Source of the DNA: Phycisphaerae bacterium | GTDB lineage: Bacteria; Planctomycetota; Phycisphaerae; UBA1845; Fen-1342 | DNA length: 43,588 nucleotides | Direction of reading: 5' to 3' | Assembly (NCBI GenBank): GCA_018056925.1 | Contig: JAGPEO010000001.1 | Coordinates: 1-43,588 of the forward strand | Part shown: piece by piece, positions 1 to 43,588 of the stretch | How the letters are laid out: each line of letters begins with the position of its first letter | Position numbering within the stretch: position 1 is the first letter of the stretch | Notes under the pieces: model-generated | What the model was told of the DNA's origin: nothing | Database searches by the model: none | The model's input: only the letters and a program-made list of their open reading frames with translations | Position numbers and translations under genes: made by a program

Positions 1-4
1 GTCC

Positions 5-805
5 TCAACGACCGTCCGTCAGGACATCCGGGCCGTTGGCCGTAACCGCCACGGTGTCCTCAAAATGCGCCGCCGGCCGGCGGTCCTTCGTGACCACTGC
101 CCAGCGATACGCGTCGTCGCCGAACTCCACCTCCGGGCTGCCGGCGGTGACCATCGGCTCGATTGCCAGGATCATGCCCGGCACCAACTCGAAATCCATA
201 TTCTTCAGGCCGCGGCCCCAGGCGTTGGGCACCTTGGGCTCTTCGTGCATCTCGCGTCCGATGCCGTGGCCGACAAACTCACGCACTACGCCGAAGCCTT
301 CGCCCTCGACGTATTTCTGCATCTTGCGGGCGATCGTGCCCCAGCGTACGCCGGGGCGAATCTCGCTCAGGGCCAGCGCCAGCATCTGCTGCGTCACATC
401 CAGCAGCTTCCGGGACTCCGGCGAAATCCGGCCCACCGCGAAAGTGCGGGCGGCGTCGCCGCAATAGCCTTTCAGCCGCACGCCGCAATCCACGCTGACG
501 ATGTCGCCTTCCATCAGCGGGCGGTCGTCCGGGATACCGTGTACCACCGCCTCGTTGACCGACGCGCAAATGCTCGCCGGAAACGGGCAACGGGCCTGCG
601 GATTTCGCACGCCCAGGAACAACGCCGTCGCGCCGGCATCGCGAATCATCTGGCCGGCGACTCTGTCCAGTTCGGCGGTGGTCACGCCCGGCCGGATCCG
701 CCGCTGCAGCTCGCACAGAATCTCGTATACCAGGCGACCGGCCGCCCGCATCAGTTCGATTTCGCGGGCCGATTTCAAAACTATTCTGGCCCCGGCCGCC
801 TTCAT
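5..805 (-). CDS. map: Methionine aminopeptidase, type I
   Basis: 266-aa ORF with MetAP signatures (VVHGIP, VDCGV..GYCGD, GHGIGREMHE, LAIEPM). ATGA start/stop overlap with adk. Canonical position after secY-adk. Confidence 0.95.
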   Translation of the reverse strand: MKAAGARIVLKSAREIELMRAAGRLVYEILCELQRRIRPGVTTAELDRVAGQMIRDAGATALFLGVRNPQARCPFPASICASVNEAVVHGIPDDRPLMEGDIVSVDCGVRLKGYCGDAARTFAVGRISPESRKLLDVTQQMLALALSEIRPGVRWGTIARKMQKYVEGEGFGVVREFVGHGIGREMHEEPKVPNAWGRGLKNMDFELVPGMILAIEPMVTAGSPEVEFGDDAYRWAVVTKDRRPAAHFEDTVAVTANGPDVLTDGR

Positions 806-1470
806 CCGCGCGTACCTAGCGCCTCCACGATCCGCAACACTTCTTTTTGAACGGCGTCCGCCCCCACGCTCGCGTCCACAGACTGCAGCAGGCCCTGCCG
901 GGTGTAGTACCCGATCAGGGGCTCGGTCTGCGCGCGGTACGTGGCCAGCCGCGTCCGAACCGTCTCTTCGCGGTCATCAACCCGCTGAATAACTTCCCCG
1001 TTACACCGATCACATACACCCGCCTTTTTCGGCGGCATGAACTCCGTATTATAGGCCGCCCCGCAATCGATGCAAACCCGGCGGGTAATGATGCGGCGGA
1101 TGATCTCCGCGTCGTCGAGGCGGAAATCTATTACAGCCTGCAAGGTCCGCCCACTGGCCTTCAAGCCGGCGTCCAGAGCCTCAGCCTGCGGTACGGTTCG
1201 CGGGAAGCCATCCAGTACAAACCCGCCGCCGGCCGGCAGACGCCCAACCGCCGCCAGCATGATGCCGGTTATGACGTCGTCGGGAACGAGCACGCCGGCT
1301 TCCATGAAGCTCGCGGCCTTAAGACCGATCTCGCTCTTTTCGCGAACCTCGCGCCGCAGCAGGTCGCCGCTGGCGAGTTGCGTCAGACCCAAGCGGTCGC
1401 ACAGGCGCTGGGCCTGCGTGCCTTTGCCGCTGCCGGGCGGACCGAGAAAGACCAGTCGCTTGTCAGCCAT
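802..1470 (-). CDS. adk: Adenylate kinase with Zn-lid
   Basis: P-loop GPPGSGKGTQ. Lid motif CIDCG...CDRCNG. One-nt TAATG overlap with the secY stop. Confidence 0.95.
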   Translation of the reverse strand: MADKRLVFLGPPGSGKGTQAQRLCDRLGLTQLASGDLLRREVREKSEIGLKAASFMEAGVLVPDDVITGIMLAAVGRLPAGGGFVLDGFPRTVPQAEALDAGLKASGRTLQAVIDFRLDDAEIIRRIITRRVCIDCGAAYNTEFMPPKKAGVCDRCNGEVIQRVDDREETVRTRLATYRAQTEPLIGYYTRQGLLQSVDASVGADAVQKEVLRIVEALGTRG

Positions 1471-2867
1471 TAGTACATTCCTTTGACCCGCGCCACGCCT
1501 TCATGCCCGAGGAAGCCCTCGTAGTTGCGCATGATCAGGTTGGCTTCGATGCGGTTAATGAAGTCCAAGGCGACGCTGACGACGATCAGCAAGCCGGTGC
1601 CACCCAGGAAGGCCGAGATGCGCCACGGGATTTCAAGCTGCGTCGCGACGACCGACGGGATCACCGCGATCAGGGCCAGGAAGCCGGCGCCGACGTAAGT
1701 GATCCGCTGCATGACGGCTTCGAGGTAATCCGCGGTCCGCTTTCCGGGCCGCAGGCCGGGGATGAAGCTGCCCATGTCGCGCAAGTTGTTGGCCAGTTCC
1801 TTGGGCTGGAATTGGACGGCCGTCCAGAAGTACGCGAAGAAGTACACCATCGCGATGTACGACACTTCGTACAGATAGCTGCCCATGTGGAAGTTCGCGT
1901 TCACCTGACTGGCGACGGTGCCGGCCCAGGCCAGCCAGGACGGCCAATTCGCGTTCGCCAGCCATCCCAGAATGAACTGCGGGAACATCAGCAACGAGCT
2001 GGCGAAAATGATGGGCATCACGCCGCCGTGGTTCACGCGCAACGGCAGGTAGTGCCGCGCCCCGCCCACAATGCGCCGGCCGCGAGTCTGCTTGGCCTGC
2101 TGAATCGGAATGCGGCGTTGGGCCTGGGTAATCAGTATTGCCCCGGCCACGACCGCCACGAACGACAGGACCAGGAAGACCACCTTTTCCGGCGTGATGT
2201 AGGTCGCACCCGCCATCTGGCCGCTGCGGAAGAGGCCGCTGTAGATCTCGATAAACACGGTCGGCAAGCGGGCAATGATGCCGGCCATGATGATCAAGCT
2301 GATGCCGTTGCCGATGCCGTACTCGTCGATCTGCTCACCGATCCACATCAGCAGCATGGTTCCGGCCATCAAACCCACGATGGCCATCAGGGCGAATGTC
2401 CACCACATCATGCCGGTCGAGAATTCGGCGTACACCAGGTTGTTGCTGTGGAGGTACTGCACCCAGAACACCGACTGTATCAAACACAAGGCGACGGTGA
2501 GGTAGCGGGTGTACTCGTTGATTTTTCGCCGTCCGGATTCACCCTCTTTTTGGAGTTTTTCCAGGGCAGGCACAACCGTCACGAGCAACTGCAGAATGAT
2601 CGAGGCACTGATGTAAGGCATGATCCCCAAGCCGAACAACGTGCTCTGCCCCAGGTCGCCGCCGGTGAACAGGGCAAACAGATCAGCCATCTGGCCGACC
2701 GGGCTGCCGCTGGCACCGCCACGGAAGTGACTGGAAAGAGTTTCCTGATCGACTCCCGGAAGCGGAACGTAGTAACCAATCCGGTATACCGACAACATGA
2801 AGAGCGTAAACAGCACCTTGTTGCGGAGGTCCGGAATCCGGAAGGTATTAATAAAGGCACGCAGCAT
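1470..2867 (-). CDS. secY: Preprotein translocase subunit SecY
   Basis: 465-aa polytopic membrane protein with typical SecY segments (GIMPYISASII, GGVMPIIFASS). Lies between rplO and adk. Confidence 0.97.
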   Translation of the reverse strand: MLRAFINTFRIPDLRNKVLFTLFMLSVYRIGYYVPLPGVDQETLSSHFRGGASGSPVGQMADLFALFTGGDLGQSTLFGLGIMPYISASIILQLLVTVVPALEKLQKEGESGRRKINEYTRYLTVALCLIQSVFWVQYLHSNNLVYAEFSTGMMWWTFALMAIVGLMAGTMLLMWIGEQIDEYGIGNGISLIIMAGIIARLPTVFIEIYSGLFRSGQMAGATYITPEKVVFLVLSFVAVVAGAILITQAQRRIPIQQAKQTRGRRIVGGARHYLPLRVNHGGVMPIIFASSLLMFPQFILGWLANANWPSWLAWAGTVASQVNANFHMGSYLYEVSYIAMVYFFAYFWTAVQFQPKELANNLRDMGSFIPGLRPGKRTADYLEAVMQRITYVGAGFLALIAVIPSVVATQLEIPWRISAFLGGTGLLIVVSVALDFINRIEANLIMRNYEGFLGHEGVARVKGMY

Positions 2868-2901
2868 CTCAGTTCAACCTTCTTGGGACTCGCGCCCTTT
2901 G

Positions 2902-3459
2902 CTATGCGCCGGCCGGTGGCGCCGTGTCGCCCTTCTTCGGGGCGGACTTTTTGGGGGACGACTTCTTGGCCGTATTTCGTTTAGCCCGTGCTTGTGCGGC
3001 CCGGTCGGGACGCTCAATAACCTGCACGGTTCCGCCCGCCTGCTCGATCGCCGCCCGCGCCTGGCCGCTGAACGCATGGGCCGCAACGGTCAGCTTCTTG
3101 TCCAGCTTGCCGTGCCCCAGGATGCGGACCAACGGTCGCGGACCCTGCACCAGGTTCAGCTTTCGCAGGCTCTCCAGATCCACGCGTCCGCCCTGGTCAA
3201 AGTGCTCGTTCAGCACTCCCACGTTGACCACCTGGTACTCGGTGCGAAACTCGAAATTGCTGAAGCCGCGCTTCGGCAAGCGCCGGAACAGCGGCATCTG
3301 ACCGCCTTCGGTCAGGCGCCGCGCGCCCCCGCCGGCGCGCGACTGAAAGCCCTTGTTGCCGCGCCCGCAGGTCTTGCCGTGCCCGCTGGCTTCGCCTCGC
3401 CCGACGCGCTTACGCGGCCGGTGCGCCCCCGCCGTCGCTGTTATTTCGTTCAGCATCAT
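2902..3459 (-). CDS. rplO: 50S ribosomal protein L15 with Lys/Pro-rich C-terminal tail
   Basis: N-terminus RKRVGRGEASGHGKTCGRGNKG is typical of L15. Overlaps the rpsE stop by 4 nt. Confidence 0.95.
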   Translation of the reverse strand: MMLNEITATAGAHRPRKRVGRGEASGHGKTCGRGNKGFQSRAGGGARRLTEGGQMPLFRRLPKRGFSNFEFRTEYQVVNVGVLNEHFDQGGRVDLESLRKLNLVQGPRPLVRILGHGKLDKKLTVAAHAFSGQARAAIEQAGGTVQVIERPDRAAQARAKRNTAKKSSPKKSAPKKGDTAPPAGA

Positions 3460-4127
3460 GGCTGCATTTCCTGCTGCTGTTGCGGAGTGGCCTGGCCGCT
3501 GTCCGCCTCGCCCTCATCGGAAGGCTCATCGGCCGAGACATGCGCCTCGATGGGCGCCTTTTTCGATGGGCGCTCCGGCGGAAGATCCAGTGTGACCCCG
3601 CGCAACTCCTCGACCCGCGCCCGCGAGCGCAGTTTCTGGAGACCGTCGATGGTGGCTTTCACCAGGTTCTTCGGGCTCGTCGAGCCGTAGACCTTGGTCA
3701 GCACGTCCTTAATCCCGGCCAGTTCCAGCACGGCCCGCGGAGCCGAGCCGGCAATGACGCCGGTACCTTCGGCGGCCGGGATCAACACCACCCGGCTGGC
3801 GCCGTACGCGCCCACCACGCGGTGCGGTATCGTCGTGCCCCGCAGTGGAACGGTGAACATGCGCCGGCGAGCCTGCTTGTTGCCCTTCTCGACGGACGGC
3901 GGGACCTCGTTGGCCTTGCCGTAACCATAGCCTACGCGACCCTGCCGGTCGCCGACGACCACCAGGGCGCCGAACGAAAAGCGACGGCCACCCTTCACCA
4001 CGCAGGCACAGCGGTAAAGCTTGACCAGCGCGTCATCAATGTTGGATTCGGCGCCGGGCTCATGGTCCGCTAGCCGCCGTCTGCCGCCGCCGCCTCCGCC
4101 GCGCGCTTGTTTCGGCCGTGTCGACAT
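3456..4127 (-). CDS. rpsE: 30S ribosomal protein S5 with Gly/Arg-rich N-extension and acidic C-terminal tail
   Basis: S5 core (VVKGGRRFSFGALVVVGD, GTGVIAG). About 50 extra C-terminal residues (EAHVSADEPSDEGEADSG...). Confidence 0.95.
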   Translation of the reverse strand: MSTRPKQARGGGGGGRRRLADHEPGAESNIDDALVKLYRCACVVKGGRRFSFGALVVVGDRQGRVGYGYGKANEVPPSVEKGNKQARRRMFTVPLRGTTIPHRVVGAYGASRVVLIPAAEGTGVIAGSAPRAVLELAGIKDVLTKVYGSTSPKNLVKATIDGLQKLRSRARVEELRGVTLDLPPERPSKKAPIEAHVSADEPSDEGEADSGQATPQQQQEMQP

Positions 4128-4149
4128 AATTACCTTCTCTGCCTTTGCC

Positions 4150-4518
4150 CTAGAACTTTAAACCGGCTTCGCGGGCCGCATCCGCCAAAGCCTTGATTCG
4201 GCCGTGATACTTGCGGCCGCGGCGATCGAAACACACCTGCTCGATGCCGAGGGCCCGCGCTTTTTCGGCCAACGCCTTGCCCACGACGGCCGCCGCTTTG
4301 ACGTTTCCGCCGTAGGTCACCTGCTCGCGAATTTCCTTGCCGCGGCTGGAGACGCCGCACAGCGTGCGTCTGGCAACGTCGTCAATAATCTGGGCGTAAA
4401 TGCCCGTATTGGAGCGGCTGACCGCCAGGCGCGGCCGGGCCGGAGTACCGTCCACCTTTTTGCGCACGCGGCGAATTCGTCGCTCCTGGCGTGCCACCTT
4501 GAGGAATTCTGTTCGCAT
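4150..4518 (-). CDS. rplR: 50S ribosomal protein L18
   Basis: RIRRVRKKV...[17 protein letters not shown] and a C-terminal [19 protein letters not shown]. Confidence 0.95.
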
Positions 4519-4549
4519 TACCTTACCTCAGAGCCGAATCACAGCCCAA

Positions 4550-5146
4550 TCAGCCGCCGCCGCCGCCCGCAAACACCTTGCCAGCCTTGCGGCGAATGTG
4601 CTCGCCGGCGTAACGGATGCCCTTGCCCTTGTAGGGTTCCGGCTTGCGGAGCTTACGGATGTCGGCCGCAAATGCGCCAACCTGTTGCTTGTCTGGGCCG
4701 CTGACCGAGAATTTCGCGGGCTCGTTGTCGCCACGGGCGACCGGGGCGTCGACCTTGATTTCCAGCCCGGGCGGCACCGGAATTTCGAACTGGGCCTTAC
4801 GACCGATGCCCCGCCCCATGTACCCGACGTTCAGCAGGAAGGTCTTGCCCTCGAGCTTGCAGCCATAGCCGGTGCCGTAGATTTCCAGGTCGATGCGATA
4901 GCCCTCGGCCACGCCCTTCACCATGTTCGCGATCAAGGCGCGCGAGGTGCCGTGCAAGGCCCGGCTGCGCTTCTGATCGTCGGGCCGGTCACAGACGACC
5001 TGGTTGTCCTTAAGAGCCACGGTAATCGGCTCGGGGACCTGCCAGCTCAACTTGCCTTTGGGACCGGTGATTTCCACGTTTCGCCCGGAGAGGTTGACCT
5101 TGACGCCGGGCGGGACGGGAACCGGTTTCTTGCCAATCCGCGACAT
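4550..5146 (-). CDS. rplF: 50S ribosomal protein L6
   Basis: MSRIGKKPVPVP start. The ORF-track start at 5179 would overlap rpsH, so I moved the start to the internal ATG at 5146. Confidence 0.92.
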   Translation of the reverse strand: MSRIGKKPVPVPPGVKVNLSGRNVEITGPKGKLSWQVPEPITVALKDNQVVCDRPDDQKRSRALHGTSRALIANMVKGVAEGYRIDLEIYGTGYGCKLEGKTFLLNVGYMGRGIGRKAQFEIPVPPGLEIKVDAPVARGDNEPAKFSVSGPDKQQVGAFAADIRKLRKPEPYKGKGIRYAGEHIRRKAGKVFAGGGGG

Positions 5147-5150
5147 CGAA

Positions 5151-5555
5151 TCACCAAACCTTGCAGAGCAACTCGCCACCCACGCGCTGCTTGCGACACT
5201 GCCGGTCGCTCAGCACGCCGCGGCTGGTGGAGACAATCGTTATGCCCAAACCGTCCAGCACGCGCGGCATCTCGTCGACGTGCGCATAGATGCGCCGTCC
5301 GGGCCGGCTGACGCGCTGCAGATCCTGGATCACGTGCGTGCCGTCGTCGGCGTACTTCAGGTCGATTTCGATCTCGCCCTGGTTGGTGTCCTCGATCTGC
5401 TGGAAGTCCAGAATATAGCCTTCATCCTTGAGAACCTGGGCAATCCCCAGGCACACCTTGCTGCGCTTGACGCGCACCCGCCGCTTGCCGATCCGGTCGG
5501 CGTTACGGATGCGTGTCAGCATGTCGGCGATCGGGTCCGATGTGGCCATTACCAA
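5151..5555 (-). CDS. rpsH: 30S ribosomal protein S8
   Basis: [13 protein letters not shown] motif and position in the spc order. Confidence 0.95.
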
Positions 5556-5734
5556 CTCGCTTTCCGCACCCCAGGGATGCGACCTTCACCGGCCAGCTTA
5601 CGGAAGCACAGGCGGCACAGGCGGAACTTGCGATAAACCGCACGCGAGCGGCCGCACAGCTCGCAGCGCGTGTACGCCCGCACGCGGTACTTCGGCGTGC
5701 GCTTGGATTTGTGTATCAGTCCCAATCTGGCCAT
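5549..5734 (-). CDS. rpsN: 30S ribosomal protein S14, Zn-ribbon type Z (61 aa)
   Basis: CELCGR...CRLCFR Cys4 motif. The short 61-aa form ends in W. Confidence 0.93.
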
Positions 5735-5741
5735 TGACCGC

Positions 5742-6302
5742 TTAGCTCCTGAAGGGCATGCCCATCAGCGCCAGCAGCCGCCGCGCTTCGGCGTCGTTGC
5801 GGGCGCTGGTGCAAATGGTAATGTTCATACCCTGCTGATAATTGACTTTGTCCGGATCGATCTCCGGAAATACGCCGTATTCTGACAAGCCCATATTGTA
5901 GTTGCCGCGCCCGTCGAAGCCGCCCGGGTCCAGACCGCGAAAATCGCGGACGCGCGGGATGGCCAGCGCCACCAGGCGATCGAGAAATTCGTACATTCGC
6001 GCCCCGCGCAGCGTCACCTTCAGCCCGACGTCCCAGCCCTCGCGAACTTTGAAGTTCGATACGCTCTTGCGGGCCTTGGTTACCAGCGGCTTCTGCCCGG
6101 TTACCGTGCGCAGATGCTCTTCGGCCTCGGTGAAGCGGCGGTTCTCGCGCGACTTGTTGCCGCTCTCCTGAACCGCCTTGCCCAGGCCCATCGAAACCAC
6201 GATCTTCTCCAGCTTGGGCAGCGACATGATGTTCTGCCGCCCCAGCTCCTGCTGCAGAGCCGGTATGACCGTCTGCCGGTATTTGTCGAGTAGCCGTACC
6301 AT
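5742..6302 (-). CDS. rplE: 50S ribosomal protein L5
   Basis: [18 protein letters not shown]....[11 protein letters not shown]. Confidence 0.95.
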
Positions 6303-6673
6303 TACTGATTCCTGCGCTTATATTCGCCGGTGGCGCGCGTCACTTCGCTCAGCACGGAGCCGCCGAGGCTGAGGCGCTGCTTGCTGACCACTTTGCCCGT
6401 GGCATCCCGCTGCACCTGGAAGCGCACCCGCGTACCGCGCCCGGTTTTGGGATCGACCGGCATCACGTTTGAGGCGTGAATCGGGGCCTCTTTCTGAATT
6501 CGACCGCCCTGCGGGTGCTTGCGGCTCTTGCGCACGTGGCGATAAACCATGTTAACGCCTTCGACCACCACCCGGTCCTTGACCGGATCGACCCGCAGCA
6601 CCTTGCCGCGAGCACCCCGGTGCTCGCCGGCAATCACTTCAACAATGTCGTCTTTACGAACCCGCGCGGCCAT
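6302..6673 (-). CDS. rplX: 50S ribosomal protein L24
   Basis: KDDIVEVIAGEHRGARGKVLRV (KOW motif). I chose the ATG at 6673, which is preceded by GAGGAGG, over the upstream TTG at 6682. Confidence 0.9.
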   Translation of the reverse strand: MAARVRKDDIVEVIAGEHRGARGKVLRVDPVKDRVVVEGVNMVYRHVRKSRKHPQGGRIQKEAPIHASNVMPVDPKTGRGTRVRFQVQRDATGKVVSKQRLSLGGSVLSEVTRATGEYKRRNQ

Positions 6674-6675
6674 AC

Positions 6676-7065
6676 TTACCAAACCTCCTCAGCCAGCGAG
6701 ATGATCTTGGCGAAGTTCTTCTCGCGCAGCTCGCGGGCCACCGCCCCGAATACGCGGGTACCCTTGGGATTCCCGTCGCCGTCAATAATCACCGCCGCGT
6801 TGCTGTCGAAACGCACGTAGCTGCCGTCCTTGCGGCGCGTCGGGTACTTGGTGCGCACAATCACCACGCGCACCTTTTCGCCCTTTTTCAGCTCCGATGA
6901 TGGCAACACGCTCTTGATCGAGCAGATGGCGATGTCCCCCACCCCGCCCTTGGCCAGCCGCTTCTTGCCGTGCCGGGCCGCCGAACCCTTCAGCACCTGG
7001 ATGCACTGCAGCTCCTTGGCGCCCGTGTTGTCGGCCACGTCCAGCCGCGTGTACTGCGTAATCAC
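6676..7065 (-). CDS. rplN: 50S ribosomal protein L14
   Basis: GTG start. [17 protein letters not shown] and a C-terminal [12 protein letters not shown]. Confidence 0.95.
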
Positions 7066-7400
7066 GCTTCACCCCCCTGCCCCAGCACCTCGGCCGCCTG
7101 CCGCGGGGCCCGCTGCACGATCCGCACCAGGCGCCAATTCTTGGTCTTGCTGATCGGGCGGCACTCGGCCACCTCAACCAGGTCGCCCACCCCGGCCTCG
7201 TTGTTCTCGTCGTGGGCGTGCATCACCGTGCGCCGGCTCAGAAACTTGCCGTACTTGCCGTGCTTGACCAGATAAGAAACCGTCACCTTGATGGTCTTCT
7301 GGCGCGCCGCAGACGCGACCACGCCGATGCGCGTGGCACGCCGCGCGCGCGGCGCCGCAGGCGGTGACACCACGGCTTTTCCGGGTTCTGTCGTATCCAT
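7062..7400 (-). CDS. rpsQ: 30S ribosomal protein S17 with N-terminal extension
   Basis: [19 protein letters not shown]....[27 protein letters not shown]. Confidence 0.92.
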
Positions 7401-7461
7401 TCCGTGCTATCCGTTCTGCAATCAGTGCCGGCAAAGCGGAGCTTTGCTTTGCACTACCAAC

Positions 7462-7710
7462 TCACTTATGCCGCGCGGCCTGGGCCGTCAGATGGTCCTG
7501 CCGCTGTTCGATGTTCTTTTCGCCGCGTTCACGTAAGACCGTCAAGACGCGCGCTATGCTGCGCCGGGTCTTGCCGAGCTGCGTCGGGTCTTCCAGCTTC
7601 TCGGTCACCGCCTGGGCCCGCAGGTCGAAAAAGTGCCGCCGCAGGCGCTCCAGCTCCGCGTGCAGCTCATCCGCCTTCATGGCCCGCAAATTCTCGATCG
7701 TCAACGCCAT
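7462..7710 (-). CDS. rpmC: 50S ribosomal protein L29
   Basis: LRAMKADELHAELERLRRHFFDLRAQ is typical of L29. Confidence 0.9.
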   Translation of the reverse strand: MALTIENLRAMKADELHAELERLRRHFFDLRAQAVTEKLEDPTQLGKTRRSIARVLTVLRERGEKNIEQRQDHLTAQAARHK

Positions 7711-7719
7711 GACCGGCTC

Positions 7720-8142
7720 CTACACGCTATGCCGGCGGGCGATGAACCTGGTGCGCACCGGTAGCTTGTGAGCCACCCGCAACAACGCCGCCTTGGCCAC
7801 GTCCTCGCCGACACCCCCGACCTCGTACATTACCATGCCCGGCCGGACCACGGCCGCCCAGATGTCCACCTCGCCCTTGCCCTTGCCCATACGCGTTTCC
7901 AGCGGCTTCTTCGAAATGGGCTTCCAGGGGAAGATGCGGATGTAAACCCGGCCTTCGCGGTGCAGAAAGTGCGTCGCCGCCACGCGCCCGGCCTCAATCT
8001 GCCGCGACGTTATTCGCGCCGGCTCCAGCGACTGCAAACCATAGTCACCAAAGGCGACGCTGTTGCCGCGCAGCGCGTTCCCGCGGATGCGGCCCTTGAA
8101 GGCCTTGCGGTACTTCACGCGTTTCGGCATGTTGCCCGGCAT
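7720..8142 (-). CDS. rplP: 50S ribosomal protein L16
   Basis: [14 protein letters not shown]. The true start may be the in-frame ATG at 8130. Confidence 0.95.
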
Positions 8143-8151
8143 AACTAACTC

Positions 8152-8235
8152 CTACCGTGTGCCACTCTACCGTGTGCCACTGTGAGGCCTGAGCCTCAAC
8201 AGTGCGGTCTAAGCCTCAATAGTGCCGTGTGCCAC
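8152..8235. repeat. Tandem repeats inside the rpsC-rplP spacer
   Basis: Perfect 15-nt tandem duplication CTACCGTGTGCCACT at 8152-8166 and 8167-8181. Two 20-nt tandem copies at 8189-8208 and 8209-8228 (17 of 20 identical). A third CCGTGTGCCAC core at 8225-8235. Confidence 0.9.
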
Positions 8236-8282
8236 GCGGAGACTCAGACCTCCAACACTAGCACACCTAAAACCAACGCCCG

Positions 8283-8975
8283 TTAGCGACGCGCCCGGCG
8301 GCGGAACCGGCCGTCTCCGGCCGCCGTCGCCGGCTGCTCGCCATAACTGCCGCGATAAATCCAAACCTTGATGCCTATCACGCCGACCGTGGTTACCGCA
8401 TGCGTGATGGCGTAATCCACTTCCGCCTGCAACGTCTGCAGCGGAATCGAACCCAGCATCTGCGTTTCGGTGCGGGCCATTTCCGCGTTGCCCAGCCGGC
8501 CGGAGCAGATGATCTTCACGCCCTTGGCCCCGGCCGCCATGGCGGCCTCGCACTTCATCTTCATGATGCGCCGGAAGCTGCCGCGTTTCTTGAGCTGCTC
8601 GGCGATGCCCTGGCCGACCAGCCGGGCGTCCAGATCGGGGTTCTTGATTTCAACTATATTCACGGAGACGCGACGATCAATCAGGTCTTCCAGGCGTTCC
8701 TTGAGCTTGTCCACCTCGGCCCCTTTGGCGCCGATCACGACGCCGGGGCGGGCGGAGTGCAGGATCACCTTTACTTCGTCGCGCGTACGCTCGATTTCGA
8801 CCTTGGAGATGCCGGCGAAAGGCGGCTTCTCGTTGAGTTCCTTTTCGATGAAGCGGCGAATGTTCTCATCCTCGACGAGGAACGCGCCAAAGGCCGCTTT
8901 AGGGGCGTACCAGCGGGACTTCCAGCCTTCGGTAATGCCCACCCGGAAGCCGATTGGATTGCACTTCTGGCCCAC
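8283..8975 (-). CDS. rpsC: 30S ribosomal protein S3
   Basis: MGQKCNPIGFRVGIT start, KH domain, and C-terminal domain with GRLGNAEMAR. Confidence 0.96.
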   Translation of the reverse strand: MGQKCNPIGFRVGITEGWKSRWYAPKAAFGAFLVEDENIRRFIEKELNEKPPFAGISKVEIERTRDEVKVILHSARPGVVIGAKGAEVDKLKERLEDLIDRRVSVNIVEIKNPDLDARLVGQGIAEQLKKRGSFRRIMKMKCEAAMAAGAKGVKIICSGRLGNAEMARTETQMLGSIPLQTLQAEVDYAITHAVTTVGVIGIKVWIYRGSYGEQPATAAGDGRFRRRARR

Positions 8976-8978
8976 GCG

Positions 8979-9314
8979 TTATTCCTTTTCACTCACCGAA
9001 ATTGTAATGTGAGAAGTCCGCTTCATGATCGGGTGCGCCCGCCCGCGGTCTTTCGGGTGAAAGCGCTTGATGATCGGACCCGGATCGACCCGTGCTTCGC
9101 TTACGACCAGCCGGTGCATGGACGCCTCAGCCTCATTGGCGCTGGCCATTGCGGATTTGAGCACGCGATCGACCAACTTACCGGCGCGTTTGTGCGTGAA
9201 GCGTAACAACTCCACTGCGTCATCGCACCGCCGCCCGCGGATCAGATCTACCACGAGCCGCGCCTTGCGATCGGCGATCCGTGCGTAGCGGTGTTTTGCG
9301 GTCCACATCTTCAA
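8979..9314 (-). CDS. rplV: 50S ribosomal protein L22
   Basis: ARIADRKARLVVDLIRG...RAHPIMKRTSHITI. Confidence 0.94.
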   Translation of the reverse strand: MKMWTAKHRYARIADRKARLVVDLIRGRRCDDAVELLRFTHKRAGKLVDRVLKSAMASANEAEASMHRLVVSEARVDPGPIIKRFHPKDRGRAHPIMKRTSHITISVSEKE

Positions 9315-9323
9315 GGCCTCCTG

Positions 9324-9596
9324 CTACTTCGCCACCGCGCGTGCAGTGTGCGCCCGGAACGTCCGCGTCGGCGAGAATTCACCCAGCTTGTGCCCGACCA
9401 TATCTTCGGTCACGAACACCTTCTGGAAGTGCCGTCCGTTATGCACCTCGAACGTCACGCCCACAAATTCCGGCACAATCGTGCACGACCGGCTCCACAC
9501 CTTGATCGGCGTCCGGTCGCCCATCTTCTGGGCCGCGAGCACCTTGTTGAACACGTGCTCGTTTACGTACGGGCCTTTTTTCGCGCTACGCGCCAT
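9324..9596 (-). CDS. rpsS: 30S ribosomal protein S19
   Basis: [11 protein letters not shown]...VHNGRHF...GHKLGEF (90 aa). The 216-aa ORF-track version runs into rplB, so I trimmed it to the ATG at 9596. Confidence 0.93.
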
Positions 9597-9619
9597 GCGT
9601 ATTCCTCTAGCTAACTGCC

Positions 9620-10492
9620 TTACCACTTCCGCCGCAGCTTCGCCTCGCCAAATGACTTCGTTATGCGGCGACGCAGAATCCGGCGATTCGAACGCGCCCG
9701 CGGACTGCGCGTCCGCCCGCCCTTGGCCAGCTTGCCCCAGGGCGAACAGGGATGCCGCCCGCCGTTGCTGCGCCCCTCGCCCCCGCCCAGCGGGTGCGCC
9801 ACGGGGTTCATGGCCTTGCCACGCACGTGCGGCCGCCAGCCCATGTATCGCGAACGCCCCGCCTTGCCCAGGCGAACGTTCTGGTGGTCCAGGTTGCCGA
9901 GCTGGCCGATGGTCGCCCGGCATTCGACGCGCACCTGCCGCATTTCGCCCGACGGCAGTTGCAGCACCGCCCAATTGCCCTCGCGGGCCATCAGCCGCGC
10001 CGCGCCGCCGGCCGTGCGGACCAGCTTGCCGCCCTGGCCGGGGTTCATCTCAATATTGTGAATGTCCATGCCGATGGGAATGGACGCCAACGGCATGCAG
10101 TTGCCTACCTGCGGTTCGACCTTCACCCCGCTCTCAATGGTGTCGCCCGCTTTCAGACCCAGCGGCGCCAGGATGTAGCGCTTCTCGCCGGTCTGGTACT
10201 CGACCAGGCCAATGTGGCAGGAGCGATTCGGGTCATACTGAATTTCCAGCACCTTGGCCGGCACGTTATCCAGATTACGGCGGAAGTCGATGATCCGGTA
10301 CATCCGCTTGTGCCCGCCGCCGCGATGCCGAGCGGTGATGACCCCGTGATGATTCCGCCCACCACGCTTTTGGAGCGGCTCAAGCAGCCTCTTGGCGGGC
10401 CGGTTCTGCAGCCGGTGCGTCACTTCCTCGTAAGTATTCACGCTCGAGTTGCGCCGCCCGGCGGATGTTCGTTTGTATGTCTTGACGCCCAT
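9620..10492 (-). CDS. rplB: 50S ribosomal protein L2
   Basis: [33 protein letters not shown]. Confidence 0.96.
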
Positions 10493-10517
10493 AACCTACC
10501 TCGTTTCCGGGCTCCGC

Positions 10518-10811
10518 CTAGAACAAATCAATGTGGCTGTCTTGATCCAGCGTAACGACGGCCTTCTTGATCTGGCGCGTCCGGCCGGTCTTGTAACGAA
10601 ACCGCCGCAACTTCCCGGGCCGATTGGAAGTCCGCACGTCCAAAACGCGAACGCCGTAGATTTTTTCCACGGCATTCTTGATTTGCAGCTTATTGGCCTC
10701 GGGATGGACTTCGAAGCTATACGTGCCGCCGCGGCCCGCGCTCGACTGGCGCGATTGGTACGAGCTCTTCTCCGTAACGAGCGGCCTGATGATCGTATGG
10801 TAAATATCCAT
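10518..10811 (-). CDS. rplW: 50S ribosomal protein L23
   Basis: IIRPLVTEKS....FEVHPEANKLQIKNAVEKIYGVRV. Confidence 0.93.
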   Translation of the reverse strand: MDIYHTIIRPLVTEKSSYQSRQSSAGRGGTYSFEVHPEANKLQIKNAVEKIYGVRVLDVRTSNRPGKLRRFRYKTGRTRQIKKAVVTLDQDSHIDLF

Positions 10812-10813
10812 GC

Positions 10814-11458
10814 CTATTCGCTCGCTTTCTGGGCCCCGCCCACGCTAGCGCGGAAACTGGCGAAGGCATCCCGCGTGAAGATCAGCTTCCGCCGGGCCAG
10901 AATGTCATACGCGTTCAATTCCGCCACCGGGCGAATCTCGGTCCGCGGGATGTTGCGGCCGCTCTTGTAAAGCGTCTCGTTGGGCTCCGCCATCGCAAAG
11001 AGGCAGCCGTTGTCCGCGTCGACTTTCTTCAGAAACGTGGCGAAACGCGAAGTCTTGGGCACGTCGAAGCGCAGCCCGTCCACGATCAGCGCTTCGTTGC
11101 TGTTAATCTTGGCCAGCACCGCCTGGTTCCGGGCCAGCCGGCGCATTTTCTTGGGCAGCGCCTGGCGGAAGTCGCGCACCCGCTTGGCGAAGGCCATGCC
11201 GCCGCCGCGTCGCTGCGGAGTTCGGGCGTTACCCATCCGGGCCCGCCCGGTGCCCTTCTGGCGATAGAGCTTCTTGGTAGAGCCGACGACGTCGGAGCGG
11301 CTCTTGGTCACGGCGTGCCCCTGCCGCCGGTTCGCATGATAGGCCACAACCACCTGCTTCAGCAACGACGCGTTGACCTCGTTGCCAAGCAGCCCCTCGT
11401 CAATCTGTTCGGCGCCGATCTTCGCGCCGGTTTCGTCATATACGGGTACGCTTAGCAT
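10814..11458 (-). CDS. rplD: 50S ribosomal protein L4
   Basis: YRQKGTGRARMGNARTPQRRGGG motif and position. Confidence 0.94.
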   Translation of the reverse strand: MLSVPVYDETGAKIGAEQIDEGLLGNEVNASLLKQVVVAYHANRRQGHAVTKSRSDVVGSTKKLYRQKGTGRARMGNARTPQRRGGGMAFAKRVRDFRQALPKKMRRLARNQAVLAKINSNEALIVDGLRFDVPKTSRFATFLKKVDADNGCLFAMAEPNETLYKSGRNIPRTEIRPVAELNAYDILARRKLIFTRDAFASFRASVGGAQKASE

Positions 11459-11471
11459 GGCCCTTACTCCG

Positions 11472-12128
11472 CTACTCCCGGGTCTTCGCCTTCCGCACGA
11501 TCACATAGCTGCCCTTGGCGCCCGGAATCGCCCCGCGGATGACCAGTAGATTGTGCTCCGCGTCGATGCTCACCAGCGGCTGGTTGCGGATCGTCCGCCG
11601 CTCGTTGCCGGTGTGGCCGGCCATCCGCTTGCCTTTCTTGACCGCCCCGCTGTGGCCGCGCGTCGCCCCCCGGCCGCCGATGCTGCCCGGAGAACGGTGT
11701 TTGCGCTCGGTGCCGTGCGAGGCCGGCTGCCCGCCGAAACCCCAGCGCCTCATCCCGCCCTGAAAGCCCTTGCCCTTGGTGGTCCCGATCACATCGACGT
11801 ATTTGACGCCGCTCTGCTCGAACAGCTCCACCGTAACCGTCTCGCCGATCTGCTTGTCGGGCGGCTCAGCCAGCCGGATCTCGCGCACAAACCGCTTCGG
11901 CGCCGTCTGGGCCTTGCGGGCGTGGCCGATCTCGGGCATGGTCGAGCGGTGCGGCTTTACGTCGTCGAAGCCCAGTTGGACGCTGTTGTAGCCGTCCTTG
12001 CCGTCGGCCTGCTTGGTTTGCAGGACGACGCACGGGCCGGCCTGGACGATCGTCACCGGGACGCGCTCGCCCGATGGATCGAACACCTGCGTCATTCCGA
12101 TTTTCTTGCCAAGTATCGCCGGGACCAT
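11472..12128 (-). CDS. rplC: 50S ribosomal protein L3
   Basis: ILGKKIGMTQVF, TKGKGFQGGMRRWGF. Confidence 0.95.
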   Translation of the reverse strand: MVPAILGKKIGMTQVFDPSGERVPVTIVQAGPCVVLQTKQADGKDGYNSVQLGFDDVKPHRSTMPEIGHARKAQTAPKRFVREIRLAEPPDKQIGETVTVELFEQSGVKYVDVIGTTKGKGFQGGMRRWGFGGQPASHGTERKHRSPGSIGGRGATRGHSGAVKKGKRMAGHTGNERRTIRNQPLVSIDAEHNLLVIRGAIPGAKGSYVIVRKAKTRE

Positions 12129-12245
12129 CCCGCGGCACTCCTGTCAGCACGCCGCCCGCCGCGTAGGTCGGGTCTGCCGACCCGACTCCCCCCGGTTACC
12201 GCGGCGAGGCCGCGCACAAAAAACGTTAGTCGGCAGCCGCGCCGA

Positions 12246-12554
12246 CTATGCCTTGATCTTCACGAAAACACCCGCGGGCACCACCAGCCGGTTCAGGGCC
12301 TCCACGGTCCTGGCGGTTGGCTCGAAGATATCGATGACCCGCTTATGAGTGCGCATCTCAAATTGTTCACGCGATTTCTTGTCAATGTGGGGGGACCGCA
12401 GGACGGTGTACCGTTCAATACGTGTTGGCAGCGGCACGGGGCCGCGCACGCGGGCCGCCGTCCGCTTGGCCTGGTCCACGATCTCCTGGGCTGAAGAATC
12501 CAGCGCCCGGTGATCATAGGCCTCCATTCGAATACGAATCCGCTCACCTGCCAT
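12246..12554 (-). CDS. rpsJ: 30S ribosomal protein S10
   Basis: [15 protein letters not shown]...GPVPLPT....[17 protein letters not shown]. Confidence 0.95.
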
Positions 12555-12622
12555 CGGCGTTCTACCGTCCGTTCAACATCGTAACCTGTCTGGGTTCCCG
12601 ACCACATAAGTCGAGTCGTGCC

Positions 12623-12650
12623 AGAATACCGCCCGTAACGATTACGTCAA
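12623..12650 (-). promoter_or_regulatory. Candidate sigma-70-type promoter of the S10 cluster
   Basis: On the minus strand, TTGACG (12650-12645), a 16-nt spacer, then TATTCT (12628-12623). This lies about 70 nt upstream of the rpsJ ATG. Confidence 0.4.
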
Positions 12651-12756
12651 GCCCAAAGAACGGAAATTGCACGCGGCGAGCGCCGCCGGAGCATAATCGC
12701 GGAGCGGAGCGGGCATATCGCGGAGTCGAGCCGGCGGAAAAGCGGGGCGCACCCGA

Positions 12757-12781
12757 GCAGAGCCGGGGCGTGTCGCCCCGG
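12757..12781 (-). repeat. REP-like palindromic element, inverted orientation
   Basis: The plus strand reads GCAGAGCCGGGGCGtgtCGCCCCGG. This is the reverse complement of the family core GGGGCG-N3-CGCCCCGGCTCTGC. Confidence 0.8.
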
Positions 12782-12908
12782 ACTGATGGAGCCGGACATC
12801 GAGGGCGATCTAGGGATCAAGTGATCGAGAGGTCTGGCGGCTTTTCCGCGTTTTGCTGACATCCCCCCAATTTCGGAGCCCAAGGCGCGTTCGGGCACAC
12901 CGTACAAA

Positions 12909-12935
12909 CCGGGGGCGGCACGCCCCGGCTCTGTT
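12909..12935 (+). repeat. REP-like palindromic element
   Basis: CCGGGGGCGgcaCGCCCCGGCTCTGTT. It forms an inverted pair with the copy at 12757. Confidence 0.8.
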
Positions 12936-12964
12936 ACTTTGCGCAGCAGCTCGCCGCCTTGGGT

Positions 12965-13840
12965 TTACTGGGCACTCGCGGCGATTACCGCCACGTAGCG
13001 TAGCCGCGCGACGTTGACCAGCGGCTCCGCCTCGATGTCGTAGTGCAGCGCCGATTGCGCCGACTGTTTGGAACTCTTTATCTTGCCTACACTTAGCGTC
13101 GCCGGCAGTCCGGGCCGGGCCGGAAGCGCCAGATACGTGAACCCCAGCTTGCTCAAATCCGCATCTGCTTGGCTGATCATCATGCCCCGCCGCCCAGCGC
13201 CGGTAATCACGTAAGGCCGCGGTTCCGGCTGCATGGTCCCGTCGGCCAGCACTTTTACCGGCACCACCTGTTCGCGGAATTTGGGGTCCGTAGTCAGCTC
13301 CACCCGGCTGACGTGCGTCTCAACGTCGACGATGCGGCCAATGATGCAGCGCTGCAGCAAAAACTCCGCCCCGCTTTCCCATCCCTCAAACCCCTCCCCC
13401 GCCGCCACCCACTGGCCCACGGCGAGATTGCTGTCCGCGCCGCGGCCGATCAGCGCTGTCTCGCGCCACGGTGAGACATCGAACCCCAGGACCGGCGCGA
13501 TCACCAGGTCCACGTTGTCCGACCACATCTGCCCGCGCAGCCCACACACCGCGTCGTAACGCCGCTCCAAATCCTCCCGCCATAGCCGCTCCTGCCCCAG
13601 CGCCAGGCGGAGTTGCTCGTTCTCTCGCTCCAGCCGCGCCACACGCTCAGATTGCCGCGCTTCCGCCGCCCCCTCACAGGCACGCTGCGCCGGCCGCAGC
13701 ACGGCCCATTGCGGCAGGGCCAATATCTGGAAGGGGCTGCGCAGCCAGCGCGTCCACGTGGGCGGCAGTAGGGCCAGCACCGCGGCCGCCAGCAGCAGCA
13801 GGGTGAATGCGCGAGCACGCGTCAGCCGGATGGGCCTCAC
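12965..13840 (-). CDS. mreC: Rod shape-determining protein MreC
   Basis: N-terminal TM anchor, a coiled-coil segment (ERENEQLRLALGQERLW), and a C-terminal beta-rich domain. Lies immediately downstream of mreB. Confidence 0.8.
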   Translation of the reverse strand: MRPIRLTRARAFTLLLLAAAVLALLPPTWTRWLRSPFQILALPQWAVLRPAQRACEGAAEARQSERVARLERENEQLRLALGQERLWREDLERRYDAVCGLRGQMWSDNVDLVIAPVLGFDVSPWRETALIGRGADSNLAVGQWVAAGEGFEGWESGAEFLLQRCIIGRIVDVETHVSRVELTTDPKFREQVVPVKVLADGTMQPEPRPYVITGAGRRGMMISQADADLSKLGFTYLALPARPGLPATLSVGKIKSSKQSAQSALHYDIEAEPLVNVARLRYVAVIAASAQ

Positions 13841-13985
13841 TTCGGTCCCCCGTTGTGTTGCCAGCGTGTTTTGAGGTCAGTCCGTTCCCCCACAGATGTT
13901 CTATCGCAAGCGCCCCCGCGTAACCGCACAAAACGCCGGCGGGGCGCCCGTGCCACACTCGCCGACCCGGGAACAGTGGGCCGCG

Positions 13986-15038
13986 TCAATACTCGTCCTC
14001 GTCCGATTCGAATGTGCCGCCCCACGTGTCCAGGTTATCTAGAAACTCGCTCGTGCCGCGCGCCACGCACGTCAGTGGATCGTCCGCCACGCGCACGTCC
14101 AGCCCCGAGGCCTTAGCCAGCACCTGGTCCAGCCCACGCAGGAGCGACCCGCCGCCCGCCAGGTGAATGCCGTTATCCACCAGGTCCGCGGCCAACTCCG
14201 GCTCCAGCTTTTCCAGCGTCCGCAAAACCGCCTCGATGATCTGGCCGACCGGCTCCTTGAGCGCCTCGCGCACTTCCTCGCTGGTGATCACCGCCCGCCG
14301 CGGCAGCCCGCTGATCATGTCGCGGCCTTTGACCTCCATCTTCATCTCTTCGCTCAGCGGGGCCACCGACCCGATCTGAATCTTGATGCGCTCGGCGGTC
14401 TGCAGGCCGATCATCAGGTTGTAGTTGCGCTTCATGTAATTGATGATGGCCGCGTCCGCCTCATCCCCCGCTACCCGCAACGAGTGGCACTCGGCGATGT
14501 CCGACAGGCTCATCACCGCGACTTCCGTCGTGCCGCCGCCGATGTCCACGATCATGGACGCCGTCGGCTCGTGGATCGGCAGGCCCGCCCCCAGCCCGGC
14601 CGCCATCGGCTCCTCCACGAGGTAAACGCGGCGCGCTCCGGCCCGCTCGGCGGAGTTGTAGACCGCCCGCTTCTCGACCGCCGTAATGCCCGAGGGAATT
14701 GCGATCACCACCCGCGGATGGGCCAGGCCGCGATTGCCGTGCACCTTGCGGATGAAATAGCCGAGCATGGCTTCGGTGATGTCGAAGTCGGCGATGACGC
14801 CGTCCTTGAGCGGACGAATGGCCGAGATGCTGCCGGGCGTCTTGCCCAGCATTTCCTTGGCGACCAGGCCGACCGCGTTGCCGTTGTCGAGCACTTGGTT
14901 CGTGCCTTTGCGCACCGCGACCACGGAGGGTTCGTTCAGCACGATGCCCTCGCCGCGCACGCAGACCAGCGTGTTGCACGTCCCCAGGTCGATCCCCATG
15001 TCGATGCTGAACAAGCCCATCACGCGGCGGAGAAACAT
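13986..15038 (-). CDS. mreB: Rod shape-determining actin homolog MreB
   Basis: IDLGTCNTLV, EPSVVA, DIGGGTTEVAV, IHLAGGGSLLRGL. AGGAGGAAT Shine-Dalgarno upstream. Confidence 0.96.
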   Translation of the reverse strand: MFLRRVMGLFSIDMGIDLGTCNTLVCVRGEGIVLNEPSVVAVRKGTNQVLDNGNAVGLVAKEMLGKTPGSISAIRPLKDGVIADFDITEAMLGYFIRKVHGNRGLAHPRVVIAIPSGITAVEKRAVYNSAERAGARRVYLVEEPMAAGLGAGLPIHEPTASMIVDIGGGTTEVAVMSLSDIAECHSLRVAGDEADAAIINYMKRNYNLMIGLQTAERIKIQIGSVAPLSEEMKMEVKGRDMISGLPRRAVITSEEVREALKEPVGQIIEAVLRTLEKLEPELAADLVDNGIHLAGGGSLLRGLDQVLAKASGLDVRVADDPLTCVARGTSEFLDNLDTWGGTFESDEDEY

Positions 15039-15141
15039 GTCAGATTCCTCCTTGAGGCATCAGCCCTTTCCGCCTGCGTGCCTGCGCTGCAAGCGCCCTG
15101 CACATGCCGCCTCCTTGCGGTGCGCCAGCGCCGCGGCCACC

Positions 15142-15312
15142 TTAGCTGCCGGGCGGTGGCAAAACGGTGTCGAACAGGTAGAACACGCGGTAACCAATAT
15201 AAATGGTGGCGGTCAGCGTGAAAAGGAACGAAATCACCATCAACACCGTGTAGATGTCGCTGTCCGCCTTGACGCGGGTCCCGCGAACCGGGCCTGAGCC
15301 TGCCGTCGTCAT
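15142..15312 (-). CDS. Small single-pass membrane protein (56 aa), below the ORF-track cutoff
   Basis: My hand translation: MTTAGSGPVRGTRVKADSDIYTVLMVISFLFTLTATIYIGYRVFYLFDTVLPPPGS. Codon third positions are G/C-rich. The ATG lies 7 nt after the stop of the coiled-coil gene. Confidence 0.5.
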   Translation of the reverse strand: MTTAGSGPVRGTRVKADSDIYTVLMVISFLFTLTATIYIGYRVFYLFDTVLPPPGS

Positions 15313-15318
15313 CTCTCG

Positions 15319-16164
15319 CTAACTCCCGATGTTGTCCAGCCCGTAGCTCACTGAGTCGCCCGGTCGGATTTCCTGCTGGATGCTCTTGAGCTTGCCGCCG
15401 GCCTGGTCCGGCCACACGCGATCAACCACGATGTCTGCCAGGAAGTTCGATCCGCGGTGAACCATGAAGGTCATGCCCTGCGTCACGCCCGAGGCCTGCC
15501 CGACGTTGATGCTGGCATAATTCCCGTCCACGCTGACCACCTGGCCCATGATCGGGCTCGGCAAACTCGGGCTGACCGCCACCACACCGGTCGCACGCTC
15601 GGCCGGGCGTCCGCCCTGCGCCGTGCGGACCGCCTGCTGCTCGGCGGCGTACAGCTTCTCCTGCAGATTGCGAACCTGGTCGGTCAGAATCGTATTGTTG
15701 GACGTAAGTTCGAGCACCCGGCTGTTAAGCCGCGTGTTGCGCGTTTGGAAGTCGATGTTTTGCGCGAGGAGCATTTGATTCTGCTTCTGCAGGGCGGCCA
15801 CCTCCGCGTTCTGCATCCCCAGAATCTCCTGGAGCTTGGCCTGCCCGGCCTGGGCGGCGACGCGGTCGTTCATCTCGCGGGCCAGGCTGGCTTGAAGCTG
15901 CTTGAGTTCGTCAGCCTGCCGGGTCGCCAGATCCTGAGCGGCGGCCAAGTCGCGCGCCTTGGCCTGCAATTGCTGGTCGCGCATGGATAGCGTCGCTTCC
16001 ATGATGGCCTGAAGGTTCATGCGGTGCATAAACTCGGCCGTCTGCCGATCCTGGTAGTCCTGCGCTAGCTGCTTCCAATTGGCCGTCTGCGCCGCTGCGG
16101 CAATGAATAGGCAGGAAAGCGCGATCGACAAAACTGCGGTCAAGACGACAAAAACCTTGGTCAT
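15319..16164 (-). CDS. Membrane-anchored coiled-coil protein, function unknown
   Basis: MTKVFVVLTAVLSIALSCLFIAAAA anchor, about 170 aa of Q/L/A-rich heptad sequence, and a C-terminal beta domain (GQVVSVDGNYASINVG...FMVHRG). The start is uncertain (16164 or 16218). Confidence 0.7.
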   Translation of the reverse strand: MTKVFVVLTAVLSIALSCLFIAAAAQTANWKQLAQDYQDRQTAEFMHRMNLQAIMEATLSMRDQQLQAKARDLAAAQDLATRQADELKQLQASLAREMNDRVAAQAGQAKLQEILGMQNAEVAALQKQNQMLLAQNIDFQTRNTRLNSRVLELTSNNTILTDQVRNLQEKLYAAEQQAVRTAQGGRPAERATGVVAVSPSLPSPIMGQVVSVDGNYASINVGQASGVTQGMTFMVHRGSNFLADIVVDRVWPDQAGGKLKSIQQEIRPGDSVSYGLDNIGS

Positions 16165-16446
16165 TGTGCTCACGAGTGAACTCCTGGAGCTCCCGCGCCG
16201 GCGCATCGGGCATCCCACAGCGGCTCAATCAGGCCCCGACCCGCCGGTTTGGCCGGGATTGTAAGGGGCGTGCGAAACATTGCAAGCTGCATTGTTGAGG
16301 ACCCTAAGTGGTATTGCAACCGGTAGCGCGGCTCGAAGCGGCCAGGACACCGGTTGGGGACGCTCGAAAGGCGCTTTCGGGGCAAGAATTGCGAGCCGAG
16401 CTCCGGGCAGCGCCGGTCGCGCGGGGCCGATAAGCCTTGGCTGCGC

Positions 16447-16941
16447 TCATGTGAGTTCCAAGCGCTCGTTGAGGATTTTCTGCGCGTTTGCCCGGCGGCG
16501 CTCGCGCAGCGCGCTCTGCAACTCCGGGCGCCCGAGCGAGATGATTTGTACCGCCAGCAGCGCCGCATTGACCGCCCCGGCCTTGCCAACGGCCAGCGTT
16601 GCCACCGGAATGCCCGGCGGCATCTGAACCGTGGCCAGCAAGGCATCCAGCCCATGCAGCTCCGATGCCGCCAGCGGCACCCCCAGCACTGGACGGACGC
16701 TTTGAGCCGCCACTGCCCCGGCCAGGTGGGCCGCCATGCCCGCGGCGGCGATAAAAACCTGCGTTCCTCCGGCCTCCGCCTTCTTGACGTACTCGGCCGT
16801 CTCATCCGGGGTACGATGGGCCGACAGAACGCGCGCTTCGTAGGTCAGGCCGAACTCGCGCAACGTCTCGGCCGCCGCCTTCATGATGTCCCAGTCGGTT
16901 TTGCTGCCCATCAGAAGGGCGACTTCCGCACTGCCGGGCAT
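16447..16941 (-). CDS. purE: N5-carboxyaminoimidazole ribonucleotide mutase
   Basis: VALLMGSKTDWDIM, LSAHRTPD, AAGMAAHLAG, GVPL. Start placed at the ATG at 16941; the 13 upstream ORF-track codons lie in a repeat. Confidence 0.93.
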   Translation of the reverse strand: MPGSAEVALLMGSKTDWDIMKAAAETLREFGLTYEARVLSAHRTPDETAEYVKKAEAGGTQVFIAAAGMAAHLAGAVAAQSVRPVLGVPLAASELHGLDALLATVQMPPGIPVATLAVGKAGAVNAALLAVQIISLGRPELQSALRERRRANAQKILNERLELT

Positions 16942-17105
16942 AGGTGTTTCCCGATTCGAGTTCCAAGTTTCGAGTTTCAACTTGGGGCGCCGTCCGCCTT
17001 GATACGGGCTGCAAACGCCCCGGCCGCCCGGTATACTAACCGCGTGACCGTCTTGTAGTAGAGACGCGGATTCGAACTCGAAACCCGAAATTTGAAACCT
17101 GAACC

Positions 17106-18161
17106 TTGAGACTTCCCGTGGAGCGGCCGGAGATTTCGGTAGTAGTGCCCGTTTATCAGGAGGAAGCCAGCCTTCCTACGGTCATCCCGCGCTTTTTGGA
17201 ATCGCTCAAGGCACAGTCGCGGAGTTTCGAGTTAATCGCGGTTAACGATGGCAGCCGCGATCGGAGCGGCGAGATTCTGGATCGCTTCGCGGCCCGCGAG
17301 CCGCGCCTGCGGGTCATCCACTTTGCCCGCAACTACGGGCAGACCGCGGCCCTGATGGCGGGCTTTTGGGCCGCCCGGGCCCCGGTGATCGTGCCGCTGG
17401 ACGGCGACGGGCAGAATGAGCCGGACGAGATCGGGCGCCTGGTGGACGAACTGGAGCGCGGCTACGACGTGGTCAGCGGCTGGCGCAAGGACCGCAAGGA
17501 TTCCTGGCTGCGGACGCGCGTTTCGCGGGCGGCCAACTGGCTGATCGGGCACATCACCGGCGTTCGGCTGCACGACTATGGCTGCACGCTGAAAGCCTAT
17601 CGAGCCGCGATGATTCGCGATGCGCGGCTGTACGGGGAGATGCACCGCTTCATCCCGGTGTTCACCAGCATGCACGGGGCGAGAATCACAGAACTGGTCG
17701 TGCGGCATCATCCGCGCATGGCGGGCGAAACCAAGTACGGGTACGACCGCGTGCTGAAGGTGTTGTTCGACCTGGTTCTGGTGCGCATGCTGCAGCGCTA
17801 TCGCACTAAGCCAATGCACTTTTTCGGCAAGATCACGAAATGGTCGTGGCTGGCGGCGTTGCTGTGCCTGGTGTTTGCGGGCGTGCAGGCGGCGTTATCC
17901 CCCACGCCGTGGCAGGCGTTCTGGGGCAAGGCGCCGGTGGTGGGCGTGATGTTCTTCCTGCTGGGCGGATTTTCGATCATGCTCGGCCTGGTAGCGGAAC
18001 TGGCGATGCGCGCCGCTTACGAATTCAACGCCGGGCGGTACTGGGATGAAGCGCGGCGCGTCAACTTCGAATCGAGCAGCGAGGATTGGGGCGTGCCACG
18101 GAGCATGTCGGCCGACCTCCGCTCAGCCGCTGTTGAAGAAGTTGCGGAAGCAGGTCGGTAA
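17106..18161 (+). CDS. GT2 polyprenol-phosphate glycosyltransferase (ArnC/GtrB/Dpm1-like) with C-terminal TM pair
   Basis: VVVPVYQEE, NDGSRD, DGDGQN (DxD). Two C-terminal TM helices. TTG or GTG start, uncertain. Confidence 0.85.
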   Translation: MRLPVERPEISVVVPVYQEEASLPTVIPRFLESLKAQSRSFELIAVNDGSRDRSGEILDRFAAREPRLRVIHFARNYGQTAALMAGFWAARAPVIVPLDGDGQNEPDEIGRLVDELERGYDVVSGWRKDRKDSWLRTRVSRAANWLIGHITGVRLHDYGCTLKAYRAAMIRDARLYGEMHRFIPVFTSMHGARITELVVRHHPRMAGETKYGYDRVLKVLFDLVLVRMLQRYRTKPMHFFGKITKWSWLAALLCLVFAGVQAALSPTPWQAFWGKAPVVGVMFFLLGGFSIMLGLVAELAMRAAYEFNAGRYWDEARRVNFESSSEDWGVPRSMSADLRSAAVEEVAEAGR

Positions 18162-18253
18162 AACGGACACTTTTCCGTTCGGCGAATGTCCGACTCGGCG
18201 CCTCCGGCCTTGCCGGCCTTGACCCGCGTTCTACGCCGAGACATCCTAGAATT

Positions 18254-19891
18254 ATGCAACCCGCACCCCAGGAGCCGACCGCCCGAGGCACGTATATGCC
18301 GGCCGCTCGAGGCACGGATGTGTCGTACGCCCGAGCCGCGTATCTGCCTGTAGTGGCAGCCATCTGTTTGTTCACCCTGCTCGTGCTGCGCACCGCCTGG
18401 ATTTCGGACGACGCGTGTATCACATTTCGCACGATCGAGAATTTTCTCGGGGGGGACGGCCTACGGTGGAACGTCGATGAGCGCGTGCAAGTGTATACGC
18501 ATCCGTTATGGCTTTTTCTGCTGACCGCCTGCAGAGTGGTCACGGGCGAGCTCTCCCTGACTACCATTACCGTCTCAACGATCCTGTCGGTCGCGACGGT
18601 GCTGATCTTGGCCGGACGCCTGGCGGTGGCCGCATTGCCCGCGCTGGTCGGTGTGATGGCGTTGGCGCTCTCGAAAGCCTTCACTGATTTTTCAACTTCT
18701 GGGCTCGAGAACGCGCTCATGCACCTCCTTCTGGCCGGATTTGCGGTGGTCTATTTCGCCGGAGAGCCAACGCGCCGAACAGTATTCTGGTTATCCCTCC
18801 TGACCGCGCTACTCGTACTGACGCGGCCGGATGCGCTGCTGCTGGTCGCGCCGGCACTGGCGCTGACGCTGTGGCGCGTGCGGGCGTTTCTGCCGAGCGT
18901 CTTGGGGTTCATTCCACTGATTGCCTGGGAGCTCTTCTCGCTGATTTATTATGGCTTTTTGCTGCCCAACACTGCCTATGCCAAGCTGAATACCGGCTTG
19001 CCGCAGCACGTCCTGGCCGAACGCGGAATGTACTACATAGTCCAGACGCTACAGCATGATTCGCTCACGCTGGTCGTCCTGGCGGTTGGCCTCTTGACGC
19101 CGTTTCTGATGAACGCCCGAAAGCACATGCCGCTGGCGGTAGGAGCCTGCCTGTACATCGCGTACGTGGTAAGCGTAGGCGGTGATTTCATGCTCGGGCG
19201 GTTTCTGACCGCCCCCTTGTTAATTGCGGTCATTTTGCTGGCCCGCCAGCACCTGGCCACGCCGACCGCCCTCATCCTGCTGGCGTTGGTGATGATCATC
19301 GGCCTGGTTCCGAAGCGTGCGCCCATTTACGCCGACGAGAACTACGGGTCGCGGTATGACGGAATCTGCCTCGTGCAGGATGAACGCGCCTGCTATTACC
19401 CGCATACTGGGTTGTTGACCGCCTTCCACAGACGACAATTTCTCGATCACATCTGCGTCGAGCAGGGCCTGGCGGCCAGGCGGGCCGACAAGCCGGTCGT
19501 GCGCAGCTCGATCGGCATGTTCGGGCTCCATGCCGGCCGCGAGACGTTCATCGTGGACGAATTGGGGTTGGGCGACGCCTTGCTTGCGCGGCTGACGCCC
19601 ATTCCAGAGGAGGATTGGCGAATCGGACACCTGCACCGGGCAATTCCGGCCGGCTACCTCGAAACGCTGGCGACCGGGCACAACCAGATCGCCGACCCAG
19701 AACTGGCGGCGTACTACGACCGCATCGCCCTGGCAACGCGCGCGGATTTATTCGACCCCCGACGTTGGAAGGCGATAGCCGAGCTAAATCTGGGACTGGT
19801 TCGGCCGCCCCGAAAGTACGTGCTCGCCCAGGCGCCTACGGATCAAGGGGCCCGCGTCCGCGGGTCTTCTCGCGAGACCTCGACCCCGTAA
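18254..19891 (+). CDS. GT-C fold polytopic membrane glycosyltransferase (ArnT/PMT/Emb-like)
   Basis: At least 10 predicted TM helices. An acidic DD motif in the first loop (WISDDACITFR). A soluble C-terminal domain. Lies directly downstream of the GT2 gene. Confidence 0.65.
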   Translation: MQPAPQEPTARGTYMPAARGTDVSYARAAYLPVVAAICLFTLLVLRTAWISDDACITFRTIENFLGGDGLRWNVDERVQVYTHPLWLFLLTACRVVTGELSLTTITVSTILSVATVLILAGRLAVAALPALVGVMALALSKAFTDFSTSGLENALMHLLLAGFAVVYFAGEPTRRTVFWLSLLTALLVLTRPDALLLVAPALALTLWRVRAFLPSVLGFIPLIAWELFSLIYYGFLLPNTAYAKLNTGLPQHVLAERGMYYIVQTLQHDSLTLVVLAVGLLTPFLMNARKHMPLAVGACLYIAYVVSVGGDFMLGRFLTAPLLIAVILLARQHLATPTALILLALVMIIGLVPKRAPIYADENYGSRYDGICLVQDERACYYPHTGLLTAFHRRQFLDHICVEQGLAARRADKPVVRSSIGMFGLHAGRETFIVDELGLGDALLARLTPIPEEDWRIGHLHRAIPAGYLETLATGHNQIADPELAAYYDRIALATRADLFDPRRWKAIAELNLGLVRPPRKYVLAQAPTDQGARVRGSSRETSTP

Positions 19892-19919
19892 TCGGCGCGA
19901 TCCTGCGGCCTCGGCCCGA

Positions 19920-21284
19920 TCAGCACCCGCCCGGAATCTTGTATTTGGCCATCTTGTCGCGCAGCGTCGTCCGCGGAATGCCCAGCCGTTGGGCGGCCCG
20001 CACCTGGTTGTTATCGCATTGCCGCAGCGCCAGCAGGATCATCCGCCGCTCAATGTCCGAGAGCGTGTCCGTCAGCCCCGGCCGCGCACCCTCAGGCGGT
20101 TCCATGCCCGCGGCCCACGCCACCGGCTCGGTCGCTTCGACTACCGGCGCGGTTATGTGTTCCGGCCGGATTTCATGACCGCCGCAGAACGCCAGGGCGC
20201 GCTCCATCACGTGCTCCAGCTCGCGCACATTGCCCGGCCAGTTGTGCCGTAAGAGCTGATCGAGCGCCGCCGGCGAGATCGTCACCACCCGGTCGCCCGT
20301 CAACGCGGCGTGCTTTTTCAGGAAGTGTCGCGCCAGCAGCGGAATGTCGTCCGGCCGCTCGCGCAGCGGCGGAATCGCCAGGCTGATCACGTTCAGCCGG
20401 TAGTACAAATCTTCCCGGAACCGGCCTTCCTTGACGAGCTTGAGCAGATCGCACTTCGTCGCGCACAGCAGGCGCACGTCGACGTGCACGGGCGTCTCGC
20501 CGCCGACGCGCTCAAACTCCTGCTGCTCGACGACGCGCAGCAGCTTGACCTGAATTTCCACCGGGATGTCGTCCACCTCATCCAGCAGAATCGTCCCCGT
20601 GTGCGCCAGCTCGAACCGCCCTGGCTTCTGCCGGATCGCCCCGGTAAAAGCCCCCTTTTCGTGCCCGAACAATTCGCTTTCGAGCACCGAAGCCTGCAAG
20701 GCCGCACAACTGAATCGTACGAACGGCTTATCAGCCCGGCGGCTGAGGTCGTGAATAGCCTCGGCGAAAAGCTCTTTGCCGGTGCCGCTCTCGCCGCACA
20801 ACAGAATCGTGCGATCAGTATCGGCCACGGCCCGCACCTGCGCGAACAGCCGCTTCATGCTCTGGCTGACGGCAACCAGTTGCGAGAGTTGCTCGACTTC
20901 CTCGTTCCGCGGGACTTCGCTGCGCACGGCCAGCAGGCGCTCCAGCTTGGGAACCAGTTCCTGGGTCGTGAAGGGCTTGGTGATGTAGTCGTACGCGCCG
21001 CCTTTGATGGCCTGCACGGCGGTGTCCACCGAGGCGTAGGCAGTCATCAGGATGACGCCGACGTCCGGCCGCGCCTGCTTGATATGCGCCAGCAGGTCTA
21101 GGCCGTTGGCGCCCGGCAGGCGAACATCCGATACGACGATGTCGATGGGCTTGGAATCGAAGATGCGCCGCGCCGCCAGCGCATCGGCGGCCTCGAAGAC
21201 TTCGAAGCCCAGTTCGCTGAGCTCGATCTGAAGCGTGATGCGCTTCAGCGGCTCGTCATCAACCACCAGGATGCGACCGCGCAT
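19920..21284 (-). CDS. Sigma-54-dependent response regulator (NtrC family enhancer-binding protein)
   Basis: REC domain (VVDDE...VSDVRLPG...TKPF), AAA+ Walker A GESGTGKE, GAFTGA loop, and a C-terminal Fis-type HTH (AAQRLGIPRTTLRDKM). Confidence 0.93.
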   Translation of the reverse strand: MRGRILVVDDEPLKRITLQIELSELGFEVFEAADALAARRIFDSKPIDIVVSDVRLPGANGLDLLAHIKQARPDVGVILMTAYASVDTAVQAIKGGAYDYITKPFTTQELVPKLERLLAVRSEVPRNEEVEQLSQLVAVSQSMKRLFAQVRAVADTDRTILLCGESGTGKELFAEAIHDLSRRADKPFVRFSCAALQASVLESELFGHEKGAFTGAIRQKPGRFELAHTGTILLDEVDDIPVEIQVKLLRVVEQQEFERVGGETPVHVDVRLLCATKCDLLKLVKEGRFREDLYYRLNVISLAIPPLRERPDDIPLLARHFLKKHAALTGDRVVTISPAALDQLLRHNWPGNVRELEHVMERALAFCGGHEIRPEHITAPVVEATEPVAWAAGMEPPEGARPGLTDTLSDIERRMILLALRQCDNNQVRAAQRLGIPRTTLRDKMAKYKIPGGC

Positions 21285-21474
21285 GCCCTGTCCCTCACAA
21301 TTCCAATCCGCGCTGCCGGATCAATTCGTCGCCGCGCCGCGACGGCCAGCAATTCGCCCCATATTGCCGGAATTGCCGCCATGAATCAACTGCCAAACAA
21401 AGTTACTGGACGGCCCAACCCACGACGGCACACCGGGCGGACCTTGACTTGGACCGCCTGCGGACAAAACTCCT

Positions 21475-22134
21475 TTGGCCTCCACTGCCACGGTTCAGGT
21501 TATGGTCGAAGCTGCCCAAGAACTAATCACCCGCTACGGCTACATTGGCCTGTTCGGATTGCTGGCGCTCGGCGTTGTCGGCGTACCCGCGCCGGACGAG
21601 ACGCTTGTCGCGGTCTCCGGACTTTTGATCAAAAAGGGCGAAATGAGCCTTGTGCCGACATTCCTGGCCGCGGTCGGCGGCAGCGCCGTAGGCGTCACTA
21701 TCAGCTTCGTGGTCGGCCGCGTCTTCGGCTTCCGCCTGATACACCGGTACGGCCATCTGCTGCACGTCACGGAAGAGCGCCTCGGGCGCTTCCAGCGCTG
21801 GTACGAACGTGTCGGACGGTGGACGCTGGTTTTTGGCTATTTCATACCGGGCATTCGACAGGTCACGGCTTTCGCCTCCGGAACGTCCGGGCTGTCGTGG
21901 GCCAGCTTCGCCGCATTCGCCTATTCCGGCGCGGTGCTGTGGGTCACGACGTTCCTTACGGCCGGCTATGTTCTCGAAGCGGAGTGGGAGAAGAGCTCGC
22001 CGAGAATGCACGCGGTAATCGTAGGCGTGGCCGGCGTAGGATTCGCGGTGGTCGCAACCTACGGCGTGCTGCGGCTCATGCGCTACAGACGCAACGTGAC
22101 GCCCGCCTCGAATTCGACGGCCCCCGATGAGTGA
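21475..22134 (+). CDS. DedA family membrane protein
   Basis: YGYIGLFGLLALGVVGVPAPDETLV and GYFIPGIRQVTAFASG are typical of DedA/SNARE-associated proteins. The start may be the ATG at 21502. Confidence 0.85.
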   Translation: MASTATVQVMVEAAQELITRYGYIGLFGLLALGVVGVPAPDETLVAVSGLLIKKGEMSLVPTFLAAVGGSAVGVTISFVVGRVFGFRLIHRYGHLLHVTEERLGRFQRWYERVGRWTLVFGYFIPGIRQVTAFASGTSGLSWASFAAFAYSGAVLWVTTFLTAGYVLEAEWEKSSPRMHAVIVGVAGVGFAVVATYGVLRLMRYRRNVTPASNSTAPDE

Positions 22135-22144
22135 AGCCCTCGCC

Positions 22145-22182
22145 GATAATTAGGGACAGTCACGTGACTGTCCCTAATTATC
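22145..22182. repeat. Perfect 38-nt palindrome between convergent genes (possible bidirectional terminator or operator)
   Basis: GATAATTAGGGACAGTCAC|GTGACTGTCCCTAATTATC, 19 + 19 nt with no mismatch. It is AT-rich relative to its surroundings and overlaps the stop codon of the 22181 ORF. Confidence 0.9.
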
Positions 22183-22863
22183 ACGGGCGGTCGCCGTTTA
22201 GGAAAAAGGGCAAATCCGCGGCGTCTCGTTCAACTCTCCCCGCGGAATACAGCACGTAGCGCCCGCCCTCATCGACGCCATCGATGTTCACGCTGTAGAG
22301 TACCGGGCGCGGCGCGTGTGGCACGTAGCCAATGGGCCGGTCATCCGCGGCAAACGGATCGCCTGGCACGCTCGGCAGATAATCGGGAACCAACTCGGCC
22401 AGGCGCTCTGGGCGTCGGCCGTAATCAAGCTCGTATAGTCTGATCGCCAGCGCCGTTGCGGCCATACGTCGCTCAGCCAGACCGTGCAAGACCACGTCCT
22501 GCAACATATCATATCTCGACGCCAGAATACTTCTGGGGTAGTGCGCCATCCGGCACGTCAGCGAATCGGCCCCGCCGAGCAAAAGCAGATTGGCATCAGC
22601 CGAGGGCCAAGTATGCAACGCGGATTCGGAGAAGCGGTATGCGCAGCATTGTTCTCATCCGCCACGGGCTCGCGCATGAAGTCTTCGAGCAGCACCGGCT
22701 GCCCCGCCGCGCGGCGTTCTTCGATTGCCGCGTCGAGTCGCCGTTGCGCCTCCCAACCCCACCAGAGACGCACGGCGAGCAGGAAGATCATGTACGCTAT
22801 GCCCGCGCAGGTAATGCGCTTGAGCCACCAGAAGCGCGGCGGATTGTAGGCGTCCTGTTCCAT
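22181..22863 (-). pseudogene. Frame-disrupted, internally shortened paralog of the 22985-24276 gene
   Basis: The N-terminal piece (22558-22863, RFWWLKR..LAVRLWWGWEAQRRLDAAI..DENNAA) and the C-terminal piece (22181-22618, ..ATALAIRLYELDYGRRPERLAELVPDYLP..FFLNGDRP) are in frames that differ by -1. Confidence 0.6.
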
Positions 22864-22984
22864 GCTCGAACCAGGCGTTAGTGCGCGCGCCGGGCAGAGC
22901 AACCTCGCCCACCGACTCGCTACAGTATACCGCCGCTAGCCGACGGCCCCGGCATTAGCGGCTGTCGACGCGCTCAGTATAGTT

Positions 22985-24276
22985 TTATTCACGATCATCC
23001 GGCATAGTTTCCACAGAAGACGATTGTGAAGCCGGCGCGGACTGCGTCGCGGCCGACTGCCCGGCAGATGCGGACGCCGCAAGCGGCGGGCGCGGGCGGT
23101 CGCCATTGAGGAAGAAGACTAAGTCCGCCGCGTCGCCGTCTACCGCGCCATTCGTTCTGAGCTCGAAGCGTCCGCCGTCATCCACGCCGTCCAGGTTCAG
23201 ACAGTACAGCACGGGCAGAGAAGCGTTCGGAGCATATCCAATGGGCCGGTCATCGGCCGCATACGGATCGCGCGGCACCGCCGGCAGGTAGTCGGGCACC
23301 AGTTCCTCCAGACGGTCGGGGCGCCGTCCGTGGTCAATCTCGTACAGACGAATGGCCAGGGCGGTCGCGGTCATGCGGCGTGTGGCGGGCGCCCGAAATG
23401 AAAGTTGCACCGCGCGCTCGAAAGAGGAGAGCAAGATTGAGCTGGGTAGATGCGCCATTTTGTCGATTTCGGAACGGCGCGTGACCTCGGCAGGTATGTG
23501 GGCAGCGGCCGCCGGCCAGTTTGCCGCGGCCATCGCATTCGCCATCTGAGTTGTCCATTCGGCCATGAAGGCCGTATCGAGCACCCAAGCCGGTCCGAGC
23601 AGGAGTAAGTGCGGGGCCAGCGTGCCCAGAATGGGCGACCCGCTGAACAGGCCCCAGCGCCCGTTCATGAACGCGTGTGCATCCTCTATCTGCGTCATGC
23701 GCTCGACATGCATAGCGCGTACCGCGGCTTGCCGGCATTCCGCTTCGTCGAGCAACGCCTCAATCAGCGCGCTTACCTGGGCACGGCTCGCGGGGCCGGT
23801 CAGCACGGGATCACCAGCGCCTTTTTCCTCTATATCGAGAGTGGGAGTGATTCGTTCCAACCCGTCGTAAGCCAGGGCGCTGACGCCAACACTCACCAGT
23901 TGCGACATCAGCGGTCCGTCCGCTAATGCGGCCGCAATTCCCAACATATCGTTGCAAGCCTCAAGCGCACCGGCGTCGTCGCCCGCGTTATGCCGCGCGA
24001 CAAGCACTACCAATTCCCATTCAGAAAAAAGGCCGCGTTCTCATCGTCCGGCAAAGGCGCGATAAGGAAATCGTCCACCAGCACCGGCTCACCCGCCGCG
24101 CGGCACTTCGCGATCGCGGCATCGAACCGTCGCTGCGCCTCCCAGCCCCACCACAGGCGAACGGCCAGCAAAACCACTAGCATGATCACGGCGTCGCACG
24201 CCAGGCGCTTGAGCCACCAGAACCGCGCCGGTATCAGCTTCTCGTTCTGCGTCGCATCACCCGATTTCGGAGACAC
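22985..24276 (-). pseudogene. Frame-disrupted membrane-anchored protein with GspG-like C-terminal motif (or a -1 recoding gene)
   Basis: The N-terminal ORF 24007-24276 (TM anchor, ..PLPDDENAAFF) and the C-terminal ORF 22985-24013 overlap in frames 0 and -1 across a T6 run (plus-strand A6 at 24025-24030). The C-terminus reads PDYLPAVPRDPYAADDRPIGY...LDGVDDGG. Confidence 0.6.
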
Positions 24277-24445
24277 CGAGGCCGACTAACTGGCGGTTCT
24301 ATACCCAGTTCAGCCGCCCCGCCTCCAGTCAGGCACGTAAAGCCCCCAAGTCCCCCTACGCGAGGCCCGCTCTGCTATCGCATAATTTGCGTCTGGGCCA
24401 AAGCCCGAGCGGCATTGTAGACGATGCCCGCGGGGCCACCCGAAA

Positions 24446-25096
24446 TCACGGCGGCAGGCTGACCTTCACGACCCCCTGCGTGGACACCACGCGCTTTGTT
24501 AGATACTCGATGAACGTCGCGTGAACCGTGATATCCGGATGGGCCGGCGGACCGGACGGCCATGGGCATTTGATCGTGTAGTGATTCGTCATCAGCTTGC
24601 CGTACCACAAATCGCGGGCCTGCTCGACCGGTATGACGTACTGACCGATCAGATTCTCGGCCGGCGGATTCGCCAGGTCGTAAAGCTGAATCCGAATCTC
24701 CCCCGCCACCTTCAGAACGTCGCCCGCCGCGTCCACGGGCTGAAGATAAAGCACGACGCCCTCATCGCCCGGCCGGCCGTCGATGTCATATCCTCCGGAG
24801 AGCGGGGCAATCACCAGCTTGGTGGGATAGAAGACGTTTTGCAGATCGTCATTCGTGAAGCCGCGCGCCGCTGCGAGCTGCTTCGTCAGCTCATCAATCT
24901 CGGCCTTTTGGCGGGCGAGCTGCTCGTTTTGCCTGATGATGACTTCGCGCTGGGTTTGAAGCTCGCGTTGCCCGGCCGTATCCGGCGGCGACCAGCAAGC
25001 TGTAAGGAACGCGGCGGCTAACCCGAGCACCAGAATGCCCGCAACGCGCCACCGCAGAAAGATACTCGCGATCAACTCCGCATCCTCGTCCTGCAT
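24446..25096 (-). CDS. Lipoprotein, function unknown
   Basis: Signal peptide with lipobox FLTAC, a short coiled coil, then a beta-rich domain. Confidence 0.7.
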   Translation of the reverse strand: MQDEDAELIASIFLRWRVAGILVLGLAAAFLTACWSPPDTAGQRELQTQREVIIRQNEQLARQKAEIDELTKQLAAARGFTNDDLQNVFYPTKLVIAPLSGGYDIDGRPGDEGVVLYLQPVDAAGDVLKVAGEIRIQLYDLANPPAENLIGQYVIPVEQARDLWYGKLMTNHYTIKCPWPSGPPAHPDITVHATFIEYLTKRVVSTQGVVKVSLPP

Positions 25097-25106
25097 CGGC
25101 TCAAGT

Positions 25107-25266
25107 CGCCGTTTGCCCTCGCTAGCGCTTGGGGCTCGGTCGCCGGCCGTCGCTAGCGCTTCGGGCTCGGGTCGCCGGCCCTCGCTGGCGCTACGGGCTC
25201 GGATTGTTGGCGCTCATTGGCGCTTCGGGGCCGATCGCTGGCGGCATCTGGCGCTTCGAATCGGCC
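25107..25266. repeat. Five degenerate tandem copies of a 31-34 nt unit
   Basis: Units start at 25107, 25141, 25173, 25205 and 25236. Consensus is roughly CGCCGGCCNTCGCTAGCGCTTCGGGCTCGGGT. The array fills the whole clpP-lipoprotein spacer. The period is not a multiple of 3. Confidence 0.85.
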
Positions 25267-25895
25267 TAGCTCTGCTCCGGCGGCGTCGCGCGCAGCGCCG
25301 GCTTGTCCGGCATCTGCTCCAGTATGCTGTCCGCCAGCCCGTACGCAACCGTCTGCTCGGCGTCCATCCAGTTGTTGCGGTCGCAATCGGCCGCGATCTG
25401 CTCGATCGGCTTGCCGGTGTGCTTGGCCAGCACGCGATACAGGTGTTCCTGCGTCCGCAGCATCTCGTCGAGCTCAATCTTCAGGTCGGTGGCCGGCCCG
25501 CGCGACTGCCCCAAGGGTTGGTGAATCATGGTCCGCGAGTGCGGCAGCACGAACCGCTTGCCCGGCCGGCCGGCCGCCGCCAGCACCGCCCCCATGCTGG
25601 CCGCCACGCCGATCACGTAAGTCGCGACCGGGCAGGGCACGAACTGCATCGTGTCGTAAATGCCCATGCCGCTGTAAACCGCCCCGCCGGGTGAATTTAT
25701 GTACAGGTGAATATCCGCGTTCTTGTCCTCGTTCGCCAGGAACAGCATCTGGGCGATCACAACATTCGTCAGCTCGGGCGTAATCTCATCGCCGAGGAAG
25801 ATGATGCGGTCCTTCAGCAGCCGCGAGTAGATGTCGTACGCGCGTTCGGCGCGTCCCTCGCGCTCGATCACGATCGGAATCAACTGGTTGTTCAT
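25266..25895 (-). CDS. clpP: ATP-dependent Clp protease proteolytic subunit (downstream copy)
   Basis: YSRLLKDRIIFLG, GVAASMGAVL (Ser), MIHQP (His), DCDRNNWM (Asp). Confidence 0.95.
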   Translation of the reverse strand: MNNQLIPIVIEREGRAERAYDIYSRLLKDRIIFLGDEITPELTNVVIAQMLFLANEDKNADIHLYINSPGGAVYSGMGIYDTMQFVPCPVATYVIGVAASMGAVLAAAGRPGKRFVLPHSRTMIHQPLGQSRGPATDLKIELDEMLRTQEHLYRVLAKHTGKPIEQIAADCDRNNWMDAEQTVAYGLADSILEQMPDKPALRATPPEQS

Positions 25896-25913
25896 GAAAC
25901 GCGGCGCTCCTGG

Positions 25914-26549
25914 TTATTTCTTGCTCTTCTTGGGTTTGCTTTCCTCGAGAATCTCGTCAATCAGCCCATATTCCTTGGCTTCCTCCGCCGTCATGTACCG
26001 GTCGCGCTCGATGTCCTTGGCGATTTGCTCGGACGACCGGCCGGTGCAGCGGGCAAGAATCTCGGTAATCGTCTTCTTCACTTTCAGAATCTCGTCGGCC
26101 TGAATGCGCATGTCCGCCGCCTGGCCGCCCATGTAGCCCCACGGCTGATGGATCATGACCTTGGCGTGCGGCAGAGCGTAGCGCTTGCCCTTCGTGCCGG
26201 CCGCCAGAATCAAGGCCGCCCCGCTGCTGGCCGCTCCGACGCAGTAAGTCGCGATCTCGGAGTTGAGGAACTGCATCGTGTCGTAGATCGCCAGCGTGTC
26301 GTCGATATCGCCGCCGGGACAGTTGATGTACAGGTGAATGTCCTGGTCGCGCTTGATCGACTGCAGGTACAACATGCTCTTGATCACGTGCGAGCAGACC
26401 GTGCTCGCATTGATCGTCACGTTCGGGTCGAGCGGCAGATCCAAGAAAATGATGCGGTTCTCAAGCAGCAGTTCGTTGAGGCCCATCTGTCGCTGGTATT
26501 GCATCTGCGACTGCATCCGCGGGCGTTCAACTGGCGGCCAATATGCCAT
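25914..26549 (-). CDS. clpP: ATP-dependent Clp protease proteolytic subunit (upstream, divergent copy)
   Basis: NRIIFLD, GAASSGAALI (Ser), MIHQP, DIERDRYM. N-terminal extension and an insertion after the IIFL motif. Confidence 0.9.
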   Translation of the reverse strand: MAYWPPVERPRMQSQMQYQRQMGLNELLLENRIIFLDLPLDPNVTINASTVCSHVIKSMLYLQSIKRDQDIHLYINCPGGDIDDTLAIYDTMQFLNSEIATYCVGAASSGAALILAAGTKGKRYALPHAKVMIHQPWGYMGGQAADMRIQADEILKVKKTITEILARCTGRSSEQIAKDIERDRYMTAEEAKEYGLIDEILEESKPKKSKK

Positions 26550-26636
26550 GCGGTCTCCTTCGGTATTACATCATACTTATAGCGCCGAGATCGCGGCTCA
26601 TCCCGGATTTTTTATCGGCCTGATCTTATCCGAGCT

Positions 26637-28127
26637 TCAGGTGGGCTCGGCCGCCGACTCCGCGCCGGCGGACTCATGCTTTACGCCGGTCACCTTCGCC
26701 TTCTCCAGAAGCATAGACACGGTCTTGTCCTGCCGGATTCGTTCGGCGAGCTGCGACAGCAGCCCCTGCTGCTGTAACTCGTCGCGCACGCGGTCGAACC
26801 GGCGGTTGTAACGCCGCGCCATCGCCGCGATGGCCGTGTTGACTTCCTCGTCCGTAACCTCGATTTCGAGCTTTTCCGCGGCTTTTTCTAGGATGAACCC
26901 GAGCTTCAGTTCGCGCGTTACGTCCTCTTTGGCCGAGCTGCGCAGCGCATCCGCGCGCGCCAAAACCTCGTCCTCAGGCACGCCGCGCTGCCGCAACTCG
27001 ATCATGCGCCGCACCACGGCCCGGTCAATCTGCCGGGCGGACAGCTTCTCCGGCAGCTCGAGGCTCGTCTTCTCGAGCAGGAAAGCCTCGACCTGGGCGC
27101 GCTTGGCGCGCTCGATCATCTCGTCGCGGTCGCGCTCCATCATCATGCGGAAGTGATCAAACGCGTCGGCTTCCTTGTCGAACCCGGCGCGCTGCAGGAA
27201 GTCGTCCAGCGGCATCGGCACCAGCCGCTTCAGCTCGTGAATACGGAAAGTGAACCGCCCCTTCTGACCGCGAATGTCAGCCCGCTCGTAATCATCCGGA
27301 ATCGTGCAGGTCGCCTCGCGCGTCTCGCCCGGCTTGGCGCCTTCCAACACCTTGTCCAGATCGGGCACCTGCACCCCGTCCAACGCCGCCGGACGCACGC
27401 CAAGCTGCACGTTCTCTTCAGTCTTGATCTGCTTGTCGTCCACCGTCAGAACGACATCCGCTATGACCAGGTCGCCGCGCTCGGCTCCACCCTCCGGCTG
27501 TGGCTCGAACCGTCCGCGCAGCTTGCGTTGCCGCAGTACCTCGTCCGCGACCATCTGATCGGTGATCTCGATCTCCGGCGACTTGATCTGGATGCCCTCA
27601 AGCTCCGGCAACTCGAACGTCGGCTTGACCTCGATCTCGCACACGTAGTCGAAATCGCCCTCGGCCGGCAGCTTCATGTGCTGCAGGGCCTCGTCGAACT
27701 CCATGAGCTTGACGCCCTCTTCGCCGGCGTCGATGCGGAACAGCGGCTCGCCCAGCACGTCCAGCTCGTGCTTATCGGTGACCGCGAAGTAAGACTGTCC
27801 GACGATGGAGGTCGTCAGCGATTCGCGCACCTCGCTCCCGAAGCGCTTTTCGATCAGCCGTCGCGGAGCGTGGCCCTTGCGGAAGCCGGGCACGATCGCG
27901 TCGTGGCGCAGCTCGTCGTAGTTGTGGTCGAGGTGGTCGGCGATGACCTTGGCCGGCACTGTGATGTGCAGCTCTTTGCGGAGGGTGCCGATGTCCTTGA
28001 TGTCCGCCTTGACTTCCTTCTTCAGGTCCTCAAGTAGGTGCTCCGCCTCCTTTTCCGCCTTTTCGCGAAGAACCGGATCTTCCATCGCGCCGGGTATGCC
28101 CGGCATGCCGGGTAGCTGCATGTCCAT
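26637..28127 (-). CDS. tig: Trigger factor with about 40-aa N-terminal extension
   Basis: PGFRKGHAPRRLIEKRFG ribosome-binding motif, a PPIase-like middle region, and a C-terminal helical arm. Lies upstream of clpP. Confidence 0.92.
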   Translation of the reverse strand: MDMQLPGMPGIPGAMEDPVLREKAEKEAEHLLEDLKKEVKADIKDIGTLRKELHITVPAKVIADHLDHNYDELRHDAIVPGFRKGHAPRRLIEKRFGSEVRESLTTSIVGQSYFAVTDKHELDVLGEPLFRIDAGEEGVKLMEFDEALQHMKLPAEGDFDYVCEIEVKPTFELPELEGIQIKSPEIEITDQMVADEVLRQRKLRGRFEPQPEGGAERGDLVIADVVLTVDDKQIKTEENVQLGVRPAALDGVQVPDLDKVLEGAKPGETREATCTIPDDYERADIRGQKGRFTFRIHELKRLVPMPLDDFLQRAGFDKEADAFDHFRMMMERDRDEMIERAKRAQVEAFLLEKTSLELPEKLSARQIDRAVVRRMIELRQRGVPEDEVLARADALRSSAKEDVTRELKLGFILEKAAEKLEIEVTDEEVNTAIAAMARRYNRRFDRVRDELQQQGLLSQLAERIRQDKTVSMLLEKAKVTGVKHESAGAESAAEPT

Positions 28128-28201
28128 CTCCCTTAATAAGGTAACCGGCCCGGCGTCGTGGACACCCGCCAGCCGGGGTCGTTTCTAGATTATTCGCCCG
28201 T

Positions 28202-28270
28202 GCGAAGCTCCGCTTCGCGGCGGGCCGTACAAAGCTCCGCTTTGCGGCCCAACTCTCCGTTTTGCGCCGG
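28202..28270. repeat. Three tandem hairpin-forming copies of an AGCTCCGCTT core
   Basis: GCGAAGCtccGCTTCGC (28202-28218), CAAAGCtccGCTTTG (28230-28244), and a degenerate CAACTCtccGTTTTG (28250-28264). They lie upstream of tig. Confidence 0.75.
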
Positions 28271-28274
28271 CCGG

Positions 28275-28451
28275 TTAGGCAAACAGCCCGCCGGCCTGCT
28301 GGCCCAAAAAGGCGCCGAACAGAGCTATAAACAGCGACGAGAGCACTTCCACCAAGATGTTCGACCAATAGAACATGCCGAACGCGTCAAGCAAGCCCAG
28401 CGTTACTCCTCCGCACGACAGCGGAGCGAACACCTTCCAAAAGCGCTGCAT
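28275..28451 (-). CDS. Small hydrophobic protein (58 aa from the internal ATG), hypothetical
   Basis: MQRFWKVFAPLSCGGVTLGLLDAFGMFYWSNILVEVLSSLFIALFGAFLGQQAGGLFA has two predicted TM segments. No homology recognised. Confidence 0.35.
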   Translation of the reverse strand: MQRFWKVFAPLSCGGVTLGLLDAFGMFYWSNILVEVLSSLFIALFGAFLGQQAGGLFA

Positions 28452-28797
28452 GTCAGACCGCACGTTAGATCTCCTTATCGGCGCCATCGGAACCGGTTTC
28501 CTTCTTGGCGGCATCAGAACCGGCGGCGAAGCCATCTGGCCCCGGTTCAACAGACTGTCCGTCTCTTCTACACCTACGCCCGCGGGGCACCCGGTGTGCG
28601 TGCCATGCCCAAGCTCTTAGCGCGGGCATGCCACTCGTTCAACGGCGCCAGGCGCGGGCACGCAAGGCCCTTCCCGCCTTGTACGTTAAGCCCCCCACCC
28701 GGGGTGTCAAGAAGGGCCCCGAACTCACGCGACACAACACACTGGAGATGAGCCCGGGCGGCACTCAGCTTCGCTGCGCATCTTCGAAACGCTCTTC

Positions 28798-29052
28798 CTA
28801 TCTTGCGCGGAAAATGCGCGAGTTGGTGCCGTCGGGTGCGACGCGGACTTTGACGGGGCGCAGGCAATTCGGGCACCGGCCGCTGTACTCGTTCTGCTCG
28901 GGGCGGCGGTAAACCCGCACATACACGCCGCAGCAATCGAACAGGACGCCGATGTAGGGGCGCGCCGCCGCGCCGGCATTCACGGCCGCATCCGTCTCAG
29001 GCGGGCCGCCCGCATAGAAGTCGCACTCGAGGTTAGACACGTTACTGTCCAA
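28798..29052 (-). CDS. Small Cys-rich (zinc-ribbon-like) protein, hypothetical
   Basis: 84 aa with a TTG start, strong G/C at third positions, and CC...CPNC cysteines. Divergent from hydF. Confidence 0.45.
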   Translation of the reverse strand: MDSNVSNLECDFYAGGPPETDAAVNAGAAARPYIGVLFDCCGVYVRVYRRPEQNEYSGRCPNCLRPVKVRVAPDGTNSRIFRAR

Positions 29053-29153
29053 GACGCAGCACCTGTCAGGCGGAGCCGCATGTCCTATCGGCGAAGCTGA
29101 ACTTTAGCTTGCGGCCGCCGCTCCCCCGAGCCGCGGCGTCTGCGAAATCGTCG

Positions 29154-29169
29154 TGGAATGCGGCTTGCT
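29154..29169 (+). promoter_or_regulatory. Sigma-54-type -24/-12 promoter upstream of hydF
   Basis: TGGAATGCGGCTTGCT compared with the consensus TGGCACG-N4-TTGCW. GG and GC are at the exact canonical spacing. It lies about 200 nt upstream of the hydF ATG. Confidence 0.55.
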
Positions 29170-29367
29170 CACGGAAGCTCCGTCCGACGAGCTATTATCC
29201 CCTGAGGCCGTTACGCGCCTCAAGCAAAGGTGAATACGGCAACCAGCGATAGGCCGGTCAAGGCAACCGCCGAGACAGCCGAGCGCAAAGGACGCTAAGC
29301 TAGAGTGAACCTGAAGCACACAACCGCTATTCCTCTGTACCTTCTGTATCCCCTGCGGTGAAATTCA

Positions 29368-30621
29368 ATGCAAAACGCACCCAAAGGTCTCAGGCTGCAC
29401 ATCGGCATCTTCGGCCGCCGCAACGTCGGCAAGTCATCCTTGTTGAACGCGCTCACGCGGCAGGAAGTGTCGATAGTCTCGGCCTGCGCCGGCACAACTA
29501 CCGACCCGGTCGAAAAGCCGATGGAATTGCTGCCCATCGGGCCGGTGCTGTTCATCGACACGGCCGGCGTGGACGACATCGGCGCCCTCGGGCAGCAGCG
29601 TGTTGAGCGGACGCGCCGGATTTTTGACCGCACCGACGTCGGCCTGATCGTTGCCGAGGCCGGCGAGTGGGGCGCTTTCGAAGAAGGCATTCTGAACGAA
29701 CTGGCCGGCCGGAATGTCCCGGCAATTGCGGTTTTCAACAAATGTGATTTGGCGTCGCCGTCGCCCGAGGTCCTAGCGCGGCTGAACGAACGGAAAATTC
29801 GGCACGTCCAGACGGTCGCCGGCCGTGGTGATGGACTGGCAGATTTGCGCGAAGCCCTGATCCGGTCCGCGCCAGACGACTTTGTCAACACACCGGCGAT
29901 CATCGGCGACCTTGTTCCGCCCGGCGAGCTGGCACTACTGGTCGTTCCCATCGACAAGGAAGCGCCGAAGGGGCGCCTGATCCTGCCGCAGGTGCAGACG
30001 ATTCGCGACCTGCTCGACCACGAAGCCTTCTGCATGGTTGTGAAGGAACGAGAGCTGCGCCAGGCGATTGACCGTCTGCGCCGCCCGCCGGCGCTGGTGG
30101 TGACAGATTCGCAGGCGTTCCTGAAGGTCTCGGCGGATACTCCGCTCGAGGTGCCGCTGACGTCCTTCTCTATCCTCTTCGCACGCTTCAAGGGCGACCT
30201 GACGGAGATGGTGCGCGGCGCGACCGCCATCGACCGGCTGCGACCCGGCGATCCCATCCTCATCGCCGAGGCCTGCTCGCATCACCCGATCGGCGAGGAC
30301 ATCGGCCGGGTGAAGATCCCGCGCTGGCTAACGCAGTACGTGGGCGGCGAGCTCGAATTCACTACGACTCAGGGGCACGACTTCCCGCCCGACCTGGCCG
30401 AGTACAAGCTCGTGATTCACTGCGGCGCCTGCGTCCAGAACCGGCGCGAGGTGCTTTCGCGAATCTTGAAATGCCGCCGCGCCGGCGTTCCGATCACGAA
30501 TTACGGCTTGGCGATCGCGTATTCGCTGGGCATTTTCGAGCGAGCCCTCGGGCCGTTTCCGGCCGCGCTGGAAGCCTACCGGGCGGCGCTCGCTGAGGGC
30601 GGGGGCGCGTCGCCCAGGTGA
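29368..30621 (+). CDS. hydF: [FeFe]-hydrogenase maturation GTPase HydF
   Basis: GTPase motifs GRRNVGKSS, DTAG, NKCD. C-terminal cluster motif EACSHHP ... HCGACV. Confidence 0.93.
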   Translation: MQNAPKGLRLHIGIFGRRNVGKSSLLNALTRQEVSIVSACAGTTTDPVEKPMELLPIGPVLFIDTAGVDDIGALGQQRVERTRRIFDRTDVGLIVAEAGEWGAFEEGILNELAGRNVPAIAVFNKCDLASPSPEVLARLNERKIRHVQTVAGRGDGLADLREALIRSAPDDFVNTPAIIGDLVPPGELALLVVPIDKEAPKGRLILPQVQTIRDLLDHEAFCMVVKERELRQAIDRLRRPPALVVTDSQAFLKVSADTPLEVPLTSFSILFARFKGDLTEMVRGATAIDRLRPGDPILIAEACSHHPIGEDIGRVKIPRWLTQYVGGELEFTTTQGHDFPPDLAEYKLVIHCGACVQNRREVLSRILKCRRAGVPITNYGLAIAYSLGIFERALGPFPAALEAYRAALAEGGGASPR

Positions 30622-30638
30622 GGACGGCCGGCGGTATT

Positions 30639-30663
30639 GCGGGGCGAACGCCCCGGCTCTGCT
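30639..30663 (+). repeat. REP-like palindromic element just after the hydF stop
   Basis: GCGGGGCGaaCGCCCCGGCTCTGCT, the same family as 12757, 12909 and 41778-41950. Confidence 0.8.
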
Positions 30664-30736
30664 ACTGCGCGAAATTCCGCGCGCAATTCCGCGCTGTCAT
30701 CCTGAAGGGGCTGACCGGCCCCATTTTCACCCATCC

Positions 30737-30752
30737 TGGCGTACCGCTTGCT
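30737..30752 (+). promoter_or_regulatory. Sigma-54-type -24/-12 promoter of the hydrogenase operon
   Basis: TGGCGTACCGCTTGCT, with GG-N10-GC and TTGC at the exact consensus spacing. It lies 104 nt upstream of the ATG at 30856. Two AATTCCGCGC copies lie 45-65 nt upstream. Confidence 0.6.
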
Positions 30753-30788
30753 TGTATCCGCTCGATAAGGGCGGATAATGTCCAGGTT

Positions 30789-30837
30789 CCTGCCGTGAGC
30801 AGACCCGCGAAGCCCCTGCCGTGAGCAGACCCGCGAA
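30789..30837 (+). repeat. Perfect 23-nt direct repeat in the operon leader
   Basis: CCTGCCGTGAGCAGACCCGCGAA at 30789-30811 and again at 30815-30837. Confidence 0.95.
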
Positions 30838-30855
30838 CCGAGACTGGAGTTCTTA

Positions 30856-31206
30856 ATGAAGCTGGCCACTTTGGCAGAGAAAATCGGAGCCCGGCTCCTG
30901 ACGCCCGGCAAGACGCTAAATGTCGCTGCCGACCAGGTTTACGCCGGTGATCGCATCAGCGATCTGCTCAATGCGGCCAGCGAGCACGTGTTGATGGTGA
31001 CCAACCTCGCCAGCGGACAGCTCACCATGATGGCCGGTCTCCTCGACGTGCCCTGCATCTGCCTGGTGAACAGCCAGATGCCCGACGAGACGATGCTCCG
31101 CAGCGCCCGCGAACACGGAACCGCCATCCTGGTTTCATCCTGCGGGCTCTTCGAAACCTGCGGCCGAATTTACCGCTGCCTTGCGGAGGAAGACCATTTG
31201 CCGTGA
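30856..31206 (+). CDS. DRTGG-domain protein (copy 1)
   Basis: 116 aa. Same length and pattern as copy 2 (VYAGDRISDLL ... LVNSQMPDETMLRSAREHGTAILVS...FETCGRIY). Confidence 0.7.
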   Translation: MKLATLAEKIGARLLTPGKTLNVAADQVYAGDRISDLLNAASEHVLMVTNLASGQLTMMAGLLDVPCICLVNSQMPDETMLRSAREHGTAILVSSCGLFETCGRIYRCLAEEDHLP

Positions 31207-32825
31207 CCTCCGTCTCGTACCAGATCGAGGGGGGCAATTACGAAACGGGTGGGGCAGCCTCGCGCCAGATTAAAGAACAACTTAAGAAAATCGGGGCGGA
31301 TCCGGCGGTTGTCAGGCGGGCCATGGTGGCCGCCTACGAAGCCGAGATGAATGTGGTAATTCACTCGCACGGGGGCGAACTGCGGGCGGAACTGGACGAG
31401 CACGAATTACGCGTCGACGTGATCGACACCGGGCCCGGCATTCCCGACGTGGAACAGGCCATGAAGCCCGGCTTCTCGACGGCTTCGGCCAAGGCCCGGG
31501 AACTGGGCTTCGGCGCGGGCATGGGCCTGCCGAATATCAAGAAAAACAGCGATCATTTCGCGATCGAATCGGCGGCCGGACGTGGCACTCGCGTCAGTTT
31601 TACGATTCACCTACGTCCGCAGGCGCTGTACGGCGCGGGGCAGTTCTCGATCCAGGTTGAAGCCGAAAAATGCCGCCGATCGCTGCATTGCCTGCGGGCT
31701 TGCCCGACGCAGGCACTGCGGGTGCTGCGGGGCAAGCCTGAGATCCTGGATTACTTGTGCATTGACTGCACCGAGTGCATTGCCGCGTGCCCAAGCGGTG
31801 CGTGGGGTCTGCGGTCCGCGGGCGAAGAGCTTAAGCCATCCCCCGGTTCCATCCTCATACTGCCTCCGGTGAGCCTGGTGCAGTTCGGGGCGGGTATTAC
31901 TGCGGGGCAAGTCCTAACTGAGCTGGCGTACCTGGGCTTCTCGGATATCCGCGTAACGGCGGCCTGGGAAAGCGCGCTACGTAAGGCCGTCATGCAATAC
32001 GCGGCCGGCGAGACGCGCGTCCGCCCTGTGATCTCACCCGTGTGCCCGGCGGTTGTGAACCTGATTCAGTTGCGCTTCCCGTCGCTGCTGCCGCACGTGG
32101 CCCCGTTTCTTTCAGCCCAAGAGGCCGCCTATGAGAGCGTGGTCGGCGAGGATCGCAGGCTGCTGTCGCTGGTACCCTGCCCGTGCCAGTTGACGATTGT
32201 GCGGTCCCGCGACAGACCGGTGGAAAAGCGGTCCCACGTTCTGGCGGTGCTGCCGGCGACGTTCGCGGCCGTGTTGCACCCGCGCCTAAAGCGGGGAACA
32301 GGCCGCTCCGCCGACACGGGGTCAACGCCGGCCGCTCCGGACCCGCTGGGCGTCTTGCGCGTGACTGGAATCCATAAAGTGCGGCAGGTTTTGGAACGGC
32401 TGGAGGACGGGCTGCTGACCGACATCACGGTAATCGAGCCGTATGCCTGTTTTGCGGGCTGTTTTGGATCGCCGCTGTTTACGGAAGTCGCCAGCGTGGC
32501 CCAATATCGCTGGGCCCTGGCGCCGGCCAAACCCGATCCGCGGGCGCGGGCGGTGCGACGCGTGGTTCCGCTGGAGCCACGGCACGGGCTGCGGCTGGAT
32601 GCGGACATGACGCGCGCCATTCAGAAGTTGGCCAGGATTGATAAACTGCGCCGCAGCCTCCCCGGCAGCAATTGCGGCAATTGTGGAGCGCCGACCTGCG
32701 CGGCACTGGCCGAGGACATTGTTCTGGGGCGTGCCCAGCTCGATGCTTGCGTGCGGCAGAGGATGGATAACGAACCGGCCGCCAAGCAGTCGCGGCCCGG
32801 GCCTCCAGCGGAGGAAAGTAAATGA
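31203..32825 (+). CDS. Fusion of an RsbW/SpoIIAB-like Ser/Thr kinase, a 2x[4Fe-4S] ferredoxin, an [FeFe]-hydrogenase H-domain-like module and an RnfB-type FeS domain
   Basis: GHKL motifs (YEAEMNVVIH, DTGPGI, GAGMGLPNIKK). CRRSLHCLRACP and CIDCTECIAACP. L1-, L2- and L3-like ISPVCPAV, VPCPCQ and EPYACFAGCFGSP. C-terminal CGNCGAPTCAALAEDI. GTGA overlap with the upstream gene. Confidence 0.8.
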   Translation: MTSVSYQIEGGNYETGGAASRQIKEQLKKIGADPAVVRRAMVAAYEAEMNVVIHSHGGELRAELDEHELRVDVIDTGPGIPDVEQAMKPGFSTASAKARELGFGAGMGLPNIKKNSDHFAIESAAGRGTRVSFTIHLRPQALYGAGQFSIQVEAEKCRRSLHCLRACPTQALRVLRGKPEILDYLCIDCTECIAACPSGAWGLRSAGEELKPSPGSILILPPVSLVQFGAGITAGQVLTELAYLGFSDIRVTAAWESALRKAVMQYAAGETRVRPVISPVCPAVVNLIQLRFPSLLPHVAPFLSAQEAAYESVVGEDRRLLSLVPCPCQLTIVRSRDRPVEKRSHVLAVLPATFAAVLHPRLKRGTGRSADTGSTPAAPDPLGVLRVTGIHKVRQVLERLEDGLLTDITVIEPYACFAGCFGSPLFTEVASVAQYRWALAPAKPDPRARAVRRVVPLEPRHGLRLDADMTRAIQKLARIDKLRRSLPGSNCGNCGAPTCAALAEDIVLGRAQLDACVRQRMDNEPAAKQSRPGPPAEESK

Positions 32826-33184
32826 CTCTCGCGGAAATCGCGGAAAGACTGGGGCTGCAAAACCTGACGCCTGAGATCAGCCCGGCCGCGGCCGACGTGA
32901 CCGGCGGATACGTCTCGGACCTGCTAAGCGATGTACTGGCGAACGCACCGAAGGGCGGCGTTCTGGTAACGGTTCAGGTGCACCTGAACGTGATCGCGGT
33001 CGCGGTCCACGCCGAACTGGCCGCCATTATCTTCGCTTCTGATCGCGTTCCGGATGACACTGTTCAGGCAAAGGCGAAGGAAGAAGGCATCGCCCTGTAC
33101 TGCTCGAAGGCTTCGGCATTTGAGGTGGTCGGGCGACTGTGGGAAATGGGCGTGCGAGGGCCGCGGCAGAGTGATACGAAGTGA
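32822..33184 (+). CDS. DRTGG-domain protein (copy 2)
   Basis: VTGGYVSDLLSDVLANA...VTVQVHLNVIAVAV...AKEEGIALY.SKASAFEVVGRLWEMG. ATGA overlap with the upstream gene. Confidence 0.8.
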   Translation: MTLAEIAERLGLQNLTPEISPAAADVTGGYVSDLLSDVLANAPKGGVLVTVQVHLNVIAVAVHAELAAIIFASDRVPDDTVQAKAKEEGIALYCSKASAFEVVGRLWEMGVRGPRQSDTK

Positions 33185-33300
33185 TACAGTGATAAAGTGA
33201 TAAGGTGATAAGGTGATAAGGATTCAGCACTCGACGCAAGTCTGCCCGCGCCGCGCCCTTATCACTCTATCACGTTATCACCTTGTCACCCTATCACGTG
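33171..33300. repeat. Octamer array with inverted counterpart (long imperfect hairpin)
   Basis: Six direct GTGATA-NN units (33171-33220). A 37-nt GC-rich spacer. Five inverted NN(N)-TATCAC units (33258-33297). AT-rich in a GC-rich operon. Confidence 0.95.
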
Positions 33301-33322
33301 CTTCGCGGCGCGAGGTGCTCCC

Positions 33323-34114
33323 TTGAAGCTCTGGGCCGCCGACCTGCATATCCATACCGCCCTGTCGCCCTGTGCGGCGGATGAGATGACGCCGCCGGCC
33401 ATCGTGCAGGCGGCCCTGGAGCGCGAGCTGTCGATGATCGCGATTTGCGATCACAACGCGGCCGGCAATGCCGAGGCCGCTGCTGCCGCCAGCCTATGTG
33501 CCGGCCGCACCGTCGCCGGTCTCAAACTGGCGGTCCTGGCGGGCATGGAAATCATGACGGCCGAGGAAGTGCACATTCTGGGCATTTTTCCGAGCCCGGC
33601 CGCGGCGGCAGCGGCCGCGAAAGAGGTGCGTGCTACTCTGCCCGAGGCCACCGTCGCGTATCACCAGAAGTTCGGGCAGCAGCTTGTAATTGATTCGGGC
33701 GGGTCGATCGTCGATTCCGAGCCGAAAATGCTGGCCATGGCTTCGGGCTTCGACCTGTCGGCGGCGGTGCGGCTGATACACCGGCATGAGGGGCTGGCGA
33801 TCGCGGCGCACGTCAACCGCCCGTCGTTCAGCGTGTTCAGCCAACTCGGCATGTTCCCGGGGGACGCCGGTTTTGACGCCATCGAGGTTTTTACGCCCTG
33901 TGGCGACGGACCCGACGCTTCGCGAGCCGAAAGCCATACGGTCGTGGCGGAGTTCTCAAAATACGGCTTACCTGTCATCGCCTCGTCGGACGCCCATTAC
34001 CTGGATGACGTGGGGTCGGTACGTTCGCGCCTGCGGTTGCGGGAGCCGAGTTTCGACGAACTGGTGATGGCCCTGCGCGGTTCATGCGGGCGGCGCGTGG
34101 TACACGATGCGTGA
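33323..34114 (+). CDS. PHP-domain metal-dependent phosphoesterase
   Basis: DLHIHTALSPC, ICDHNA, AAHVNRP, ASSDAHY. TTG start with GAGGTG upstream. Confidence 0.85.
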   Translation: MKLWAADLHIHTALSPCAADEMTPPAIVQAALERELSMIAICDHNAAGNAEAAAAASLCAGRTVAGLKLAVLAGMEIMTAEEVHILGIFPSPAAAAAAAKEVRATLPEATVAYHQKFGQQLVIDSGGSIVDSEPKMLAMASGFDLSAAVRLIHRHEGLAIAAHVNRPSFSVFSQLGMFPGDAGFDAIEVFTPCGDGPDASRAESHTVVAEFSKYGLPVIASSDAHYLDDVGSVRSRLRLREPSFDELVMALRGSCGRRVVHDA

Positions 34115-34652
34115 GTTAGCGCTGCACATTCTCGACCTGGTCGAAAACTCGATCCGGGCCAACTCGTCAGTCATAGAGGTCACGGTCGCCGCGGACCAGA
34201 CGGCCGACCGCCTGCGCATCCAGATAGATGACAACGGCCCGGGCCTGAAGGTGACGCCTCAGCAGGCCCTGGACCCCTTCTATACGACCAAGTCCGGGAA
34301 ACGCACTGGTCTGGGCCTGAGCCTGTTCAAGGCGGCCGCCGAACGGGCGGGCGGACGGCTTACTTTAGAACGCTCGGACTTGGGCGGCCTGCGGGTTTTG
34401 GCGGAGATGGGCCTGCGACACGTAGACCGCAGCCCGCTGGGGGATCTGGCGACATCGCTGGGATCGGTCGTGTGCGCGAATCCGCACATCGATTTTCACT
34501 TTCGCATAAGTCACGACGGGCACGAGACTTGCATCCGAACCTGGGAGCTGGCACATGAACTTGGCCTGCCCCCCGACGATTCAATCGCTCTGGCACGCCG
34601 CGTGATAGAGACGATCCGGACGGAACTTGAAACGGCGAGGGGACTGGCTTAA
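34107..34652 (+). CDS. Stand-alone GHKL (histidine-kinase-like) ATPase without HisKA or receiver domains
   Basis: N-box LDLVENSIRAN, G1 DDNGPGL, G2 GLGLSL. 8-nt overlap with the PHP gene. Confidence 0.8.
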   Translation: MRELALHILDLVENSIRANSSVIEVTVAADQTADRLRIQIDDNGPGLKVTPQQALDPFYTTKSGKRTGLGLSLFKAAAERAGGRLTLERSDLGGLRVLAEMGLRHVDRSPLGDLATSLGSVVCANPHIDFHFRISHDGHETCIRTWELAHELGLPPDDSIALARRVIETIRTELETARGLA

Positions 34653-34754
34653 CAGCGGAGGGTGGGCACTCCCACCGCGCTTGAGCCCTAACCGCATTGG
34701 TGGCCGGCCGGGCCGTTGCCCCGCTAGGCCGGTCGAGCGTTACAGGAGATGTAA

Positions 34755-35306
34755 ATGAGTGAGGACCGCAAAGTAGGATGCACGTGCTCGTGCGGCGAGG
34801 AAGTCTCCGAGCAGGAGTTGCTTGCCCGCCTGGACGGCGTGCTCGCCGAATATCGGGACAAGCCCGGTGCTTTGATCCCGGTGTTGCAGATGGCGCAGGG
34901 CATCTTCGGCTATCTGCCCGAGGTGGCCTTGAAGCGGATTGCGTTAGGGCTGAACAAGTCCTACAGCGAGGTAGCCGGCGTCGTCAGTTTTTATTCCTTC
35001 TTCTCGACTGTGCCGCGCGGCAAGCACCTGGTGCGGGTCTGCCTGGGTACGGCCTGCTACGTGCGCGGCGGCAAACGCGTGCTCGACACGCTCAAGCAGA
35101 AGCTGGGCATCGACGTCGGCGAAACGACGCCCGACCGCCAGTTCACGCTCGAAGTGGCACGCTGCTTCGGGGCGTGCGGGCTGGCGCCGGCCATCATGAT
35201 CGACGATGACGTCCATCACCGTGTCAAGCCCAACAAGATCGAGCTGGTCCTCGGTCCGTATCGAAACGGCGAGGCGGCCAAGGCGGAAAGGAAGGTCCCG
35301 GCATGA
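34755..35306 (+). CDS. hydC: NuoE/HydC-like [2Fe-2S] subunit of NAD(P)-linked hydrogenase
   Basis: VCLGTACYVRGG ... ARCFGACGLAPA is the thioredoxin-like 2Fe-2S motif. AGGAG Shine-Dalgarno upstream. Confidence 0.9.
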   Translation: MSEDRKVGCTCSCGEEVSEQELLARLDGVLAEYRDKPGALIPVLQMAQGIFGYLPEVALKRIALGLNKSYSEVAGVVSFYSFFSTVPRGKHLVRVCLGTACYVRGGKRVLDTLKQKLGIDVGETTPDRQFTLEVARCFGACGLAPAIMIDDDVHHRVKPNKIELVLGPYRNGEAAKAERKVPA

Positions 35307-35668
35307 CTCGCATCAACAGCCCCCAAGACCTGAAAGCCCTTCAAGAGAAAGCCAAGAAAGACATCGACCTGCGCAGCGGCCAGAAGGACATGCGCATCAC
35401 CGTCCACATGGGCACCTGCGGCATCGCCGCCGGGGCGCGCGACGTGCTGGCCGCTCTGTTGACCGAGCTGGGTCCGGCCACCGACAAAGTCACAATCACG
35501 CAGACCGGCTGCGCCGGGCTGTGCGACCAGGAACCCATGCTCACGCTCACCGATAAGGCCGGCGGTTCCTTCCGCTACGGGCGTTTGGACAAGAACAAGG
35601 TTGGCCAGATCGTGCGCGAGCACGTGTTGCGCGGCCAGCCGGTGCTGGAATACATGATTAAGTGCTAG
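35303..35668 (+). CDS. Small thioredoxin-like [2Fe-2S] ferredoxin (HndB/HydD-like)
   Basis: VHMGTCGIAAGA ... QTGCAGLCDQEP. ATGA overlap with hydC. Confidence 0.8.
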   Translation: MTRINSPQDLKALQEKAKKDIDLRSGQKDMRITVHMGTCGIAAGARDVLAALLTELGPATDKVTITQTGCAGLCDQEPMLTLTDKAGGSFRYGRLDKNKVGQIVREHVLRGQPVLEYMIKC

Positions 35669-35728
35669 TTGTCAGTGGTCAGTTTTCAGTTGTCAGTTTC
35701 AGAATGCGACGGACAACTGATGGCTGAC
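35669..35728. repeat. Heptamer array with partial inverted counterpart
   Basis: TTGTCAG TGGTCAG TTTTCAG TTGTCAG TTTCAG (35669-35702), then GACAACTGA TGGCTGAC (35712-35728). A 9-bp perfect stem pairs 35686-35694 with 35712-35720. Confidence 0.9.
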
Positions 35729-35756
35729 GCCCGGCAACTTCGGAGATCGAGCGAAC

Positions 35757-38700
35757 ATGAATAACGTCAGAAGTCACGTTCTCGTCTGCACCGGCGGCGG
35801 CTGCATTGCCTCAGGGGCCCTCGAAGTTTCCGCGGCCCTGCGCGAGCAGCTCGAGAAGCACGGCTTGCACCACGAGATCAAGGTTATCGAGTCCGGCTGC
35901 CTGGGTCCCTGTGCGGTCGGCCCGGTCGCCTCCGTCTATCCCGATGGCACGTTCTACCAGGGATTGCGGGCCGACGACGCGGAGGAAATCGTCAAAGAGC
36001 ATCTGCTCAAGGGCCGCGTGGTCGAACGCCTGGTCCACAAGACGCCGGCCGGCCAGCCCGTTTCCGGCCTGCATGAGATCGGCTTCTTCCAGAAGCAGGT
36101 CAAAATCGTGCTGCGCAACTGCGGCGTGATCGACCCGCTGCGGATCGAGGAATACATCGCCCGCGACGGCTATCAGGCCCTCGGCAAGGTCCTGACCGAG
36201 ATGACGCCCGAGCAGGTCATCGCCGAGATGAAGAAGTCCGGCCTGCGCGGCCGTGGCGGGGCCGGCTTCCCGACCGGCTTGAAGTGGGAATTCACCCGCA
36301 AGAGCAAGGGCGAGGTCAAGTACATCCTGTGCAACGGTGACGAAGGCGACCCCGGCGCATTCATGGACCGCAGCGTCCTGGAAGGCGATCCGCACAGCGT
36401 AATCGAGGGCATGGCCATCGCCGCCTACGCCATCGGCGCGCACCAGGGCTTTGCCTATATCCGTGCCGAATACCCGCTGGCGGTCGAGCGTTTCCAGCAC
36501 GCCCTCAAGCAGGCCCGCGACTGCGGCTTGCTGGGGAAGAACATCATGAACAGCGGCTTCGATTTCGATATCGAAGTCCGCATGGGTTCCGGCGCGTTCG
36601 TCTGCGGCGAGGAAACCGCCCTGATGACGAGCATCGAAGGCAACCGCGGCGAGCCGCGTCCACGGCCCCCGTTCCCGGCCGTCAAAGGCCTGTGGGACAA
36701 GCCGAGCTGCCTGAACAACGTCGAGACCTTCGCCAGCGTGCCGGTCATCATGCACAAGGGCGCCGACTGGTACGGCTCCTACGGCACCGAGAAGAGCAAG
36801 GGCACCAAAGTGTTCGCCCTGGCGGGTGCGGTCAACAACACCGGCCTGGTCGAAGTGCCCATCGGCATGCCGCTGGGCGAGATCATCCACGACATCGGCG
36901 GCGGCATTCCGGGCGGCAAGAAGTTCAAGGCGGCCCAGATGGGCGGCCCGTCCGGCGGCTGCATCCCGAAAGAGCACCTGAACGTTCCGGTCGATTACGA
37001 GTCGCTGACCGAACTGGGCGCGATCATGGGCTCCGGCGGCATGATCGTCATGGACGAGGACACGTGCATGGTGGACGTGGCCCGCTTCTTCCTGGACTTC
37101 TGCCAGGATGAGAGCTGCGGCAAGTGTCCGCCGTGCCGCGTCGGCACCAAGCGCATGCTCGAAATCGTGAGCCGCATTTGCGAAGGCCTGGGCGAGGAAG
37201 GCGACGTCGAGAAGCTGATCGAGCTGGGCCAGACCATCAAGGACACGGCCTTGTGCGGGCTGGGTCAGACCGCCCCCAACCCGGTCCTGTCCACCATTCG
37301 ATATTTCCGCGACGAGTACGACGCCCACATTCGCGAGAAGCGCTGCCCGGCCGGCGTGTGCCCGTCACTGGTGCGAGCCCCCTGCCAGAGCGCCTGCCCG
37401 GCCGGCGTGGACGTGCCCGGGTTCGTCTCGCTGGTGGGCGAAAAGCGGTACGCCGAGGCCTTGGCGCTGCATCGCAATCGCAACCCGTTCGCGTCCGTTT
37501 GCGCCCGCGTGTGCTTCCACGCCTGCGAGGACAAGTGCCGCCGCGGCAGCCTCGACGAAGCGGTCGCCATTCGCGGCGTCAAACGCTTCATGGCTGAACA
37601 GGAAGTCACGGTTCAGCTCCCCTCCGTGCAGGACAACGAGGAAAACGCCCGCCGCAAGATCGCCATCATTGGCGCCGGCCCGGCCGGCCTGTCGTGTGCG
37701 TACTTCCTGGCGCGGCTCGGCTACCGCCCGAAGGTGTTCGAGGCCGAGTCACAGCCGGGTGGCATGCTGGTGCAGGCGATTCCCGCCTACCGGCTGCCGC
37801 GGCAGGAATTGGCCCGCGAAATCCGCATGATTGAGCGGCTCGGCGTGGACATCGAGCTGAACATGCGTCTCGGCCGAGACTTCACGCTGGAGAGCCTCCG
37901 CAAGGACGGCTATGAGGCCGTGTTCCTCGCCGTCGGCGCTCCGCAAGGCTCGAAGCTGGGTATCCCCGGCGAAGAGGCCGACGGCGTGGTCGACGCCCTG
38001 CGGTTCCTCCGCGAGTACAACGTCCGCGGCACCGCCCAGGTGGGCAAGAACGTGGTCGTTATCGGCGGCGGCAATTCGGCGATCGACGCGGCTCGGACCG
38101 CAATCCGCCTGGGAGCCGAGTCGGTTACCGTGCTCTACCGCCGAACGCGTGCCGAAATGCCCGCCTTCGCCGAAGAAATTGACGAAGCCGAGCACGAAGG
38201 CGTACGGATCGCGACCCTCGTCGCCCCGCTTGAAGTCGTGCAGAAGAACGGCAAGGTCGCCGGTCTCAAGTGCCGCCACATGGTCCTGGGCGAGTTCGAC
38301 CGCAGCGGGCGTCGCCGGCCGGTCGACGGCAAAGACGAAGACTTCATCGTCCCGGCCGACATGATCATCGCCGGCATCGGACAAAAACTCGACACGGCCG
38401 AAATCTTCAACGGCCAGGCCCTGAAGGTGAATCGTTCCGGCTTCATCGCCGCGGACCGAATCACCGGGCAGACCTCAGTGCCGTGGATTTACGCCGGCGG
38501 CGATGCGGCCGTCGGACCCTGGTCGGTCGTGGGCGCCATCGCGGATGGCGAAAAAGCGGCTGTGGCGATCGACAAGATGCTCACCGGGGCCGAGCACGCC
38601 TTCTGGCGTGAGAACCAGCAGCCGGACACCGAGTTTGACCCGGACGCCGATCCGGTGCAGTACCCGCGGGCCAAGCAGGCCATGATTCCGGTGAGCAAGC

Positions 38701-38834
38701 GCAAGAACAACTTCCAGGAGGTCGAGCTGTCCTGGTCGGAGGCCGTGGCGCGGCGCGAAGCCAAGCGTTGCCTGCGGTGCGACTACCGGGCGCCGGCGGG
38801 TTCCGAAGGTAAAGTTCCGCCCTGCAAGCAGTAA
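35757..38834 (+). CDS. hydB: NuoF/HydB-like flavoprotein subunit fused to a GltD/NfnB-like FAD/NAD(P)H oxidoreductase
   Basis: N-terminal 2Fe-2S (CTGGGC...CLGPC), GLRGRGGAGFPTGLKW, CGKCPPCRVG. From about 37340, the GltD-type cluster region (APCQSACPAGVDVP, CARVCFHACEDKCRR) and two Rossmann motifs (IIGAGPAGLS, VIGGGNSAIDAA). Confidence 0.88.
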   Translation: MNNVRSHVLVCTGGGCIASGALEVSAALREQLEKHGLHHEIKVIESGCLGPCAVGPVASVYPDGTFYQGLRADDAEEIVKEHLLKGRVVERLVHKTPAGQPVSGLHEIGFFQKQVKIVLRNCGVIDPLRIEEYIARDGYQALGKVLTEMTPEQVIAEMKKSGLRGRGGAGFPTGLKWEFTRKSKGEVKYILCNGDEGDPGAFMDRSVLEGDPHSVIEGMAIAAYAIGAHQGFAYIRAEYPLAVERFQHALKQARDCGLLGKNIMNSGFDFDIEVRMGSGAFVCGEETALMTSIEGNRGEPRPRPPFPAVKGLWDKPSCLNNVETFASVPVIMHKGADWYGSYGTEKSKGTKVFALAGAVNNTGLVEVPIGMPLGEIIHDIGGGIPGGKKFKAAQMGGPSGGCIPKEHLNVPVDYESLTELGAIMGSGGMIVMDEDTCMVDVARFFLDFCQDESCGKCPPCRVGTKRMLEIVSRICEGLGEEGDVEKLIELGQTIKDTALCGLGQTAPNPVLSTIRYFRDEYDAHIREKRCPAGVCPSLVRAPCQSACPAGVDVPGFVSLVGEKRYAEALALHRNRNPFASVCARVCFHACEDKCRRGSLDEAVAIRGVKRFMAEQEVTVQLPSVQDNEENARRKIAIIGAGPAGLSCAYFLARLGYRPKVFEAESQPGGMLVQAIPAYRLPRQELAREIRMIERLGVDIELNMRLGRDFTLESLRKDGYEAVFLAVGAPQGSKLGIPGEEADGVVDALRFLREYNVRGTAQVGKNVVVIGGGNSAIDAARTAIRLGAESVTVLYRRTRAEMPAFAEEIDEAEHEGVRIATLVAPLEVVQKNGKVAGLKCRHMVLGEFDRSGRRRPVDGKDEDFIVPADMIIAGIGQKLDTAEIFNGQALKVNRSGFIAADRITGQTSVPWIYAGGDAAVGPWSVVGAIADGEKAAVAIDKMLTGAEHAFWRENQQPDTEFDPDADPVQYPRAKQAMIPVSKRKNNFQEVELSWSEAVARREAKRCLRCDYRAPAGSEGKVPPCKQ

Positions 38835-38852
38835 GGGCAAGAGGACTGATAC

Positions 38853-40664
38853 ATGCCAAAGCTTACGATTGACAACATCCCCGTCGAGGTTCCCGAGGGA
38901 ACCAGTGTCCTGGAAGCGGCCCAAAAGGCCGGCATCCGGATTCCGACGCTGTGCTATCTTAAGGACGTGCAGGCCATCGGCGCCTGCCGCGTGTGCACGG
39001 TGGAGATCAAGGGCGCCCGTACGCTCGTGGCCTCTTGCTCCCAGCCCGCGACTGAGGGCATGGAAGTAAAAACCAACACGCGCCGCGTGCGCCAGGCGCG
39101 CCGCACCGTCGTCGAGCTTCTCCTCTCCGAGCACGACGGCGACTGCCAGACCTGCAACCGCAGTGAAGACTGCGAGCTGCAGGCCGTGGCGCGTGAGCTT
39201 GGGGTTAAGGACATCACCTACCCCGGCGCCAAGGCCGCTCGCTTCCGCGACACCAGCACGCCCGCTCTGACCCGCGACACCGCCAAGTGCATCGCCTGCC
39301 GGCGTTGCGTGACGGTCTGCAACAACGTCCAGGGCGTCGCAGCCCTGTGGGCTCAGAACCGCGGGTTCAAGACCGTCATCGGTCCGGCCTTCTGCCAGAA
39401 CCTGGACGAAGTCGTGTGCGTGCAGTGCGGCCAGTGCGGGGCCGTGTGCCCGGTCGGCGCAATCACCGAGAAGGACCACATCGCGGCTGTCTGGGAAGCC
39501 TTGGATGACCCCAACAAGCACGTTGTGGTGCAGACCGCCCCTGCCATTCGCGCCGCCTTGGGCGAATGCTTCGGCTACCCGCCCGGCACGCGCGTTACCG
39601 GCAAGATGACCGCCGCCCTGCGGCGTCTCGGATTCGACGGTGTGTTCGATACGAACTTCGCCGCCGACCTGACCATCATGGAAGAGGGCACCGAGTTGCT
39701 CATGCGGCTCAAGCATGCCCTGGTCGATTCCAAGAAGGGCGGCGGCAACGGCCACAAGGACGATCATCACACGCCGGGTCCGCTGCCGATGTTCACGAGC
39801 TGCTCGCCGGGCTGGATCAAGTTCCTCGAGCACTACTACCCGGACATGACGGCGAATCTGTCCACGTGCAAGTCGCCGCAGCAGATGTTCGGCGCGGTCG
39901 CCAAGACTTACTACGCCCAGAAGATCGGCAAGAAGCCGGAAGATATCTTTGTGGCGTCGGTCATGCCTTGCACCGCCAAGAAGTACGAGTGCCAGCGGCC
40001 TGAGATGAACGACAGCGGCGTGCAGGATGTCGATGCGGTCCTGACCACTCGCGAGTTGGCTCGCATGATCAAGCAGGCCGGCATCCGCTTCGAGCAACTG
40101 CCGGATGAGAAGATGGACGCCCCGCTGGGCATCTCGACCGGCGCTGCCGACATCTTCGCCAATACCGGCGGCGTGATGGAAGCGGCCCTGAGAACCGCTT
40201 GGGAAATCGTGACCGGCAAGCCGTTGCCGTTCGAGAATCTGCACGTGCAGCCGATCGCCGGCCTCGAAGGCGTCAAGGAAGCGTCCGCAAAGATCACCGG
40301 CGCCAAGCCGGAGTGGTCGTTCCTCGAAGGCGCCGAGCTGAAGGTCGCGGTCGCCCACGGCCTGGGCAACGCCCGCAAGGTCATCGAGGCGGTCCGTAGC
40401 GGCCAGAAGCAGTATCACTTCATCGAAGTGATGACCTGCCCCGGCGGTTGCATCGGTGGCGGCGGGCAGCCGCGGCTGACGACGAACGACCACCGCCTGG
40501 CCCGCATCCGGGCGATCTACGAGGAAGACGAACATCGCGAGCTGCGCAAGAGCCACGAAAACCCGGCCGTTTTGCAGCTTTACAAGGAATTCCTCGGTCA
40601 GCCGCTAGGCGAGAAGTCGCACAAGCTGCTGCACACGAAGTACGTGGCGCGTACTAAGGTTTAA
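38853..40664 (+). CDS. hydA: [FeFe]-hydrogenase catalytic subunit, long multi-cluster form with non-canonical L1 motif
   Basis: N-terminal 2Fe-2S and F-cluster domains (CIACRRCVTVC, CVQCGQCGAVCP). L1 FTSCSPGW, L2 VMPCTAKKYE, L3 EVMTCPGGCIGGGGQP. C-terminal small-subunit-like tail. Confidence 0.92.
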   Translation: MPKLTIDNIPVEVPEGTSVLEAAQKAGIRIPTLCYLKDVQAIGACRVCTVEIKGARTLVASCSQPATEGMEVKTNTRRVRQARRTVVELLLSEHDGDCQTCNRSEDCELQAVARELGVKDITYPGAKAARFRDTSTPALTRDTAKCIACRRCVTVCNNVQGVAALWAQNRGFKTVIGPAFCQNLDEVVCVQCGQCGAVCPVGAITEKDHIAAVWEALDDPNKHVVVQTAPAIRAALGECFGYPPGTRVTGKMTAALRRLGFDGVFDTNFAADLTIMEEGTELLMRLKHALVDSKKGGGNGHKDDHHTPGPLPMFTSCSPGWIKFLEHYYPDMTANLSTCKSPQQMFGAVAKTYYAQKIGKKPEDIFVASVMPCTAKKYECQRPEMNDSGVQDVDAVLTTRELARMIKQAGIRFEQLPDEKMDAPLGISTGAADIFANTGGVMEAALRTAWEIVTGKPLPFENLHVQPIAGLEGVKEASAKITGAKPEWSFLEGAELKVAVAHGLGNARKVIEAVRSGQKQYHFIEVMTCPGGCIGGGGQPRLTTNDHRLARIRAIYEEDEHRELRKSHENPAVLQLYKEFLGQPLGEKSHKLLHTKYVARTKV

Positions 40665-40731
40665 GAAACGATTCCCATTAGATCCGAGCCCAAAGCGACA
40701 GCGAGGGCGAAGGATCAACGGTGAACAAACA

Positions 40732-40779
40732 AGCGAGGCGCCTGCCAACCTCCAGATTGGCAGGCGCCTCGCTCTTTTG
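40732..40779 (+). terminator. Rho-independent terminator of the hydrogenase operon
   Basis: Perfect 17-bp stem AGCGAGGCGCCTGCCAA / TTGGCAGGCGCCTCGCT, an 8-nt loop, then CTTTTG. Confidence 0.9.
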
Positions 40780-40889
40780 CGCCCCGCGTCGCGATGCCGC
40801 GGCAAGCCTGATAAAAACCGCAATCAGCGATCCCAGAGCTGCGCTCTTTCCGCGCGACCTCAAAAATGGCGAATCGCCACTTTTTTTCG

Positions 40890-40916
40890 AAAGTTTTTAT
40901 GGGGGCCAGCCGATAG
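40890..40916 (+). promoter_or_regulatory. Sigma-28 (FliA)-type promoter
   Basis: AAAGTTT-N12-GCCGATAG compared with the consensus TAAAGTTT-N11-GCCGATAA. It lies upstream of the FlgM-like ORF. Confidence 0.55.
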
Positions 40917-41067
40917 AACTTTTGAGCGAGCGGGCTGTTACCAAGCTGCCGCCGACGGAGCGGCGGGCGGCTTGCCAGCATTGATCCGTAACCATCACGG
41001 AGGAGCATGAGCGGAACCGTTTCCGCGTGCCGCGCGAGTGCGCGGTGATGGGAAGGTGTGTGTCAGC

Positions 41068-41370
41068 ATGATAGAAATTGCCCTTTCCTGTGCTCGACCA
41101 GAAGAGTGCGCTGGTCACCTCCGCGACCGCCGCGATGCCAATTACAGAACTCCGGACAGCAAAGCCCCCGGCCAGGCGCTGGATCAGGACCGCGTCGAGC
41201 TGTCGGCCGGCGCGCACCGGGAAGATGGGCCCGCCCCGGCGGTTTCAAACGACCGCCTGGCGGAGCTTCGAACGCGCATCGCGGAGGGAAGCTACCTCAC
41301 GCCGGACAAGATCGACTACGTCGTGGACCGCCTGCGCGAAGAGCTGTTCGGAAGCGCGCACTCAGCGTAA
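41068..41370 (+). CDS. flgM: FlgM-like anti-sigma-28 factor
   Basis: DRVELS followed by the C-terminal RLAELRTRIAEGSYLTPDKIDYVVDRL pattern, typical of FlgM. The start is uncertain (GTG at 41038 or ATG at 41068). Confidence 0.6.
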   Translation: MIEIALSCARPEECAGHLRDRRDANYRTPDSKAPGQALDQDRVELSAGAHREDGPAPAVSNDRLAELRTRIAEGSYLTPDKIDYVVDRLREELFGSAHSA

Positions 41371-41471
41371 AGCCTGCTTTGACGTGAACGCACGACCTTA
41401 GCGGCAACGTCAGCGCGCGGCGTCCGGAACGCGGCGCGGTTGTTCCCCCGGAAAGTTGAAGCTCGAGTCAC

Positions 41472-41738
41472 TTACGGCCGCTTCGGCTTCTCGCCTTCAC
41501 CATGCGCCTTCCGCGCATCGTCCCGGATCTCCCGCAGCAACCCGGCAATTTCGCCGAGCTTGGCGTTCATCGTTTCAAACTGCTTGATCATCTCCAGCCG
41601 CTGCGCGCCCGCATCCGGCGGCGACTGCGCCAGCGCGGCCGGCGGCGACGAGAGCTGGCTCCACACGACCAGAATCAGTAAAGCAGTGGCGGCGGCGAGC
41701 AAGCAGGCGCGCCACGAACTACCTATGGTTTGTCTCAT
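41472..41738 (-). CDS. Small signal-anchored or secreted protein, hypothetical
   Basis: MRQTIGSSWRACLLAAATALLILVVW..ALAQ signal-like N-terminus and a helical C-terminus. GGAGAAG Shine-Dalgarno before the ATG at 41738. Confidence 0.55.
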   Translation of the reverse strand: MRQTIGSSWRACLLAAATALLILVVWSQLSSPPAALAQSPPDAGAQRLEMIKQFETMNAKLGEIAGLLREIRDDARKAHGEGEKPKRP

Positions 41739-41777
41739 CGAGTCTTCTCCGCTAGGAAACGGGCCAACGCTCAGAAT

Positions 41778-41950
41778 CCGGGGCGACAACGCTCCGGCTC
41801 TGCTCTTGCTCCGGTAGGGACGACGAACGCGTAAAGTCGGGCGACACGCCCCGCGAGCTTAGAGTTCGGGGCGGCACGCCCTACTTTCCTATGCTCCGGC
41901 AGGGACGGACTAGCGCTTGAAGTTCGAGGCGACGCGCCCCGGCTCTGCTC
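41778..41950 (+). repeat. Tandem array of REP-like elements (about 60-nt composite unit, 2-3 degenerate copies)
   Basis: Cores are CCGGGGCGacaaCGCTCCGGCTCTGCT (41778), TCGGGCGacaCGCCCCG (about 41846), TCGGGGCGgcaCGCCC (about 41866) and TCGAGGCGacgCGCCCCGGCTCTGCT (41924). The array abuts the aspS stop. Confidence 0.8.
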
Positions 41951-43588
41951 CTACGCCTTCGCCGGACGGGCGATGCGCAGCCCCAGCTCATCAAGCTGAT
42001 CTTGTGTGACCGGGCTGGGGGCCTCCGTCATCGGGCAGGTCGCCCGGGCCGTCTTCGGGAACGAGAACACGTCCCGAATATGGTCTCGCCCCGTCAGCAG
42101 CATGACCGTCCGGTCCAGCCCCAGCGCGATTCCGCCGTGCGGCGGCGGGCCGTACTTCAACGCCTCGAGCAGGAACCCGAACTTAAGCTGCTGTTCCTCC
42201 GGACTGAGCCGCAACAGCTTGAACACGCGCTCCTGCACGTCACGGCGATGGATACGAATACTGCCGCCGCCTAGCTCGATGCCGTTCAGCACCACGTCAT
42301 AGGCCTTGGCCCGGCACTTGGACGGCTCCTGTTCCAGCAGATCGAGGTCCTCGTCGCGCGGCGCGGTGAACGGATGATGTACCGCATAGTGCCGCCCCTC
42401 CTCCTCGTGGTACTCGAACATCGGAAAATCGACTACCCACAGGAAGTTCCACCGGCCCGCGGGGATCAGGTTCCGCTTCTGCGCGATGACCGAGCGCAGC
42501 CACGACAAGTACTTGCAAACGTTCGCCTCGGTGTCCGCGGCGAAGAAGATGATGTCGCCCACTTGCGCTTCCGTCGCCGCCATCACCTGGCTGGTCAATT
42601 CCGGCGTAAAGAACTTCGCTACGCCCGTTTGGAACACCGGCTGCCGCGCCCCGCCCTCTGCCGCCGCGACCTTCACCAGCGGCAGCCCGCCGGCGCCGAT
42701 GCCGCGCATCGCCTCGGTCAGCGTATCAGTCTCCTTGCGGGTCATGTCGGCCCCACCCGGCACGCGGATGGCCCGCACCACGCCGCCCTTGGCGAGCGCC
42801 TCGCGGAAAATGGTGAAGTCGGAACGCCCCGCGATCTCGCTGATGTCTTTGATCCGCAGGTCGTAGCGCGTATCGGGGCGGTCGATGCCGTACTCAGCCA
42901 TGGCCTGGGCGTACGACATGCGCGGAAACGGCGTAGGAATCTCTACGCCGAGCACGCTGCGCATCACGTGCGCCAGGCACCCTTCGGTTACACGCAGCAC
43001 GTCCTCCGGCTGCACGAACGACATCTCCAGGTCGAGCTGCGTGAACTCCGGCTGTCGGTCGGCTCGCAGGTCCTCGTCGCGGAAGCAGCGCACGATCTGC
43101 ATGTACCGGTCGAACCCGCTCATCATCAGCAGTTGCTTGAAGAGCTGCGGCGACTGCGGCAAGGCGTAGAAGCTGCCGATCTGCAGGCGCGACGGCACGA
43201 GAAAGTCGCGCGCCCCCTCCGGCGTGCTCTTGGTCAGAAAAGGCGTCTCGATCTCGATGAAGCCCTGCGTGTCGAGGTAATCGCGCATGGCCTTGGCGAT
43301 GCGGTGGCGCGTGATCAGCGCCTGCTGCATCGGCTTGCGGCGCAGGTCCAGATAGCGGAACCGCAGCCGCGTCTCTTCGTTCGTGTCGATCTCGTCTGCG
43401 ATTTCGAAGACCGGCGTCTTCGAGGTCGAAAGAATCTCGACCTCGCGAACGAGCACCTCAACCGCCCCGGTCTTGATCTTGGGATTGACGAGCCCCGGCG
43501 GCCGCGCCAGCACGTCGCCGCGCACGACGATGCAGTACTCGTTGCGAATCGCCTCGGCGATTTTGTGGGCCTGCGGGTTGGTTTCCGG
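41951..43588 (-). CDS. aspS: Aspartyl-tRNA synthetase, N-terminus beyond the window edge
   Basis: FRDEDLRADRQPEFTQLDLEMSF and GGIALGLDR class II motifs. The frame stays open to position 43588. Confidence 0.95.
   Translation of the reverse strand, partial: PETNPQAHKIAEAIRNEYCIVVRGDVLARPPGLVNPKIKTGAVEVLVREVEILSTSKTPVFEIADEIDTNEETRLRFRYLDLRRKPMQQALITRHRIAKAMRDYLDTQGFIEIETPFLTKSTPEGARDFLVPSRLQIGSFYALPQSPQLFKQLLMMSGFDRYMQIVRCFRDEDLRADRQPEFTQLDLEMSFVQPEDVLRVTEGCLAHVMRSVLGVEIPTPFPRMSYAQAMAEYGIDRPDTRYDLRIKDISEIAGRSDFTIFREALAKGGVVRAIRVPGGADMTRKETDTLTEAMRGIGAGGLPLVKVAAAEGGARQPVFQTGVAKFFTPELTSQVMAATEAQVGDIIFFAADTEANVCKYLSWLRSVIAQKRNLIPAGRWNFLWVVDFPMFEYHEEEGRHYAVHHPFTAPRDEDLDLLEQEPSKCRAKAYDVVLNGIELGGGSIRIHRRDVQERVFKLLRLSPEEQQLKFGFLLEALKYGPPPHGGIALGLDRTVMLLTGRDHIRDVFSFPKTARATCPMTEAPSPVTQDQLDELGLRIARPAKA

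Follow-up and report, generated by a model that had tools for sequence, protein, structure and literature searches.

The window analysed here, 43,588 nt from a Planctomycetota MAG, carries five forward-strand open reading frames between the gene of the H-cluster maturation GTPase HydF (29368..30621, +; TIGR03918, 553 bits for a cut-off of 325) and the hydrogenase structural genes (34755..40664, +). These are D1 (30856..31206, 116 aa, DRTGG fold), a kinase-sensor fusion named Kin-HS (31203-32825, 540 aa, GTG start), D2 (32822..33184, 120 aa, a paralogue of D1), PHP (33323..34114, 263 aa, TTG start, with Pfam domains PHP and PHP_C) and K2 (34107..34652, 181 aa, with a histidine-kinase-type CA domain). 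The five frames of the first-pass annotation are confirmed by the ORF list and by gene calls made independently for three public assemblies, and its three start/stop overlaps can be read directly in the sequence (GTGA at 31203-31206, ATGA at 32822-32825, 8 nt at 34107-34114). The genes are thus as tightly packed as it described, except between D2 and PHP, where a gap of 138 nt is left because the TTG at 33323 is the most upstream start possible. A repeat search finds there inverted arrays of the octamer GTGATAAG (33181..33297, no strand assigned; arms 33181-33221 and 33257-33297), with 8 matches among octamer pairs for 0 expected. The arrays build a large hairpin (RNA fold -60.5 kcal/mol, z -5.6), an element absent from relatives in which D2 and PHP overlap.

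The downstream genes, assigned with Pfam and NCBIfam (NF040763, 900 bits for a cut-off of 765), are all on the same strand and encode a HydC/NuoE-like protein (34755-35306), a small 2Fe-2S protein (35303-35668), HydB/NuoF carrying a fused GltD/NfnB-like domain (35757-38834) and a HydA of group A6 (38853-40664). A GC-rich hairpin with a 20-bp stem 3' of hydA (40731..40774, no strand assigned) is likely the end of the operon. The cassette is of an already known, uncharacterised type lying upstream of bifurcating HydABC. Pfam searches uphold all the domain calls made earlier, those of DRTGG by way of a family profile and structure, and the cassette indeed contains no STAS domain, sigma factor or HTH. 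The proposed sigma-54-type promoter fares less well. A -24/-12-like site, TGGCGTACCGCTTGCT (30737..30752, +), does lie 104 nt upstream of D1 with the correct GG-N10-GC spacing and is the sole match in the window. Yet chance alone would give 0.91 matches to the loose pattern per window, and such a site precedes D1 in only 1 of 71 other loci, i.e. it is not conserved; hence, we regard it as a consensus match only. Gene calls place an NtrC-type activator at 19920-21284 on the reverse strand.

The first 145 residues of the fusion (31203..31637, +) form a GHKL kinase domain of the RsbW/SpoIIAB type, Kin. It matches HATPase_c_2 (38.0 bits, GA 27.4) and HATPase_c (42.6 bits) in Pfam, and the NCBIfam family TIGR01925 spIIAB with an E-value of 1.6e-13, a match that falls short of that family's cut-off. 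Residues 44-143 align with 44-144 of the anti-sigma F factor in PDB 1L0O/1TIL, the catalytic residues match SpoIIAB position for position, and the invariant columns are E46, N50, D75xG77xG79 (DxGxG) and G102-G108 (GxGxGxGL). The ATP-binding and catalytic residues are all present.

The remainder of the protein (31638..32825, +) is HS, a degenerate group D (M2e) HydS-like domain with no PAS domain. It consists of two ferredoxin-type motifs, an H-domain and a C-terminal Cx2Cx4Cx16C (C491/494/499/516), and the first motif reads CxxSxxCxxxCP, i.e. it has Ser for the second Cys. Pfam finds Fer4 dicluster families, FeS (PF04060, 47.2 bits) and Fe_hyd_lg_C (38.0 bits, GA 22.1). Of the 245 positions of this last profile only 9 to 105 are matched, whereas in a Thermoanaerobacteraceae locus (L038) the match runs from 4 to 245. 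Identity is 29-33% to split group D proteins and 22-23% to HydA or to the HisKA-fused type. The Fe-S sensor announced by the first-pass annotation does have Fe-S domains but is more specifically a homologue of the putative sensory [FeFe] hydrogenases of group D/M2e. Its reading as a redox or H2 sensor is less secure in the H2 part. The H-domain retains the four H-cluster cysteines (Cys281/326/416/420), but the cyanide-binding Lys358 of CpI corresponds to Gln329 (Q in 104 and K in none of 121 fused homologues), and the 'SGGE' loop that carries E252 in TamHydS has no conserved counterpart in the fused homologues, which have a variable linker of 44-83 residues instead. Because of these two changes, the fused form may sense redox state, not H2.

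Kin and HS are one polypeptide in Planctomycetota, Actinomycetota and Spirochaetota and adjacent separate genes in Bacillota and Bacteroidota. Since they are fused in 23 loci and split in 56, with identical gene order throughout, they constitute a Rosetta-stone link between kinase and HydS, pointing to an RsbW/SpoIIAB-type kinase as the long-sought partner of the HydS-type sensor. Among the new results is thus the nature of the 'Fe-S sensor', in which one protein joins a HydS homologue to a kinase of this type. The sensor family is known from biochemical and spectroscopic work in vitro on TamHydS (PMC8163306, PMC10407848, PMC13104023), so that the earlier remark on the lack of biochemical characterisation applies to the kinases, the DRTGG proteins and PHP but not to the sensor. 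As of 2026 the literature still calls the signalling partner of TamHydS-type sensors unknown.

D1 and D2 score under the Pfam DRTGG threshold (18.1 and 16.6 bits, GA 25.2). Nevertheless, the assignment made from motifs was right: the D1 family profile matches the DRTGG structures 3L2B/3L31 (1e-5) and 2IOJ (8e-5), and the AlphaFold (AF2) model of D1 (pLDDT 87.6) superposes on 2IOJ with a TM of 0.82 and an rmsd of 2.3 A. With an hhalign probability of 99.8% (E 2e-29) between them, D1 and D2 are paralogues of the DRTGG fold, and each has an invariant Ser, located in both at a helix N-cap. In D1 this is Ser35, within D-x-[MI]-S-D-[VL]-L according to conservation and model; the invariant positions of the D2 family are D33, L35, S36, V38, T50 and N56. 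PHP passes the Pfam thresholds (PHP 28.2 bits, GA 26.4; PHP_C 39.3 bits) and its metal ligands (HxH, DH, E, H, H, DxH) are kept across 60 homologues. Among solved structures it comes closest to 2YB1, listed as 'amidohydrolase', to the 5'-3' exoribonuclease 7UG9 and to EndoQ; among named NCBIfam families the nearest include those of RNase RNM and of the 3',5'-nucleoside bisphosphate phosphatase.

K2 (HATPase_c, 57.9 bits) consists of a CA domain (aa 1-105) and an 80-aa alpha/beta C-terminal domain with a conserved H-V-D-R-x-P-L-G-D; Pfam finds in it no HisKA, receiver or HTH. Its profile matches the CA domains of CpxA, ZraS and EnvZ. Searched with Foldseek, its AF2 model (pLDDT 88.7) resembles the CA domain of CpxA (35% identity) and, weakly over the whole length, TopoVI-B and MutL.

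To compare loci we took the best 80, counting genes over the assessable ones. They come from Planctomycetota, Actinomycetota, Spirochaetota, Bacillota, Bacteroidota, Chlorobiaceae, Hydrogenedentes, Acidobacteriota and others, and across phyla the cassette genes are conserved together with hydABC; the order D1, Kin and HS (fused or split), D2, PHP, K2, hydC/B/A is common to at least eight phyla. D1 is present in 74 of 79 assessable loci, directly upstream of the kinase, PHP in 62 of 68 and D2 in 56 of 74; no further family of genes is conserved alongside the cassette. D2 is dispensable, since about 9 of the 21 loci of the fused lineage lack it. K2, found in 39 of 40 hydB-bearing loci, is missing from stand-alone cassettes and sits among hydC, fdx and hydB in three different gene orders; within the fused lineage K2 and HydB are found in 15/16 and 14/15 assessable loci. 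Hence, the five-gene unit described earlier is conserved as a set, but unequally: the invariant core is D1-Kin-HS, usually followed by D2-PHP, and K2 belongs to the hydrogenase module, as it travels with hydB and not with the sensor. Some operons comprise D1-Kin-HS-D2-PHP with unrelated genes on both sides, which favours a trans-acting signalling module over an enzyme subunit. The suggested Clostridial relatives exist (e.g. L038 and L055), but the suggested Thermotogae ones do not appear among the best 80 loci; in the literature, T. maritima is instead given the PAS-containing M2f type (PMC3561251).

The output of the cassette had been deemed not obvious, yet Actinomycetota allow one to be proposed. 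In all 8 of their loci Rex is fused to D1 (as an intact ORF in 6; in L007 and L021 the fusion is broken over different frames), as it is in 5 of 10 long representatives of the D1 family, and in L050 a free Rex gene adjoins D1. Fusion to this repressor suggests a transcriptional output in Actinomycetota.

We tentatively propose, with a probability of about 40%, that the locus is the sensor end of a redox- or H2-responsive regulatory system that controls the adjacent electron-bifurcating hydrogenase by a phospho- or partner-switch, a plausible mechanism. The redox state of the Fe-S domain of HS would gate the kinase; in the fused form this domain is probably [4Fe-4S]-only and would read electron pressure without splitting H2. 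Kin would bind and phosphorylate D1 and/or D2 at the invariant Ser, the DRTGG fold taking the role of STAS, and PHP would reset the switch in the role of PP2C. The state of the DRTGG proteins would be relayed to an effector, which in Actinomycetota would be the Rex fused to D1, acting on transcription; in the Planctomycetota genome the candidate outputs are K2 acting on HydABC or a sigma-54/NtrC-type route. Several observations count against this proposal. We know of no DRTGG domain that is a phospho-acceptor, and the conserved Ser could be structural or ligand-binding instead. The relatives of PHP act on nucleotides or oligonucleotides, and the protein phosphatases CpsB/YwqE are not its nearest. 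Neither a sigma factor nor a Rex gene or operator is found in the window, D2 is dispensable, K2 as a whole resembles GHL ATPases only weakly, and the C-terminal cluster of TamHydS is unresponsive to H2 (PMC13104023).

One might suppose that Kin-HS works purely by sequestration, as an anti-factor for an effector that could be Rex, another regulator or HydABC itself, with D1 and D2 as competitive antagonists, ATP as a conformational cofactor and no phosphate reaching the DRTGG proteins. The SpoIIAB/RsbW family acts partly via ATP/ADP-dependent binding, the Rex-D1 fusion fits a repressor tethered to the sensor, and D1-Kin-HS is a sufficient minimal trio in several loci lacking PHP (L009, L029, L030, L041, L065). 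We nevertheless find this unlikely, as the catalytic Glu46 and the full ATP-lid motifs are invariant and the phosphoesterase co-conserved in most loci is intact, which implies the removal of a covalent mark. It is less probable still that the signal is a nucleotide, with PHP hydrolysing pAp, nanoRNA or dinucleoside polyphosphate, the DRTGG proteins responding to nucleotides as in CBS-DRTGG pyrophosphatases, and the GHKL modules being ATPases and not protein kinases. The nucleotide-directed relatives of PHP and the match of D1, in profile and fold, to the nucleotide-regulated CBS pyrophosphatase 3L2B/3L31 argue for it. But in that enzyme nucleotides bind the CBS pair and not the DRTGG domain, no nucleotide cyclase or synthetase is in the cassette or co-conserved with it, and Kin belongs specifically to the protein kinases of SpoIIAB type.

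An improbable third option is that HS, both GHKL ATPases and PHP build, repair or stabilise HydABC or the H-cluster without any signalling. This would suit the adjacent hydF, the interleaving of K2 with hydrogenase genes, its modelled weak likeness to GHL clamp ATPases and the degenerate H-domain, which recalls scaffold-like Nar1 proteins. However, hydF is adjacent in only about 5 of 80 loci, stand-alone cassettes lie far from hydrogenase genes, D1 is fused to a transcription factor, and, to our knowledge, HydABC(D) enzymes assemble in the absence of the cassette and, once purified, have none of its proteins in them. That HS is a working hydrogenase or electron-entry module feeding or draining the bifurcating enzyme, the kinase being secondary, is hardly credible: TamHydS, a split orthologue, turns over H2 at low rates (PMC8163306), and the ferredoxin-type clusters and H-cluster cysteines are kept, but the Lys for the distal cyanide and a conserved E252 counterpart are missing, and E252 variants of TamHydS show undetectable H2 oxidation (reported <0.01 residual; PMC10407848).

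The cassette has several known counterparts. In the [NiFe] HoxBC-HoxJ-HoxA system of Cupriavidus/Ralstonia, as summarised in PMC5707799, a low-activity hydrogenase homologue and a GHKL kinase also control hydrogenase genes, with an NtrC-type sigma-54 activator as output; the metal centre and proteins are unrelated to ours, and HoxJ, which has a PAS domain, is a genuine histidine kinase of the HisKA type. A nearer analogue, a HydS-HisKA-HATPase fusion, lies downstream of hydA in other loci and is absent from the window. The RsbW-RsbV-RsbU/P and SpoIIAB-SpoIIAA-SpoIIE switches share a GHKL anti-sigma-type kinase with aligned catalytic residues, adjacent small single-domain partners, translational coupling and a phosphoesterase in the operon. 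They differ in that our partners have the DRTGG fold and not STAS, the phosphoesterase is PHP and not PP2C, there is no sigma factor and the input is an Fe-S domain. Closer in sensor type are the group C (M2f) systems of T. maritima HydS, Ruminococcus albus HydS and Thermoanaerobacterium hfsABCD, where genetics gave hfsB a regulatory phenotype (PMC5707799, PMC3561251). There too a hydrogenase-like sensor lies beside a bifurcating hydrogenase and is linked to kinase/phosphatase genes and Rex, but the sensors have a C-terminal PAS, whereas in our locus the kinase is fused N-terminally, PHP is the phosphatase candidate and DRTGG proteins are present. In R. albus (work of Zheng et al., cited in PMC5707799) the sensor is reportedly partnered by a Ser/Thr kinase, by a phosphatase of the PP2C type and by a Rex that has a gene of its own. 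Closest of all is the group D (M2e) system of Thermoanaerobacter mathranii, where TamHydS has a 'histidine kinase-like ATPase' alongside, upstream of an A1-type bifurcating hydrogenase (PMC8163306, PMC10407848, PMC13104023, PMC3561251, PMC3608648). HS departs from TamHydS in the substitutions and linker described above and in the kinase at its N-terminus. Yet both have two N-terminal ferredoxin-type motifs, an H-domain and the C-terminal Cx2Cx4Cx16C, lack PAS and lie upstream of hydCBA, and in the Thermoanaerobacteraceae locus L038 the neighbours are the same D1, Kin, D2, PHP and K2.

Ahead of hydC, hydB and hydA lies, with high confidence, a signalling cassette that belongs to the group D HydS type and accompanies a bifurcating hydrogenase. 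Earlier comparative work had already described bifurcating hydrogenases preceded by group D hydrogenases and kinases (PMC3561251, PMC3608648), and the cassette is thus of a known kind. The first-pass annotation had read five open reading frames at 30856-34652. They encode D1 and D2, small DRTGG-fold proteins of 116 and 120 aa; Kin-HS, a 540-aa fusion of a kinase with a HydS-like sensor; PHP, a phosphoesterase; and K2, a minimal HATPase_c protein. The ORF listing recovers all five, and independent gene calls for this organism in three public assemblies yield identical genes. Direct reading likewise finds the three proposed overlaps (GTGA at 31203-31206, ATGA at 32822-32825 and 8 nt at 34107-34114), and the GTG and TTG starts are supported by homologues aligning from residue 1. 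The tight packing claimed for the cassette holds at these junctions but not between D2 and PHP, where 138 nt separate the D2 stop (33184) from the earliest possible PHP start (33323). Inverted arrays at 33181-33297, each of about 5-6 tandem 8-nt units GTGATAAG, with arms 35 nt apart, occupy this gap and pair into a ~50-bp hairpin (-60.5 kcal/mol, z -5.6). The element occurs once in the window, and relatives have overlapping D2 and PHP genes in its place. It may serve in mRNA processing or stability, act as an 8-bp-periodic protein-binding array or be a small insertion; an Rfam scan of 30500-35000 returned nothing besides one sub-threshold miRNA-hairpin match to it, taken as chance. A GC-rich hairpin with a perfect 20-bp stem (40731-40774), 67 nt past the hydA stop, is the likely terminus of a ten-gene operon spanning 30856-40664. 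Elsewhere the window carries housekeeping genes (a ribosomal protein operon, SecY, MreB/C, trigger factor, ClpP). It derives from a Planctomycetota MAG, and one homologous locus, L001 on contig DAIMSQ010000002.1, is 99% identical to it.

The neighbourhood check supports the predicted co-conservation of the cassette with hydrogenase genes. Scanning one genome per species gave at least 595 relatives, and the best 80 loci share the order D1, Kin and HS (fused or not), D2, PHP, (HydC) K2, Fdx, HydB, HydA. Scored by domain-level HMMs, D1 is present in 74/79 assessable loci, PHP in 62/68 and D2 in 56/74; within the fused lineage K2 was found in 15 of the 16 assessable loci, HydB in 14 of 15 and HydA in 12 of 13. 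No further co-conserved gene family turned up beside the cassette in the best 80 loci. Planctomycetota, Actinomycetota, Spirochaetota, Verrucomicrobiota, Hydrogenedentes and Brocadiia have Kin and HS joined in a single polypeptide; in Bacillota, Bacteroidota, Chlorobiaceae and others they are separate, neighbouring genes. Yet the five genes are not a single unit as had been thought. D1-Kin-HS-D2-PHP stands alone amid unrelated genes in some Clostridia, and some loci have D1-Kin-HS only. K2 goes with hydB (39/40 loci, in three gene orders) and is missing from the stand-alone operons. Hence D1, Kin-HS, D2 and PHP make up a sensor module, and K2 is a gene of the hydrogenase module.

Two observations concern the neighbours of the fused form. 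HydB (35757-38834) is a 1025-aa fusion of a NuoF-like part with a GltD/NfnB-like one (Fer4_20 + Pyr_redox_2), which accompanies fused Kin-HS in Planctomycetota, Actinomycetota and Spirochaetota and is missing in loci of Bacillota and Bacteroidota. It hints that the hydrogenase of the fused loci differs in its pyridine-nucleotide specificity. In a Myxococcales locus (L020, 2112-5924) Kin-HS follows a 1270-aa formate-dehydrogenase-like protein (Fer2_4, NADH-G, Molybdopterin), instead of standing ahead of a hydrogenase, on a contig that stops before the genes downstream.

The kinase/Fe-S fusion called for protein 2 is borne out by its Pfam matches: HATPase_c_2/HATPase_c, a ferredoxin dicluster, a partial Fe_hyd_lg_C and FeS (PF04060). 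The HS part (residues 146-540) has two N-terminal ferredoxin-type motifs, the first a variant, an H-domain and a C-terminal Cx2Cx4Cx16C, with no Pfam match to a PAS domain anywhere in the protein. This is the same overall layout as that of the M2e or group D putative sensory [FeFe] hydrogenases, defined, Cx2Cx4Cx16C motif included, in PMC8163306. The C-terminus CGNCGAPTCAALAEDIVLGRAQLDAC supplies C491, C494, C499 and C516 (FeS PF04060, 47.2 bits). The H-cluster cysteines of the L1, L2 and L3 motifs (C281, C326, C416, C420) are invariant in 15 homologues; among 121 fused homologues the first three are found in all and C420 in 109, a shortfall that probably reflects an alignment shift. The second ferredoxin motif, CIDCTECIAACP, is canonical, and the first, CRRSLHCLRACP, has Ser at the second Cys position in a domain that the Pfam Fer4 dicluster families match. 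The window shares this Ser variant, CxxSxxCxxxCP (31671-31706, residues 157-168), with its closest relatives; Cys is retained in fused homologues further away. The variant may hold a [3Fe-4S] or Ser-ligated cluster.

The active-site pocket was compared across 23 fused, 56 split and 5 HisKA-fused proteins against HydA, and then across the 121 fused homologues. The H-cluster lysine binds the distal cyanide and is required for insertion of the di-iron site. At its position (329 here, Lys358 in CpI numbering) the 121 proteins have Q in 104 cases, E in 7, H in 5 and K in none. The split, TamHydS-like proteins keep PCxAK, with K in 51/56, plus an SGGE loop; the columns of that loop are fully gapped in 16/23 fused forms, and the fused proteins carry an unconserved linker of 44-83 residues where it would be. 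TamHydS, the one characterised group D putative sensory hydrogenase, has both the lysine and the E252 SGGE loop, whereas the fused pocket has neither. The loop belongs to the proton pathway of group D. In TamHydS no residue other than E252 comes within reach of the H-cluster amine, and H2 oxidation is lost in E252 variants (PMC10407848); the numbering is shifted by one in the Thermoanaerobacteraceae orthologue L038. With lysine and loop both missing, the HS domain of the window may hold only Fe-S cubanes, and its signal may be redox state, not H2. TamHydS has been studied by spectroscopy (PMC8163306, PMC13104023), and in April 2026 its authors described its interaction partners as still to be identified and called that identification critical (PMC13104023). 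The Kin-HS fusion directly nominates the kinase as a candidate for that partner.

The two small proteins had been called DRTGG-type, and the call stands at the level of profile homology and D1 fold despite Pfam scores (PF07085: D1 18.1, D2 16.6 bits) below the gathering threshold of 25.2. The D1 family profile matches the DRTGG structures 3L2B/3L31 and 2IOJ and the HPr-kinase N-domain, and the AlphaFold model of D1 (pLDDT 87.6) superposes on 2IOJ with a TM of 0.82. D1 and D2 are paralogues in a divergent DRTGG subfamily whose name-giving motif is gone: TGGDRxD has become TGLxNxQ in D1 and TxQxHxN in D2. What the subfamily has gained is an invariant Ser, which caps helix 2 at its N-terminus within D-x-[ML]-S-D-V-[LM] in both proteins. 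The D1 family comprises ~1,200 clusters at 50% identity, and relatives of D1 are annotated as hypothetical proteins in public databases. A D1-kinase fusion (P0326) considered as a Rosetta stone contains an out-of-frame stretch and is probably an assembly frameshift; D1-EAL, DHH-D1 and ABC/PEPCK chimeras are single cases on which we do not rely. Our literature search found no work tying DRTGG or PHP genes to hydrogenases or partner switching.

The phosphoesterase assignment of protein 4 is sound, with both Pfam domains above threshold (PHP, PF02811, 28.2 against 26.4; PHP_C, PF13263, 39.3 against 21.3) and the motifs DLHIHT, DHN, GME, EEVH, AHxxR and SSDAH conserved in 60 homologues, all metal ligands kept. 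Long PHP reading frames in two loci (L018, L032), candidates for D2-PHP fusions, proved to be upstream over-extensions of the ORF. What PHP acts on might be a nucleotide signal rather than a phosphoprotein. Among solved structures 2YB1 and the exoribonuclease 7UG9 stand closest to it, and among named NCBIfam families those of the 3',5'-nucleoside bisphosphate phosphatase and RNase RNM do, which keeps the nucleotide-based route alive beside a phospho-switch.

A phospho-switch in the manner of partner switching had been the first-pass interpretation. A signalling cassette does lie beside the hydrogenase, but membership of the canonical partner-switching class fails, as STAS, PP2C and sigma factor are all absent: no STAS domain was found among the Foldseek matches of D1 or by Pfam, and the genes examined in the cassette and the window encode neither a PP2C nor a sigma factor. 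The kinase itself (residues 1-145 of protein 2) is of the RsbW/SpoIIAB type, with HATPase_c_2 at 38.0 bits against a threshold of 27.4, residues 44-143 aligning with 44-144 of the structures of SpoIIAB, the anti-sigma F factor, and E46, N50 and the DxGxG and GxGxGxGL boxes invariant and matched there position for position. Its score of 50.7 bits against the TIGR01925 cut-off of 135 shows that it is not an equivalog. The cassette could still work in a partner-switching manner. A two-component histidine kinase, with a HisKA/DHp acceptor and a cognate receiver, does not fit either: neither Kin nor K2 has a Pfam match to HisKA.

K2 fits its description as a minimal GHKL protein, HATPase_c being its one Pfam match. 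A CA domain of the histidine-kinase type makes up residues 1-105; structural alignment puts it at 35% identity with CpxA, and its N, G1, F and G2 boxes are conserved. The C-terminal 80-residue alpha/beta domain of K2 carries H-V-D-R-x-P-L-G-D, whose His reaches at least 90% conservation only among close relatives and about 50-70% overall. Over its whole length K2 resembles TopoVI-B and MutL only weakly (TM about 0.5).

Other genomes point to an output. In 8/8 Actinomycetota loci D1 is the C-terminal domain of Rex (Put_DNA-bind_N + CoA_binding), as six intact and two frameshift-split ORFs. Rex-D1 thereby opens the cassette in place of a free D1 gene (e.g. L006 8884-9984; also P0325) and accounts for 5/10 long representatives of the D1 family; a free Rex gene abuts D1 in one Bacteroidales locus. 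The window itself has no Rex gene and, within 3 mismatches, no Rex operator. An NtrC-type sigma-54 activator adjoins the cassette in 8 loci, and the window has one at 19920-21284 on the minus strand. A HydS-HisKA-HATPase_c fusion of ~650 aa, with a full-length H-domain and the Lys kept, follows hydA in five loci (L007, L010 at 19639-21594, L013 at 19060-21084, L018 and L051), so these genomes have two hydrogenase-derived sensors; a sigma-54 response regulator of the NtrC type by the cassette (e.g. L011 7937-9337) often accompanies it. The sigma-54-like site of the window (30737-30752) is a single consensus match where 0.91 is expected by chance, and upstream of D1 in 71 loci a match occurs in the window's own species only. 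Two repeats flank it in the operon leader: a 12-nt tandem repeat GCGCGAAATTCC (x2.3, 30667-30694) upstream, and downstream, close ahead of D1, two identical direct copies of the 22-nt CTGCCGTGAGCAGACCCGCGAA (30790-30811 and 30816-30837). Both are possible regulator-binding sites.

Taken together, we infer a mechanism in which the HS sensor would gate Kin, Kin would phosphorylate or bind D1 and D2, PHP would reset the switch and Rex or another effector would respond; we give this whole about two chances in five. A partner-switching device of a new class is a bolder and rather unlikely proposal: DRTGG would stand for STAS and PHP for PP2C, a [4Fe-4S]-only ex-hydrogenase domain would gate an RsbW-type kinase, and output would go to the NADH-sensing Rex and/or to HydABC via K2. 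Were it true, the amount of bifurcating hydrogenase would reflect cellular electron pressure and NADH/NAD+ combined. Electron-bifurcating [FeFe] hydrogenases govern H2 balance in anaerobic fermenters, syntrophs and gut and rumen communities. The main value of the cassette is that it makes the question of HydS signalling directly testable, with a candidate partner in the Kin-HS fusion and its hundreds of relatives, candidate substrates and reset enzyme in D1, D2 and PHP, and one candidate output in Rex-D1. The degenerate pocket of the fused forms and that of TamHydS offer a natural contrast on whether signalling needs H2 chemistry. Like RsbW/SpoIIAB modules, the cassette has a GHKL Ser kinase/anti-sigma domain; where those modules pair it with a STAS antagonist and a PP2C, it has DRTGG-fold proteins and a PHP phosphoesterase.

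What the first reader, a model, noticed from the sequence alone, without database searches (positions are those of the whole stretch)
33171..33300. GTGATA octamer array mirrored by an inverted TATCAC array inside the operon
Seen in sequence: six direct units run from 33171 to 33220 (GTGATAcgaa, GTGATAca, GTGATAaa, then GTGATAag three times). A 37-nt GC-rich spacer follows. Then five inverted units run from 33258 to 33297 (cttATCAC, tctATCAC, gttATCAC, cttGTCAC, cctATCAC). The first units encode the last codons and the stop of the DRTGG-2 gene (...QSDTK*). The element fills the 138-nt gap before the PHP gene. It is strikingly AT-rich for this genome. It can fold into an imperfect stem of about 40 bp, or present 11 phased hexamer sites to a protein at an 8-bp period. 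Inference: it could be an intra-operon mRNA processing or stability hairpin, an attenuator separating the upstream and downstream genes, or a multi-site operator. I do not recognise it as a known element class.
Basis: seen in the sequence. Interest (0 to 1): 0.65.

Follow-up and report, generated by a model that had tools for sequence, protein, structure and literature searches.

The report
Dispersed GTGATA foldback repeat in operon
The mirrored GTGATA arrays are real, but they are one copy of a hairpin-forming repeat family scattered through Planctomycetota genomes that landed between two formerly overlapping genes, so they are not a regulator built for this hydrogenase operon.

Summary
Six GTGATA units (33171-33220), a 37-nt GC-rich spacer and five inverted units (33258-33297) fill the 138-nt gap, and the second unit supplies the upstream stop codon. 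The operon-specific reading does not hold. Near-identical elements, with the same unit order and often the same loop, lie at dozens of unrelated loci in Planctomycetota MAGs. One such locus co-occurs with the window across public runs, so it is probably from the same organism. In distant relatives the two genes overlap (GTGA) and there is no gap. Relatives with 82-83% identical PHP protein lack the array here and carry a RAYT transposase with REP arrays instead. One of them has a GTGATA foldback at a different junction of the same operon. Of 33 copies, 31 abut a gene 3' end, 14 lie between convergent genes and 2 between divergent genes. No target duplication, U-tract or promoter was found. The element diverges faster than synonymous sites. 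The best reading is a REP/REPIN-like foldback repeat whose arms are phased octamers. It was inserted into a stop/start overlap and is transcribed through. Any effect, such as a hairpin barrier or translational uncoupling, is generic and untested. The invariant hexamer with free 2-nt spacers keeps an array-binding protein possible.

The parts
33171..33220 (+). Left arm: six GTGATA units (GTGATAcgaa, then GTGATAca, aa, ag, ag, ag). The purine-rich 2-nt spacers vary and the hexamer is invariant.
33182..33184 (+). TGA stop codon of the upstream 120-aa (weakly DRTGG-like) gene, supplied by the second GTGATA unit. The last residues QSDTK are encoded by the junction and the element.
33221..33257 (+). 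37-nt GC-rich loop/spacer (GATTCAGCACTCGACGCAAGTCTGCCCGCGCCGCGCC). It belongs to a long-loop subfamily shared with L120 and L209. It is 26% diverged from the strain whose PHP protein is 97% identical.
33258..33297 (+). Right arm: five inverted units (ctTATCAC, tcTATCAC, gtTATCAC, ctTGTCAC, ccTATCAC) with pyrimidine spacers.
33298..33325 (+). Sequence between the right arm and the PHP gene. It holds a Shine-Dalgarno-like GAGGTG (33312-33317) and the TTG start (33323-33325), which replace the ancestral GTG start that overlapped the upstream stop.
35667..35739 (+). Second foldback of the same architecture but with a different unit: five (A)GTTGTC/TTGTCAG heptamers, a 9-nt loop, then inverted GACAACTG..CTGAC. 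It starts at the TAG stop of the 2Fe-2S gene.
16948..17110 (+). Third foldback: TTCGAGT-like heptamers, a GC-rich spacer of about 90 nt, then inverted ACTCGAA-like heptamers. It lies upstream of a glycosyltransferase gene.

Best explanation
SHOWN: the element is one copy of a dispersed family of foldback repeats found in Planctomycetota (Phycisphaerae-like) genomes. Each copy has 3-6 tandem GTGATA+RR octamers, a GC-rich loop, and the same array inverted. The loop is usually 15-20 nt of the type GGGATTCCGCGGACCGTCC, and 35-60 nt in a subfamily that includes this copy. The order of the 2-nt spacers is conserved between loci, so the copies descend from a common source and were not grown independently by slippage. 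In this lineage a copy entered the 4-nt GTGA stop/start overlap of two translationally coupled genes. The upstream gene now stops at a TGA inside the array. The PHP gene acquired a TTG start with its own GAGGTG ribosome-binding site 25 nt beyond the right arm. The family behaves in the genome like REP/REPIN elements. Copies sit at gene 3' ends, often donate the stop codon, are enriched between convergent genes, are nearly absent between divergent genes, and have no target-site duplication. Because GTGATARR has a stop in all three frames and its complement has none, the palindromic element presents stops to genes entering from either side. INFERRED: the element is read through as part of the operon mRNA and can fold into an imperfect hairpin of about 40 bp (about -53 to -68 kcal/mol). 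Its likely consequences are generic ones known for REPs. These are breaking translational coupling, acting as a 3'-exonuclease barrier or an RNase III-type substrate between cistrons, and perhaps weak termination. It is probably not a designed control point for hydrogenase expression. How the family spreads is unknown.
For: Family and homology. A genome-collection scan found GTGATA arrays with inverted partners at 9 or more loci of one Planctomycetota MAG (CTOTU19882). It also found them in Phycisphaerales and Planctomycetales MAGs. A metagenome scan added about 25 more non-redundant high-GC copies. The alignment shows the same unit and spacer order in the window copy. The loop of the window copy is shared with L209, which lies at an unrelated locus. 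L164, a canonical copy, co-occurs with the window in 9 of the window's top-20 runs at more than 0.9 word share.

Insertion. L124, L125 and L126 (PHP 60-64% identical) have the two genes overlapping at ...GTGAAG... with no gap. The window reads ...cggcagaGTGA[TA...array...ctccct]TGAAG. L122 has a GTGATA foldback in a different junction of the same operon, while L121 and the window are empty (overlapping) there.

Context. Among 33 copies, 14 are convergent, 17 co-directional and 2 divergent. Of these, 31 abut a 3' end and about 20 lie within -20 to +15 nt of the stop. REPs show the same distribution and the same stop-codon donation (PMC3733652).

Complementarity is kept through double changes in the spacers, with ga/tc against gg/cc and ag/ct against aa/tt.

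Read-through. RNA-run contigs span 33021-33228, 33186-33660 and 33214-33482, and depth does not drop downstream. There is no U-tract or promoter consensus in the element. The operon ends in a canonical GC hairpin plus TTTT at 40733-40781.

Turnover. Against the 97% strain the gap has 14/144 mismatches plus two indels, and the loop has 10/39 differences. Third codon positions differ by 4.5%, and two other gaps differ by 0/102 and 1/88.
Against: No transposase, terminal tag or target duplication was found, so mobility is inferred only from distribution and from filled and empty sites. Only two copies can be tied to the source organism. Its whole genome was not available, and the link to L164 rests on co-occurrence. 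The RNA evidence consists of assembled contigs from metatranscriptomes, one of them of uncertain RNA status. These contigs break at the repeat, so no 5' or 3' ends and no quantitative read-through could be measured. Sense-strand RNA is not more stable than antisense: 8 against 9 of 17 co-directional copies, and -53.0 against -64.4 kcal/mol in the window. Complementarity therefore looks like a DNA-level or mechanistic property rather than selection on one RNA. A hairpin alone does not explain why the hexamer is almost invariant (3 mismatches in 174 positions in the three copies not ascertained by my search pattern) while the spacers vary freely.
Confidence: 0.7

Rival explanations
1. A phased multi-site DNA-binding array. 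A dimeric ribbon-helix-helix-type or nucleoid-associated protein recognises each GTGATA/TATCAC hexamer at an 8-bp period and polymerises over 4-6 sites per arm. The dispersed copies would then form a genome-wide set of binding sites with an architectural, silencing, termination or element-maintenance role. This does not exclude the copies also being a spreading repeat.
For: The hexamer is near-invariant while the 2-nt spacers vary, and the 8-nt phase is strict. Most arms have four or more units. GTGATA foldbacks with an 8-nt period also occur in Bacteroidota and Chloroflexota. There is a precedent. The RHH ParB/omega protein of pSM19035 binds 7-10 contiguous 7-bp repeats 5'-WATCACW-3' in direct and inverted orientation, one dimer per repeat, and needs at least 4 repeats (PMC9499535). 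MetJ on tandem 8-bp metboxes and ParG on 8-bp-spaced boxes behave similarly (own knowledge). The Geobacter annotators proposed unidentified global regulators for equivalent paired arrays (PMC2700814). The lack of RNA strand asymmetry fits a double-stranded-DNA role.
Against: No candidate protein was identified. Other foldbacks in the same window use unrelated heptamers, so several proteins would be needed. The inner hexamers of most collected copies were fixed by my search patterns, which is an ascertainment bias. The 97% strain tolerates GTGACA and TATCCC units and unequal arms of 7 against 4 units. Position at gene 3' ends rather than at promoters argues against a classical operator.
Confidence: 0.2
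2. An operon-specific RNA element: an attenuator, a processing site or a stability hairpin evolved to set the ratio of sensory genes to downstream PHP and hydrogenase genes.
For: The stem is very stable and lies between cistrons. It is identical in six assemblies of the species. A gap of the same size (137 nt) is recorded for the relative with 86% identical PHP protein, for which no DNA could be read.
Against: The element is absent from this junction in relatives with 82-83% and 60-64% identical PHP protein, where the genes overlap or a RAYT/REP cluster sits instead. The same element occurs at dozens of unrelated loci. Unit numbers are unbalanced and the loop is 26% diverged in the 97% strain. 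There is no U-tract. RNA contigs run through the element.
Confidence: 0.05
3. A purely local microsatellite. The array grew in place by replication slippage from the TGA/TAA-rich stop region, the inverted arm arose by template switching, and it has no dispersal and no function.
For: Unit number differs between close strains (6 against 7 left units, 5 against 4 right units). The first GTGA of the array coincides with the ancestral GTGA overlap. In L122 the heptamer unit of the neighbouring foldback equals the last coding heptamer of the upstream gene.
Against: The spacer order and the loop sequence are shared with copies at unrelated loci and in other genomes, which independent slippage would not reproduce. 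Slippage copies whole octamers, so it cannot explain heterogeneous spacers alongside an invariant hexamer.
Confidence: 0.05

Closest known systems
REP / BIME / REPIN elements (repetitive extragenic palindromes, mobilised by RAYT Y1 transposases)
   Same: High-copy, dispersed, short and extragenic. Copies lie downstream of genes, mostly between co-directional and convergent genes. Termini often supply the stop codon. Two inverted halves fold into one long hairpin, as in a REPIN. There is no target duplication. The elements are transcribed with the upstream gene (PMC3733652; my counts).
   Different: Each REP is itself an imperfect palindrome carrying a GTAG or CGTC tag. Here each arm is a direct tandem array of octamers with no self-complementarity and no consistent tag. 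No RAYT is linked to the family. The RAYT found in relatives is flanked by a different, 32-nt CGTC-type REP.
Paired 'global regulator binding sites' classes 1-3 of Geobacter metallireducens (Aklujkar et al. 2009, PMC2700814)
   Same: The architecture is the same. Each arm has 3-5 tandem octa-, nona- or hepta-nucleotide repeats and the two arms lie on opposite strands at a variable distance. There are 8-24 pairs per family. The outer units are degenerate. The sites are intergenic, including between genes of one operon (proB-proA). Several families co-exist in one genome.
   Different: The unit sequences are different (GTTGCTYN, TCTCCGTS, MTYCTGA). Function is equally unknown, since IHF/HU binding was only guessed. 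Two IS families insert at a fixed distance from those sites, which was not seen here.
GGGAATC heptamer repeats of Xanthomonas (Rehm et al. 2015, PMC4692102)
   Same: These are intergenic tandem 7-nt arrays. Per genome, 70-75 occur as convergent inverted pairs able to form stem-loops. Repeat length varies between species while the type is preserved.
   Different: The unit is G-rich and was studied as a G-quadruplex former. No stop-codon donation or insertion into gene overlaps was reported.
parS/operator arrays of the RHH protein omega (ParB) of plasmid pSM19035; MetJ metbox arrays
   Same: These are arrays of four or more short phased repeats sharing the core ATCAC (5'-WATCACW-3'), in direct and inverted orientation, each bound by one dimer. 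MetJ uses an 8-bp period (own knowledge).
   Different: The period is 7 bp, the repeats are contiguous without a loop, and they lie at promoters of a plasmid. The resemblance is a lead only, because no such protein was found here.
MITEs and intrinsic terminators
   Same: The element is a small non-coding inverted-repeat element in intergenic DNA, with a stable stem just after a stop codon.
   Different: No target-site duplication above chance and no related autonomous IS were found. There is no U-tract, although this organism does use a canonical hairpin plus TTTT at the operon end.

Membership tests
REP/REPIN | Dispersed in many copies, extragenic, at gene 3' ends between co-directional or convergent genes | tested here: met
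   More than 35 non-redundant high-GC copies were collected, with 9 or more in one MAG. Of 33 copies, 31 abut a 3' end, with 14 convergent, 17 co-directional and 2 divergent.
REP/REPIN | Each repeat unit (20-40 nt) is itself an imperfect palindrome | tested here: not met
   The arms are direct tandem octamers and pairing is only arm-to-arm.
REP/REPIN | Conserved GTAG or CGTC tetranucleotide tag at one end | tested here: not met
   Flanks vary. CGTC appears across the last TATCAC in only a few copies.
REP/REPIN | Cognate RAYT (Y1 transposase) in the genome, typically flanked by the same repeats | tested here: inconclusive
   A tblastn search with the RAYT of L122 finds no homologue in any locus carrying a GTGATA copy apart from L122 and its near-duplicates. 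That RAYT is flanked by a different 32-nt REP. Whole genomes were not searched.
MITE | Target-site duplication flanking terminal inverted repeats | tested here: not met
   The longest flank direct repeat averages 5.5 nt, against 5.2 nt in shuffled flank pairs.
MITE | An autonomous IS with the same ends | not tested
   Arms without a partner (L016, L054) have no partner arm within their 8-kb loci. No genome-wide search was possible.
Intrinsic (Rho-independent) terminator | GC-rich stem directly followed by a U-tract | tested here: not met
   No terminator-like site was found in 33171-33330. The stem is AT-rich and is followed by gtgcttcgcgg.
Paired inverted arrays of short tandem repeats (Geobacter classes 1-3; Xanthomonas GGGAATC pairs) | Three or more tandem 7-9-nt units per arm, arms on opposite strands with a variable spacer, multi-copy, intergenic | tested here: met
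   compared with the descriptions in PMC2700814 and PMC4692102. This class is defined by architecture only and has no known mechanism.
RHH-protein operator/centromere arrays (omega WATCACW heptads, MetJ metboxes) | Four or more phased short repeats with an invariant core | tested here: met
   There are 6 + 5 units with an 8-nt phase and a hexamer that is 10/11 perfect.
RHH-protein operator/centromere arrays (omega WATCACW heptads, MetJ metboxes) | A cognate array-binding protein, with sites at the promoters or centromere it controls | not testable with these tools
   No protein was identified. The sites lie at 3' ends, not at promoters.
Curated RNA families (Rfam 15) | A match at or above the family's gathering score | tested here: not met
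   The only hit is mir-1329 at 35.8 bits against a gathering score of 101.2, which is a generic hairpin match.

The most novel reading that the evidence does not exclude
GTGATA-octad foldbacks are a cross-phylum class (Planctomycetota, Chloroflexota, Bacteroidota) of non-autonomous elements. An as-yet unknown array-binding protein, RHH-like or a nuclease/transposase, would recognise their phased hexamers. That protein would copy them preferentially into stop codons and stop/start overlaps, where they deliver stops in all frames in both directions and act as factor-dependent bidirectional insulators or terminators. This would be a new element-protein system comparable to REP-RAYT.
Probability: 0.15. 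Interest if true: 0.8.

Novelty: new variant of a known kind. Interest (0 to 1): 0.5.

Why it matters
For this operon the result is deflationary. The striking array is not evidence of hydrogenase-specific regulation, and annotators should not infer an operator or attenuator from it. More broadly, it documents an unnamed repeat family with a distinctive design: phased octamers with an invariant hexamer, mirrored arms and stops in all frames from both sides. The family repeatedly splits translationally coupled genes in Planctomycetota. Look-alikes occur in Bacteroidota and Chloroflexota, and architectural equivalents were noted but never explained in Geobacter and Xanthomonas. Finding what copies or binds these arrays would address the long-open question of how short extragenic palindromes without a known transposase spread. 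It would also show whether they serve as terminators or insulators in phyla where transcription termination is little studied.

Tried and rejected
(1) Rfam returned nothing above threshold.

(2) RNA end mapping was not possible. All RNA runs that hold the locus are kept only as assembler contigs. These break at the repeat and pool k-mers from other family copies, which explains the depth spike at 33037-33370. Only presence and read-through could be inferred.

(3) Target-site duplication. The 6-nt direct repeats flanking the window copy (GCGAGG) and the L122 copy (CGGAGG) looked promising. They are at chance level across 35 copies, and in the window the left copy is ancestral coding sequence.

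(4) RNA strand asymmetry (G.U against A.C) as a test for selection on the sense transcript showed no bias.

(5) Linking the family to the RAYT found in the same gap in relatives failed. That gene has its own 32-nt REPs and no homologue lies near other GTGATA copies.

(6) A Shine-Dalgarno / anti-Shine-Dalgarno mimicry idea was considered. AGGTGAT in the left arm and ATCACCT in the right arm match the 16S 3' tail and its complement. I set it aside because the other foldbacks use unrelated units and Bacteroidota largely do not use SD. It was not tested.

(7) Literal sequence searches of the literature for the array found no paper.

(8) A generic scan for other tandem-array foldbacks in the fetched high-GC loci mostly re-found GTGATA arrays. 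It also found a few other units in L026, L111 and L134. The loci were chosen for GTGATA, so this says little about how special the hexamer is.

Full report
THE OBSERVATION. The sequence is as described. There are six GTGATA units from 33171 to 33220, the first 10 nt long and the rest at an 8-nt period. A 37-nt GC-rich spacer (33221-33257) follows, then five inverted units from 33258 to 33297 (four TATCAC and one TGTCAC). GTGATA occurs 18 times in the window against 6.0 +/- 2.4 in shuffles, and ten of those are here. TRF finds period 8 on both arms. The arms are 41 nt and 83% complementary. The region folds far better than shuffles, both as RNA (-68.1 kcal/mol, z -5.4) and as DNA (-30 kcal/mol, z -5.9). 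The upstream 120-aa gene ends ...GPRQSDTK* with its TGA inside unit 2. The PHP gene starts with TTG at 33323, which leaves a 138-nt gap. 'DRTGG' is only a sub-threshold Pfam hit for that gene. Six independent assemblies have the gap identical.

SETTING. The window comes from a Planctomycetota (Phycisphaerae-like) MAG of anaerobic digesters and sludge, GCA_035451425.1. The genes form an [FeFe]-hydrogenase operon. In order they are HydF, a 116-aa gene, a HydS-like HATPase/Fe-S sensor, the 120-aa gene, PHP, an HATPase, a NuoE-like gene, a 2Fe-2S gene, a NuoF-GltD fusion and HydA. The operon ends in a canonical GC-rich hairpin plus TTTT at about 40733-40781.

IT IS A FAMILY, NOT A ONE-OFF. Among high-GC hits, one Planctomycetota MAG (CTOTU19882) alone has nine or more loci. 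Six of these are complete foldbacks of the form GTGATAaaGTGATAagGTGATAg(g/a)GTGATAaagg, a 15-19-nt loop, then ccttTATCACtcTATCACttTATCACctTATCAC. Phycisphaerales and Planctomycetales MAGs have further copies. The order of the 2-nt spacers and the loop (about GGGATTCCGCGGACCGTCC) recur between unrelated loci, and the window copy aligns unit for unit with them. Its longer loop is shared with L209, a different locus, and with L120. One canonical copy, L164, co-occurs with the window in 9 of the window's 20 best-matching public runs at more than 0.9 word share. The source organism therefore very probably carries at least two copies. Independent slippage cannot reproduce a shared internal order, so the copies are homologous and have been dispersed.

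IT IS AN INSERTION INTO A GENE OVERLAP. In relatives with 60-64% identical PHP protein (L124, L125, L126), the two genes overlap by 4 nt. The sequence reads ...cgagggccgcatgcGTGAaagcg..., with the TGA stop inside the GTG start. The window reads ...cgagggccgcggcagaGTGA[TAcgaa ... TATCACgtgcttcgcggcgcgaggtgctccct]TGAAGctctgg. The array therefore begins exactly at the ancestral GTGA. The PHP gene has acquired a new GAGGTG ribosome-binding site and a TTG start. Relatives with 82-83% identical PHP protein (L121, L122, L123) have no GTGATA array in this gap. There the gap holds a Y1 transposase gene (PF01797, RAYT-like, frameshifted in L121) flanked by tandem 32-nt CGTC-type REP units. L122 does carry a GTGATA foldback, but one junction upstream, between the HydS-like gene and the 125-aa gene. 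Those genes overlap in the window (ATGA) and in L121 (GTGA). In L122 the upstream stop is again a TGA inside an array unit. This gives two independent insertions of the same family into two stop/start overlaps of one operon. The strain with 97% identical PHP protein (L120) has the element with 7 left and 4 right units. An RNA contig from another community shows the same variant.

GENOMIC BEHAVIOUR OF THE FAMILY. I called genes with a GC3-based ORF caller of my own. Of 33 high-GC copies with two callable neighbours, 14 lie between convergent genes, 17 between co-directional genes and 2 between divergent genes. Of these, 31 abut a 3' end. About 20 lie within -20 to +15 nt of a stop codon. In several convergent pairs (L058, L156, L224, L217, L051) the element is essentially the whole intergenic space and both genes end in or next to it. 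From general knowledge, convergent and divergent spacers are each a minority of roughly equal size in bacterial genomes, so 14 against 2 is a strong skew toward 3' ends. GTGATARR contains TGA, and often TAA, at a period that is not a multiple of three, so every frame is closed within three units. Its complement YYTATCAC has no stop in any frame. The element is palindromic, so a gene entering from either side meets the stop-rich arm first. This follows directly from the sequence. REPs show the same distribution and also donate stop codons (PMC3733652). Flanking direct repeats are at chance level. No U-tract or sigma-70-like promoter lies in the element.

STRUCTURE OR SEQUENCE? Across 36 copies the spacers covary so that the arms stay complementary. 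At one spacer position the pairs are G-C 20, A-T 8, G.T 4 and A.C 2. At others A-T and G-C are about equal, with fewer mismatches. Subfamilies show ga/tc against gg/cc and ag/ct against aa/tt. The copies are related by descent, so these are few events and not 36 independent ones. There is no sign that one RNA strand is favoured. In 17 co-directional copies the sense RNA is more stable in 8 and less stable in 9, and in the window the antisense strand would fold better (-64.4 against -53.0 kcal/mol). The hexamer is almost invariant, with 3 mismatches in 174 positions in the window, L120 and L122, the copies not ascertained by my patterns. About half of the spacer positions differ within an arm. 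A hairpin alone does not require that pattern. It keeps open recognition of the phased hexamer by a protein. A worked precedent is the RHH protein omega/ParB of pSM19035. It binds 7-10 contiguous 5'-WATCACW-3' heptads in direct and inverted orientation and needs at least four (PMC9499535). MetJ on 8-bp metboxes is another (own knowledge).

TURNOVER. Between the window and L120, third codon positions differ by 4.5%, and two other intergenic gaps differ by 0/102 and 1/88. The element gap has 14/144 mismatches plus 6-nt and 12-nt indels, and its loop differs at 10 of 39 positions. The element is therefore either hypermutable or has been partly overwritten from another family copy. It is not under the purifying selection expected of a tuned regulatory site.

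TRANSCRIPTION. Four RNA or possibly-RNA runs hold the locus, but only as assembled contigs. Contigs cover 33021-33228, 33186-33660 and 33214-33482, and downstream depth is not lower than upstream depth. This fits read-through. It cannot show ends, because assemblers break at such repeats, and one run's RNA status is uncertain.

WHAT IS KNOWN. The same architecture was recorded in the Geobacter metallireducens genome paper as three classes of paired 'global regulator binding sites'. Each arm has 3-5 tandem octa-, nona- or hepta-nucleotides, the arms lie on opposite strands at variable spacing, the outer units are degenerate, and one pair lies between proB and proA. Function is unknown (PMC2700814). 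The architecture was also recorded for GGGAATC arrays in Xanthomonas, with 70-75 convergent pairs per genome (PMC4692102). No paper in the library contains the GTGATA array sequence. GTGATA-octamer foldbacks also occur in Chloroflexota (the GTGATAGG type) and in human-gut Bacteroides, where the loop is conserved. My patterns required GTGATA, so how special the hexamer is remains unmeasured. The window itself holds two further foldbacks with unrelated heptamers.

VERDICT. The element is best described as a REP/REPIN-like dispersed foldback repeat with arms built of phased GTGATA octamers. It was inserted into a stop/start overlap and is carried along in the operon transcript. Membership in REP proper fails on two defining features: the units are not self-palindromic and carry no GTAG/CGTC tag. 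Membership in MITEs fails on target duplication, and membership in intrinsic terminators fails on the U-tract. The element matches the unnamed 'paired inverted short-tandem-repeat array' architecture of Geobacter and Xanthomonas. Its effect on this operon is inferred, not shown. The likely effects are loss of translational coupling and a stable intercistronic hairpin. A protein that reads the hexamer array remains a live rival at about 0.2.

Noticed in passing
window 35667-35739; L122 6421-6505; L124 7233-7257: A second foldback starts at the TAG stop of the 2Fe-2S gene. It has five AGTTGTC/TTGTCAG heptamers, a 9-nt loop and an inverted arm (RNA fold -37.6 kcal/mol, z -2.8). The relative L122 (PHP 82% identical) has a foldback at the same junction with a different heptamer (AATGCCA), whose unit equals the last coding heptamer of the upstream gene. 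Distant relatives have only a gap of about 23 nt. This reflects either co-evolution of both arms or repeated insertion at one hotspot.
   Followed up: partly
window 16948-17110: A third foldback has about five TTCGAGT-like heptamers, a GC-rich spacer of about 90 nt, and inverted ACTCGAA-like heptamers. It lies just upstream of a family-2 glycosyltransferase gene. The fold is only weakly better than shuffles (z -2.2).
   Followed up: partly
window 25115-25258 and 40680-40710; L122 3154-3345 and 3850-3960: A tandem 32-nt REP array (unit about GGATCCGAGCCCGAAGCGCTAGCGAGGCCCGTC, ending in CGTC) lies between a 216-aa ORF and clpP. A single degenerate unit lies after hydA. In the relatives L122 and L123 the same unit flanks a RAYT-like Y1 transposase, six times upstream and three times inverted downstream. 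That cluster sits in exactly the gap that holds the GTGATA element in the window.
   Followed up: partly
L121 896-1344: The RAYT-like gene in this relative is split into two reading frames (tblastn hits at 896-1084 and 1066-1344). It looks like a decaying copy with only one or two REP units left on each side.
   Followed up: no
window 40733-40781: A canonical intrinsic terminator lies after hydA. It is a 17-bp GC-rich stem (AGCGAGGCGCCTGCCAA / TTGGCAGGCGCCTCGCT) followed by CTTTTG. It shows that this organism uses U-tract terminators, unlike the foldbacks.
   Followed up: partly
window 22145-22182: A perfect 38-bp palindrome (GATAATTAGGGACAGTCAC|GTGACTGTCCCTAATTATC) lies just after the stop of a 249-aa ORF with no Pfam hit. 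It is AT-rich for this genome and its function is unknown.
   Followed up: no
window 33221-33257 compared with L120 3911-3946: The loop of the element differs at 10 of 39 positions from the strain with 97% identical PHP protein, while third codon positions differ by 4.5% and neighbouring gaps by 0-1%. This suggests either local hypermutation of the exposed loop or conversion from another family copy.
   Followed up: partly
L008-L119 and L127-L246 (low-GC loci, e.g. L039 1001-1066, L032 1480-1560, L014, L040, L114): Bacteroidota genomes and human-gut contigs hold many octamer arrays (GTGATAAT, GCGATAAT, TTCGGCAA, GTGCCAAT and others) that change gradually from one unit type to the next. They also hold a conserved GTGATA foldback with the loop aagtRgctgcgctataTATCACagagcgttatcccg. 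Bacteroides intestinalis AF14-32 alone has three loci.
   Followed up: no
window 34626-36030 compared with 31700-34220 (RNA run X26): In one metatranscriptome the contig covering the NuoE-like gene to the start of the NuoF gene has word depth of about 15, against 2-4 for the sensory genes upstream. This hints at an internal promoter or differential stability near 34653-34754. Contig depth is a poor measure.
   Followed up: no

Follow-up and report, generated by a model that had tools for sequence, protein, structure and literature searches.

Introduction

In 2024, genome data led to the description of HydB-type flavoproteins fused with a GltD-type module, the "sub-type I BfuABC(D)" of the group A3 [FeFe]-hydrogenases (Zheng & Huang, mSystems, PMC11406978). 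BfuB of sub-type I has, in place of the B3/B4 domain, DPD_II (Fer4_20) followed by a C-terminal FAD/NAD(P) domain, and its gene occurs with bfuC, an optional bfuD and bfuA; among the phyla listed for the type are Hydrogenedentota, Planctomycetota, Spirochaetota and Verrucomicrobiota, with most Planctomycetota homologues being without bfuD, and a second bifurcating FAD was raised as a possibility (PMC11406978). A literature search found neither a biochemical study nor a solved structure of the hydB::gltD fusion type. The earlier note on the DNA analyzed here, according to which no characterized enzyme of this kind is known, thus holds as to characterization, but the architecture itself is not new, Planctomycetota included (PMC11406978); what the present work adds is the type of the module, its Lys ligand, the retention of the B2-site ligands and the other partner contexts.

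Results

The window, the whole stretch of 43,588 nucleotides that was analyzed (Phycisphaerae bacterium, contig JAGPEO010000001.1), carries on its forward strand a predicted operon in the order hydC-hydD-hydB::gltD-hydA with an intact HydA. A four-subunit [FeFe]-hydrogenase, as proposed in the earlier note, is assigned, since HydC, an HndB-like HydD and a HydA with H-cluster motifs all adjoin the fusion gene, and by sequence the locus belongs to sub-type I BfuABC(D) of the Bfu-type [FeFe]-hydrogenases (HydABC/HndABCD-like, group A3). The hydC/bfuC gene (34755..35306; Pfam 2Fe-2S_thioredx, E 5e-48), which precedes the fusion gene in almost every related locus that is complete, encodes a NuoE-like protein with a C1 [2Fe-2S] site, whose four Cys lie in the motifs VCLGTAC and RCFGAC. 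It is followed by hydD/bfuD (35303..35668) for a small HndB-like thioredoxin-type [2Fe-2S] protein (partial 2Fe-2S_thioredx match, E 1.5e-6), which is present in the related loci L001, L004, L012, L013 and L074 and missing from L002 and L005-L011. The spacer between hydD and hydB (35663..35753) folds into a long hairpin (−36.5 kcal/mol, z −2.8, none of 200 shuffles as stable), which is not conserved, the corresponding gap in L001 being only about 5 nt. The fusion gene (35757..38834), the sole NuoF-type gene of the operon, precedes hydA/bfuA (38853..40664), which encodes an M3-type catalytic subunit with the Pfam domains Fer2_4, NADH-G_4Fe-4S_3, Fer4, Fe_hyd_lg_C (E 3e-97) and Fe_hyd_SSU and with intact H-cluster motifs P1-P3 (TSCSPGW, MPCTAKK and MTCPGGCIGGGGQP). 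A 20-bp perfect palindrome behind hydA (40731..40774, not assigned to a strand; 20 pairs in a terminator-like scan, 13 of them GC) is likely the operon terminator.

Upstream, on the same strand, lie hydF for the [FeFe]-hydrogenase maturation GTPase (29368..30621; Pfam HydF_tetramer, HydF_dimer and MMR_HSR1) and a gene for a sensor-like protein (31203..32825), in which Pfam finds HATPase_c, 2x[4Fe-4S], a partial H-cluster domain and an FeS domain. This product fits a group C-type putative regulatory hydrogenase, like the HATPase-bearing group C1 proteins that adjoin A3 hydrogenases (PMC11406978). Then follow a 120-aa ORF without a Pfam match (32822..33184), in whose place L001 has a 117-aa gene, a PHP-domain protein (33323..34114; Pfam PHP and PHP_C) and a HATPase_c protein (34107..34652; Pfam HATPase_c) that is conserved in homologous operons. 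Both the sensor-like and the PHP genes are also kept upstream in L001, L004, L012 and L074, and among the related loci the operon is conserved across phyla.

The fusion gene, a BfuB of sub-type I, is open for 1025 codons, and all the motifs quoted for its 1025-aa product in the earlier note were found: GRGGAGFPTGLKW at residues 165-177, CGKCPPC at 454-460, APCQSACPAGVDVP...CARVCFHACEDKCRR at 541-596, IIGAGPAGLS at 636-645 and VIGGGNSAIDAA at 768-779. Residues 1-540 are assigned as a complete HydB/BfuB module and residues 541-1025 as a complete GltD-type module. Pfam places 2Fe-2S_thioredx at residues 5-81, Complex1_51K at 158-329 (E 1e-46), SLBB at 353-401, NADH_4Fe-4S at 440-524 (E 3e-34), Fer4_20 at 534-617 (E 6e-19) and Pyr_redox_2 at 634-931 (E 3e-36); in NCBIfam, nuoF_fam covers residues 126-525 (E 6e-154), and GltD-type models, among them GltD, AegA, YgfK and DPD-type ones, match residues 493-1010, with the GltD-specific models far under their cut-offs (e.g., TIGR01318, 294 bits vs 483). 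Pfam, NCBIfam, alignments and Foldseek therefore agree with the claim that a complete HydB/NuoF part is followed by a GltD/NfnB-superfamily module at the position of the ferredoxin domain, and the C-terminal half does match the GltD/NfnB profiles. The module had been said to start at about nt 37340; the switch is slightly downstream, at nt ~37374-37379, where HydB homology ends with residue 540 and StnC-type homology begins with residue 541. In the alignment to HydB/BfuB, no ferredoxin-domain (B3/B4) homology follows residue 540. The spacing from the B2 ligand C535 to the GltD-cluster ligand C543 is only eight residues, which suggests that the two predicted metal sites are close together. An AF2 model of the fusion protein (pLDDT 78, pTM 0.65) is of moderate quality, with unreliable inter-domain geometry and cofactor distances.

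The N-terminal half scores best against two proven bifurcating proteins, Acetomicrobium mobile BfuB (7t2r_B, 813 bits) and Acetobacterium woodii HydB (7q4v_B, 803 bits), and gave TMt values of 0.75-0.85 in the Foldseek structure comparison. It begins with a thioredoxin-like [2Fe-2S] domain (35757..36035) carrying the B5 site, whose Cys C11, C16, C48 and C52 are kept in 118-119 of the 120 best database homologues, and continues with the NuoF core (36132..37331), comprising the FMN/NAD(H) site with GRGGAGFPTGLKW, the SLBB domain and the B1 (N3) [4Fe-4S] site with ligands C454, C457, C460 and C500. The ligand motifs of the minimal B1-FMN-C1 flavobicluster of the 2025 structures are thereby complete in the sequences of BfuB and BfuC, with the cofactors being predicted. 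The B2 [2Fe-2S]/Zn site likewise keeps its full set of five ligands (C437, C475 and, in the motif H524-x5-C530-x4-C535 at 37326..37361, the remaining three), and they are conserved in 119-120 of the 120 homologues; by ungapped alignment they correspond, in the same order, to C438, C476, H525, C531 and C536 given for A. mobile BfuB (PMC9304861). The Bfu family of Schut et al. (2022) is characterized by electron bifurcation among NAD(H), ferredoxin and a third substrate (PMC9304861). The B3 and B4 [4Fe-4S] ferredoxin domain, a trait of the family (PMC9304861), is absent, the GltD module standing instead, and if the 2022 definition is taken strictly, with its six invariant clusters in BfuBC (PMC9304861), the protein is an atypical Bfu member.

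The GltD module opens at 37377..37607 (Pfam Fer4_20), aligning from residue 101 of both StnC and Caldicellulosiruptor saccharolyticus (Csac) NfnA, with the predicted Cys ligands of two [4Fe-4S] clusters (C543, C547, C582, C586, C590 and C594) and with Lys609. At this proximal-cluster position the protein reads VKRF, vs LERF in Thermotoga maritima NfnB; K609, the counterpart of K170 in StnC and K165 in Thermococcus sibiricus (Tsib) NfnA, is invariant in 120/120 homologues, and the readable related loci have Lys in all but two, which have His, and never Glu. The FAD and NADP(H) Rossmann domains follow at 37656..38549, with the motifs GAGPAG (639-644), GGGNSA (770-775) and YRR (794-796) invariant in 119-120 of the 120 homologues; the GxGxxA and YRR motifs equal those of NADPH-using StnC and NfnB. 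NADP(H) as the nucleotide of this module and NAD(H) at the FMN site are specificities predicted from motifs. The C-terminal tail ...NNFQEVELSW...EAKRC1005LRC1008D (38679..38783) appears as the permuted equivalent of the NfnB/GltD N-terminus: its residues 975-1009 align with sequence up to residue 567 of Csac NfnA and 568 of StnC and with residues 13-43 of T. maritima NfnB, and C1005 and C1008 are invariant among homologues. By phmmer, the C-terminal half ranks Csac NfnA (409 bits) above Sporomusa ovata StnC (349) and Tsib NfnA (340), and these above T. maritima NfnB (296), Pyrococcus furiosus NfnL (279) and GltD (194), so that the comparison with Stn made in the earlier note was apt and the likeness is even closer than it claimed; against NfnL (5jca_L), Foldseek gave TMt 0.78 and rmsd 2.6. 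Because the circular permutation is shared and the proximal-cluster ligand is Lys, not Glu, the fused module is taken to be of the kind seen in StnC/Nfn-BfuA and not of that in NfnB.

Discussion

The suggestion in the earlier note that the enzyme couples H2 with both NADH and NADPH, or uses NADPH in place of ferredoxin, is plausible. We tentatively favor, at slightly under an even chance, that the low-potential branch ends in NADP(H) instead of ferredoxin, with the net reaction 2 H2 + NAD+ + NADP+ = NADH + NADPH + 2 H+; the bifurcating-type N-terminal half, the kept B2 and lost B3/B4 sites, Lys609, the NADPH motifs and the intact HydA point this way. The flavoprotein retains the whole bifurcating core, namely FMN/NAD(H), B1, the five B2-site ligands and B5, with C1 being provided by HydC, while B3/B4, the usual low-potential wire to ferredoxin, is exchanged for the GltD module with its two [4Fe-4S] clusters, FAD and NADP(H) site. 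H2 would be oxidized at HydA, and the electrons would pass via the HydA clusters and B1 to FMN and be split at the B1-FMN-C1 site, with the high-potential pair leaving FMN as NADH and the low-potential electrons moving singly via C1, and possibly B2, to the two GltD clusters and the FAD for the reduction of NADP+. The relay through B2 is uncertain, because the Nfn-Bfu structures of Csac and Tsib have Zn there, not a cluster. The GltD FAD would gather two electrons and be the port for NADP(H), rather than form a second site of bifurcation, and a four-electron cycle would yield exactly one NADH and one NADPH. Against this reading, ferredoxin might still bind at another place, for example HydA, HydD or, as it does in NfnB, the GltD clusters.

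The net reaction would be reversible and ferredoxin-free, and in a fermenting Planctomycetota-like cell it would most likely run in reverse, NADH and NADPH being vented as H2 at low H2 pressure. The E′ of NADPH is about −380 mV. With that of NADH at about −280 mV (PMC9304861), the mean of the two would be −330 mV, matching H+/H2 at an H2 pressure of roughly 100-200 Pa.

It is rather less probable that the enzyme is an uncoupled dual-cofactor hydrogenase, in which the electrons of H2 would follow one wire to either FMN/NAD+ or FAD/NADP+, namely an NAD(P)-reducing or NAD(P)H-oxidizing hydrogenase with two alternative nucleotide ports. HydABC enzymes without B3/B4, e.g., in Syntrophomonas wolfei and Syntrophus aciditrophicus, are non-bifurcating (PMC7311640), and the fusion protein likewise lacks B3/B4; moreover, NADPH and NADH have the same midpoint potential, so that chemistry alone does not demand coupling. 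However, B2 keeps its His and Cys ligands and the B5 domain is retained, unlike in the non-bifurcating HydB proteins; the B2-site His is reported as missing from non-bifurcating homologues (PMC9304861), and these traits track with bifurcating members; the best matches of the N-terminal half are the proven bifurcating BfuB/HydB, and the module is placed exactly at the low-potential outlet.

Two bifurcation centers, as suggested by Zheng & Huang (2024; PMC11406978), are unlikely. The GltD FAD would then bifurcate as in NfnB/NfnL beside the FMN-FeS site, with the electrons of NADPH parting at the FAD, one bound for the HydB core and one for ferredoxin or some other partner. The module does belong to the superfamily of the bifurcating NfnB/NfnL (296 and 279 bits; Foldseek TMt 0.78-0.81) and has local NfnB likeness in DVPGF and the extra Cys of VCARVC, and the additional [2Fe-2S] domains of HydD and B5 could in principle provide a second outlet. 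An Arg near the flavin N5 is also present (R679 in IPAYRLP), but it is conserved in non-bifurcating StnC too and so does not discriminate. Against two centers speak the proximal-cluster ligand, which is Lys and not the Glu of NfnB/NfnL; the nearest relatives StnC/Nfn-BfuA, in which structures and mutagenesis make the FAD an entry port that does not bifurcate and has only one way out, as shown for StnC (K170) and Tsib NfnA (K165); and the operon, in which Pfam finds no gene for an NfnA/NfnS-like FAD and [2Fe-2S] partner.

Still more doubtful, indeed very improbable, is that the GltD module serves an acceptor or partner other than free NADP(H), such as a GltB-like glutamate-synthase subunit or, as has been reported for relatives of the SudA/Nso type, polysulfide or a different small oxidant. 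GltD-type modules are common to many enzymes (GltD, AegA, YgfK and DPD-type models), and in other genomes the fused subunit stands beside a Glu_synthase-domain protein (L052 and L057) or an Fdh-type BfuA (L042); but these Fdh and GltB-like partners hold the position of BfuA and do not replace NADP(H). HydA is the only catalytic partner adjoining the fusion gene here and in about 30 related loci, the Pfam scan of the operon genes found no Glu_synthase-domain (gltB-like) gene, and the invariant NADPH-type GxGxxA and YRR motifs argue for a bound pyridine nucleotide. The canonical Stn-type loci L076-L081, with the GltD module in BfuA, are clearly separable from the fusion loci.

An artefact, a missed stop or frameshift joining two genes, has next to no probability, nothing in its favor having been found, because the 120 best homologues, named close ones being from Phycisphaerae/Planctomycetota, Hydrogenedentes and Abyssobacteria, are all full-length fusions of 997-1052 aa bar one 896-aa entry, and because the N-terminal half runs directly in frame into the C-terminal half, with the constant junction signature H-x5-C-x4-C-x7-C-x3-CP, at about 75 independent genome loci (species-level MAGs from many phyla); the earlier note's reading of a genuine fusion thus stands.

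Compared with the described systems, the architecture is identical to that of sub-type I BfuABC(D), having Fer4_20 and Pyr_redox_2 after NADH_4Fe-4S along with bfuC and an H-cluster bfuA, whereas the locus, unlike most Planctomycetota homologues of the type, carries bfuD. The published description leans to a possible second bifurcating FAD (PMC11406978), counter to the mechanism preferred here. In contrast to that idea, the Lys ligand and the StnC-type permutation point to a non-bifurcating NADP(H) port.

With NfnAB/NfnSL (NfnB/NfnL) and GltD, the C-terminal half shares the fold and the predicted cofactor set of two [4Fe-4S], FAD and an NADPH site, but the first Cys pair is permuted, the scores are lower, Lys stands for Glu at the proximal cluster and no NfnA/NfnS partner lies in the operon; in glutamate synthase, GltD pairs with GltB and has the canonical N-terminal Cys-pair order, neither of which was found among the operon genes scanned. 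With HydABC/HndABCD of T. maritima, A. woodii, Thermoanaerobacter kivui and Solidesulfovibrio fructosivorans, the locus has in common the subunit set (NuoE-like, small 2Fe-2S, NuoF-like and M3 HydA) and the FMN/NADH site and the B1, B2-site and B5 ligands, with 61% identity to HydB of A. woodii in the part that both have; it differs in lacking the C-terminal 2x[4Fe-4S] ferredoxin domain, which makes up the ferredoxin site of those enzymes, and in having gained ~485 residues with two predicted [4Fe-4S] sites, FAD and an NADP(H) site.

The Stn/Nfn-Bfu enzymes (Sporomusa ovata, 8oh5; C. saccharolyticus, 9bov; T. sibiricus, 9n5u) have the same BfuBC-type core and the same GltD sub-type, with RCxxC after the flavin domains, the Lys ligand and the GxGxxA and YRR motifs. 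However, their GltD module lies inside BfuA (StnC), after an N-terminal [2Fe-2S] domain, on the mid-potential input branch and without an H-cluster, and their BfuB keeps B3/B4 and reduces ferredoxin, whereas in the locus reported here the GltD module replaces B3/B4 on BfuB, and BfuA is, by its motifs, a true hydrogenase.

The fused gene and its operon

The gene at 35757-38834 (+) is a single open frame of 1025 codons without interruption, in which each motif quoted in the earlier note was found. Its product carries, in this order, the Pfam domains 2Fe-2S_thioredx (residues 5-81), Complex1_51K (158-329, E 1e-46), SLBB (353-401), NADH_4Fe-4S (440-524, E 3e-34), Fer4_20 (534-617, E 6e-19) and Pyr_redox_2 (634-931, E 3e-36). 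Among the NCBIfam models, nuoF_fam matches residues 126-525 (E 6e-154) and several GltD-type models match about residues 493-1010, and every GltD-specific equivalog model scores well under its cut-off. This domain order in one uninterrupted frame confirms the HydB-GltD architecture that had been claimed. The gene is flanked by those of a NuoE-like HydC (34755-35306, +), a small HndB-like 2Fe-2S protein (hydD; 35303-35668, +) and an M3-type HydA (38853-40664, +) with the H-cluster motifs TSCSPGW, MPCTAKK and MTCPGGCIGGGGQP intact, and the earlier assignment to an [FeFe]-hydrogenase of four subunits, one of them a fused HydB, was thus correct.

The genes 5′ of the operon encode HydF, an HATPase/FeS sensor-like protein, a PHP protein and an HATPase_c protein. 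The four-gene block immediately 5′ of hydC (31203-34652), consisting of the HATPase/Fer4/partial H-domain/FeS sensor-like gene, a 120-aa ORF without family match, and the PHP and HATPase_c genes, accompanies the operon across phyla (loci L001, L004, L012 and L074 of the genome scan, and more weakly the Syntrophales loci), and is presumably a regulatory unit sensing H2 or redox state. The N-terminus of HydC (34755-34800) is unusually Cys-rich, MSEDRKVGCTCSCGEE, before the NuoE-like domain. The 88-nt spacer from hydD to the fused gene (35663-35753) holds GTCAGT-like repeats and a long hairpin (-36.5 kcal/mol, z -2.8), which is missing in the Abyssobacteria operon (L001), where the two genes lie only about 5 nt apart. 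A perfect 20-bp palindrome with 13 GC pairs (40731-40774), 67 nt past the hydA stop codon, is likely the terminator ending the operon.

Elsewhere, the window encodes the housekeeping proteins SecY (1470-2867, -), MreC (12965-13840, -), MreB (13986-15038, -) and trigger factor (26637-28127, -), together with a glycosyltransferase (17106-18161, +), a sigma-54 response regulator (19920-21284, -) and AspRS (41951-43525, -); a scan of the larger ORFs in the window revealed no nfnAB genes.

Occurrence of the fusion

The best 120 matches in a collection of 5.8 billion proteins are, except for one 896-aa entry, fusions 997-1052 aa long, at 72-100% identity; few carry names, and those that do belong to Phycisphaerae/Planctomycetota, Hydrogenedentes and Abyssobacteria MAGs. 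A junction-centred alignment scanned against species-representative genomes returned at least 80 loci, and among those listed the HydB half passes in frame directly into the GltD half in about 75, whereas six (L076-L081) have the usual Stn/Nfn-Bfu arrangement. The spacing within the junction signature H-x5-C-x4-C-x7-C-x3-CP stays constant down to 49% identity, and the Abyssobacteria locus is gene-for-gene identical in operon order from the sensor-like gene through hydA. A stop, frameshift or assembly error as the source of the fusion, the refuting outcome named in the earlier note, is thereby ruled out with near certainty by the full-length homologues, the in-frame loci and the constant junction spacing.

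In a representative search at 50% identity, an intact FMN motif occurs in only 2-3 clusters. The same search returned many clusters of NuoF-like::GltD fusions, at 36-43% identity, in which the FMN/NADH glycine motif is degenerate (including the proteins P0129, P0130, P0133, P0139, P0145, P0172, P0176 and P0232), several of them bearing an additional C-terminal Cys-rich 2x[4Fe-4S]-like extension beyond the RCxxC tail. It also returned stand-alone GltD-type proteins (P0198 and P0254, 519-527 aa; P0203 and P0224, about 650 aa), which start either with the last ~45 HydB residues (motif LCGLGQTAPNPV...H-x5-C-x4-C) or with a complete NADH_4Fe-4S domain, and which correspond to the NCBIfam PRK12771 match at fusion residues 493-1008. 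It may be that the HydB tail moves with the GltD module as one unit.

The HydB half and the junction

The N-terminal half is closest to Acetomicrobium mobile NiFe-Bfu BfuB (7t2r_B, 813 bits) and then to Acetobacterium woodii HydB (7q4v_B, 803 bits), both of them proven bifurcating subunits. The homology to bifurcating BfuB/HydB is ungapped through ...YFRDEYDAH524IREKRC530PAGVC535PSLV540. The B2-site ligands of the A. mobile subunit, C438, C476, H525, C531 and C536 (PMC9304861), have their equivalents in C437, C475, H524, C530 and C535, which are kept in 119-120 of the 120 close homologues, and the B1 and B5 cysteines are likewise conserved among these. From R541APC543QSAC547PA... on, the protein aligns with Sporomusa ovata StnC and with Caldicellulosiruptor saccharolyticus (Csac) NfnA from residue 101; since this alignment begins right after the HydB homology ends, the canonical B3/B4 ferredoxin domain is cleanly excised, and the GltD module has its first cysteine just 8 residues past the last B2-site cysteine.

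The type of the GltD module

The C-terminal half does match GltD/NfnB-type profiles, as had been claimed, and also PDB chains of this type. In a phmmer search of this half against all PDB sequences, Csac NfnA scores highest (9bov_A, 409 bits), followed by S. ovata StnC (8oh5_C, 349 bits), Thermococcus sibiricus (Tsib) NfnA (9n5u_A, 340 bits), Thermotoga maritima NfnB (4ylf_B, 296 bits), Pyrococcus furiosus NfnL (5jca_L, 279 bits) and GltD (2vdc_G, 194 bits). Relative to NfnB and GltD the fused module is circularly permuted, exactly as StnC and Nfn-BfuA are: the tail ...KRKNNFQEVELSWSEAVARREAKRC1005LRC1008D is part of the main alignment, which extends to residue 567 in Csac NfnA and 568 in StnC, and it also pairs with residues 13-43 (...EAQRCLQC) at the T. 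maritima NfnB N-terminus, an alignment weak by itself (i-E 3.1) in which about half of some 31 aligned positions are identical as judged by eye. In addition, Lys609 (VKRF) occupies the non-cysteine ligand position of the FAD-proximal [4Fe-4S] cluster, as do K170 in StnC and K165 in the Tsib protein, whereas NfnB/NfnL have Glu (LERF) there. Lys609 and the eight cysteines of the module are invariant in all 120 close homologues, GxGxxA (770-775) and YRR (794-796) are kept in 119-120 of them, and across the diverse loci listed the ligand, where readable, is Lys except for two His and never Glu.

Based on this ranking of bit scores and on the two shared derived characters, permutation and Lys ligand, the fused module is assigned, at the level of sequence, to the StnC/Nfn-BfuA lineage. 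In StnC (PMC10482914) and Tsib NfnA (PMC12018979), structure and mutagenesis have defined the FAD as a non-bifurcating NADPH port with one exit path. The AF2 model of the fusion is of moderate quality (pLDDT 78, pTM 0.65; residues 280-430 poor) and was therefore used solely for Foldseek confirmation of the two folds, its N-half matching HydB/BfuB chains (TMt 0.71-0.85) and its C-half Csac NfnA, StnC and NfnL (rmsd 2.6-4.0); no single PDB chain spanned both halves in this search (maximum TMq 0.47).

Partners of the fused subunit

The fused BfuB forms a portable unit. Among the loci listed, a full HydA follows it in about 30 cases, and in about 22 it is followed by a BfuA sharing only the N-terminal ferredoxin part. 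The latter include a Desulfobacteraceae MAG locus (L042:9622-12549) in which the fused BfuB::GltD occurs with an Fdh-type molybdopterin BfuA behind it in place of a hydrogenase. They also include loci of an Aminicenantales MAG (L057:9587-11922) and the Promethearchaeota MAG Loki_b31 (L052:9581-13273), likewise lacking a hydrogenase, in which the fused subunit precedes a Fer2_4/Fer4 protein of 230 aa and a GltB-like protein of ~525 aa with a Glu_synthase domain, with glutamate dehydrogenase next in the archaeal locus; this arrangement may represent a Bfu-type glutamate-synthase-like enzyme. In L018:9581-13483 (also L030, L032 and L080), the fusion gene and hydA are separated by the genes of an additional HydC (153 aa) and of a short, 548-aa HydB that lacks the C-terminal ferredoxin domain, giving two NuoE/NuoF pairs to one hydrogenase.

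Proposed mechanism and alternatives

Non-canonical (FMN-FeS) electron bifurcation has its model in the HydABC-type hydrogenases; current Bfu structures place the bifurcation site at the B1-FMN-C1 flavobicluster, and to our knowledge the low-potential outlet is ferredoxin in every characterised case. In the fused enzyme the core is intact, with the B3/B4 outlet swapped for two [4Fe-4S] sites, an FAD and an NADP(H) site, and we propose, as the simplest interpretation, that NADP(H) would substitute for ferredoxin. The two low-potential electrons of each four-electron cycle would gather on the FAD and exit as NADPH, while the FMN would deliver NADH, for the net, reversible reaction 2 H2 + NAD+ + NADP+ = NADH + NADPH + 2 H+. 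We hold this reading of the conserved motifs, H2 to NADH plus NADPH, tentatively, at a little short of an even chance. The cellular E′ of NADPH is about -380 mV. That of NADH is about -280 mV (PMC9304861). With these values the mean of the two, -330 mV, matches the potential of the H+/H2 couple at about 100-200 Pa H2. In a fermenter the enzyme could dispose of both NADH and NADPH as H2 where syntrophic sediments keep the H2 pressure low, with no requirement for reduced ferredoxin.

An uncoupled dual-port NAD(P) hydrogenase, with both nucleotide sites but no obligate coupling between them, is the strongest alternative and still unlikely; the B2 histidine, absent in non-bifurcating homologues (PMC9304861), is among the conserved ligands. 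A second bifurcating FAD, as the literature suggests (PMC11406978), seems improbable, because the StnC/Nfn-BfuA assignment argues against it and an NfnB-like bifurcating flavin is disfavoured by the Lys ligand and the StnC-type relatives. That the GltD module serves a different partner or acceptor is more improbable still; the fused subunit does occur beside other partners, and here an intact HydA adjoins it.

Beyond the NADP(H)-for-ferredoxin reaction itself, the enzyme could be the first of Bfu type with a low-potential branch ending in a pyridine nucleotide, a combined hydrogenase and transhydrogenase with ferredoxin-independent, obligate H2-NAD+-NADP+ coupling that exploits the ~100 mV physiological gap between the NADH and NADPH pools, widespread in uncultured anaerobes and with its fused BfuB re-used with formate-dehydrogenase-like and GltB-like partners; this fuller picture is possible but rather doubtful. 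Current genome surveys list such genes as NuoF or tally them with the ordinary bifurcating A3 hydrogenases. An FAD/NADP(H) port built in at the ferredoxin outlet would be a natural test of whether the core drives, or is driven by, a two-electron nucleotide couple, and would alter the modelling of H2 thresholds and NADPH balance in many uncultured fermenters, among them Planctomycetota, Hydrogenedentota, Spirochaetota, Syntrophales and Bacteroidota.

Comparison with known systems

The earlier note was right on the architecture and on the Stn analogy, which the StnC-type scores, permutation and Lys ligand bear out, but overstated the novelty, as the fusion was published from genomes in 2024: "sub-type I BfuABC" was defined there and biochemical work called for (Zheng & Huang 2024, mSystems, PMC11406978). 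That study lists Syntrophus gentianae DSM 8423 and Desulfotignum balticum DSM 7044, both in culture, as carriers of distant homologues of sub-type I. Proteins with the annotation FeFe hydrogenase group A have also been noted to contain NfnL-like domains (PMC12018979). Our full-text literature search found no enzymology or structure of the fused variant; Losey 2020, the Nfn review and a preprint (bioRxiv) about bacteria that oxidise acetate syntrophically do not mention the fusion, and the words fusion, fused and GltD are absent from Schut 2022.

Canonical Stn/Nfn-Bfu membership is ruled out for the locus, the GltD module sitting in a different subunit there, and NfnAB or GltD membership is rejected as well. 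Measured against the strict Bfu-family definition the locus lacks one feature, B3/B4, and is an atypical member, whereas it has the features that define sub-type I BfuABC(D), with a C-terminal module that, by analogy, would work like that of StnC. The window is a further instance of a known variant already flagged in the literature, to whose published description the present analysis adds the StnC/Nfn-BfuA assignment of the module, the conserved B2 ligands adjoining the junction, the portability of the fused BfuB and the relatives with a degenerate FMN site.

Follow-up and report, generated by a model that had tools for sequence, protein, structure and literature searches.

The window (the whole stretch of 43,588 nucleotides analyzed here, from a Planctomycetota MAG) contains a group of [FeFe]-hydrogenase genes, the features of which are collected in Table 1. 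Directly upstream of hydA, on the same strand, lie the genes for a NuoF-like HydB and a NuoE-like HydC, the gene neighborhood of a HydABC-type enzyme. The HydB protein is organized as an N-terminal thioredoxin-like 2Fe-2S domain, a NuoF-like FMN/NADH domain, Fer4_20, and a pyridine-nucleotide-disulphide oxidoreductase domain, in that order. The maturase gene hydF was found 8 kb upstream of hydA; hydE and hydG were also sought within the window but were not found, leaving hydF as the only maturase gene there. A second hydrogenase homologue, of 540 aa, was observed upstream at 31203-32825. It is clearly degenerate, unlike HydA, and fits a sensory (group C/D-like) type.

Table 1. Hydrogenase genes and HydA sequence features in the window, with the evidence for each.
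Feature	Position	Strand	Evidence
hydF, H-cluster maturation GTPase	29368..30621	+	TIGR03918 553 bits (cut-off 326); Pfam HydF_tetramer, HydF_dimer
hydC, 183 aa, NuoE-like [2Fe-2S] subunit	34755..35306	+	Pfam 2Fe-2S_thioredx 4.7e-48; NCBIfam HoxE/NuoE models
Small thioredoxin-like [2Fe-2S] protein, 121 aa, HndB/HydD-like	35303..35668	+	Pfam 2Fe-2S_thioredx 1.5e-6
hydB fused to GltD-like module, 1025 aa	35757..38834	+	Pfam Complex1_51K, NADH_4Fe-4S, Fer4_20, Pyr_redox_2; NCBIfam nuoF_fam, PRK12771
hydA, 603 aa, M3-type [FeFe]-hydrogenase catalytic subunit	38853..40664	+	Pfam, NCBIfam, PDB, Foldseek
Proton-pathway segment IMEEGTEL, residues 275-282, then Arg285	39675..39698	+	Aligned to CpI segment TIMEEATELVQR; invariant in relatives
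Gly/His-rich insertion DSKKGGGNGHKDDHHTPG, residues 292-309, lineage-specific	39726..39779	+	Gap versus all three solved homologues
L1 motif TSCSPGW, residues 315-321	39795..39815	+	Ungapped alignment to A. woodii Ser301, T. kivui Cys299, CpI TSCCPGW
Cys317 at proton-relay position	39801-39803	+	L1 alignment
Ser318 (TCG) at cubane-ligand position	39804-39806	+	L1 alignment; Ser301Aw described as cubane ligand
L2 motif MPCTAKKYE, residues 371-379, Cys373 as cubane ligand	39963..39989	+	Aligned to CpI/A. woodii MPCT(S/A)KK
L3 motif EVMTCPGGCIGGGGQP, residues 525-540	40425..40472	+	Aligned to PDB homologues; relatives

HydA scored 900.4 bits against the NCBIfam model NF040763 ('NADH-dependent [FeFe] hydrogenase, group A6'; cut-off 765), in a match covering residues 3-600 of 603. 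Its N-terminus holds 2Fe-2S, His-ligated 4Fe-4S, and 2x4Fe-4S domains, followed by the H-domain and a small-subunit-like C-terminus; the Pfam families detected were Fe_hyd_lg_C (PF02906; 3e-97), Fe_hyd_SSU (PF02256), Fer2_4 (PF13510), NADH-G_4Fe-4S_3 (PF10588), and Fer4/ferredoxin-type domains. This combination of an H-domain, a small-subunit-like C-terminus, and M3-type N-terminal Fe-S domains, seen by both Pfam and Foldseek, is that of HydABC-type hydrogenases. When all PDB sequences were searched, the best match was 7q4v_A, the HydA1 of Acetobacterium woodii (also 7q4w and 8a5e), at an E-value of 6e-190, followed by HydA1 of Thermoanaerobacter kivui (8a6t_A) and Clostridium pasteurianum CpI. 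An AlphaFold model of HydA, of moderate confidence (pLDDT 72.7) and without cofactors, gave a Foldseek TM of 0.84 to both 8a6t_A and 7q4w_A, which confirms the fold only.

The L2, L3, and IMEEGTEL segments reported in a preliminary description of this DNA are all present at the residues given in Table 1. The textbook patterns for L2 (MPCxxKxxE) and L3 (ExMxCxxGCxxG) are matched by MPCTAKKYE and EVMTCPGGCIGG; both are invariant among relatives, MPCTAKKYE in 44 of them. By alignment, L3 supplies Cys529 as a cubane ligand and Cys533 as the cubane ligand bridging to the [2Fe] subsite, with Thr528 replacing the usual Ala. The proton pathway is likewise complete: C317, E278, S337, E281, and R285 align to the CpI residues C299, E279, S319, E282, and R286. 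Just upstream of L1 lies the Gly/His-rich insertion, which varies in length around a conserved GNGH...GPLP core, occurs only in the nearest relatives, and was modeled with pLDDT <50 at residues 293-307. Sensory or regulatory (group C/D-like) hydrogenases are recognized by replacement of the relay Cys and proton pathway and by fused PAS, kinase, or phosphatase domains; HydA retains Cys317 and the pathway and has no signaling domain. Outside the Ser318 site, all catalytic motifs and proton-path residues are conserved across HydA, its PDB homologues, and its relatives.

The exception lies in L1. The codons at 39795-39815 are ACG AGC TGC TCG CCG GGC TGG, and the HydA translation contains ...GPLPMFTSCSPGWIKFLEHYY...; with the reading frame starting at 38853, (39795-38853)/3 = 314, placing Thr at residue 315 and Ser at residue 318. 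Both the codons and the residue numbers given earlier for this motif were thus confirmed from the sequence and the ORF. The textbook L1 of catalytic group A enzymes is TSCCPxW, a relay Cys followed by a ligand Cys, whereas HydA reads TSCSPGW. In the PDB sequence search alignment, PMFTSCSPGWIKF of HydA stands opposite PMITSCSPGWIKF of A. woodii (S299-C300-S301), PMFTSCCPSWI of T. kivui (C298-C299), and PMFTSCCPGWV of CpI. There are no gaps around L1 in the alignments to A. woodii, T. kivui, or CpI, and the PMFTS and PGW flanks are conserved on both sides. Because these alignments are ungapped, Ser318 is the equivalent of Ser301Aw, of Cys299Tk, and of the second Cys of the CpI pair, Cys300, the cubane ligand next to the relay C299. 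The preliminary description had assigned the serine to the cubane-ligand rather than the relay position, and the alignments to all three solved homologues agree. HydA thus has the arrangement of the A. woodii HydA1 site, with Ser at the L1 ligand position, the relay Cys kept, and ungapped flanks; its TSCSPGWIKF is identical to that of 7q4v_A.

Any departure from a textbook motif invites the reading that the true codon is TGC and that the serine stems from a mistake in sequencing or assembly, or from a pseudogene in decay. That departure is all that favors such a reading, to which we assign next to no probability. The reading frame is uninterrupted, and its product passes the curated cut-off of the family. 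The separately assembled Planctomycetota MAG L001 (DAIMSQ010000002.1) encodes a HydA 99% identical to that of the window; SNPs and a 3-nt indel separate the two within 80 nt of the motif, yet ACGAGCTGCTCGCCGGGCTGG and the motif codons are identical. Sequencing error is excluded because L001 differs nearby by SNPs and an indel but shares the motif codons. The earlier argument against a single base-call error, that TGC and TCG differ at two positions, stands, and it is reinforced by the same TCG in an independent, non-identical MAG and by the retention of Ser, through six different codons, in 77 of 80 related loci.

Those loci, drawn from one-genome-per-species contigs at 51-99% identity, included only three with Cys (TGC). 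The Ser loci belong to Planctomycetota, Verrucomicrobiota, and many Bacillota, among them Lachnospiraceae, Ruminococcaceae, Oscillospiraceae, Peptococcaceae, Christensenellaceae, Lutispora, Desulfitispora, and Selenomonadaceae. The 77 serines are encoded by TCG (23), TCT (22), TCA (18), AGT (6), TCC (5), and AGC (3). Because all six codons are used, it is the amino acid that is conserved rather than the nucleotides, a pattern that chance does not account for and that reflects purifying selection for Ser. When protein clusters were ranked by match to HydA, the top 120 (73-100% identity) comprised 116 with TSCSPGW, two with SSCSPGW, and two with TSCCPAW; their annotations name Phycisphaerae, Brocadiia, Hydrogenedentes, and Abyssobacteria, among others, and frequently give 'group A6' or 'HndD'. 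An unbiased HMMER scan was run over 1.84 billion 50%-identity representatives, and the 103 of the best 150 matches with complete L1-L3 motifs were counted: [TS]SCSP was present in 23 (22%) and TSCCP in 80. This frequency agrees with the published one, about 20% of putative [FeFe]-hydrogenases, which comes from an alignment cited in Kertess et al. (2017, Chem Sci; PMC5855289). Whether the Ser-type enzymes form one clade was addressed with a neighbor-joining tree of the 103 H-domains, which was star-like and poorly resolved; Fitch parsimony on this tree gave about 11 Ser/Cys changes, a figure unreliable as a count.

The preliminary description had considered the serine unusual, with the proviso that TSCSP might prove to be common among group A enzymes that are ordinary and active. 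Common it is: Ser is the rule in this HydA family (116/120 clusters, 77/80 loci) and is also found in the active, spectroscopically normal enzyme of A. woodii. Within the HydABC-type family the Ser variant is normal, and earlier work had described it in a relative that is active and has a solved structure. With about 20% of sequences and the active A. woodii HydA1 carrying Ser here, the textbook L1 definition TSCCPxW is too narrow.

The A. woodii enzyme is the closest known system. In the cryo-EM study of Katsyv et al. (2023, JACS; PMC10021017), Ser301Aw, called 'the serine ligand of A1', was described as taking the place of the cubane ligand Cys299Tk, a direct precedent for the Ser-ligated site that was one of two options in the preliminary description. 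The A. woodii HydABC is active, with a normal FTIR spectrum and HoxH/Hhyd states, and NAD(P)H- and ferredoxin-coupled bifurcating H2 turnover is known for both A. woodii and T. kivui HydABC (PMC10021017). Since the reduced A. woodii map has a resolution of 3.4 A, the Fe-O(Ser) bond is modeled there rather than resolved, and no EPR, Mossbauer, or EXAFS support for O-ligation by Ser was found in the literature consulted. The 60%-similar A. woodii HydA1 (7Q4V, 7Q4W, 8A5E) shares with HydA its domain architecture, aligned over nearly the full length, as well as the TSCSP site, L2 and L3 motifs, and proton path. The partners are also shared, as the A. woodii HydABC(D) complex includes a NuoF-like HydB, a NuoE-like HydC, and a small thioredoxin-like 2Fe-2S protein. 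The two differ in the 18-residue Gly/His-rich loop before L1, which is extra in HydA; in the residue before the first L3 Cys, Thr in HydA and Ala in A. woodii; in the GltD-like module fused to HydB, absent from the HydB of Bacillota relatives; and in their hosts, a Planctomycetota MAG as opposed to an acetogenic Firmicute. HydA1 of T. kivui (8A6T, 8BEW) and CpI (4XDC, 1FEH) also have the same fold (Foldseek TM 0.83-0.84), L2 and L3 motifs, proton pathway, and ungapped L1, but they have the canonical TSCCP as L1 and only Cys ligands on the cubane. CpI works as a monomer and depends on ferredoxin.

The positional assignment could be challenged by a shift in register, in which Cys317 ligates the cubane while Ser318 or another group takes over the relay, or the relay is lost. 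The 3.4 A limit of the A. woodii map leaves some room for this reading, and Kertess et al. suggested that Cys114 may be an alternative ligand in the C115A variant of Chlamydomonas reinhardtii HydA1 (PMC5855289). We nevertheless consider it improbable. The L1 alignment is ungapped on both sides with PMFTS and PGW conserved, and in the deposited cryo-EM model the ligand is Ser301. A working proton relay is needed for the HoxH/Hhyd states of the normally active A. woodii HydABC. Neighboring residues on one strand face opposite ways; a swap would need a rearrangement of the backbone, and nothing in the sequence points there.

Natural and engineered serines behave very differently at this position. 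Kertess et al. (2017; PMC5855289) made substitutions at all four cubane cysteines of C. reinhardtii HydA1, in which the second L3 Cys (C366) is the bridging ligand. The C115S variant lost most of its cubane and its activity was abolished (<1 unit). The change is the same as that considered here, Cys to Ser at the equivalent ligand position beside a relay Cys (Cys114), but C115S is an inactive engineered variant, whereas the TSCSP enzymes found in nature are conserved, and that of A. woodii is active. Because C115S destroys cubane binding and activity in Chlamydomonas while the natural TSCSP enzyme of A. woodii works, the scaffold context must differ between them, and tolerance of Ser depends on that context.

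The motif was noted earlier still in the Melainabacteria: Di Rienzo et al. (2013, eLife; PMC3787301) described TSCSPGW in HydA of the trimeric confurcating hydrogenases of ACD20. These sequences resemble HydA in carrying TSCSPGW within a trimeric HydABC-type operon, but in two ACD20 proteins an L3 Cys is replaced by Ile, whereas HydA keeps both L3 cysteines. The ACD20 loss lends some weight to the idea that HydA is a non-catalytic or sensory paralogue, turning over no H2 and acting as an electron-transfer or regulatory subunit like the hydrogenase-like subunits of transhydrogenases. So does the extra GltD-like NAD(P)H module of HydB, which resembles Nfn/Stn-type transhydrogenases. The HydA-like subunit of those transhydrogenases is not known to carry an H-cluster. 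Such a role for HydA is hard to credit, and we rate it no higher than the shift in register: L2, L3, the relay Cys, and the proton-path E/E/R/S are intact and invariant among relatives, HydF is encoded nearby, the TSCSP counterpart in A. woodii is a functioning catalyst, and the separate degenerate sensory-type homologue in the window looks quite different.

The GltD-like module bears on a further point. The preliminary description had treated the co-occurrence of the serine with the HydB-GltD fusion as meaningful, but a tie between Ser318 and the fusion was rejected when the 80 loci were compared. The fusion, of about 1020-1050 aa, was found only in L001, L003-L013, and L029, all of them Planctomycetota or Verrucomicrobiota; TSCSP is not so confined. 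More than 50 Bacillota loci pair TSCSPGW with an unfused HydB of about 600 aa without a GltD match, which makes the serine and the fusion independent of each other. In the literature on such fusions, the only mention found concerned archaeal hybrid hydrogenases, whose HydB carries a glutamate-synthase domain.

HydA is thus very probably an ordinary, presumably active HydABC-type (group A6) [FeFe]-hydrogenase, of a family in which the second L1 Cys is normally Ser, with a cubane ligated by Ser318. The sequence, the positional equivalence, the family-wide occurrence of Ser, and the independence from the fusion come from this analysis; ligation, activity, and FTIR were determined by others for A. 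woodii, and by analogy we infer Ser ligation and activity for HydA. In the proposed mechanism, Cys317 would relay protons to the bridgehead amine, while the [4Fe-4S] part of the H-cluster would have one of its irons coordinated through oxygen by Ser318, as serinate. Cys373 (L2), Cys529, and Cys533 (L3) would provide the other three cubane ligands, with Cys533 bridging to the di-iron site. The N-terminal Fe-S domains would carry electrons onward to HydC and to HydB with its NuoF-like and GltD-like parts.

What allows the serine to be tolerated was sought by covariation in an H-domain alignment of 93 diverse representatives. No strong covarying partner of Ser318 was found there; the best column reached 0.23 bits, against 0.58 bits for the Ser/Cys column. 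A candidate is residue 528, which precedes the first L3 Cys (CpI A498). It is Ala or Ser in 91 of 94 Cys-type sequences and Gly, Thr, or Cys in 56 of 75 Ser-type loci and 8 of 14 Ser-type representatives, as in HydA itself, but this signal is weak and confounded by shared ancestry, and A. woodii HydA1 does not follow it. A more speculative proposal, which we think unlikely though less so than the alternatives above, is that the Ser ligand might not be neutral: it might adjust the potential of the H-cluster cubane, or how the cubane is protonated, to suit the confurcating or bifurcating chemistry of HydABC, and only scaffolds with compensating second-sphere changes, as hinted at by residue 528, might tolerate it. 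If so, the failure of C115S in Chlamydomonas HydA1 would be explained. In the Planctomycetota subclade, such a Ser ligand, a His-rich loop where the proton pathway opens, and the GltD-fused HydB could together define a distinct NADPH-linked variant.

Ser in place of a Cys cubane ligand is an already known and widespread property of HydABC-type hydrogenases. TSCSP should therefore not count as anomalous, nor should it lead to such genes being annotated as inactive, and L1 screens for catalytic [FeFe]-hydrogenases should be relaxed from TSCCPxW to TSC[CS]PxW. It also matters which of the two cysteines is altered: sensory types are recognized by a missing relay, the first Cys, whereas Ser at the second Cys is no such mark. 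For the field, HydA adds one more example to the question of why Ser works in such enzymes but destroys the cluster in Chlamydomonas HydA1.

The residue directly before the first cysteine of L3, Thr528 in HydA, was compared between sequences carrying serine at the cubane-ligand position of L1 (TSCSP; Ser318 in HydA) and those carrying cysteine there (TSCCP). Alanine or serine occupied the Thr528 position in 91 of 94 TSCCP sequences; among the serine type, glycine, threonine, or cysteine was found in 56 of 75 loci and in 8 of 14 representatives. Residue 528 covaries weakly with the serine ligand, an association that is confounded by phylogeny. Two of the top protein representatives were of unusual architecture: P0121 comprises seven HydA-like stretches in a single protein of 4122 aa, and P0122 (1104 aa) bears an N-terminal extension of about 510 aa preceding a TSCSPAW HydA.

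In HydA, the proton-pathway helix and L1 are separated by a Gly/His-rich insertion, DSKKGGGNGHKDDHHTPG. HydA1 of A. woodii and of T. kivui, C. pasteurianum CpI, and the 590-aa relatives all lack it. The insertion was confined to the nearest Planctomycetota relatives, where its length varies (spacer of 23–37 aa) and the core GNGH...H..GPLP is kept. With pLDDT < 50 in the AlphaFold model, the insertion is predicted to be disordered. The surface end of the HydA proton pathway is located near this insertion.

Features of the hydrogenase region and its surroundings
Feature	Position	Strand	Remarks
SecY	1470-2867		
MreB	13986-15038		
Glycosyltransferases	17106-19891		
Sigma-54-dependent response regulator	19920-21284	-	
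Trigger factor	26637-28127		
HydF maturase	29368-30621	+	TIGR03918, 553 bits
Sensory-type hydrogenase homologue	31203-32825	+	540 aa
ORF downstream of homologue	32822-33184		120 aa; no family match
PHP-domain protein downstream of homologue	33323-34114		
HATPase_c protein downstream of homologue	34107-34652		
HydB-GltD fusion	35757-38834	+	1025 aa
Gly/His-rich insertion	39726-39779		HydA residues 292-309
Thr528 codon	40434-40436		CpI Ala498
Aspartyl-tRNA synthetase	41951-43525		

Genes around the hydrogenase region have housekeeping and regulatory functions; together with locus L001, a 99% identical HydA locus from a separately assembled Planctomycetota MAG, and with the way the nearest relatives are annotated, they fit an origin from a Planctomycetota (Phycisphaerae-like) chromosome. 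The maturase HydF is encoded nearby; no candidate for hydE or hydG turned up among the window's larger ORFs.

In the sensory-type homologue, a kinase domain resembling SpoIIAB is accompanied by two [4Fe-4S] motifs and a degenerate H-domain, after which the Fe-S domain PF04060 forms the C-terminal part. The L1-like motif, ISPVCPAVV, has valine in place of the relay cysteine and retains the ligand cysteine; the L2-like and L3-like motifs read VPCPCQ and EPYACFAGCFGS, respectively. The homologue and the three genes downstream of it likely constitute a regulatory module for the hydrogenase operon.

The fusion of HydB to a GltD-like NAD(P)H/FAD/2x[4Fe-4S] module was kept in the Planctomycetota and Verrucomicrobiota loci (L001, L003-L013, and L029); HydB of the Bacillota relatives is without it. 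The sole precedent found in the literature is a glutamate-synthase domain on HydB of archaeal hybrid hydrogenases. The presence of the GltD-like module suggests that HydB has an extra pyridine-nucleotide site.
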